Source of the DNA: Thermoproteota archaeon | GTDB taxonomy: Archaea; Asgardarchaeota; Jordiarchaeia; Jordiarchaeales; Freyrarchaeaceae | Length of the DNA stretch: 27,398 bases | Direction of reading: 5' to 3' | Assembly (NCBI GenBank): GCA_029258835.1 | Contig: JAPDJY010000042.1 | Location: 1-27,398, forward strand | Part shown: in pieces, positions 1 to 27,398 of the stretch | Layout: each line of letters begins with the position of its first letter | How positions within the stretch are numbered: position 1 is the stretch's first letter | The notes under the pieces: model-generated | The model's input: only the letters and a program-made list of their open reading frames with translations | What the model was told of the DNA's origin: nothing | Databases searched by the model: none | Position numbers and translations under genes: made by a program

Positions 1-2
1 AG

Positions 3-488
3 GGGTATAACACAATAGTCTTCCTTAGGGATGTAGGCATGTTCGCGTACGTTGTTTCAGGGGGTTCAAGGGGAGAAGAGGAAACCCCTTACATCATAAC
101 GGCCTTCTTTGAACCTAAGGATATAGGAGTTGTTTGGAACGTCAAGGATGAAATACTCAGGGTGCTGTCTGGGAAACTTAGTAGTATACGTGATGGAAGG
201 GAAAGTGAGAACGCGGTCAGAGAGGCCTACGACGAAGTAACGAGAATTCTAGCGAGTGGAAGACTTGCCATCGAAGAGTATGTTGACACGTTCATGGAGC
301 AAACAGTAGAATTCGTTTTAAAACTTATAGAGCAAGTGTCAAATCTAAGTAAGGAGGTAGCTGACAGGTTGAAGCCTCTTCTAAGAGAGTATGTAACCGT
401 GCTAGTTAGGACGGCAAGCAAAATTGGAAGTAAAAAAGTGGCTGAGAGTGTGCTCTCCCTAAACACCTTACTGAGTGAAAGAGGATAA
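3..488 (+). CDS. 5'-truncated hypothetical protein; probable longin/uDENN-like region followed by a helical C-terminus
   Basis: Frame is open from position 3 (GYNTIVFLRDVGMFAYVV...), so the gene starts left of the window. FAYVVSGGSRGEEETPYIITAFF resembles FSYVFPYRDRTARGGSRILSLILV in the uDENN-like gene at 8174. Confidence 0.55.
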   Translation, partial: GYNTIVFLRDVGMFAYVVSGGSRGEEETPYIITAFFEPKDIGVVWNVKDEILRVLSGKLSSIRDGRESENAVREAYDEVTRILASGRLAIEEYVDTFMEQTVEFVLKLIEQVSNLSKEVADRLKPLLREYVTVLVRTASKIGSKKVAESVLSLNTLLSERG

Positions 489-631
489 TGACGTGCAGGG
501 GCATCTAATTTACTGTTACTGGCCACTACGAAAAAGAAGGGGTTGAAAGGACCACTCGGTTAACCAACACGCATCTCCATCTGCTTAATTCTTACCTGAA
601 ATTCTTTGGGGATGAATGAGCCACGAACGGG

Positions 632-1066
632 TTATGTCTCGCTTGTGAATGCACCGATGATCCCTCCTATGGCCGCGCCGACAACTGCGGCGATAACCGA
701 TGCAATAGCGCCAAAGACTGCAAACACTATTCCGCTGATTACGCCTGCGATAATGCCACCGATTGCGGCGATGAGAGCACCTAGCACGTTGCCCAGCGCC
801 GCGAGAACCCCGCTTGTCATCGCATTGACTATTGCTCCGAGAGCAGCTGCGATTGCACCTAGGATCAAGTCGATGAATGCAGGAGGAGCGGTGCTCATTG
901 CTTCGCAGCCAAAGGCGTTCATGGCTGACATGGATCCGCCACGAACGCCGGCGTCAACCGCCATGTAATGTCCAGAAGCAGCTGATGCCGCCGTGTTCGC
1001 CGTGAGCGTTAATGCTAGGAGGAAGGCTAAAACCATGCACGTAGCTATCCTCCATTTGTAACGCAT
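632..1066 (-). CDS. Secreted or membrane small protein with a Sec-type signal peptide and a ~75-residue uncharged Gly/Ala/Ile/Val-rich (glycine-zipper) C-terminal domain
   Basis: GGGAGG RBS upstream of the ATG; basic N-terminus plus hydrophobic h-region (MRYKWRIATCMVLAFLLALTLTANTAASA); GxxxGxxxG motif (GIIAGVISG). Confidence 0.8.
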   Translation of the reverse strand: MRYKWRIATCMVLAFLLALTLTANTAASAASGHYMAVDAGVRGGSMSAMNAFGCEAMSTAPPAFIDLILGAIAAALGAIVNAMTSGVLAALGNVLGALIAAIGGIIAGVISGIVFAVFGAIASVIAAVVGAAIGGIIGAFTSET

Positions 1067-1571
1067 GAACCTAACCTCCCTTTTACATTTTCATCTTTTT
1101 CATAGGAACCTGAGGAATTCGTTGGGAAATATAATTTCTCGTAAAAGTATTCCCTTCTTCTTCAGCAGACGCTAGACCATCCCACCGCTTTTTAAACTGA
1201 AAATAAAAAGTTCCTCTTAAAATCTGTAGAGGACTCTTTCCCAAAGATTCTCTTTAGGTTACGGTCTCTAGGCTACTGAAGCTTCACGTTAATTAGTTAA
1301 GTTGGTGTGGCTGATGTTGCGACATTTGTAAAGGTGCATGTTAGATGATTGGCATTTTCGGGGGTTCTTATAAGGGGATGATAGCGAACGGTCTATTTGT
1401 TCCGTTTAGTTCGCCTATTTTTTTGAGGAAAATTCAATTATGATTATCATGCAATTCGGTATGTTAAGCATTATATTGCGATGTGCTTAGTTTAGATAAT
1501 AGATTTCCAAAAAATTTATATCAGCAGGTAGCCTTAAGGGAATTTTGGAAGTAGCTGTTGGAGATGGACAT

Positions 1572-2069
1572 ATGATCCATAACGTTTACATCATGAAGCG
1601 GAGTGGTGAATGCATCATAAGCCGTAAGTACGGCAGCTTAAAGGTAGATGAAGACCTAGTGACGGGCTTTCTAAGCGCTATTTTGAATTTCAGTGAGCAG
1701 CTGGATGGGGAGAGGGTTGAAAGCATAGTCATGGGGAATAAGAAGTTTGTTTACACGGGTATGGGTGACGTGATCTTTATAGCATATGCGGATAAGAACG
1801 ACCCGGTGAAGGAGAGCCTTGAAGTTTTAGGACGTACTTTTATGGAGAAGTATGGTGAAACCCTTAAGAAATGGAAGGGGGAAAGGGATATTTTTAATGA
1901 TTTCACAAAGCAGATGGATGAAATACTGGGGGGAGAGGCTGGAGTTAACGATAAGCTGGCTGAAGACATACTTGAAAGGCTTAAAAAGGGAAGCATATCG
2001 GCTATTGAGGCATCCCAGAAAATAGTTGACTTTTTCCTGAAGAAAGTTAAGGAGAAAAGAGAAGAATAA
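1572..2069 (+). CDS. Longin-domain protein (Asgard-type, sigma-adaptin/TRAPP-like fold) with a C-terminal SHOCT-like helical tail
   Basis: MIHNVYIMKRSGECIISRKYG...DEDLVTGFLSAILNFSEQL...ESIVMGNKKFVY is the typical longin pattern. The ATG at 1572 follows GGAGATGG (the ORF track starts at TTG 1545). Confidence 0.8.
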   Translation: MIHNVYIMKRSGECIISRKYGSLKVDEDLVTGFLSAILNFSEQLDGERVESIVMGNKKFVYTGMGDVIFIAYADKNDPVKESLEVLGRTFMEKYGETLKKWKGERDIFNDFTKQMDEILGGEAGVNDKLAEDILERLKKGSISAIEASQKIVDFFLKKVKEKREE

Positions 2070-2155
2070 GTTAGACTTTAAAGCAATCTTTCATCTATAT
2101 CTTCCTAAGAGTGGATGTTATGTTGCCCGAGCCGAATCTGAGGTTTAGTAGGGAG

Positions 2156-2524
2156 TTAGGATAGGGCTTCTGAGAGCTTTTCCCTTATTGATGAGATTAA
2201 TGTGAGCATTAGGCCCATGTTAGCGTAGGGGTTTGTGATTACGGATAGGATGTGTTTATCGTCTATCCCGAAAATTATTATTGTTCCGTCTTTTCCGCCT
2301 ACCACCACTTTTTGAAGGTTTCCAAGGGATAATTCGCTTATCACCCTTTCTCCTACGTTATACAGGGCGGCTCCCATCGCTGCTAATAGATTTTCGTCGC
2401 CATGCTGTATTGCAGAGGCTAGAACTAGACCGTCGGTTCGAATGATTGCTGACGCTTCTATATCTGGGTCGGATGTTTCCATTTCCTCCAGGATACTGGC
2501 TAGTTTTTGCCTGAGAGTTTTCAT
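2156..2524 (-). CDS. Roadblock/LC7 (MglB/LAMTOR-like) domain protein
   Basis: IEASAIIRTDGLVLASA...LAAMGAALYNVGERVISELSLGNLQKVVVGG...ANMGLML is a canonical roadblock pattern. Likely start is ATG 2524 (alternative GTG 2539). Confidence 0.9.
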   Translation of the reverse strand: MKTLRQKLASILEEMETSDPDIEASAIIRTDGLVLASAIQHGDENLLAAMGAALYNVGERVISELSLGNLQKVVVGGKDGTIIIFGIDDKHILSVITNPYANMGLMLTLISSIREKLSEALS

Positions 2525-2661
2525 CGTATCCACCTTCACTTTTAAAGTTGAAACTATGGGGATGAAACGCTGTATTTAAAGATTTCGCCTTGAAATTATT
2601 TTTTCTGTAAACGTGACAAATAAAACTTTTTTAAATTATGAAAGTCGCAAAAAGGGATGGG

Positions 2662-3438
2662 TTAGCCACCCTTAATCTTTTTAATGTACTCTGTTGCCCG
2701 CTTGAGGACGTCCTCGTTCTGGATGCATATTATTTGGGCTAGAGCCGTGTAGTCGAGCAGGGTTTTCATGTCCACGTCAAAGCTTATGTTAACTATTTTC
2801 TTCGATAGGCCAACGGCTATCGGGCTGTTCCCCATTATGGCTTTAGCAATGCTTAACACTTCCTCCTCCAACTTTTCATGCGGAACTACCTTGTTAACTA
2901 AGCCTATCCTTTCGGCCTCTGCAGCCGTTATGAACTTCGCCGTGAAAATCAGTTCTTTAGCCCTTCCAACCCCGACGATGCGAGGCAGCCTTTGGCACCC
3001 TGCTAGGTCTGGGACCAGTCCTACGGCAACCTCCGGGAGGCCAAACAACGCGTTCTCAGAAGCTATCCTTATGTCGCATACTAGCGTTAGTTCGAGTCCT
3101 CCCCCAAGTGCAGGCCCGTTGACGGCTGCTATTACAGGCTTCTCGACTTCCTCTATGATGTTGTAGACTTGCTGGGCTACCCTGATGATGTTTGGAAGCC
3201 ATTCGAATCCTGTTTTTCCCAGATCCTTCAGCAGGTTGAAGTCGAGCCCCGACGAGAAAGCCCTTCCAGCTCCTGTTAGGACGATCACCTTAACGTCTTT
3301 TTCGTCCCCCGCCTTCTTAAACGCGTCAGCAAGCTCCATGAACATTTTACTGTTGATGGCGTTTAAAACCTCAGGCCTGTTTAGAATTATCTTCGCGATA
3401 CCCTCACTCTTCTTGTAGAGGAGTGTTTCAAAGCTCAA
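2662..3438 (-). CDS. Enoyl-CoA hydratase/isomerase (crotonase family)
   Basis: LNRPEVLNA, GRAFSSGLD, PVIAAVNGPALGGGLEL, FGLPEV; both catalytic Glu residues are present. Confidence 0.95.
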   Translation of the reverse strand: MSFETLLYKKSEGIAKIILNRPEVLNAINSKMFMELADAFKKAGDEKDVKVIVLTGAGRAFSSGLDFNLLKDLGKTGFEWLPNIIRVAQQVYNIIEEVEKPVIAAVNGPALGGGLELTLVCDIRIASENALFGLPEVAVGLVPDLAGCQRLPRIVGVGRAKELIFTAKFITAAEAERIGLVNKVVPHEKLEEEVLSIAKAIMGNSPIAVGLSKKIVNISFDVDMKTLLDYTALAQIICIQNEDVLKRATEYIKKIKGG

Positions 3439-3552
3439 AGGGAAACCTCCAGACGCTTTAAACTAAGGTTGCATGATGGAACCTATAAGCTTTTACCATT
3501 TGAAGCAGCATTGACAGCGTTCGACGTTAATAGGAGCGGCTGAGTTTCCATT

Positions 3553-4416
3553 TTAGTATAATTCTTTGTTGGGGGGATGTAGAAGCTTAAAGTAGGTTAA
3601 TGGTTGCTTTGACAGCTTCACCACCTGACGGGCGGCTTTCCTGACGGGCTTCTTACGGTGTTTCAGGTACGGGAGGAGAGGCTTCGTCCCCTTTAACTTG
3701 ACTATGTACGCTAGGGCGTTGAAAGCTGCCGCCCTCACCTGGCTGTCATCGGAGAGGAGTGCAAGCTCGAAAAGCCTTTTGACGGCTCTCTCTTCCCCAA
3801 CCCGTGCAGCTAAGCCTATGTGTTCCAATGTGAAGTCCCCCTTCTCCAGCGTGGATACGACAAGGTCGTTAGCCCTTGGGTCCTCAAGATCGACGAGGGC
3901 GATTAAGGCGGCAGTGGAGAGGTCAGGGTTTCCGGCAGATCTTTGAAGGAAAGACCATATCAAGTCCGCTGCCCCTTTGTCCTTCAACACGCCGAGCACT
4001 ACGCATGCCTGGGCTTTAACGTTGTCTGGAAGCTCCTCGAAGACCTCCCTGATCTTCTCCGCTACGGGTACCCCGCGTTCTAAGCCGAGCTTTCCTAGGG
4101 CGATGAGTAGGTCACCGCTAACCTTCTCATTAGAGGGGTCCTTCAACAGGGAGACAGCCTTCTCCAGCTCCTCCCCGCTTCCAGCAAGCTCGGCCAGCTT
4201 GGACACGGCCTCAAACCTGGCAATTCCTTTAGCCTCGGAGACCAAGGGGAGGAGATCCTCGATGGACGATGCCTTAGAAATGGATAAGAGGAGGGCTCCT
4301 TCCCCCTTCTCTGGGGGGATGAGAGTTAAAGCCACCTCCAACTCCGACTCAAACCATGGAAGGAGAAGGCTTCTCAGGGCTATGTAAGGGTTTATGGACT
4401 GATGCGGCTTAGCCAT
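3553..4416 (-). CDS. HEAT/PBS-lyase-type repeat protein
   Basis: Repeated helical units: IALGKLG, CVVLGVLKDKGA, LIALVDLEDPRA, VRAAAFNALA, VRKAA. Confidence 0.8.
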   Translation of the reverse strand: MAKPHQSINPYIALRSLLLPWFESELEVALTLIPPEKGEGALLLSISKASSIEDLLPLVSEAKGIARFEAVSKLAELAGSGEELEKAVSLLKDPSNEKVSGDLLIALGKLGLERGVPVAEKIREVFEELPDNVKAQACVVLGVLKDKGAADLIWSFLQRSAGNPDLSTAALIALVDLEDPRANDLVVSTLEKGDFTLEHIGLAARVGEERAVKRLFELALLSDDSQVRAAAFNALAYIVKLKGTKPLLPYLKHRKKPVRKAARQVVKLSKQPLTYFKLLHPPNKELY

Positions 4417-4431
4417 CGTCCACCACCAGAC

Positions 4432-5622
4432 TTAACGCTGAAAATTCTGTGTTAAGACCCGTGTTGTAACCCACGCCTGAAAAATTTTTCTGGGCGCCCA
4501 TCGTTTCCAAGTGAAGCGTTTAGGCGGGTGGATGGGGTAGAGGACCGGTGAGGCTGGCTTATTAACGTATACTCCTGTTTTTCCTCTTCCCATCCAAGCA
4601 ATGCCGAGCTCTGCCACCCTATTGTATGGCTCTTTCCACCTCTCCCTTAGCTTTAGCGATATGGCGTTTGCAGGACATGTAGTGGCGCATAAGCCACATC
4701 CCAGACACTTCTCTTCGTTAACCGAGGCGGCTTCCTCGAGGGTTATCGCATTAACGGGGCATCTTTCAACACACGTCCCGCAACCGATGCAAGCATCCTA
4801 GTCGATGACGGACTTGAATATCAAGTTGATGTACTTGTGGACTTCGTACCCCTTTTGGATGCCCTTTAAGGATACTCAACAGCAGGGGCAGCGGTTACAT
4901 ACGTTTGACAGGTGTTTTGCATTCACCGACGCGTGGACGAGCCCCGCCTCGTCGGCTTCCTCTATTATCCTTATGACTTCCTCAACGCTTATCTCGTTTC
5001 CCATCCCGTTTTCAATGTAGTACTCTGCGGCGACGCCGAAGCTGAGGCAGGTTTCCAATGGGTAGTCGCACCCCCTCACCGTTAAGCCTAGCCTCTTTCC
5101 TGCAGATGCAGTCTGTAACTGCGACCACGTGGGCATTCCTAATCAACTCCTAAGCTTAAGGTATGGGAGGAGGACTGTGTCCGCGGATATTCTCTCCTCT
5201 ATTGGAAGTACCTTGAAGCCGGGAACGTTGCTCGCTCCCATCTCGTCTACGTAGACCGTCTCGTAGTACTCTTTGAACAAGCGGGCTATCCTCGTCGATC
5301 TTCTTAACGGAGTACTCGTAAAGCCCTATTATAAAGGGAGCTGCATTATACAAGGTTTTCCCTTCACGACTTATCGGAACACTAGCCCTTTACGAGACAT
5401 TTTATCGAGCATCTCCGCCAGGTACTTCTCGTCAACTCCGCTACGCTCAGCCATCTGCGAAACCTCCTCAGGGAAGGGAGATAGTAGAACTGCGACCCGG
5501 GCTTCCTCCCCTGTGAAAAGCTTCTTAAGTATTTTGATTTCAACGCCGCTCGGCGTAGCCGGGAGCCCCAAAGGGAACGTATCCAAAAATTCACGTAGCT
5601 TTACGTAGGCTTCATCCGACAA
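4432..5622 (-). pseudogene. Degraded 4Fe-4S ferredoxin-domain protein (N-terminal wHTH-like region, CxCR/CNCCxCCC Cys cluster, C-terminal 2x[4Fe-4S])
   Basis: Reconstructed across four frameshifts (about 5374, 5290, 5151 and a G-run at 5071-5075) and two in-frame stops (TGA 4876-4878, TAG 4798-4800): ...KGLVFR/ISREGKTLYNAAPFIIGLYEY...DCICRKE...CDYPLETCLSF...GLVH...VCNRCPCC*...[17 protein letters not shown]...[12 protein letters not shown]. Confidence 0.9.
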
Positions 5623-5699
5623 GCCAACCACTAACTCTAAAAGGAACACGGCAAAAATATTTAACGATTACTTTAAAGCTTTGGTGGATTCCACGTTCG

Positions 5700-6932
5700 C
5701 TAGCTGGCGTCGCCTTTCCATTCAGGGTGCTCATGTAGCTTTGCCGGTTCTCCCGGCGGTGAAATCCATCCCTTCACGGCTCCAGCTCTCATTCCGGCTT
5801 CCAGTATTTTCTCGGCTGTGTCTCTGCTGGCAAGGGAAATGATGCTGCCCCCCATGCCTGCACCTGAAAGCTTCGCTCCGTATGCTCCCGCTCTGAGAGC
5901 CGCATTCCTTACTTCTTCAAGCTTGGGGTGGCTTACCTCGTAGAGGTCTCTCAGGAGTTCATGCTGGTAATTTATGATTTCCCCTAAGGCCTCCATTTTC
6001 GACAAACCTTTGACACGTTCCCAGACGCCCTCATCCCCACCTTTAACCGGCCTCTCACCCTTAAGTATCCTTACCGCCACTTCGGTTGAACGCTGCATTT
6101 TTAGGGTGAAGAGGATCCGCTTCACCGGAGTCCCCCCAACAGCGTCCAAGTATGGCTCGATCTCTTCTATGGAGACATCCTCCCATCTTGGCTCAAAGTA
6201 CCGGAAGCCCAGCTTAGCTTTAATGGATGACGGGAGACCCGTTTCCATGAGAGCCCGAAGGCCCTCATCGATCTCTCTTTGCCTTTTAGGGTGTATCGCC
6301 GCCGTGGAGTGCCTAACACCCGAGTCCAATATTACGAAGAGTAGTTCATCAGGCGGCAAACCTTTAACCCTGAATGGGGGTCTACACTCCAAGAGGATTA
6401 CGCCTCCAAAGGCTGAACCGTACTGGTCAAGGCGGCCGCAGGGAATTCCCATCTCGTCGTGTTCAGCCAGGTAGGCCAGCTCGGCTACATCGCGCCTAGA
6501 AAGGTTTAAGCCGTAAAGCGAGTTTAAGAGGGTTAGGAAGGCTACTTCCAGCGCTGCGCTGCTTGAAAGACCCGCCCCGACTGGAACCTGACTTTTAACC
6601 CAGGCTTCCACGCCAACCCGCCCGTCAATGTGGCCTTCCTTCAGGAGGATGTTTACGATGGAACGAAGGTAGTCGCCGAACCATCCTTCTCCGAGGAGGG
6701 GGTCTCCCGCTTGGAATGCGTCCTCGAAAGGCTCACCCGATTCCTTCAGGTTTAAGGATTTAATCTTGAAGAGCCCACCCTTCCTAAGCCTTCCCGAAAT
6801 GTACGTCCTTAGGGTTATTGCTACCGGGACGACAGGCAGGCCTTTGTAGTCTTGATGGGTGTTGAGGAAGTCCGCTCTTCCAGGAGCGGAGGAAACAGTC
6901 CATTCTGCTCCTCGAGGTAAATCTGGCAGCAT
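5700..6932 (-). CDS. galK: Galactokinase (GHMP kinase family)
   Basis: SAPGR...HQDY, VPVGAGLSSSAA ATP motif, CGRLDQ (catalytic Asp), GAKLSGAGMGG; divergent from galT. Confidence 0.85.
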   Translation of the reverse strand: MLPDLPRGAEWTVSSAPGRADFLNTHQDYKGLPVVPVAITLRTYISGRLRKGGLFKIKSLNLKESGEPFEDAFQAGDPLLGEGWFGDYLRSIVNILLKEGHIDGRVGVEAWVKSQVPVGAGLSSSAALEVAFLTLLNSLYGLNLSRRDVAELAYLAEHDEMGIPCGRLDQYGSAFGGVILLECRPPFRVKGLPPDELLFVILDSGVRHSTAAIHPKRQREIDEGLRALMETGLPSSIKAKLGFRYFEPRWEDVSIEEIEPYLDAVGGTPVKRILFTLKMQRSTEVAVRILKGERPVKGGDEGVWERVKGLSKMEALGEIINYQHELLRDLYEVSHPKLEEVRNAALRAGAYGAKLSGAGMGGSIISLASRDTAEKILEAGMRAGAVKGWISPPGEPAKLHEHPEWKGDAS

Positions 6933-7054
6933 GAGGAAGCCCCTGATGGTCGGCTTCGCAAGCTCTGCTCGCGTTTAACAGGAGGATTCTGCGGTAAAAT
7001 TAAAAAATGTTTTTGCAAAAGTTAAGGGTAAGTGTGCTACGCGAGAGTGTTCTG

Positions 7055-8059
7055 ATGCGTGAGCAATCGCCGGAGCTAAGGTGGAACCCCATACTTAGAG
7101 AATGGGTTATCGTGGCCGCTCGCAGGGAGGAGAGACCTGTTGAAAGCGTTGAGGAGATAGAGAAGTGTCCCTTCTGCCCTGGAAGCCCTGAAGTTGAGGG
7201 GGAGTGGGACGTCTTAAGCTTGCCGAACAAGTATCCTGCCCTCACCCCCAACCCTCCCAGCCCTGTGAGGCACTGGTTTTACAGGACTAAGCCTGCAAGG
7301 GGAGCTTGTGAGGTGATCATTGAGACAAGGGAGCATGAAGGTGATCTTTGCGACCTGTCACTGGAGAGGATGAAGAAGGTCGTCGATCTTTACGCTGAAT
7401 GCTACGAGGAGCTAGGGGGGCTGGGACATGTAAAGTACGTTTTCATCTTTAGAAATAAGGGTGAAGTCATAGGGGTTACACTCCACCACCCTCACTCTCA
7501 GCTTTACGCTCTCCCATTCATCCCTCCTCTAGTAGCCAGAGAGCTGGAGTCGAGTAGGCGCTACTTCAGGAGAAGGAGGGAATGCCTTTTCTGCAGGGTT
7601 TTAAGTGTGGAGAGGAAGGATGGAGTTAGAGTTGTCTACGAGAACAGGGATTTCACCTGTTTCCTACCATTCTACGCTAGGTGGCCCTACGAGGTTCACG
7701 TGTATCCTAAGAGGCACGTCCAGTCGCTTCCAGAGCTGAGGCATGATGAAAGGTTTTCGCTAGCCGACGCCCTAAGAAGAGTTACAGCCACTTATAATAG
7801 CCTTTTCGGCTTCTCCATGCCTTACATAATGGTTATACATCAGAGGCCGACGGATGGCAGGGATTACCGCTACTACCACCTCCACGTTGAGTTTTACCCT
7901 CCATACCGTAGCAGGGACAAGCTTAAGTATCCGGCTGGAATAGAGAGGGGGGCTGGCACATGGACTTACGATGCTACGCCGGAGGAGAAGGCGGAGGAGT
8001 TAAGGAAGGCGGCGGCTCAACTTAACGAGAGAACAGTATCGGTCATGTGTAGAGGATGA
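7055..8059 (+). CDS. galT: Galactose-1-phosphate uridylyltransferase
   Basis: ELRWNP...WVIVA..R..RP, CPFCPG, NKYPAL, active-site HPHSQ, CLFC, HLHVEFYP. Likely start is ATG 7055. Confidence 0.95.
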   Translation: MREQSPELRWNPILREWVIVAARREERPVESVEEIEKCPFCPGSPEVEGEWDVLSLPNKYPALTPNPPSPVRHWFYRTKPARGACEVIIETREHEGDLCDLSLERMKKVVDLYAECYEELGGLGHVKYVFIFRNKGEVIGVTLHHPHSQLYALPFIPPLVARELESSRRYFRRRRECLFCRVLSVERKDGVRVVYENRDFTCFLPFYARWPYEVHVYPKRHVQSLPELRHDERFSLADALRRVTATYNSLFGFSMPYIMVIHQRPTDGRDYRYYHLHVEFYPPYRSRDKLKYPAGIERGAGTWTYDATPEEKAEELRKAAAQLNERTVSVMCRG

Positions 8060-8095
8060 AGTTAGGTTAAGAAAATTTACTAAAATTTACCATAA

Positions 8096-8124
8096 GATAA
8101 CATAATTATTGATAACATAATATT
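8096..8124. repeat. Tandem near-perfect 14-15-bp AT-rich direct repeat (GATAACATAAT(T)ATT x2) upstream of the uDENN-like gene; possible regulator site
   Basis: gataacataattatt (8096-8110) is followed by gataacataatatt (8111-8124), just upstream of a TTTATAA TATA-like box. Confidence 0.6.
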
Positions 8125-8173
8125 CAATTTTATAATAAAAGGCGGGTGTCAAATGGATAAGAAAAATTAAAAA

Positions 8174-9316
8174 GTGGTGTATGCGGGAATGGAGAGAGGG
8201 AAGGTGGGGAGAATTTTGCTTGAGGGAGTATGCTTGGCTGTAGCCGACGAGATAAGAGGGCCCATCTGCGTTTACAGTAAGGGTTTAAGCCAGAGGACGG
8301 CGGACAGGGTCACCATGAAGGCGCTCATAGGAACTATATCTGTTGGAACACGCTTGGAGGAGGAGGAAATAGCCATACTCCCCATGCAGGATGAGGGGAA
8401 AAGCGTTTTCTCGTACGTCTTCCCTTACAGGGACAGGACTGCAAGGGGAGGGTCGAGGATTCTCTCCTTAATCCTAGTCGCCGACAGGAAATATGCTGCT
8501 TTCCTTTACAGGTTTGCACCGCTCCTCTACGAGAAGACTAGGGCCGTCGCTGAGGAGGTGAAGGAGTACTATCAGCCACCCTTAACGTTCAGGGAGGAGG
8601 CGCTAAGAAAGCTGGACGAGCTGATGGAGATAGACGTGTCCGTTGTCACACCGCTGAAGCTTAAGGAGTACCTTATCCAGTCTTACCTTTCACGGTCTGA
8701 AGAGAGAAGGAGGGGGCTGCTGGAGAAGACTGCGAGCATAGCTAGGGGAGTTCTCCTCGGTGGGGAGAAAGTTGACCTAGTCGGACTGGACGGTAAAGGG
8801 AGCCCGATGTGGGTTATGATATCGGGGAACATCATTACAGGTGGTCCCGAGAAGCTTGTTGAAAGCTACAGGATAGTTAAAGAGCTCAGGGACATGTACC
8901 CAGGTATCGAGGCGTTCTTCGTTTTGGACGAGCTTAGATACACCGAACAGTTGATTCTGCCGGACATAGAGCTTGACAAGACGGCGAACATAGCCATAGG
9001 GTACGACTCGGATGGTAGGGTTCGCCTCATAGGTATGGGCGAGGACAGGAAGCTCCTCTGGACACTAATACCAGTAAACCCGGTGAGGGGCGTTGAGGAG
9101 CAGGAGGAGTTAAGGAGGAGGATGTACCGGATGAGGATGGATAACCCAACTCTTGAAGCAATCTTCATCCTCTGCGAGGTGTTCAAGGACACGGTCATAG
9201 AAATCCCGGAGGAAGTTCCAGAGGGAGGGGTCAGGATCACCCTAATAAAGAGGAAAATCGGCTTAAGGGAGAAGTATAGGAAGGTAATAGGAAAGCTGAA
9301 AGGAAAAAGGGGTTAG
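8174..9316 (+). CDS. uDENN/longin-like N-terminal domain (folliculin/NPR2-like) fused to two tandem 84-aa repeats
   Basis: VCLAVADEIRGP and FSYVFPYRDRTARGGSRILSLILV match the uDENN hallmarks (DxxxGP; D..ARG). Repeats start at LEKTASIARG (aa183) and LDKTANIAIG (aa267). Confidence 0.7.
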   Translation: MVYAGMERGKVGRILLEGVCLAVADEIRGPICVYSKGLSQRTADRVTMKALIGTISVGTRLEEEEIAILPMQDEGKSVFSYVFPYRDRTARGGSRILSLILVADRKYAAFLYRFAPLLYEKTRAVAEEVKEYYQPPLTFREEALRKLDELMEIDVSVVTPLKLKEYLIQSYLSRSEERRRGLLEKTASIARGVLLGGEKVDLVGLDGKGSPMWVMISGNIITGGPEKLVESYRIVKELRDMYPGIEAFFVLDELRYTEQLILPDIELDKTANIAIGYDSDGRVRLIGMGEDRKLLWTLIPVNPVRGVEEQEELRRRMYRMRMDNPTLEAIFILCEVFKDTVIEIPEEVPEGGVRITLIKRKIGLREKYRKVIGKLKGKRG

Positions 9317-9317
9317 T

Positions 9318-10436
9318 TTAATCTAGGATATGGACTGCTGAGGCTTTAAACGCTAGGTAAACTTTCTGTCCTAGGTCTAATCTGAGTTCTTCCACCGAAG
9401 CGCGTGTCGCCACGGCGTCCACCTGGATAGGGCCTGCAGACGCTGTAACCCTTACTAGAGGACCTTGGAAGGAGAGGTTGGCGATGGTGGCTTCTAAGAC
9501 GTTACGTGCGCTCGTCATGGGCTTACTCGTGGCTAAGATTACGTCTTCAGGCTTAACGAGCAAGTTGACTTGCTTTCCGATGGATAGGTCTCGCCTGTAG
9601 GGAGCCGAGATCAACACCCCATTAACGTTTACTTTGGTTACCCCACCTTCAGGGTTAAGGGATTCAACGTGGCCTGACAGGATGTTTCCAAGGTTCATGA
9701 AGGCCGCTACGAACGAGGTTTTAGGCTTCTCAAACACTTCTCTTACTTCCCCGAGCTGCTCTATAGTTCCGTTCCTCATGACGGCCACCTTGTCTGCCAA
9801 GAGACGGGCGTCCATCTGGTCGTGTGTCACGTACACCATGGTTACTCCTAGTTCCTTCTGCACCCTGAGGAGCTCGCTTCTAGCCGTGTTCCTAGTTTGA
9901 GCGTCCAAGTTACTTAGGGGTTCGTCTAGGAGCAAGACGGATGGCTCAACGACTAGTGCTCTGGCTAAGGAAACCCTCTGCTTCTCCCCTCCGCTGAGCG
10001 ATGAAGGCATTCTCCCCTCCAATCCCCTGAGGTTGAGGGCGTCCATCACCCTTTTAACTCTCCTTCTGGCTTCGTCCCCTTTAATCCCGCGAGCTCTAAG
10101 ACCGTAGGAGACGTTTTCGGCAACGGTCATGTGGGGGAACAGGGAGAAGTCTTGGAAAACCATGCCTATGTTCCTTTTCTCGGGTGGAAGATGGTCTATG
10201 CATTCACCGTTAAGGAACACTCTTCCTTCATCCTGCTTTATCAGCCCCGCAATCACGTTTAGGAGTGTTGTTTTGCCGCATCCGGTTGGGCCGAGGATCA
10301 CGAAGAATTCACCCTCGTCCACTTCGAAGCTTACATTTTTCAGAGCATGGAAGAACCTTCTCCGCCTGAGAAGGGTGTCTGTAAGGGAGGATGGGAGGGG
10401 AAACGACTTACTGATAGAGTCAACCCTAAGAGACAT
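9318..10436 (-). CDS. wtpC: Tungstate/molybdate ABC transporter ATP-binding subunit with C-terminal TOBE domains
   Basis: Walker A GPTGCGKT, signature LSGGEKQRV, Walker B LLLDEP, H-loop VTHD, TOBE-type SARNVL...FKASAVH; operonic with wtpAB. Confidence 0.85.
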   Translation of the reverse strand: MSLRVDSISKSFPLPSSLTDTLLRRRRFFHALKNVSFEVDEGEFFVILGPTGCGKTTLLNVIAGLIKQDEGRVFLNGECIDHLPPEKRNIGMVFQDFSLFPHMTVAENVSYGLRARGIKGDEARRRVKRVMDALNLRGLEGRMPSSLSGGEKQRVSLARALVVEPSVLLLDEPLSNLDAQTRNTARSELLRVQKELGVTMVYVTHDQMDARLLADKVAVMRNGTIEQLGEVREVFEKPKTSFVAAFMNLGNILSGHVESLNPEGGVTKVNVNGVLISAPYRRDLSIGKQVNLLVKPEDVILATSKPMTSARNVLEATIANLSFQGPLVRVTASAGPIQVDAVATRASVEELRLDLGQKVYLAFKASAVHILD

Positions 10437-10447
10437 GCTTCCTCCTC

Positions 10448-11362
10448 CTACTTTTCCACGAAGAACCTTACAGCCATTAAAACAGTGAAGGCTACCATTA
10501 AGAGTACTACGGCTGCAGCTATGCTCTGATAGATTCCTCCAGCCCAGAACTTCCAGTATATAGCCGTTGCCAGCGTGTAGCTTTGACCTGGAATGTTACT
10601 GGAGACCATTATTGTGGCGCCGAACTCCCCCATCGCTCTAGCCCACATCATGGCCCACCCTGCCACCAAACCCCTAGCCGACATGGGGAGGGTGACCGAG
10701 TAGAAGGCTCTGAAGGGTGAAGCACCCAAACTTCTAGCGGTTAACTCCATGCTTTCAGGCACCGCTTCAAATGATGCGATGGCTGTCCGCGCGAAGAACG
10801 GGAAGGAGACGAACGTCTGAGCCAGTATTATCCCCCGCCAAGTGAATATTATATCCCAGCCGTTCCGAGCTAGGATGGAGCCTAGAGGAGTGTTTGGCCC
10901 AAGAAAGAGGATGAGGCTTATCCCTGCAACTGTTGGTGGAAGCACCATTGGAAGCTCTATGAGAGTCTTTAACGTTTCCTTCCCCGGGAAGTTGTAGCGT
11001 GCCATGACGTATGCTAGGGGGAGACCGAAGCAAACACCTATGGCGCTCGATATGGCTGTTGTCACGAGGCTCACTCTTATGGCGCTCACTATCACTTCGT
11101 CTTGGAACGCTAAGAGGACTGGGTGTCCCATGTAGCCTTGAAGCTCCGTCCATACCGCTCTAACATCCTGGCTTGCAAATAGGTTGTAGAGGCGTACTAG
11201 CCTTCCCGGGTCAGCGTATGACGGGTTGAAGGTGGAGTAGACTAGGGCTCCAAGCGGGGAAACGAGGAACCCGAATAGGAAGGATAATCCTAGGAGGAAT
11301 GCGAGCAACGTGAACGGCGAAACTCCGCCAAGAAACATTTTACTTTTTCTAACGGCTTCCAC
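10448..11362 (-). CDS. wtpB: Tungstate/molybdate ABC transporter permease
   Basis: FPGK...LIELPMVLPPTVAG, EAA-like ELTARSLGAS, WARAMGEFGAT are ModB/WtpB motifs. Confidence 0.85.
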   Translation of the reverse strand: MEAVRKSKMFLGGVSPFTLLAFLLGLSFLFGFLVSPLGALVYSTFNPSYADPGRLVRLYNLFASQDVRAVWTELQGYMGHPVLLAFQDEVIVSAIRVSLVTTAISSAIGVCFGLPLAYVMARYNFPGKETLKTLIELPMVLPPTVAGISLILFLGPNTPLGSILARNGWDIIFTWRGIILAQTFVSFPFFARTAIASFEAVPESMELTARSLGASPFRAFYSVTLPMSARGLVAGWAMMWARAMGEFGATIMVSSNIPGQSYTLATAIYWKFWAGGIYQSIAAAVVLLMVAFTVLMAVRFFVEK

Positions 11363-11375
11363 GCCTTAACACCTC

Positions 11376-12431
11376 CTACGCACTACATACTTCTCTTATC
11401 TGAGGAGGTGCAGCGTTAACCTCGCCTTTAAGCATGGGAGGAGAAACCACAGGCTGCCCATTACCCTCTATGATAGACAACCCATCGGTTAGGACGAACT
11501 GAAGGAACGTGACGGCCCAGTAGTAGTTTTCAGCGGTGTTTGGTATGGAGACAGCGTACGATATGGATGAACCACGGTAGGTTTTCCCGCTTTCAGTTGT
11601 GATCGTGAAGCGGGAGTACCACTGGTTATACTTCTCTGATGGGTCGCCGAGGCTCACGTTCTTGGGGAGCCGTATGTAGTCTAGCCCGAACTGCTCTGCT
11701 AGTGAAAGGTATGTCCAGCCTGCGTCGAGCTGACCGGTCTGCAGGGCGACCATGAGGTCGAACTCCTTCTCCGACACGACCATGTTACCTGGCTTAGCAC
11801 GGTATAACGTGTTGATCAGTCCAGACTCAGGGTAGCCGGGAAACTCGTCCTTGTGTTCAGGGTAGTATGTGTCGCATATGTTAAATACGATTAATGTTCT
11901 GTATCCGCACGGGTCATTGTCGGGGTTTGCTCTCCCCCACCTCTTCACCTGGCTTGGATCCGCCAGCTTCCAGTACCAGTTTTTCTCGTCGAGCCCAGCA
12001 GGGTTCCCCGGGGCTAGGGCTAGGACTATTTCGTTCCTAGCGAAGATAACCCACCAGTCACAGTACTTCCTTAAAGAGTTTGGAGCGTAGCTTCCCGCGA
12101 GCTCATTTTCTATCACCTTATAGTCGGAGACGAAGATCAGGTCGCATCGTTCTCCAGCCTTCACGAGTCGGGCGCATGCTAGGGAGCCGTGTGCTGAAAC
12201 GTGCACGTTGACGTATGGATACTTGGCTTTAAATGAGTCAGCAAGCTGAGTCATTATCTTTGTTAGGCTACCAGCGCAGAGTACGTCTATATCGGTTTGT
12301 TCTTGAAGGCTCCCCCAGATGGATGATTCTTGGACGTAGAAGCCGTAGGATCCTCCGAGAATTAGGATTGACAGTATGAGTAGCAGAGCTATGGCGGATT
12401 TTAACTCCGACCCTAACATTTCTACTCCCAC
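11376..12431 (-). CDS. wtpA: Tungstate/molybdate ABC transporter substrate-binding protein (WtpA family)
   Basis: N-terminal TM anchor; AGSL, GS..CAR, SDY, NDPCGYRT, E-x-E, WTYLSLA are WtpA-type ligand motifs. Start may instead be ATG 12419. Confidence 0.85.
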   Translation of the reverse strand: MGVEMLGSELKSAIALLLILSILILGGSYGFYVQESSIWGSLQEQTDIDVLCAGSLTKIMTQLADSFKAKYPYVNVHVSAHGSLACARLVKAGERCDLIFVSDYKVIENELAGSYAPNSLRKYCDWWVIFARNEIVLALAPGNPAGLDEKNWYWKLADPSQVKRWGRANPDNDPCGYRTLIVFNICDTYYPEHKDEFPGYPESGLINTLYRAKPGNMVVSEKEFDLMVALQTGQLDAGWTYLSLAEQFGLDYIRLPKNVSLGDPSEKYNQWYSRFTITTESGKTYRGSSISYAVSIPNTAENYYWAVTFLQFVLTDGLSIIEGNGQPVVSPPMLKGEVNAAPPQIREVCSA

Positions 12432-12472
12432 CGTTATGTACGGATGGTTATATCGGGAGCAATATATAAAAG
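12432..12472 (-). promoter_or_regulatory. wtpABC promoter: TATA box (about 12462-12471) and ModE-type operator CGTTATGTA-N6-GTTATATCG (12432-12455)
   Basis: Matches the ModE consensus CGnTATATA-N6-TATATAnCG with 3 mismatches and overlaps the predicted transcription start. Confidence 0.6.
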
Positions 12473-12539
12473 TTTCCCCTTAGACTATGGATAACGACGC
12501 AATTTCCTCCCTACCCTCATGTTAAAAGGTAAGAGGAGG

Positions 12540-14432
12540 TCAGAGTTCGTGTACTCTTTCTTCTTCGATTTTTTCGAGTAGTTTTATGAGGGCTTCGCAT
12601 GACTGCCTTCTGAGGCGGCATAGGAGGGTTAGCTCGTGGGCTTTCAGGATGTCAGACCTGGTTATGATCCCCAGTAGCTTTGACGGGTCTCCCCTGTCAA
12701 CCACCGGAAGCCTCCCAACATCATGCTCAACCATCTTATCAAGCGCCTGCTTAACAGTCTCATCAGGATACGCCACGATCAGATTCCTGGTTGCGATGTC
12801 TCTTACCCTGTATTCCTCTTTCCCCTCTTCGACCGCCCTGATCACGTCTCTAAAAGTAACTATTCCAAATAGTTTCTTGTCGTTGGTGACCACGGGATAC
12901 CCTGTGTGCCCTGTCTTCTCTATGAGTTCCAACACTTGGAAAACGTACATGTCGGGGCTTACCGTAGAGACGTCTGTACGCATTATTTCCCCAACTTTCA
13001 AGTAGTCGAGGATGTCCTTTCTTACCTCAAGGGATACGTCTATTCCTTTCCTGAAGAGGCTTATGGTGTACATGCTTTCCTTCATGAAAAGGCGGCTTAT
13101 GAAGTAGCTTGTAACGCAGGCTGCTGTTAATGGGATAAGCATTATGTAGTTTCTCGTCATCTCTGTGACCATTATAATGCCTGTTAGAGGCGCCCTGCAC
13201 GCTGAGGCCAGCATTGCAGCCATCCCAACGACGGCATAGAGGGTTGAGTCGGATACTAACGAGGGAGCAATGGCGTTTAGTATTAGTCCGAATGCCCCGC
13301 CGAACATGGCTCCGATGAACATGGATGGTATGAACACTCCTCCACTCCCTCCGCTGCCGAGTGTTATGCCGCAGGTGATTATTTTCAGGATTCCTATGAG
13401 GAGGAGCATTTCAACGGCTATTCTCCCCGAGAATGCATTTTTAATAACCCATATACCTTCGCCTCCGACATGCGGGAGGAAGTATATTATAAGGCCTACG
13501 AGGGCGCCGCCCAGAACCGGCTTCAAGTAGCCGGATAGGTTTATGCGCATGAATATATCGTCTATCGTGTAGAACCCTTTAATCCAGAGGATGCTTAGTA
13601 AGCCTATTATGTTGCCTAGGAGGAAGCAGAGGAGTATTTCATGGTAGTGGTAGATGAATGGGGGTGGCCTAAAGAGGGGGGAGTCGCCTAGTATTACGGT
13701 GCTTACCGTTGTGGCCACAACTGATGATAGAAGCACGGGTATAACGGCTGGAAACTCGAAACCTTGGTAAACTACTTCGAGGCCGAAGAGGGCGCCGCCA
13801 ATTGGGGCATTAAATATAGCGCTGAGGCCGGCCGCAGCACCGCATACGACGAGAAGCTTTTTGTGTTCAGTGTCCAATTTGAACAGTCTTGCAACTATCG
13901 AGGCTAATCCAGCCGAGATTTGCACTATTGGCCCCTCACTCCCCGCACTCCCCCCGGAGGCTAAAGTGATCGATGACGCAAGGGTCGTCGTAAATGGAAC
14001 CCTGCTCCTTATGTCTCCCGTCCCAATGGACACTGCCTCCATAACCTCAGCTACCCCGTCGTGACCCTTCGACTCCGGCGCAAACTTGTACGTCAAAAAG
14101 CCAACCATTAATCCGCCGATTGCTGGCAGCGCAATCACCCAGTAACGGCCGAGTGTCTGAGGGATAAGCATGAAGATGTCGGTGAAGAACTCCACTAGAT
14201 GGCGGAAGACGACTGCGCTGACACCGCCTAGTATGCCAACGATGACGGAGAGGAGGAAGACTGTAAGGCGAAGGCGGAAAATCTCTGATCTAAACATGTT
14301 TCTAAAGGAGCGAAGTCTGGAGTGAAGGAGGGCGAGTTCATTCTTCATTTTCCTAACTACCTGGGTGTGTGGCAACCCTCTTGAAGTGCTGTCTTCTTGT
14401 TTGCTGTCATCGTAGCCACCGCCGGAGCTCAA
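12540..14432 (-). CDS. CLC-family chloride channel/transporter with a C-terminal CBS pair (paralog 1)
   Basis: GSAGSEGP (gating Glu), FNAPIGG..F.LEV, GGSGGVFIP, ESMY, two CBS domains. Confidence 0.95.
   Translation of the reverse strand: MSSGGGYDDSKQEDSTSRGLPHTQVVRKMKNELALLHSRLRSFRNMFRSEIFRLRLTVFLLSVIVGILGGVSAVVFRHLVEFFTDIFMLIPQTLGRYWVIALPAIGGLMVGFLTYKFAPESKGHDGVAEVMEAVSIGTGDIRSRVPFTTTLASSITLASGGSAGSEGPIVQISAGLASIVARLFKLDTEHKKLLVVCGAAAGLSAIFNAPIGGALFGLEVVYQGFEFPAVIPVLLSSVVATTVSTVILGDSPLFRPPPFIYHYHEILLCFLLGNIIGLLSILWIKGFYTIDDIFMRINLSGYLKPVLGGALVGLIIYFLPHVGGEGIWVIKNAFSGRIAVEMLLLIGILKIITCGITLGSGGSGGVFIPSMFIGAMFGGAFGLILNAIAPSLVSDSTLYAVVGMAAMLASACRAPLTGIIMVTEMTRNYIMLIPLTAACVTSYFISRLFMKESMYTISLFRKGIDVSLEVRKDILDYLKVGEIMRTDVSTVSPDMYVFQVLELIEKTGHTGYPVVTNDKKLFGIVTFRDVIRAVEEGKEEYRVRDIATRNLIVAYPDETVKQALDKMVEHDVGRLPVVDRGDPSKLLGIITRSDILKAHELTLLCRLRRQSCEALIKLLEKIEEERVHEL
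12542..12782. repeat. 241-bp perfect direct repeat, copy 1 (3' end of CLC paralog 1)
   Basis: Identical by eye to 14725-14965. Confidence 0.9.
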
Positions 14433-14722
14433 GGAAACCCCTCACCTACATTGTTTAAACTGAAGTCGGCAACAGGCCTCTTCAAAACATGTGAATGACT
14501 GGAAAGTTGATGTTTTTATTTTTTTATTATCCTTTTCATTAATTTCAGGTCATTTTGGCTTCTAAACCATAAAAATTTAGTGAAGGAAAAATTTGAAAGT
14601 ATAGAGCGTAGTCGGACAGGAAGGGCTAGAGGGATTAAAGGGGAGGGATAACTTAGTCATCCGGGATTTTAAAGGGATGATGATTAAAAGCTCATTATTT
14701 AGGCGAAAGTGGGCTGTTGATC

Positions 14723-16657
14723 CTAGAGTTCGTGTACTCTTTCTTCTTCGATTTTTTCGAGTAGTTTTATGAGGGCTTCGCATGACTGCCTTCTGAGGCG
14801 GCATAGGAGGGTTAGCTCGTGGGCTTTCAGGATGTCAGACCTGGTTATGATCCCCAGTAGCTTTGACGGGTCTCCCCTGTCAACCACCGGAAGCCTCCCA
14901 ACATCATGCTCAACCATCTTATCAAGCGCCTGCTTAACAGTCTCATCAGGATACGCCACGATCAGGTTTTCTGTAGCTATGGTTCCTATCCTTTCTTCTT
15001 CTTTACCTTCTTCTACTGCTGTTATCATGTCGTTAAACGTCACTATTCCTACTAGCTTCCCCTTGTTGACTACTGGGAAGCCTGAATGGTGTGTTCGCTC
15101 TGCAAGTTCCAGCGCTTGGAAGACATACATGTCAGGCGTTATGGTGATAACGTTTTTCTGCATTACTTCTCCCACTCTTATGTAGTCTAACAGGTCCCTC
15201 CTCGATTCGAGGTATATGTCTATTCCCTTCTTGAAGAACCTCATGGTGTATATGCTCTCCTTCATGAAGATCCTGCTGACGATGTAGCTTGAGACGCAGG
15301 CAGCCATCAGGGGAAGTATCAGGTGGTAGTTGCCGGTCATTTCCATGACCATCACTATCGCAGTTAGGGGGGCGCGGGCTGACGCTGCGAAGCACGCTGC
15401 CATTCCAACCAAGGCGTATGCCATCGGCTCGAAGCCAATGTAAGGGTGTAATAGTGAGAGATACGGTTGCAGGAATGGGAAAAGCGAGTTCAGGGTCATT
15501 TTGAAGTATAATTTAGTTAGTGGTAGAGTGAATGCTAGGGGGCCTGCAGAGGACTCGAAGAGCACCCAGCTGAGGGATAGGCCGTAGGCTCCGCCGAACA
15601 TTGCCCCTATGAAGAGGGAGGGCGAGTACACCCCCCCGCTGCCTCCGCTGCCGAGGGTGAGGGACGTGGCAAGCATTTTAAGGAACGCTAGGGCAAGGAG
15701 AAGGAGGAGAGGAAACCTTCCTGCAAAAGCGTCCTCCATTACGGAGTATCCGCCACCTAAGATTTGGGGGAAACCAACTGCTATTGCGCCCACTAGGAGG
15801 CCACCGATGGCCGGTTTTGCGTAGGGTGTTACGTTAAGCCTGTCAAAAATTCCTTCGACAAGGTAGAAGTGCTTCACCCAAATGACGCTGGCAGCTCCGA
15901 GTAGGAGTCCAAGCACGAGGAAGAAGAGGAGTTCCCACGAGTTTGAGAGAGTAAAGGATGGGAGCTCAACTATGGGTTCATTACCCATTATGATCCTGCT
16001 CACGGCTGTTGCTATGACAGAGGATAGCACGACTGGTACCACGGCTACCGCTTCTATTCCGCCGTAGACGACCTCTAGGGCAAACAGGACTCCTCCTATG
16101 GGAGCGTTGAATATTGCGCTTATACCTGCTGCGACGCCGCAGACAACTAGGAGCTTCCTGTGCTCGCTGTCAAGCTTGAATGATTTGGCGATCACCGATG
16201 CCAGCCCGGCGGAGATCTGAGCGATTGGACCTTCGCTGCCGGCGCTCCCCCCCGACCCGATGGTTACTCCTGAAGCTAAGGTTTTTACTATTGGAACGCG
16301 GGCCCTGATTTCTCCTCCCTTAAGGGCTACGGCTTCCATTATCTCTGGCACGCCGTGGCCTTTAGCTTCCCTTGCAAACCTGAAGACTAGGAGGCCGGCT
16401 ATGAGCCCCCCAGCGGCGGGCATGAGAACTATGAATGCTGAGCCAAGGCAGTCCGGGAGGTATGTGAAGAGGTCTTCGAGGACGCTGGTTAAATGTCTGA
16501 ATGCTACGGCGCTGAGGCCTCCAATCACGCCTACAGCAGCTGAAAGGAGGATTATAAGGAGCCTAAGCTGTGATGGTCGCGATATGAAAGTCTTTACCTT
16601 CCGCCTCCTCCCTTCCCTACTTTTTCTAATGCGGTTTGCCAGCTTAGCGGTGTACAA
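14723..16657 (-). CDS. CLC-family chloride channel/transporter with a C-terminal CBS pair (paralog 2)
   Basis: GHGVPE, GSAGSEGP, FNAPIGGVLFALEV, GGSGGVYSP, ESIY, CBS pair. Confidence 0.95.
   Translation of the reverse strand: MYTAKLANRIRKSREGRRRKVKTFISRPSQLRLLIILLSAAVGVIGGLSAVAFRHLTSVLEDLFTYLPDCLGSAFIVLMPAAGGLIAGLLVFRFAREAKGHGVPEIMEAVALKGGEIRARVPIVKTLASGVTIGSGGSAGSEGPIAQISAGLASVIAKSFKLDSEHRKLLVVCGVAAGISAIFNAPIGGVLFALEVVYGGIEAVAVVPVVLSSVIATAVSRIIMGNEPIVELPSFTLSNSWELLFFLVLGLLLGAASVIWVKHFYLVEGIFDRLNVTPYAKPAIGGLLVGAIAVGFPQILGGGYSVMEDAFAGRFPLLLLLALAFLKMLATSLTLGSGGSGGVYSPSLFIGAMFGGAYGLSLSWVLFESSAGPLAFTLPLTKLYFKMTLNSLFPFLQPYLSLLHPYIGFEPMAYALVGMAACFAASARAPLTAIVMVMEMTGNYHLILPLMAACVSSYIVSRIFMKESIYTMRFFKKGIDIYLESRRDLLDYIRVGEVMQKNVITITPDMYVFQALELAERTHHSGFPVVNKGKLVGIVTFNDMITAVEEGKEEERIGTIATENLIVAYPDETVKQALDKMVEHDVGRLPVVDRGDPSKLLGIITRSDILKAHELTLLCRLRRQSCEALIKLLEKIEEERVHEL
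14725..14965. repeat. 241-bp perfect direct repeat, copy 2 (3' end of CLC paralog 2)
   Basis: Identical by eye to 12542-12782; offset 2183 bp. Confidence 0.9.
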
Positions 16658-17023
16658 TGAGCAGACGCTTCTAGCCGACTTCCACCATGCCCCGTTCCTG
16701 AGCCTTATGATATGAGCCCCCTTTTATTCCACGATGATTATTTTTCTCTAAAACTTTCTTCCTTTTTTAAATCTTCATTTAACTAGTAGAAGTTGTAGGT
16801 ATTCCCTTAAGGCTTTCTCTTTTAATTTTTCAAACATTATTCTTATTGCTAAAGGTAATATTTAATAAAATAAAGATTATTCTTTCTCCTCCAAGGTAAG
16901 GTATAACTGGCGGGTGGACGCTCCCGGAGGCACCCTAAACAGTTTAGACGTCAGAAACGTTACATGATGTTTTTATTTGAGGTTAGAAGACGTAAATATG
17001 CGTAGTTTTATTTTGGATGAGTT

Positions 17024-18205
17024 GTGAGAGAAGTAAAATGGAGGCTTGGAGGTGTGAGGTTGCTGATGTTTACTCCCGGCCCGACCGAGGTTCCTTCAAG
17101 GGTTTTACTGGCTATGGCCAGGAGGATCCAGAACCCGGATCTTGACGAGGAATTTTACGATTTCTATGAGGAGCTGTGTGGAGACTTGAAACATATTATG
17201 CAGACTAGAAGCGACGTGATCATTCATTCCGGTGAGGCTATAATAGGGCTTGAGGGGGCGGTGCTTAGCTTAGTGGAGCCCGGTGAGAAGGTTTTGACGA
17301 TGACGTCTGGGGTTTACGGGGATGGGTTCATAAGGTTCGTGGAGGCGTACGGAGGAGTACCCGTCGAGGTTAGAGCAGGATATGACGAGGTGGTTAGTCC
17401 CGAGGACGTGGAGAGGACCCTTGAGAGGGAGAAAGATGTGAGGGTGGCAACGCTCGTCCACTGTGAAACGCCTAGTGGAACGCTTAACCCATTAAAGGAG
17501 ATCGGTGAAGTCTGCGAGAGCCATGGGGTAGTTTTGATAGTGGACGCGGTGAGCAGCGTTGGAGGAGTGCCCGTCGAGGTCGACAAGTGGGGTGTCGACG
17601 TTTGCATATTGGGTTCGCAGAAGTGTTTGAGTGCTCCACCCGGATTAGGAATAGTTTCTGTTAGTGGTAAGGCATGGGAGAAGATGGAGGAGCGTAAGGA
17701 GAAGGTTAAAGAGTTCTACCTGAACTTTTTGACTTGGAAGGAATGGTGGCTTGAAAAGAGAGAGTTCCCTTACACCCACTCGGTCTCCCTCATCTATGCT
17801 TTAAAGGAGGCATGTAGGATGCTGCTCGAGGAGGGGTTAGATAACGTTTTCAGGAGGCATGAGAGGGTGGCTAAGGCTACTAGGGAAGCTGTGAAGGCTA
17901 TGGGGCTCGAACTCTTCCCCAGGGAGGAGGAATATTGCTCCGCAACCGTTACAGCAGTTAAAATTCCAAGAGGGGTAAAGGATGAGGAGTTAAGGGAGCA
18001 CATTATGAGAAAGTATGGGGTTATGATCGCTGGTAGCTGGGGGAAAATTGCAGGAAAGGTTTTCAGGCTTGGACACATGGGCTACAATGCCCAGCCAAGT
18101 AAGGCTTTGCAAGCATTGTTCGCACTTTCGGAGACGCTGCGCGACCTTGGATTTCCGTCTAGGACGGAGGAGGCACTCGACGCAGCGAAAAGCGTGCTTT
18201 ACTAG
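17024..18205 (+). CDS. Class V aminotransferase (serine-pyruvate/alanine-glyoxylate family; pyridoxamine-pyruvate transaminase-like)
   Basis: FTPGPT, VHCETPSG, VDAVSS, GSQKC (Schiff-base Lys), FRLGHMG. True start is probably near 17060-17066. Confidence 0.9.
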   Translation: MREVKWRLGGVRLLMFTPGPTEVPSRVLLAMARRIQNPDLDEEFYDFYEELCGDLKHIMQTRSDVIIHSGEAIIGLEGAVLSLVEPGEKVLTMTSGVYGDGFIRFVEAYGGVPVEVRAGYDEVVSPEDVERTLEREKDVRVATLVHCETPSGTLNPLKEIGEVCESHGVVLIVDAVSSVGGVPVEVDKWGVDVCILGSQKCLSAPPGLGIVSVSGKAWEKMEERKEKVKEFYLNFLTWKEWWLEKREFPYTHSVSLIYALKEACRMLLEEGLDNVFRRHERVAKATREAVKAMGLELFPREEEYCSATVTAVKIPRGVKDEELREHIMRKYGVMIAGSWGKIAGKVFRLGHMGYNAQPSKALQALFALSETLRDLGFPSRTEEALDAAKSVLY

Positions 18206-18239
18206 TTACTAGCCTGTTGAAGCCTTAAAGGGTGAAACG

Positions 18240-19166
18240 CTAGGTGTGACGTTCGTCCTCTCCTTTCCCTTCAAAGTAGGGCTTCAGGTTCAGGTATGTT
18301 ACGGTGTGGTTTGGAGAAGTTTCAGCCAGCCTGTCTAAGAGTTCTATGATCCTTTGTGGTTTACTGAGCGGGATCCCTGCTGCTTTCCTGTGTCCTCCGC
18401 CTCCCAGGGACTCCGCTATTTCCCTTGCATCCGTGCTGCTGCGCTCGTGAACCCTTATGGATGCTCTAAGCGAGCCGGTGTCGACATCCCTGTAAACCAA
18501 CGCTACGGTGTCGCATCCTTTACTTAGCAGCTTGTAGGCTATGTCCTTGGCTAGGTAGTAGGGGGTTACGTCCACCTCGTTTACGAGGTAGAACTTGCCC
18601 TCGACGTCGCTAAGCGAGTTAACTACTTCGTTGAGCACGTTATCTATTACCCTTAGTTCTCCTGCCAGCTTCTCGTACTGCTCCCTGAACCATTCGTCAC
18701 CGGTGAATGCTGCCCCCTTCCGGGCGAGGACTTCTGCTAGCCTTCTCCTTCCAGCGTCGTCGCTGTGAAGGAACTTTATGACCCTGTCTAGGGCGAGCGT
18801 TGCCTCGGTGTGCTTGCCAGTGTCGGCGGCTACGGCCATGCTGACAAGTTCATCTATGACGCCCCCCTTAAGCTTTAGGTACTCTGCTACTAGCTTTGCC
18901 GCAGCGGGGGCTGATGGGGAGACCACGTCATCCTCTGTTAACCGTCCCTCCTTCACCAAGTTTTTATAGTTGCTTTCATGATGGTCGATGTTCACCTTGC
19001 AGTTTATAGGTTTAGGTAGGTCCACTACCATGTCAAAGAAGCCTTCAAGCTTGGAGGCATCCTTGGGGTTGTTAACGAAGACTATTTCCGCGTCGGGGTA
19101 CTTAACCAGTATTAGGGCTGCTGAGATTATCCCGTCACAATCTGTTCCGTGGACGGCTACTCTCAC
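18240..19166 (-). CDS. DHH/DHHA1-family phosphoesterase (NrnA-like)
   Basis: H..DCDG, VVD, IDHH, ADTG, SIR, GGGHRKAAG. Confidence 0.9.
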   Translation of the reverse strand: MRVAVHGTDCDGIISAALILVKYPDAEIVFVNNPKDASKLEGFFDMVVDLPKPINCKVNIDHHESNYKNLVKEGRLTEDDVVSPSAPAAAKLVAEYLKLKGGVIDELVSMAVAADTGKHTEATLALDRVIKFLHSDDAGRRRLAEVLARKGAAFTGDEWFREQYEKLAGELRVIDNVLNEVVNSLSDVEGKFYLVNEVDVTPYYLAKDIAYKLLSKGCDTVALVYRDVDTGSLRASIRVHERSSTDAREIAESLGGGGHRKAAGIPLSKPQRIIELLDRLAETSPNHTVTYLNLKPYFEGKGEDERHT

Positions 19167-19178
19167 GTTAAACCACCA

Positions 19179-20357
19179 TTAAGACCCTTCAAAGCAGTAC
19201 CGAACTTCCTGGAAGCTTAACCTTAACTCCTCGACTGCATGCTTAACCTGCGAGGGGGGAGAGCCCTTAATGGTGGATGCTATGAGGGAGGCAGCCGACT
19301 CCATCTCCTCCTCCTTCATGCCTAGCCGTGTGACCTCGCTCACCCCTATTCTCCCAGCTAAGTCTACTATTATGTTTGACTCTTCAAGTCTTAACGCCGC
19401 ATCCTCCCACTTCAGCCCATACCTTTCGCTAAGCACCTCGGTGTCGATTAGTATTTGATGGGAGCGTGTATAGCCTTTCTCAGCGTACATTACGGGTATG
19501 CCTTCGCTGTCTAGCGACTCAGCTAACTTCCTCGCGTTCCTGACAACCTGTCTGGCGTAGCTCCCCCCGAATGCTTCCATTTCCTTCAGGGTTAGTGCTA
19601 GGGCTGCGATACGGGCGTAATGCGCGTTATCAACGGTCACAAACCGAAGTTCTTCCCTAACCTTTCCGAAGACTTCACCATTTCCCAGTATCATTCCCCC
19701 CTGCGACCCGGAGAGCGTTTTATGGGTGCTCCCAAGCATTATGTCGGATCCCTCGGCTAGGGGGTCTTGGAACTCTCCGCCTGCTATGAGCCCCAGGACG
19801 TGTGACGCATCGTATGCGACTATTCCTCCCGTGTCGTGCACTTCCTCGCTTAGTTCCCTTACCGGGTACGGGAAGAGTATTAGGCTCGCTCCTAGCACCA
19901 CTAGGTCCGGCTTAACCCTCCTCACGAGCTCAACCGCTGCTTCGAGGTTTACCGTCATGCTCTCCTTGTCGAATGGAAGGTAGTGGACTTCTATGTTAAG
20001 CCTGCTTGGAGCGTTCTCTTTAACTAGCCCCGGGTACCCTCCGTTTTCTGGTCCGATGCAAGCCATCTTCTTCCCCCTAAACGCCATGAGGAGGGAGAGG
20101 TCTGCAACATGGCCTGAGATGGGGCGTACGTCGGCAAACTTACACTTGAATAGTTTCTTAGCGAGTTTCTCTGCTTCGTTAATTACCTCATCGGTGAACT
20201 TTGTCCCACGGTAGAGCCCGTCAGGTGCAGTGTACCTGTGGGTGAGGTCTGATGAGAGTAGGCTTCTCGCTGCAGGGCTCATAACGTTCTCCGAGGCGAT
20301 AAGATTTAAACACTTGGAACGCCATTCTTCGTGTTTCTTAACGATTTCGCTAACCAT
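19179..20357 (-). CDS. glyA: Serine hydroxymethyltransferase (divergent archaeal type)
   Basis: LNLIASEN, YDASHVLGLIAGG, STHKTLSG (PLP Lys), RIG..EVTRLGM. Confidence 0.85.
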   Translation of the reverse strand: MVSEIVKKHEEWRSKCLNLIASENVMSPAARSLLSSDLTHRYTAPDGLYRGTKFTDEVINEAEKLAKKLFKCKFADVRPISGHVADLSLLMAFRGKKMACIGPENGGYPGLVKENAPSRLNIEVHYLPFDKESMTVNLEAAVELVRRVKPDLVVLGASLILFPYPVRELSEEVHDTGGIVAYDASHVLGLIAGGEFQDPLAEGSDIMLGSTHKTLSGSQGGMILGNGEVFGKVREELRFVTVDNAHYARIAALALTLKEMEAFGGSYARQVVRNARKLAESLDSEGIPVMYAEKGYTRSHQILIDTEVLSERYGLKWEDAALRLEESNIIVDLAGRIGVSEVTRLGMKEEEMESAASLIASTIKGSPPSQVKHAVEELRLSFQEVRYCFEGS

Positions 20358-20371
20358 CGTTAATTAACCTC

Positions 20372-21280
20372 CTACTTCAACGTTAGGAGGAGAAGGAGAA
20401 GCCTGTGAAGCATTATTTCCCTTTCTGATGGCTGGGTGAAGAAGGGGTAAAATGGTTTGATGCCAAAGTATGCTCCGCAGGCTATTATTGCCACCGTTGC
20501 TCCTAGGAAGAAGAGGAGCGAGAAGGCGTAGAAGGGGTTTGATCGCACCTTGCTCCCCTTAACTTCGGTGAACATTATCCTTTTCGTTGCTAAAAGTATG
20601 AGGAATGATGTAAGCGAAGCCGCCGAGAAGACTAGTATTTCAAATGCTGCCTGTCCCTCCACGGAGCTCACCCCGATCCCTGCACCAAAGAGGAAGCCGA
20701 GGACGCCATAGGCTGAGTACTCCTTCCTTGTGAAGAACCTTTTATAGCCATGGTAGTTTTGGAGGATCGTCGTGGAGACGATGAAGCCGACCACCCCTAA
20801 ATATATGAGTTTGTGCCCGAGGACCTCGTCGAAGAAGTACACTAGGAAGTAGACGTTCGCCTGGGGGATGAAAGGGACGGGGATGGAGGGGGGAAGCAGT
20901 GAAGCGTACATGTGCAGCTCGTTTGCCACGTACCTCATGGCGAGGCCGCCGAGGAAGAGGAAAAGGAAAAGGATGAAGGTTATCTCCGCGACTACGCGCA
21001 GCCTCCTAGCCTTCACCGTTTCAGGAGGTTGAAGCATAACTTCTCTGAAGGTCAAGTAGAGGACCGTCGCACCGACGCTTCCCATGAGGAAGAAGCTTAG
21101 GGTTCTACCAGCCGAGAGGATGGCTGAGTAGCACGTGTAGTCTTCTGATGAGGGGACAGGTATTAAGACGTAGCTCCCCCCTAGGACTTCACCTATTACG
21201 GTGAATGCACTCCAGCTTGCTACAAGGGCTGAGAGGTATATTAGAAGGAGGTTTCTTTTTAGAAGCGTGCCTTCCAGCAA
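20372..21280 (-). CDS. Polytopic (about 7 TM) membrane protein with CLN6-like motifs
   Basis: Several hydrophobic segments; YFFDEVLGH..Y and VEGQ motifs; GGTGG RBS before the TTG start. Confidence 0.7.
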   Translation of the reverse strand: MLEGTLLKRNLLLIYLSALVASWSAFTVIGEVLGGSYVLIPVPSSEDYTCYSAILSAGRTLSFFLMGSVGATVLYLTFREVMLQPPETVKARRLRVVAEITFILFLFLFLGGLAMRYVANELHMYASLLPPSIPVPFIPQANVYFLVYFFDEVLGHKLIYLGVVGFIVSTTILQNYHGYKRFFTRKEYSAYGVLGFLFGAGIGVSSVEGQAAFEILVFSAASLTSFLILLATKRIMFTEVKGSKVRSNPFYAFSLLFFLGATVAIIACGAYFGIKPFYPFFTQPSEREIMLHRLLLLLLTLK

Positions 21281-21582
21281 GAAACCACCTCAAGAAAGCA
21301 CTACCTGTTTAAGTGAGGATGCTCTAAAGAAGGTTTCGGTTTGAATGGGCTTTTAAACGGTTAGTTCGGTTCCTGTCCGCGGGGGAAGAGGGTTAAAAAT
21401 GTTCTGAGGGGCGACGTTAGGGAGTTTTAAGATGGAATCCGCAAACTATATTAAACAGTCTGGGGGAGGATGCATAGGCGCAAGTAGCTTATCACGGATT
21501 AACAGCCTTTAACTTTGGTAGCCCTGTGAACGTGTTCGGAGTGTATGACCGAGGGGTTACTGAGGGTTAGGAGGGAAAACGT

Positions 21583-22617
21583 GTGAGGGATCACATGGAG
21601 TTGCTTGTTTACCTCATTCTGCGTTCAAGGAAGGAGGTCACCTTGGACGAGCTCGCAAGGGAGGCAGGGGTTCCCCGCAGGGGGCTTTCTAGAATTCTAA
21701 GATCCCTAGCTAGGAGGGGAGTGGCTGAAAGGGTGGGGGACAAGGTTGTCTTTAAGAGGCAGGATGCAAGGTGCTTACGAGTTCCCTTCGCTGGTGGATG
21801 CTTAGATCTCAGGGTTAGTGTTAATGTTGACTTGTCGGGAGCTGGGGAAGTGGAAGTTTATAAGGGTGATGAGATCTTTGCGGTTCTACCCTACCTTATC
21901 AGTAGCGGGTCGATGGTTGTTGACTTAAGCGGTCTTCTCAGAGTTTATGGGGATGCAGCGAAGGCGAACGGCGACCCCTTCTCTCTTGAGAAGGCGTATG
22001 CTGTGTTTCGGAGGGTAATGGAGGGGAAGGGGGAAGCTGGGAAGGCGGGCCAATGGGAGATAGACGCCGCGCTAGCCGCAATAGTTTTATGTGGAGCGAT
22101 AACCGAGAAGCTGGGCTTAGAATATATTTTTACAACTATAGATAGTGAAAGCATCCCACGGCGAGTTAGGGCTGAGGAGCTGCAGGCTATAGGGGAGAAG
22201 CATGGTGTCGAGTTTAAAATGGGGTACGCGTTCCCGCTAGGTGATGCGAGAGGGATGCTCCTAGTTGATAGGGGAGGGAAAACGTACTTTTTGAAGGAAG
22301 GAGGAGACCTCATCGTTGAAGTGCCAATAGAGGATTTAGGGGAAATGGTTGAGGTGGACTTCACAAGCTTGGTTGAAAGCTACCTTAACTCTGCGGTTAA
22401 GAAGGAATCCGGCTTCTCAGCCGAGAGGGTGGTGGATCACTTCTTCTCCATGCTGGAGAAGAGAGAGAGCGTTGAAAGCTACGCGGAGTATTTGGAGTAT
22501 GAGGAGGAGAAGGAGCTCCTAGAAGCCATGTACAGGATAAGTTTAACTCTTATGCGTCTTAAAGATAAGGATGTTTCGGCTAAGGTCACCTACCCGTGCT
22601 TTTCAGGTGAAAACTAG
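21583..22617 (+). CDS. Winged-HTH protein with an internally duplicated uncharacterised domain
   Basis: VTLDELAREAGVPRRGLSRILRSLARRGVAER is a wHTH pattern; aa ~65-185 aligns with ~214-337 at an offset of 145-146 aa. Confidence 0.75.
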   Translation: MRDHMELLVYLILRSRKEVTLDELAREAGVPRRGLSRILRSLARRGVAERVGDKVVFKRQDARCLRVPFAGGCLDLRVSVNVDLSGAGEVEVYKGDEIFAVLPYLISSGSMVVDLSGLLRVYGDAAKANGDPFSLEKAYAVFRRVMEGKGEAGKAGQWEIDAALAAIVLCGAITEKLGLEYIFTTIDSESIPRRVRAEELQAIGEKHGVEFKMGYAFPLGDARGMLLVDRGGKTYFLKEGGDLIVEVPIEDLGEMVEVDFTSLVESYLNSAVKKESGFSAERVVDHFFSMLEKRESVESYAEYLEYEEEKELLEAMYRISLTLMRLKDKDVSAKVTYPCFSGEN

Positions 22618-23663
22618 CTTGACAGAACCCTTTCAGCCGCTAGTAGGCGTCCCTTCCACCTCTTCATGGAATCCAGGAACTCTTTTTTGAGGGCTTCGTA
22701 TTCTTCTTGGGAGGCCTCCTTGAAGAGGCGGTAGTAGGATCTCATCTCATAGAGTGCTGGGTGAAGGTAGCCCAGCCTTTTAACAAGGGAGTTAACCGCT
22801 TGAGTCAGCGCTTCAGCTCCTTCCTCGGGGGTAGCTGCTTTCTCCAACTTAGACCTTAAATTTTCCATTTGAACCTCGACGGATGCAGGTTCCATCATGG
22901 TCGACGGTGCGGCATATATTTTTTTCTTGACGTTGCCGAACAGTTCCGACAGCTTCTCCGAGTAATCCTTTATTGACTGCAGAGTGTTAACCAGGCATGA
23001 AACCAGTTCGCCTAGCCTTACCACCTCTTGAGACTGGTTTTCCAAGTTTTCAAGGACTTGCTTAAAGTCGCTAATTGAATTCTCTAATAGGCGAACCTCA
23101 TCCACAAGAGTGTTGATTTCCTTAATGGTTGAGGCGGCTGCCAGCTCAGACTCTATTTTTTTCATGGCGTCCTTAAGCATACTTAACGCCCTGTCCACGG
23201 ACTCGAACGGGTCAACGGACCTGCCCGCTATGACGGGTGGAGGAGTGGTTTCAACGAGGCTTACTTCGACTTCCGATGGCTGCTTACCCTCAAGAAGCAT
23301 TTCAACCTTCTTAAAGACAAGCTCCTCTTCCCTTCCCAGTACGGTGGCACCATCCTCCAAGACGAACGTCACGTAGAAGTCCCGTCCCAGCTGCCGGAAT
23401 AAGTAGCTGACGCCTCCAAGAGACAACATTATGGAAACGTGATTTTCCTCCACCCCAAGCTCTGATTGAACCCTGTCGACCGCTACCCTTAACCAGTTTG
23501 CAACCATGATGGCCATGTTGGTCTCTTCCTCGTCTTCAAAGCTTGTATCGACAAGTAACCCCGCCTCGCTTAACAGGACAAACCCCTTGAAGGGTCCCTT
23601 AACAAGTTTGCTGAGTTCCTCGTGGACTTCGAAGATCGGGAAAAAGGCCAACTCGACCACCAT
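22614..23663 (-). CDS. Roadblock/longin-like N-terminal domain, Pro-rich linker, long coiled coil and helical C-terminal domain
   Basis: FKGFVLLSEAGLLVDTSF...VDRVQSELG...YVTFVL is roadblock-like; heptad-rich middle region; C-terminal HPALYEMR...RWKGRL. Start ATG 23663 inferred from an upstream TTTTAAG box (the ORF track starts at 23750). Confidence 0.7.
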   Translation of the reverse strand: MVVELAFFPIFEVHEELSKLVKGPFKGFVLLSEAGLLVDTSFEDEEETNMAIMVANWLRVAVDRVQSELGVEENHVSIMLSLGGVSYLFRQLGRDFYVTFVLEDGATVLGREEELVFKKVEMLLEGKQPSEVEVSLVETTPPPVIAGRSVDPFESVDRALSMLKDAMKKIESELAAASTIKEINTLVDEVRLLENSISDFKQVLENLENQSQEVVRLGELVSCLVNTLQSIKDYSEKLSELFGNVKKKIYAAPSTMMEPASVEVQMENLRSKLEKAATPEEGAEALTQAVNSLVKRLGYLHPALYEMRSYYRLFKEASQEEYEALKKEFLDSMKRWKGRLLAAERVLSS

Positions 23664-23766
23664 CGTAAATGTAAACCAAGGATAACTTTCCATCTGGAAG
23701 TTCTTAAAAATTGCGTTCCAGAAGCTAGCTTGAAGCCCAGCTTCACCCACTAACTGATTTAAACGT

Positions 23767-24828
23767 TTACGATTTTAGGTAGAGGTGCTTGGAGATGTAA
23801 AAGAGGGAGATTAGCAGGATCAGGACTCCTGTAACGACTTTCAGGATGGATAAGGTGAACGTGATAGGGTTAAGGTTGGCAAGTAGTATTACGTGGTATA
23901 TTAGGGAGATAGCATAGGTTGAGGCTGTAATGGAGGCGGGAAGCGCCTTGCTGATGGAGGAGCCTTGAGGGGAAAAGGCGATGTAGGCGAGAAGGATGCC
24001 GAGTATGAGGAATGACGCTCCCTCGATTAGTGGCTCTCCTCCGAATAGGGAGGGTGAGAGGACAGGGTAGCCTGAATCTAAGGCGTAGTGGACGAGTGAG
24101 AGGGGGAAGGAGAACTCTGAGATGGCAGCTAGGATCGAGGCTATCGAGCCTGTAACACAGAAAACTTTGACGTCTAAGCTCCACCCCTTCAGGAAGACGG
24201 ATAGGGTTGACAGGAATGCGAGAAGCAGGAAGAAGAGGGAGGAGACAAGCAGCGAGTTTCCGCTTATGGCTGCATACTGCCATCCAGCGTTCAGCCCTAA
24301 GGAGACGCCGCAGCTTGAAGGGGGGGAAAGCTCTACAATCAGGATCATTGCCGAATAGTACGGGTTTTCACCCAGCGAAGTTGGGGAGAGACAGGCTTGG
24401 ATTGATGCCATGGTTCCAACCGATACGGCGGCGTCAAGTCTGGTTAACGAGAGGAGAAGCATGTAGGCTGCACCGGTTAGGAAGGCGAAGACGAGGAATT
24501 TCTCTGCCACCTGCACGTTTACGTACCCTACTGCAAAGTGGAGGAGCAGTAGGCACCCTGTGGTTCCTAGGAGGGCGAGGGCGGCTGCCAGCGCAGGTGA
24601 GAGTATGAGGGGGGAGAGAAGAAATCCCACCGCACCCATCCTTGCAACATAGTAGAGTAGGGTACTCGTCAGGGATGAGAGGAGGCAGAACGATTCGAAA
24701 AGTAGCATAGCGCCAGCTAACCCTACGGCGGCACGCCAATGCTTCCCGACGAGTTGCAAGCCATCTAGCCCCCATTCAAGGGTTAAAGGGTAAACCCGCT
24801 TTCTCAGCTGCCTTGCGGAGGAGCGCAT
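23767..24828 (-). CDS. Hypothetical polytopic membrane protein (start uncertain, probably near 24760)
   Basis: About 9-10 hydrophobic segments; the ORF-track start overlaps the 3' end of the GH57 gene. Confidence 0.7.
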   Translation of the reverse strand: MRSSARQLRKRVYPLTLEWGLDGLQLVGKHWRAAVGLAGAMLLFESFCLLSSLTSTLLYYVARMGAVGFLLSPLILSPALAAALALLGTTGCLLLLHFAVGYVNVQVAEKFLVFAFLTGAAYMLLLSLTRLDAAVSVGTMASIQACLSPTSLGENPYYSAMILIVELSPPSSCGVSLGLNAGWQYAAISGNSLLVSSLFFLLLAFLSTLSVFLKGWSLDVKVFCVTGSIASILAAISEFSFPLSLVHYALDSGYPVLSPSLFGGEPLIEGASFLILGILLAYIAFSPQGSSISKALPASITASTYAISLIYHVILLANLNPITFTLSILKVVTGVLILLISLFYISKHLYLKS

Positions 24829-25933
24829 TAAACACGTTTAAGTCCCTGTAAACCTTGGGAAGCCACTTGGCCTCCCAGAAGAAGTTACAGCTTGTTTCGG
24901 CTCTTAGAAGGTGTTCTTCAGCTAGTGCTATCAACCGTCCAGCTTCGCCGTCAGCGCACCCAATTAACGCTTTGAGGCAGCGTAATTTAGCGCTGGCATC
25001 CCAAACTTCCTTCATAGCCTCTCTCTGAGCCTCGTGTCCAATCCACTGGGAGAAGGTCTCCCCGTCGTTAGAAAAGGTCTTCCAAGCGCCAGTCTTCACC
25101 CTAACATAGTCTTCTGGAGGGTGCTCCTTCAAGAATTCGGATATTGAGGTCATGGTGACGCCGCAATCTTGCTCTGTAAGTTTCACGTAGGGTTTGAAAA
25201 AGTACCCCCAAAAGTTTTTCGACTCGTCTACTTCCCTAAACCATCTACTGTTTTCACCGTCACTCCACGTCGTAACCAGTAGGGCGCCTTTAAACCTTGA
25301 AGTTTTAGCTTTAACCATGTTAATGAAGCCTCTTGGAGTGACGCCTCCCATCTGGGCATCGCTTAGCTCCTCGTTGCGTGGTATCACGGTTATTTCCGCT
25401 CCAGAGTGCTCTGCAAGGTGCGGCTTAAACCCTCGGTCTTCCCCTCCCCCCTCGATGTACCTTCCATCAACTACAACGTACTTAAACCCTAATTCCGACA
25501 GGAGAGGTATCATTTTCATGGTGAAGCCTAGCTCGGGGGGCCAGAAACCGTTAAACTTTAAACCTAAGCGCTCAGCTTTCCTAACCCACCTCAAAACGTG
25601 GCTTTTCCAGTCGCTTTCAGGTATCAGGGGGAAAACAGGATGGTAGAAACCCGTCGCAAGAAACTCCACATTGGAGAGGTTAACGTAGCATTCTAAAGCG
25701 TCCTTCAGGCTTCCTAACTCGTCTAGGGTGAGGGTGCACATTTGCTCTAGGAGGGTGCCTGAGATGCTCAGGTGGACGGCGGCGAGGCCTTCACACTCAG
25801 AAAGGTACCGGATCGGCCTGATGTAGCATTGAAGAATCCTTAACGCTTCTTCCCTATTTGTAGAGAGGAGAAAATTCATGTTTCCATGAGGCTGGTGGAA
25901 ATGCAGTCCTAGGGCATGGTAGACCTCTGGCAA
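24776..25933 (-). CDS. Glycoside hydrolase family 57 (alpha-amylase-like)
   Basis: HFHQP, SISGTLLEQ, YHPVFPL, GFWPPE (nucleophile), DGEN (acid/base), AETSC. Confidence 0.9.
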   Translation of the reverse strand: MPEVYHALGLHFHQPHGNMNFLLSTNREEALRILQCYIRPIRYLSECEGLAAVHLSISGTLLEQMCTLTLDELGSLKDALECYVNLSNVEFLATGFYHPVFPLIPESDWKSHVLRWVRKAERLGLKFNGFWPPELGFTMKMIPLLSELGFKYVVVDGRYIEGGGEDRGFKPHLAEHSGAEITVIPRNEELSDAQMGGVTPRGFINMVKAKTSRFKGALLVTTWSDGENSRWFREVDESKNFWGYFFKPYVKLTEQDCGVTMTSISEFLKEHPPEDYVRVKTGAWKTFSNDGETFSQWIGHEAQREAMKEVWDASAKLRCLKALIGCADGEAGRLIALAEEHLLRAETSCNFFWEAKWLPKVYRDLNVFNALLRKAAEKAGLPFNP

Positions 25934-26014
25934 CGGATACCCTCCACCCGGAGCAGCACGAACTCAAAAGCGATTTTTTAAAGGAAAGGAAAATTATTGT
26001 AACTTATAAGGGTT

Positions 26015-26100
26015 ACTGGTGAGTCCAGTGTTCCCAGACGGCGAGGGACACGAGACCGATCACCCGGGTTCCCACCATTCAGCGTGGGAGCGAGTCCTAA
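26015..26100 (+). mobile_element. Putative IS200/IS605 right-end remnant (subterminal hairpin plus upstream structured scaffold)
   Basis: TTCCCAC-CATTCAGC-GTGGGAG-CGAGTC (26069-26096) resembles the IS605-type right-end pattern TCCCACG.CTT(C/T)AG.CGTGGGAG...GTCA (recalled consensus); further hairpins lie upstream. Confidence 0.5.
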
Positions 26101-26154
26101 AGAGAGGGATGCTAAAAACGGGCGTGTACCATGAGGCCGATAGGTTGCACATGG

Positions 26155-26760
26155 TTAATAGGAGACTAATTCCACACTGACCTGCCCTTTCCCTATGGTT
26201 GCAACCGCGACGCCTTGCGAGCACTTACCCACGTTAACCACTATGGTGTCACCTAACGTGCATTTCCCCCGTGACTCATGTATGTGCCCACAGAAAACTA
26301 GTTCAGGCTGCTGGGCTTCAACGAACTCCCTGAGAGGCTTACTACCGGCATGTAGCCCACTCCACGCCTTATCGCAGCACCGGTATGGGGGCTCGTGGGA
26401 GACAACAACCATCGGGTTGCTACCCCGAGAAAATTTTGTTAGGATGCTTGGGTCGTACCTGGCACTGAGGCCGAGAAAGTCGACTCCGCTGAGAGTGACC
26501 AGCTGCCCATGAATGCACCTTACGTCCTTAAGGGGGAGTTGAAGATCGCGGCTTACATGGTCCATGTTACCCCAAACGTATAAGATCGGAGCAAGCCCTT
26601 CAATGTTCCTCAGGACGAGGATGGCGTCATCGGCATCTCCCGTATGTGTTATGTCGCCACAGACCACCACCACGTCGGGTTTAACCTTTTTGATGACTTT
26701 TTTAGCATCGTTTAGGGCGGCAGTGTTCCCGTGAATGTCGGAGATGGCTACAAGCTTCAA
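26155..26760 (-). CDS. Calcineurin-like metallophosphoesterase (Icc/YfcE-like)
   Basis: DIHG, GD, GNMD, SHEPP, GHIHE. Confidence 0.93.
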   Translation of the reverse strand: MKLVAISDIHGNTAALNDAKKVIKKVKPDVVVVCGDITHTGDADDAILVLRNIEGLAPILYVWGNMDHVSRDLQLPLKDVRCIHGQLVTLSGVDFLGLSARYDPSILTKFSRGSNPMVVVSHEPPYRCCDKAWSGLHAGSKPLREFVEAQQPELVFCGHIHESRGKCTLGDTIVVNVGKCSQGVAVATIGKGQVSVELVSY

Positions 26761-26981
26761 GACCCACCCCTTCTTCCCGTTTTCAGCTAAAAAAGAAACT
26801 ACTAGAAGATTTAAAGAATATTTCGAGGAGAGAATATGGATTAAGCGAAGAGAGCCTTAGATAGAACTAGAAAATGGAAGGAGATAAAGAGGCAAGGGGA
26901 GAAGCTCCATGTTACCTGGGTGAATGCGGGTAGTGTGAACAGTTGGAATGCTACCCATAGAAATGAGAATTACAGTGGATA

Positions 26982-27007
26982 ACACGGCAATCATACACGG
27001 CAATCAT
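26982..27007. repeat. Perfect 13-bp tandem duplication (ACACGGCAATCAT x2)
   Basis: Seen directly at 26982-26994 and 26995-27007. Confidence 0.9.
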
Positions 27008-27044
27008 CGCTTTCTAAACATCCCATTATGTTTTTCACCTCGCC

Positions 27045-27219
27045 TCCACGTAGACTTACTTTTACTTGCTCCTCCCTTTCCGTCAGTAAGCGTGGACGTA
27101 TTAGCTGGCTACCTCCAGAGGTAGACGCGCGCCTCAAATCACCCCTCCGGGTACTCCCGGAGAGCCCCCGCGGTTGGGGGGTCTATCGCTTCCCAGCCCA
27201 CCTGGAACCTTGAGGCGCC
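27045..27219 (-). ncRNA. Putative structured ncRNA: four-way junction followed by two hairpins
   Basis: 9-bp closing stem GCGCCTCAA/TTGAGGCGC (27129-27137/27210-27218) encloses three hairpins; also CTACCT/AGGTAG and TCCACG/CGTGGA with inner CTTACT/AGTAAG. One G-U wobble favours the minus strand. Confidence 0.5.
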
Positions 27220-27247
27220 TTGCGAAGCAGTTAAATATAATGGTGGG

Positions 27248-27398
27248 TGTTTGGGGTGCTGGTTTGGCCACGGGGTGGCTTATGGGTGGAGTCTTCGGAT
27301 GTGGGGCTCTGGGGTTACCCCGAAAGCCCCATTAGAGGCGTATGCCTCGATGATGGGGAAACGATTGATAGACCAAAATCCACATTTACCCATAAAAG
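27248..27398 (+). mobile_element. Probable degenerate tnpB 3' end with overlapping omega/reRNA-like structured scaffold (runs off the window)
   Basis: Reads CLGCWF...VAYGWSLRMWGSGVTPKAP..., similar to archaeal TnpB C-terminal tails (CxxC...WNL..MWG..V.P) from memory. Nested stems TTATGGGT/ACCCATAA, CCCCATTA/TGATGGGG, GAGGC/GCCTC. Confidence 0.45.

Follow-up and report, generated by a model that had tools for sequence, protein, structure and literature searches.

A divergent Asgard archaeal member of the CLN6 superfamily with a conserved putative catalytic core

The window analysed here is a whole stretch of 27,398 nt, and the features discussed below are collected in Table 1. Its reverse strand carries the gene for a CLN6-like membrane protein that we designate type A, a divergent paralogue specific to Jord- and Freyarchaeia. 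The sequence GAGGTGG stands directly 5' of the TTG start codon. Farther upstream, in the intergenic region shared with the divergent TrmB-like regulator gene, there are two TATA-like boxes rich in A/T, TTTAAAA some 70 nt and TTTAATATA some 170 nt before this codon. The junction with glyA reads TAG, GAGGTTAATTAACG, ATG, and the 14-bp gap given in a preliminary description of this DNA was thus confirmed by direct reading of the sequence. That description had also proposed co-transcription with glyA and the DHH gene. With so tight a spacing co-transcription is plausible, but in sister-genus and Jordarchaeum-type contigs (L002, L009 and L090) glyA is missing and the DHHA1 gene lies directly downstream of the CLN6-like gene; its place between the CLN6-like and DHH genes here is a lineage-specific insertion. 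The DHH/DHHA1 gene is kept as downstream neighbour only within Jordarchaeaceae-type genomes, the TrmB-like regulator is also conserved within this family, and these neighbours are absent from the Freyarchaeota locus. No lipid-related or other functional clue was found in the gene neighbourhoods examined.

Table 1. The CLN6-like gene, its parts and its neighbours (positions in the window; aa, residues of the CLN6-like protein)
Feature	Position	Strand	Basis or remark
CLN6-like 7-TM membrane protein gene	20372..21280	-	302 aa, TTG start; ORF, 15 orthologues, AF2 model, hhalign
Outer beta-hairpin, aa 37-56, with E46	21113..21172	-	strands 37-44 and 49-56 in the model; predicted dimer interface
R59-T-L-S62, start of TM2	21095..21106	-	column statistics
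TM3 motif GGLAMRYVANELH, aa 111-123	20912..20950	-	MAFFT with vertebrate exon, A2 hhalign, columns
TM4 putative catalytic motif YFFDEVLGHKLIY, aa 148-160	20801..20839	-	conservation; alignment to vertebrate YYYDEYLGH
E208-G-Q, aa 208-210, outer TM5/TM6 turn	20651..20659	-	E in 91/93, Q in 89/93 family members
Outer loop GIKPFYPFFTQPSE, aa 273-286	20423..20464	-	long-form signature YPF..QPSE; predicted dimer interface
Spacer between CLN6-like gene and glyA, 14 bp	20358..20371	-	Shine-Dalgarno-like GGAGGT inside
glyA (serine hydroxymethyltransferase)	19179..20357	-	Pfam SHMT 4.9e-29
DHH/DHHA1 phosphoesterase gene	18240..19166	-	Pfam DHHA1; synteny
Divergent intergenic region, 302 bp	21281..21582	.	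read from sequence
TrmB-like HTH regulator gene, divergent	21583..22617	+	Pfam TrmB 4.5e-08; synteny

All motifs quoted in the preliminary description were found in the 302-aa ORF where it had placed them, including an SNP motif at aa 247-249. Fifteen Jord- and Freyarchaeial orthologues share 53-98% identity, and N120, E121, H123, D151, E152, G155, H156, K157, Y160, E208, G209, Q210, S247, P249, Y278, P279, Q283, P284 and S285 were invariant in 15/15. Judged from sequence conservation, these motifs are not chance. Among 93 members of the wider family, Y148, E152 and H156 were present in every protein and D151 in 92. The E46 column was acidic in 43 of 44 long-form proteins, and the Asn at the N120 column (87/93) is the prokaryotic family norm. 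Other columns set the clade of the window protein apart: the R116 column holds His in 81/93 members, with Arg in this clade alone, the R59 column holds Asp in 54/93 and the S62 column Asp or Glu in 70/93, and Arg together with Ser at the latter two is specific to the clade.

The preliminary description had named the protein as a CLN6-family member and had suggested a direct comparison with the Pfam CLN6 profile, PF15156 (gathering score, 27 bits). No such direct match was obtained. The window protein gave no CLN6 match in Pfam (E <= 1) or NCBIfam (E <= 0.1) and did not reach the gathering score, its 15 orthologues gave no PF15156 match at E <= 10, and a six-frame search of the genome with PF15156 returned the other paralogue only, at 17 bits. 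The relationship was found instead through intermediates. A profile of the window family (A1) retrieved 59 relatives at E <= 1e-3 among 1.84 billion proteins, and PF15156 was the sole recurrent Pfam family in the resulting alignment (10 of 62 proteins; every other family in at most two). An Asgard clade of Promethearchaeota proteins (P0088-P0091), encoded on an unmistakably archaeal contig, scored 40-47 bits against PF15156, and members of the P0068 clade, from which profile A4 was built, scored 30-47 bits. Furthermore, hhalign of A1 against A4 covered 231 columns at a probability of 98.0% (E 2.6e-13). Four motifs matched in collinear order, among them the loop GIKPFYPFFTQPSE, which matches GLKPYYPFTYQPSEL of the Pfam-positive Promethearchaeota clade. 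A broader family profile (A2) aligned with a vertebrate CLN6 exon in the expected register (E 1.3e-4), with a probability of 54% over 30 columns only; A1 found no match to the same exon (probability 1%). The link to CLN6 is therefore transitive, since the narrow A1 profile misses the exon. In further searches, A2 returned only the window's own clade, P0068 returned the Pfam-positive clade and no eukaryotes, an Atlas language-model search with P0088 gave no canonical eukaryotic CLN6 cluster among its results, and a DNA pattern run against metagenomes gave 73 matches, 66 of them by chance and 7 at loci with relatives. Taken together, the profile comparisons indicate that the window protein is a remote homologue of human CLN6, and to this extent the earlier assignment stands.

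Human CLN6, the Batten-disease enzyme, was reported in October 2026 to be an ER Ca2+-dependent glycerophosphoglycerol (GPG) epimerase of S,S-BMP biosynthesis, which flips the handedness of a glycerol-phosphate lipid precursor (bioRxiv 10.64898/2026.10.07.757350; bioRxiv 10.64898/2026.10.07.757477). In these preprints D173, E174 and H178 form a Ca2+ site with H178 as the proposed phospho-His nucleophile; the substitutions D59A, D131A, D173A, E174A, H178A and E227A abolish rescue; H127 and D131, both on TM3, contact the substrate, and H127Y is a pathogenic, inactive allele; and the human protein has a Y223 as well as E227 (10.64898/2026.10.07.757350; 10.64898/2026.10.07.757477). The protein has a cytosolic N-terminus and a cavity toward the lumen, and one of the two preprints models a homodimer (10.64898/2026.10.07.757350; 10.64898/2026.10.07.757477). 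Neither preprint mentions prokaryotic relatives, and our literature search found no paper linking CLN6 with Asgard or other archaea or with prokaryotes.

The register against vertebrate CLN6 was set with the exon mentioned above (L156), an 82-aa fragment from a metagenome that scores 116.6 bits against PF15156 and aligns without gaps to profile positions 71-133, so that a profile position equals the human residue number minus 29. The fragment contains GASIHLVGDSVNH and, 46 residues past that His, YYYDEYLGHSMW; two of the human motifs given in the preliminary description were thus seen in a vertebrate sequence. In TM4, where YFFDEVLGH of the window protein aligned with vertebrate YYYDEYLGH, MAFFT places D151, E152 and H156 at human D173, E174 and H178 and Y160 at Y182, and E208 is the counterpart of human E227. 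The conserved D/E/H residues pointed out earlier as a catalytic or metal site therefore fall on the mapped human site and, on this alignment, are its putative equivalent. In TM3, MAFFT and A2 hhalign agree that R116 corresponds to H127 and N120 to D131, and neither human residue is kept. Human Y223 is V204 in the window protein, and no counterpart of human R62 was found in it. E46 is probably the counterpart of human D59, which like R62 is situated close to the luminal end of TM1, by way of one bridging sequence, L103 (40+18 bits to PF15156 over profile positions 23-251), whose D29 falls at about Pfam position 30, that is, at human D59. Two other assignments were rejected: R59 and S62 as human D59 and R62, because L103 and the Pfam coordinates place these columns at about human 83 and 86, and H123 as H127, which hhalign offered with a 7-residue gap, because MAFFT and A2 hhalign give R116. 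We also dropped the reading of L103 as a eukaryote-type gene with an intron; the contig is more likely bacterial with a frameshift, because a lipobox lipoprotein gene adjoins it.

An AF2 model from 62 sequences, which replaced an earlier one from 15 close orthologues (pLDDT 65.8), reached pLDDT 93.4 and pTM 0.89. It comprises seven long helices, a short C-terminal helix and two beta-hairpins, in agreement with the earlier estimate of about seven TM segments. Full-length structural matches in the Atlas (TM 0.64-0.87) were only unannotated clusters of the same family, a Mucoromycota-type cluster among them, and neither sequence searches (A1, A2) nor a fold search of the PDB gave a significant match or a CLN6 chain. 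K/R-rich segments (1-10, 89-95, 177-186 and 232-248) lie on the face opposite to all motifs, and by the positive-inside rule the N-terminus is predicted to be cytoplasmic and the motifs to face outward. Three homodimer runs gave a score of 0.81, against 0.00 for the highest of the three controls. Of 30 solved homomers 20 attain the mark of this test, as does 1 of 23 solved monomers; these counts are a rough guide, because the alignment was our own. The dimer runs had at least 85% of contacts in common, with a partner pLDDT of at least 79, and contained the symmetric contacts 110-110, 114-114 and 118-118, which place the G-x-A/G stretch of TM3 on the predicted two-fold axis. The pass cannot reflect memory of a known complex, because no solved structure has this fold. 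The modelling supports, but does not show, a homodimer.

Compared with human CLN6, the window protein is alike in length (about 300 aa) and, as predicted, in its seven TM segments, cytoplasmic N-terminus, exoplasmic or luminal pocket and homodimeric state, and it shares the collinear motifs G-x-x-x-[H]-x-x-x-[D/N], Y-x-x-D-E-x-x-G-H-x-x-x-Y and E-G-Q. It is unlike human CLN6 in having Arg, Asn and Val for H127, D131 and Y223, in lacking an R62 counterpart and a direct Pfam match, in carrying the probable D59 match, Glu46, on an extra beta-hairpin, in the clade's Arg at the family-wide Asp column (about human 83), and in a C-terminal YPF..QPSE loop outside the Pfam match. Its host is an archaeon, which has no ER and for which neither BMP is known nor a CLN8/CLN5 pathway has been shown. 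Among prokaryotes it can be compared with the Promethearchaeota long-form clade (P0068, P0088-P0091 and P0101, annotated as hypothetical), which falls in the same half of the tree and shares TM1, the hairpin with its invariant Glu, the core motifs and YPF..QPSE, and has the hhalign probability of 98% given above; it differs from the window protein in His, Asp and Tyr at the columns of H127, R59 and Y223 and is only about 24% identical to it.

The genome encodes two paralogues, of which the window protein is the altered copy. The other, paralogue B (genome G000, contig 10; L001:1180-2034), keeps the canonical His and Asn intact. Like the short forms of about 240 aa from Chloroflexota and many other groups, it shares the DE..H and EGQ core with the window protein, and the fold matches along its entire length (Atlas TM 0.84-0.87, scored by the short protein). 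Paralogue B and the short forms score 16-30 bits against PF15156 and are about 30% identical to the window protein over 137 aa. Short forms differ from it in the lack of the E46 hairpin and, mostly, of YPF..QPSE, and in canonical His, Asn and Asp..Asp positions that are retained.

We consider the window protein to be a CLN6-superfamily membrane enzyme with seven helices and an outward-facing site, which would form a homodimer and act on an altered substrate or with an altered metal stoichiometry and not catalyse the identical reaction; we give this reading a probability of about 60%. A different substrate or metal stoichiometry is expected because the clade has Arg in place of both human H127 and a second, family-wide Asp. 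By analogy with human CLN6, we infer a metal-assisted phosphodiester transfer at an active site that would open to the cell exterior, the topological equivalent of the ER lumen. D151 and E152, with E208 and E46, would bind the phosphate of the substrate together with a divalent cation, and H156 would attack the phosphorus to give a phospho-histidine intermediate. The histidine may then be displaced by a hydroxyl, either from this polyol or from a second one, resulting in phosphoryl migration or transfer. The substrate may be a glycerol-phosphodiester-type head group or a soluble diester.

Such chemistry has a known parallel. Phospho-histidine phosphodiester transferases, of which the HKD/PLD superfamily is an example, likewise use a His to attack a phosphodiester and then a hydroxyl to resolve the intermediate. 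Only the proposed chemistry of CLN6-type enzymes is alike, whereas fold and motifs are unrelated and CLN6-type proteins are polytopic with a metal-carboxylate site; we claim no homology.

It is improbable that the protein is a functional equivalent of CLN6, a Ca2+-dependent GPG epimerase interconverting sn-3- and sn-1-linked glycerol in GPG or in the head group of phosphatidyl- or archaetidyl-glycerol. Such an enzyme would have the common core (D151/E152/H156/E208/Y160) and an orientation and dimeric state like those predicted here, but H127 has become R116, Y223 has become V204, the family-wide Asp has become R59 and R62 has no counterpart; the canonical paralogue B is moreover the better candidate for the ancestral activity. 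The same substitutions can be read in another way. Duplicated enzymes often give non-catalytic copies, and two family-conserved pocket residues have turned to Arg in the window's clade only, as might be seen in a pseudo-enzyme that regulates or structurally partners paralogue B or that binds a phosphorylated ligand. We regard this, too, as unlikely: neither the nucleophile His nor any of the three carboxylates varies in orthologues down to 53% identity, and new polar residues (E121, H123 and K157) are fixed on the same helix faces, a combination that argues for a re-tuned and not a decaying pocket. In addition, a 100% complete genome (G038) yielded only the window-type copy in our search.

The preliminary description had further suggested that the protein may be a eukaryotic signature protein. 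The named long-form members (about 265-320 aa) are all Asgard, and the top Pfam CLN6 scores among full-length prokaryotic proteins belong to the Promethearchaeota clade, as a vertical Asgard ancestor of eukaryotic CLN6 would predict. However, the family is widely distributed in bacteria, a finding that the preliminary description had itself named as one that would speak against the suggestion: the 70 loci found include Chloroflexota, Actinomycetota, Thermodesulfobacteriota, Cyanobacteriota, CPR phyla and others, together with non-Asgard archaea (Halobacteria and Woesearchaeota), and only 48 of 301 Asgard genomes carry the family. In a free tree the 82-aa vertebrate fragment, the sole true eukaryotic sequence available, fell among bacterial short forms; the protein most identical to it (34%) was L138, of the Chloroflexota type. 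An AU test of the vertebrate fragment grouped with the Asgard long forms gave p 0.38, which neither supports nor rejects this grouping. The probably bacterial L103 is also as CLN6-like as the Asgard clade, and it is not the clade of the window protein that stands nearest to CLN6. By these sequence comparisons the signature-protein reading is not supported, we hold a vertical Asgard ancestor of eukaryotic CLN6 to be improbable, and the finding does not speak for CLN6 having arisen in Asgard archaea.

Convergent motifs in an unrelated 7-TM protein, for example a channel or transporter, might be argued from the missing direct Pfam match and from the spurious profile matches possible for polytopic membrane proteins. 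This reading is very improbable given the four collinear motifs that include a non-membrane loop (G.KP.YPF..QPSE; hhalign E 2.6e-13), the presence of PF15156 in 10/62 relatives with no other family above two, and the lack of a significant match to a transporter fold in the PDB.

CLN6 received a biochemical function only in October 2026. Our alignments show a large prokaryotic family, unannotated as yet, in which the mapped catalytic core of this enzyme is kept. Its members are compact and possibly thermostable candidates for a first structure of the fold, and they offer material for testing the proposed phospho-histidine mechanism. The natural change of H127 to Arg in the window's clade can serve as a specificity experiment already made, because in human CLN6 the H127Y allele is pathogenic and inactive. 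The distribution raises the question of what role an enzyme that inverts the stereochemistry of a glycerol phosphodiester would have in organisms without BMP, and likewise in archaea, whose lipid backbone is the opposite enantiomer of glycerol phosphate. As a speculation to which we assign a low probability, prokaryotic CLN6-like enzymes, the two Asgard paralogues described here among them, may shift a phosphodiester between the two primary hydroxyls of glycerol at the outer membrane face, interconverting sn-3- and sn-1-linked glycerol phosphate; the eukaryotic S,S-BMP pathway would then have descended from an ancient prokaryotic editing of head groups, and the Arg copy in the window would be specialised for an archaeal head group. 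The choice between sn-3 and sn-1 glycerol phosphate is the stereochemical split between bacterial and eukaryotic lipids on one side and archaeal lipids on the other. If the speculation were true, Asgard archaea would possess an enzyme able to blur this 'lipid divide'.

The preliminary description had proposed, from the sequence alone, an archaeal homologue of the membrane protein CLN6 in the window. The ORF was recovered at 20372..21280 on the minus strand (302 aa, TTG start), with all of the quoted motifs at their assigned residues. We found 15 orthologues (53-98% identity), exclusively from Jordarchaeales or Freyarchaeota MAGs, in which N120, E121, H123, D151, E152, G155, H156, K157, Y160, E208, G209 and Q210 are invariant, as are S247, P249, Y278, P279, Q283, P284 and S285. 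This is a genuine gene that is under selection.

No match to the window protein was found in Pfam (E ≤ 1), NCBIfam or the PDB sequences, and the Pfam CLN6 family (PF15156) was unmatched in all 15 orthologues (E ≤ 10). Direct recognition of the protein as a CLN6 relative fails; an indirect link, drawn through sequence profiles, holds. An exhaustive search of 1.84 billion representatives with the orthologue profile (A1) returned 59 further proteins at E ≤ 1e-3, with 16 of the 60 matches at E ≤ 1e-10. Each of the 62 aligned proteins was then scanned on its own; PF15156 was the sole recurrent family, matching 10 of them, and any other family matched at most two. One protein, P0068, exceeded the curated PF15156 cut-off (30.2 bits vs 27), and its close kin P0088-P0091 scored 40-47 bits (E down to 2.4e-12). 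This clade is Asgard; one cluster member is annotated as Promethearchaeota, and L37e, LSm and an A-type ATPase operon surround P0090. In an hhalign profile-profile comparison, the window orthologues matched this PF15156-positive clade with a probability of 98.0% (E 2.6e-13, 231 columns), sharing four collinear motifs that include the non-membrane loop G.KP.YPF..QPSE. The proposed CLN6-family homology is supported at superfamily level. By an independent route, a language-model search had as its top hit a Chloroflexota cluster, 12% of whose members carry PF15156. Among the papers searched, none linked CLN6 with Asgard or archaea.

Because the protein searches returned no eukaryotic CLN6, metagenome contigs were scanned with back-translated YDEYLGH, a motif taken from P0041 and P0068; relatives were present in 7 of the 73 loci. 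The 3.5-kb "metagenome" contig L156 is vertebrate host DNA and carries two consecutive CLN6 exons, reading ...MGASIHLVGDSVNHRL... and ...LLYYYDEYLGHSMW. The first aligns to PF15156 (116.6 bits) without gaps over profile positions 71-133, which fixes the profile position as the human residue minus 29; this register reproduces the 46-residue H127-to-D173 spacing in two CLN6 preprints (bioRxiv 10.64898/2026.10.07.757350, 10.64898/2026.10.07.757477). These exons also verified the two central human motifs quoted in the preliminary description; L156 has GHSMW where that description gave GHCMW for human. In the alignment including this fragment, human H127 and D131 correspond to window R116 and N120, D173/E174/H178 to D151/E152/H156, and Y182 to Y160. 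A wider family profile (A2) gave the identical register against the exon by hhalign (E 1.3e-4, 30 columns). As expected from the loss of the His in the window's clade, A1 alone gave no hhalign match to the exon. In the frameshifted CLN6-family gene on contig L103, Asp29 lies near profile position 30, that is, human D59, and aligns to window E46, the Glu that is invariant in the Asgard hairpin. Equating human D59/R62 with window R59/S62 was rejected, since the L103 alignment puts those columns at about human 83 and 86. The H127 column of L103 holds Tyr, as in the inactive human H127Y allele.

Within Asgard, a family member occurs in 48 of 301 species genomes and 27 of 70 genera; with the Pfam CLN6 model, only four of the Asgard genomes reached E ≤ 1e-3 and only one the cut-off. 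Searching GTDB species genomes for YF[YF]DExL[GS]H yielded 70 confirmed loci. The bacterial ones lie in Chloroflexota (many), Actinomycetota, Thermodesulfobacteriota, Deferribacterota, Cyanobacteriota/Melainabacteria, Verrucomicrobiota, Zixibacteria, Bacteroidota, Ignavibacteriota, Bdellovibrionota and three CPR phyla, and the archaeal ones in Halobacteria, Woesearchaeota and several Asgard lineages. Trees weakly separated (SH-aLRT 59) a long form (265-320 aa, with the hairpin Glu and a YPF..QPSE loop), whose named members are all Asgard (Jord-, Frey-, Hod-, Loki-, Sigyn- and Promethearchaeota), from a mostly bacterial short form of ~240 aa. The L103 contig is probably bacterial: next to the CLN6-like gene, which a frameshift interrupts, is a gene for a lipoprotein with a lipobox and a GFSEGG hydrolase elbow. 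Even so, the L103 CLN6-like protein resembles CLN6 no less closely than the best Asgard clade does. Given this member and the wide bacterial distribution, the suggestion that the protein might be a eukaryotic signature protein was not borne out. When the vertebrate fragment and L103 were added to the tree, both fell in the bacterial short-form group (SH-aLRT 86), both on long branches; the fragment, which fills 24% of the alignment columns, has its best identity (34%) to a Chloroflexota-type protein. A grouping of vertebrate CLN6 with the Asgard long forms was not rejected by the AU test (delta lnL 3.6, p 0.38). The family is expanded in some Asgard lineages. A single Promethearchaeota MAG has four or more long-form paralogues (P0033, P0050, P0054, P0069; locus tags ACTSVI_03940, _14930, _17390, _17395), two of them adjacent. 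In addition, the Baldrarchaeum yapensis member (L038) has exactly the same protein sequence as a member from an independent metagenome contig (L101).

The AF2 model of the window protein, built from the 62-sequence alignment (pLDDT 93.4, pTM 0.89), has helices at 11-32, 57-82, 89-127, 139-176, 185-208, 212-231 and 249-272, a short helix at 284-300, and hairpins at 37-56 and 238-247. Foldseek found no solved structure like it (best E 0.23). In the ESM Atlas, the model matched three unannotated clusters over their full length: one from Chloroflexota (TM 0.69/0.87), one from Actinomycetota (0.64/0.84) and one that is mainly eukaryotic (Mucoromycota; 0.68/0.71). The last has 129 members (287 aa) and no Pfam family. 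The Mucoromycota proteins could be CLN6-like proteins of fungi that lack annotation; according to one of the two preprints (bioRxiv 10.64898/2026.10.07.757350, 10.64898/2026.10.07.757477), yeast has no CLN6. The N-terminus is predicted to be cytoplasmic from the distribution of Lys/Arg-rich segments (1-10, 89-95, 177-186 and 232-248). E46, R116/N120/H123, D151/E152/H156, E208-G-Q and the YPFF.QPSE loop are predicted to lie on the outer side, the topological equivalent of the ER lumen. Furthermore, a homodimer was predicted with a score of 0.81 in three runs (best of three controls, 0.00; contact agreement ≥ 85%, pLDDT ≥ 79), passing a mark that 20 of 30 solved homomers attained, against 1 of 23 solved monomers. 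The predicted interface is symmetric along TM3 (110-110, 114-114, 118-118), which would place the conserved G-x-G stretch on the two-fold axis. This prediction favours pairing but is not proof of it.

The stop codon of the CLN6-like gene is followed by GAGGTTAATTAACG and the glyA ATG, and the DHH/DHHA1 gene starts 12 bp after glyA. Two sister-genus loci (L002, L009) and a Jordarchaeum-type locus (L090) share the gene order divergent TrmB-like regulator, CLN6-like gene, DHHA1, convergent class-V aminotransferase; glyA was not found between the CLN6-like and DHHA1 genes in any of them. In Freyarchaeota the gene has unrelated neighbours, namely a luciferase-like monooxygenase gene and small ORFs of unknown nature. 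On this evidence glyA is a lineage-specific insertion. The glyA operon first proposed is not supported; co-transcription with glyA in this genome is plausible from the tight spacing, but glyA is absent at the syntenic position in the relatives. It is plausibly tied to the adjacent class-V aminotransferase rather than to the membrane protein; glyA and the aminotransferase gene both encode PLP enzymes of Ser/Gly metabolism. The window's CLC pair looks like a local duplication, since the syntenic Jordarchaeum-type contig has one CLC gene. The coiled-coil and polytopic protein genes have similar-sized counterparts at the same position on that contig.

Features of the window and of related contigs
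Feature	Coordinates	Strand	Remarks
Galactokinase-like (GHMP) gene	5700-6932	-	Leloir pathway
Galactose-1-phosphate uridylyltransferase gene	7007-8059	+	Leloir pathway; divergent from GHMP gene
ABC transporter	9318-12431		TOBE domains
CLC chloride-channel genes, tandem	12540-14432, 14723-16657	-, -	CBS pairs; Pfam 3.5e-99, 1.7e-103
Class-V aminotransferase	17024-18205	+	close to glyA
glyA	19179-20357	-	between CLN6-like and DHH genes, this lineage only
CLN6-like gene	20372..21280	-	ORF, TTG start, 302 aa
Coiled-coil protein gene	22614-23750	-	378 aa; no family match
Polytopic membrane protein gene	23767-24828	-	353 aa; no family match
Vertebrate CLN6 exons, two consecutive	L156:255-611	-	116.6 bits to PF15156; 3.5-kb contig
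CLN6-family gene	L103:81-898	+	frameshifted near nt 600; 39.9 + 18.3 bits to PF15156, profile positions 23-251
Second CLN6-like paralogue	L001:1180-2034 (contig 10, window's genome)	+	284 aa; PF15156 17.4 bits (weak)

Two preprints of 9 October 2026 describe CLN6 as a Ca2+-dependent glycerophosphoglycerol (GPG) epimerase that produces S,S-GPG for BMP synthesis (bioRxiv 10.64898/2026.10.07.757350, 10.64898/2026.10.07.757477). They model a Ca2+ site from D173/E174/H178 and propose that H178 attacks the phosphorus to form a phospho-histidine, which is then displaced by the second primary hydroxyl of that glycerol. D59A, D131A, D173A, E174A, H178A and E227A did not rescue, H127Y and R62H/C were inactive, and Y182A/Y223A was impaired; a cytosolic N-terminus, a lumen-facing cavity and a homodimer model were also reported (same preprints). 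Neither mentions prokaryotic homologues. Because the conserved D/E/H residues correspond to this modelled Ca2+ site and proposed nucleophile, the catalytic or metal site anticipated in the preliminary description was correct for the family. Among 93 family members, Y148, D151, E152, H156, E208 and Q210 are 95-100% conserved. In the H127 column 81 of 93 sequences have His, and in the R59 column 54 of 93 have Asp, Arg being restricted in both to the window's four-member clade; the S62 column is acidic (Asp or Glu) in 70 of 93. E121, H123 and K157 are fixed in the window's clade. The second paralogue in the same genome keeps the canonical His and Asn (motifs GYGMHFTAN, YYFDEMLGH and TVEGQ), and within the window's family and order most genomes have both paralogue types. 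Two ORFs follow downstream of the second paralogue: one of 250 aa, and one that begins with a GxGxxG FAD-type motif and, on visual inspection, is a candidate geranylgeranyl-reductase-family protein. The clade-only substitutions and the canonical second paralogue thus mark the window gene as a re-tuned duplicate, and the identical GPG epimerase reaction is not expected. Taken together, these results support the window protein as a CLN6-superfamily variant, of a known enzyme kind, with an altered pocket. It would carry out related phosphodiester-transfer chemistry with a different substrate or metal arrangement, in which guanidinium groups may stand in for part of the His/Asp/Ca2+ phosphate cradle.

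Follow-up and report, generated by a model that had tools for sequence, protein, structure and literature searches.

Does the last 1.4 kb of this window (the whole 27,398-nt stretch analyzed, an archaeal contig) carry a cluster of guide RNAs? The initial annotation had read three GC-rich, hairpin-dense stretches, called here modules 1, 2 and 3, as orphan TnpB RNA scaffolds, that is, right ends of IS200/IS605-type elements whose tnpB genes were lost. We found that such a cluster is absent. Only module 3 derives from a transposon; modules 1 and 2 have no relation to it and are intergenic DNA present once in the genome. We judge it probable that the region records one mobile-element insertion rather than three RNA scaffolds, namely that of a non-autonomous, TnpB-derived element of ∼200 bp at position 27217, with modules 1 and 2 being ordinary spacer. 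The annotation of the locus is corrected to a single mobile insertion plus ordinary spacers, and the guide-RNA cluster is dropped. The features of the region are as follows.

26015 to 26155, no strand assigned: module 1, a single-copy spacer between two same-strand genes
26155 to 26760, minus strand: metallophosphoesterase gene, 201 aa (Pfam Metallophos, E 7.8e-20)
27045 to 27216, no strand assigned: module 2, single-copy intergenic DNA beside the insertion site, not IS-derived by any test
27217 to 27398, plus strand: module 3, a truncated ORF-less TnpB-derived mini-transposon (MITE/PATE-like), 182 of ∼201 nt, with the contig ending inside it
27217 to 27264, plus strand: left end with a BRE/TATA-like box, GCGAAGCAG-TTAAATATAA (TATA at 27231-27240), kept in all 23 ORF-less copies
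27266 to 27280, plus strand: linker hairpin GGCCAC-GGG-GTGGCT between left end and scaffold, its pairs kept among copies
27290 to 27398, plus strand: omegaRNA-type scaffold (tnpB 3′ coding tail plus right end), without the last ∼19 nt and the guide

All three stretches are real, and so is their GC excess, with values of 0.57 at 26000-26150, 0.66 at 27100-27200 and 0.61 at 27250-27350, somewhat richer than the neighboring genes (∼0.50-0.55). Their density of hairpins, on the other hand, is uneven. When completed from other copies in the genome, the module-3 RNA folds with z-scores of −3.8 to −4.1; module 1 gave −1.6 (plus strand) and −0.4 (minus strand), and module 2 as delimited gave −1.2 (minus) and −2.0 (plus). 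The background over the whole window, at the coarse resolution of 120-nt windows, had a mean z of −0.32 (sd 1.14). Rfam searches, run both with gathering thresholds and with E≤10, returned only chance-level matches in the window and in L072, a near-identical metagenome contig, and tRNA and tmRNA scans found none. The small ORFs of the three modules had no Pfam match, and exact-word scans of viral contigs with the module 1 core, the module 2 core and the scaffold gave two chance matches with dissimilar flanks.

A BLASTN comparison with the genome set module 3 apart. This module is repeated, both as ORF-less copies and in tnpB-bearing copies, while modules 1 and 2 had no second copy at a word size of 7. 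The right-end scaffold occurs 29-30 times in the genome, and 23 of these occurrences are ORF-less elements of ∼200 nt (196-207 nt). These elements are 80-95% identical and share sharply defined ends, GCCTTGCGAA... on the left and ...CAAGCGTGAACCCC on the right. In six copies a tnpB ORF ends in the same 128-nt stretch, and one further copy lies beside a tnpB fragment on contig C22. The mini-elements share an identical right end with the tnpB-bearing copies, and the mini-element left end resembles the left ends of full-length relatives, which carry TTTATATA/TTAAATAT before the HTH and tnpB genes (for example, GCCTCGCGAAACTATTAAATAT on L050). The mini-element is probably an internal-deletion product that retains the left end with its BRE/TATA-like promoter and the last ∼128 nt of the parent, ∼50 nt apart. 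Being short, ORF-less, multi-copy and alike at both ends to a gene-bearing parent, these elements are of the MITE/PATE type. The result is a ∼200-bp promoter-plus-scaffold family in an uncultured, thermophile-type archaeal genome, where it outnumbers its single intact TnpB by ∼23 to 1.

The flanks of the copies confirmed these boundaries. In 28 copies the sequence becomes unrelated directly after ...GTGAACCCC, no copy is flanked by a target-site duplication, and no inverted repeat links the ends GCCTTGCG... and ...GTGAACCCC. In silico excision of the copy on contig C24 exactly restored a 150-aa ORF, showing that the element has been mobile, that its boundaries are correct (modulo 3 nt) and that no target duplication was made.

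Within the window, the true start of module 3 is 27217 and not 27266. The element on L072 spans 2067-2267, which places the end of the window copy 19 nt past the window; a search for this missing end at the other contig ends of the assembly did not find it. Module 3 has no tnpB gene of its own, although the frame at 27251-27397 encodes a TnpB C-terminus (...PKAPLEAYASMMGKRLIDQNPHLPIK). A reading of the linker, or of element positions 17-77, as tnpB codons was also considered, and the homology was too weak to claim. The window copy is slightly degenerate, given a unique C-to-A change within the nearly invariant ACGCCTGA stretch and a right end (known from L072) of GAACTCT instead of GAACCCC. 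It sits in a long spacer between the metallophosphoesterase gene and a yjbQ-like gene beyond the contig end, and its predicted guide, the right flank on L072, is CCGCCTCAGCCTACTTGGTG.

Evidence that module 3 is a guide-RNA scaffold also came from a covariance model (R1) that was built without the window copy. R1 scored the window scaffold at 99.9 bits (E 7.5e-23) and also hit tnpB homologs (60-74% identical at the protein level) at their 3′ ends in several archaeal phyla, in MAGs labelled Desulfurococcaceae, Baldrarchaeota, Archaeoglobaceae, Jordarchaeia, Bathyarchaeia and others; modules 1 and 2 had no match at E≤10 with filters off. In an alignment of 17 loci of other phyla, fitted to R1, both-sided changes were seen at 13 of 19 pairs and 89% of cells were paired. 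None of 500 shuffles reached the observed values, and slid controls were 28-71% paired. Within the genome, 97.9% of cells were paired and covariation was negligible, the changes in stems being mostly G-C to G-U. Variation among the copies was concentrated in hairpin loops and linkers, and in two copies, on C2 and C38, one hairpin has been re-formed from other bases. A candidate pseudoknot (GGGGUU/AACCCC) was rejected, as the copies gave no compensatory evidence for it. A recent spread, in place of selection on the RNA, could also account for how similar the copies are. The earlier idea of a frame that eroded while its base pairing was retained is supported for module 3, with pairs kept among copies and covarying in distant relatives, and finds no support for modules 1 and 2. 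Assignment to the omegaRNA scaffolds likewise extends to module 3 only, which overlaps the tnpB 3′ end and the right end, shows compensatory structure, and ends at the element boundary where a locus-specific flank begins. The scaffold provides a compact TnpB/omegaRNA pair, together with a covariance model absent from Rfam.

Only one tnpB gene of the family is intact, on contig C9; the remaining copies are frameshifted or cut. Its 394-aa product matches the Pfam OrfB_IS605 and Cas12f1-like TNB domains, and its RuvC D/E/D residues align with those of ISDra2 TnpB. The presence of this intact cognate protein elsewhere in the genome makes loading of the module-3 RNA in trans plausible. The label 'IS200/IS605-type' proved imprecise, and from its gene content and ends the parent looks IS607-type rather than IS200/IS605 proper. 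The parent element encodes an HTH ORF and tnpB. The former, a 73-aa HTH_17/MerR ORF, looks like the remnant of a serine transposase: it shares 40-56% identity with the N-termini of those resolvase-domain transposases in the genome that adjoin tnpB, and the catalytic resolvase domain is absent from the family. A strict assignment to IS200/IS605 calls for a Y1 TnpA in or near the element, and this was not found, since the only two Y1_Tnp matches in the genome both contain in-frame stops and neither lies beside a member of this family. No conserved hairpin was visible in the first or last ∼30 nt in an alignment of 29 copies or in the left ends of relatives. Absence of terminal inverted repeats and of target duplications, as expected for IS607, was observed.

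Modules 1 and 2 could not be assigned to IS-derived scaffolds, because they have neither similarity to tnpB or transposon ends nor a repeated copy. Neither blastx against all ORFs of the genome nor blastn revealed tnpB or other similarity, and neither module had an Rfam match. On the minus strand, module 1 consists of the phosphoesterase 3′ UTR with a T5 tract (26114-26118) followed by the upstream region of a GH57 gene; it is a 3′ UTR/terminator plus promoter spacer, of which the terminator part is a prediction. The metallophosphoesterase gene between modules 1 and 2 is a host gene that lies outside any element. A DNA search of 40 relatives with 25934-27216 showed that this gene is the only conserved part, and a sensitive blastn of the spacers against the relatives' syntenic loci gave no match. 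Both modules look like ordinary intergenic sequence specific to this lineage, and in module 2 the element happened to land beside a GC-rich, foldable part of a spacer that has expanded.

How, then, should the three stretches be explained together? The account of the initial annotation treats all three as right ends of IS200/IS605 elements that eroded but were retained as stand-alone guide or regulatory RNAs, modules 2 and 3 diverging from a common TATA box; it is now very improbable. Module 3 is truly a tnpB-tail/right-end scaffold, and all three stretches are GC-rich and foldable, as that account would have it. Modules 1 and 2, however, are single copy without a tnpB 3′ end, repeat or protein match, and the one apparent extension of TnpB into module 2 by tblastn can be discounted, as it requires a 14-residue gap. 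The TTAAATATAA box proposed as a shared bidirectional TATA lies 14 nt inside the element that begins at 27217, and it is invariant in 23 of 23 ORF-less copies despite unrelated left flanks. It belongs to the mobile element and came with module 3, having no demonstrable link to module 2, which before the insertion would have been without it. A less improbable but still doubtful alternative grants module 2 an origin of its own, as an independent structured RNA gene or DNA site (a tRNA-like four-way junction, or a solo inverted repeat) at whose edge the element landed. The core at 27131-27219 could adopt a four-way junction with GCGCCTCAA/TTGAGGCGC as its closing stem, and a 98-nt core (27125-27222) folds with z −3.7 (plus) and −2.9 (minus), only 0-2 of 200 shuffles being as stable, values to be read with the knowledge that the borders were picked after the fold had been seen. 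Also in its favor, the spacer is ∼1 kb long here but only 225 nt at the corresponding locus of relative G001. Since the core folds better than shuffled sequence, it may conceivably have a function of its own. Nevertheless, no Rfam, tRNA or repeat match and no relatives of it were found, 2 of the 9 base pairs of its closing stem, the final two, are contributed by the inserted element, and it has no recognizable promoter of its own.

The remaining alternative concerns module 3 itself. It and its 22 sister copies might be inert scars of a recent non-autonomous burst, their structure kept by youth and no guide RNA made. The 80-95% identity of the copies, the near absence of covariation within the genome and the broken state of most cognate tnpB genes count in its favor. 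We consider it unlikely, given that the variation falls in loops and linkers, with stem changes mostly G-C to G-U and a hairpin rebuilt on C2 and C38. The invariance of the left-end promoter box in every ORF-less copy, the intact catalytic triad of one cognate TnpB and the structural constraint on the scaffold across phyla also stand against inert scars.

The mechanism that we propose as the most likely is as follows. The left end is the predicted promoter, with transcription expected to start near 27260-27266, and it would give a ∼150-nt scaffold RNA carrying a ∼16-20-nt guide from the right flank. This RNA would be bound in trans by the intact C9 TnpB. Homing and retention by TnpB have been shown for IS605 and IS607 elements; here, after excision, the complex would cut the empty site and recombinational repair would restore the copy. 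Movement itself would need a transposase in trans, probably one of the genomic IS607 serine transposases. The family also offers a natural case in which to study how protein-less elements exploit TnpB in trans. A bolder reading, to which we give little credence, is that the mini-elements are more than passengers, each being a self-contained guide-RNA gene in which the transposon's left-end promoter is fused to the scaffold, with ∼23 of them feeding a single intact TnpB; as a further and separate possibility, module 2 would be a four-way-junction RNA of an unknown kind. If true, the copies would be a distributed natural guide library locking insertions, several of them in toxin genes and one in a tRNA-like gene, and the library could cut incoming DNA with uninterrupted alleles.

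The suggestion that the scaffolds act as stand-alone regulators with targets in trans found no support in the guides. None of the 29 predicted guides had a second genomic site with ≤1 mismatch in 16 nt, and only 2-mismatch sites were seen, at about the number expected by chance. A TldR-type exapted system was rejected on the same result and on the retention of RuvC D/E/D by the C9 TnpB. Nuclease-dead TldR repressors resemble the present case in that omegaRNA-like guides are encoded apart from a transposon context, but here the cognate TnpB keeps its catalytic residues, the guides match only their own flanks and there is no sign of exaptation.

The closest known counterparts are PATE-like elements, which often encode omegaRNAs on which TnpB must act in trans (Meers et al. 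2023, PMC10055086) and whose archaeal examples include the PATEs of Haloquadratum (Dyall-Smith et al. 2011, PMC3119063). Like them, the present elements are short, protein-less and multi-copy, and join the two ends of a tnpB element; they make no target duplication, and they carry a guide-RNA scaffold that would depend on TnpB and transposase in trans; PATE HqIRS71 likewise retains part of the tnpB C-terminal coding region. They differ in that near-terminal palindromes are not evident, so that 'palindrome-associated' is not strictly apt, and in that the parent looks IS607-type. With a BRE/TATA-like box directly upstream of the scaffold, each copy resembles a guide-RNA gene complete in itself. 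The elements also reside in an uncultured archaeon, where the copies stand to intact cognate tnpB at ∼23 to 1. Nothing in this arrangement is conceptually new, and protein-less, promoter-bearing, guide-RNA-encoding mini-elements with TnpB in trans have already been described.

The scaffold resembles the omegaRNA/reRNA of ISDra2 and the IS607 family (Karvelis 2021, PMC8612924; 10.1101/2023.11.20.567912) and the haloarchaeal sotRNAs (Gomes-Filho 2015, PMC4615843) in overlapping the tnpB 3′ end and the right end, in ending at the transposon boundary before a variable flank that would be the guide, and in helices conserved with covariation. Here, by comparison, it stands without a gene and has no Rfam counterpart. 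Retention by TnpB is now also described for IS607, an element type whose ends are without palindromes or target duplications (10.1101/2023.11.20.567912). The genome contains ∼11 TnpA_S-tnpB pairs, and the parent HTH ORF is homologous to the N-terminal domain of the genome's TnpA_S proteins; as in the IS607 family (TnpA_S plus TnpB), the ends lack inverted repeats and no target duplication is made, and palindromes are not evident. The parent here differs in having lost the catalytic resolvase domain, leaving the HTH only, and its mobilization would depend on TnpA_S.

The flanks also bear on the target preference of these elements. A search for a TAM in the flanks and in the restored ORF could place the boundary only to within 3 nt; the GCC with which every copy opens may be target sequence and not part of the element. 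Upstream of this point, the 5′ flanks show a weak bias, with A at position −2 in 13 of 23 copies and C or T at position −1 in 22 of 23.

The 1.4 kb flagged in the initial annotation closes a contig (C34) that forms the entire window and belongs to a 2.72-Mb, archaeal-type assembly of 91 contigs. The features of this end are as follows.

24776-25933, minus strand: GH57-family gene, whose start reaches into the flagged 1.4 kb
221-nt spacer between the GH57-family gene and the metallophosphoesterase gene: holds module 1 (26015-26155)
26155-26760, minus strand: metallophosphoesterase gene (Pfam)
456-nt spacer between the metallophosphoesterase gene and module 3: its right part is module 2, first delimited as 27045-27219
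27217 to contig end: module 3

Upstream of the phosphoesterase gene, the spacer also carries a 13-nt unit, ACACGGCAATCAT, as a perfect tandem duplication at 26983-27008.

Comparison of 27000-27398 with the genome yielded ∼30 matches of 80-95% identity, all of which begin at 27216/27217 or 27293. Alignment of the copies with their flanks resolved 23 ORF-less elements of 196-207 nt, including the window's, whose 5′ ends (GCCTTGCGAAGCAGTTAAAT...) and 3′ ends (...CCTATCAAGCGTGAACCCC) are common to all and sharply defined, with unrelated flanks outside. In 6 further copies the common part is the last ∼128 nt only and there forms the end of a tnpB gene; the covariance model described below added one more copy, adjoining a tnpB fragment on contig C22. 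The copy on contig C9 has an uninterrupted 394-aa ORF with OrfB_IS605 and Cas12f1-like TNB domains, which retains the RuvC aspartate, glutamate and aspartate when aligned with ISDra2 TnpB, and the remaining five tnpB-ending copies either carry frameshifts or run into contig ends. The assembly, a MAG, has an estimated contamination of 6%, and these copy counts and the finding of only one intact tnpB are valid for this assembly only. In the window, the open frame at 27251-27397 reads ...SLRMWGSGVTPKAPLEAYASMMGKRLIDQNPHLPIK, the TnpB C-terminus, which bears out the proposal that a tnpB tail and right end make up module 3 without the tnpB gene itself. The C27 copy is followed ∼140 nt downstream by a second, more divergent mini-element (C27:30199-30424), of which 30199-30244 matches the left end and 30302-30424, weakly, the scaffold.

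The scaffold was modeled with a covariance model (R1) built from 28 other copies, the window copy being left out. With filters off and E≤10, its sole match in the window was 27290-27398 (99.9 bits); in the genome it found 30 strong copies. Homologues of the C9 TnpB (60-74% identity) were present in MAGs labelled Desulfurococcaceae, Baldrarchaeota, Archaeoglobaceae, Nitrososphaeria, Brockarchaeota, Jordarchaeia and Bathyarchaeia, and R1 matched the tnpB 3′ end in 17 of the homologues' loci. In the 17-locus alignment, which was fitted to the model and thus gives pairing figures biased toward structure, 89% of cells were paired and both-sided changes occurred in 13 of 19 pairs; none of 500 shuffles attained the observed values, and sliding the partners lowered pairing to 28-71%. 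The sequence of the CCCU/AGGG helix and the inner hairpin was wholly changed in this alignment with pairing kept, and the terminal GAACCC(C/G) was retained across phyla. Among the copies inside the genome, 97.9% of cells were paired, stem changes were mainly G-C to G-U, loops varied freely, and a GAGGC/GCCUC hairpin was rebuilt as GGGC/GCCC in two copies. In isolation, the 150-nt RNAs from two complete copies folded with z-scores of −3.8 and −4.1. On this evidence, the scaffold is an RNA with a conserved structure.

One copy (C24:25910-26109) interrupts an ORF; when it is removed exactly, a 150-aa frame (...RRMIRLGI joined to VPIPLKVKV...) is regained, which shows that the element is mobile, that it made no target duplication and that its boundaries are correct modulo 3. 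The tnpB origin proposed for module 3 stands, and the label IS200/IS605-type proved imprecise, given the IS607-like traits of the family. Only two Y1 (IS200-type) transposase matches were found in the genome, both with in-frame stops, along with 12 resolvase-domain matches, most of them adjoining tnpB genes. Ahead of the parent tnpB lies a 73-aa ORF, an HTH_17/MerR domain sharing 40-56% identity with the N-termini of the genome's tnpB-adjoining serine transposases, and alignment of the copies showed neither inverted repeats nor visible palindromes at the element ends. The traits described for IS607-family elements are those found here (10.1101/2023.11.20.567912), but the parent lineage is at most a putative member of this family, as it lacks the catalytic domain. 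Approximately 11 IS607-type pairs, with a resolvase-domain TnpA beside tnpB, occur in the 2.7-Mb genome (C12, C20, C64, C3, C56, C11, C2, C36, C7, C23). On C9 (L010:10-231, HTH ORF; 197-1381, tnpB) the HTH_17/MerR ORF overlaps the tnpB start in a different frame, and since relatives from several phyla repeat the HTH-then-tnpB layout, the two may form a frameshift fusion, or the HTH protein may be a dedicated regulator.

The AT-rich box at 27231-27240 had been proposed as a bidirectional TATA shared by modules 2 and 3. Instead, it lies 14 nt within the element and recurs in every one of the 23 ORF-less copies, so that it belongs to the element; nothing links it to module 2, which did not have it before the insertion. 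Full-length relatives begin with closely related left ends, after which TTTATATA or TTAAATAT precedes an HTH ORF and tnpB; this genome provides one example (GCCTTGTGTAGC...) and an Archaeoglobaceae MAG another (GCCTCGCGAAACTATTAAATAT). The mini-element is therefore an internal-deletion derivative in which the parent's putative left-end promoter now stands within ∼50 nt of the scaffold. Transcription would be expected to start ∼25 nt downstream of the box, at ∼27260-27266. No distinct TAM emerged from the 5′ flanks of the ORF-less copies, which have only A at −2 in 13 of 23 cases and C/T at −1 in 22 of 23. Two independent insertions (window 27205-27216 and C4:82922-82932) have a common 9-nt left flank, AACCTTGAG, similar to the element's own start, GCCTTGCGAAG, a likeness that may reflect a preference for targets resembling the element's ends. 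The right flank of a sister copy (C2:74804-75002) contains a tRNA T-arm-like GGGTTCGAACCC.

Element anatomy, copy number, tnpB-end homology, structure conservation, mobility and one intact cognate TnpB are direct observations; in the mechanism we propose, the RNA would be transcribed from the left-end box and loaded onto TnpB in trans, empty sites would be cleaved and then restored by recombination, and a serine transposase would mobilize the element. This anatomy and mechanism match what is known of TnpB elements and of derivatives that lack the protein. An omegaRNA is often encoded by PATE elements and needs action in trans by the TnpB of other elements (Meers et al., PMC10055086), and archaeal tnpB genes have 3′-overlapping RNAs, the sotRNAs (PMC4615843). 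Like the archaeal PATEs of Haloquadratum (PMC3119063), the mini-element retains tnpB C-terminal sequence. When the 16-nt stretches immediately following the right ends were taken as predicted guides and searched across the whole genome, none had a second site at 0 or 1 mismatch and 2-mismatch matches occurred at about the expected chance rate, leaving the suggested trans-regulatory targets without support. The result fits a canonical role in which each RNA would direct TnpB to the uninterrupted form of its own site.

Modules 1 and 2 had likewise been read as IS-derived scaffolds, a reading that found no backing. Each is single copy in the genome; neither was matched by R1 (filters off, E≤10), Rfam or tRNA scans, neither had blastx similarity to any genome ORF (27 tnpB loci included), their small ORFs had no Pfam match, and conservation was absent in 40 relatives. 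A tblastn similarity to TnpB reaching 27140-27216 was rejected, as it needs a 14-residue gap and its identities are few and scattered. In folding, module 1 does not stand out from much of the window (z = −1.6/−0.4; window background mean −0.32, sd 1.14). On the minus strand it follows the phosphoesterase stop codon, contains a T5 tract (26114-26118) and leads into TATA-like boxes before the GH57 start, and is probably a 3′ UTR/terminator and promoter spacer. The module 2 core (98 nt, 27125-27222) has a multi-branched, cloverleaf-like predicted fold with a 9-bp closing stem (GCGCCTCAA/TTGAGGCGC) and z-scores of −3.7 (+) and −2.9 (−), for borders picked after the fold was seen. The mobile element lies exactly at its 3′ edge and contributes two of the closing base pairs; that this core would have an independent function seems to us very unlikely.

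A near-identical metagenome contig, L072 (Ga0180302_10016187), matches window 25900-27216 but for one base and extends past the contig end. Of the 4 differences between the window and L072, 3 are inside the 182-nt repeat (window 27217-27398, L072:2067-2248) and 1 is in the 1317 nt outside, which looks like read mixing among repeat copies in assembly rather than true strain variation. On L072 the window copy ends 19 nt past the window (...CAAGCGTGAACTCT) and is followed by CCGCCTCAGCCTACTTGGTG..., a 344-nt spacer, and then a yjbQ-like and an MBL-fold gene. Everything to the right of the element (L072:2268-3638) is missing from the assembled genome, where it had no blastn match. The yjbQ-like protein (138 aa) is 73% identical to that of a family relative, G001, where the gene order is the same and the spacer is just 225 nt.
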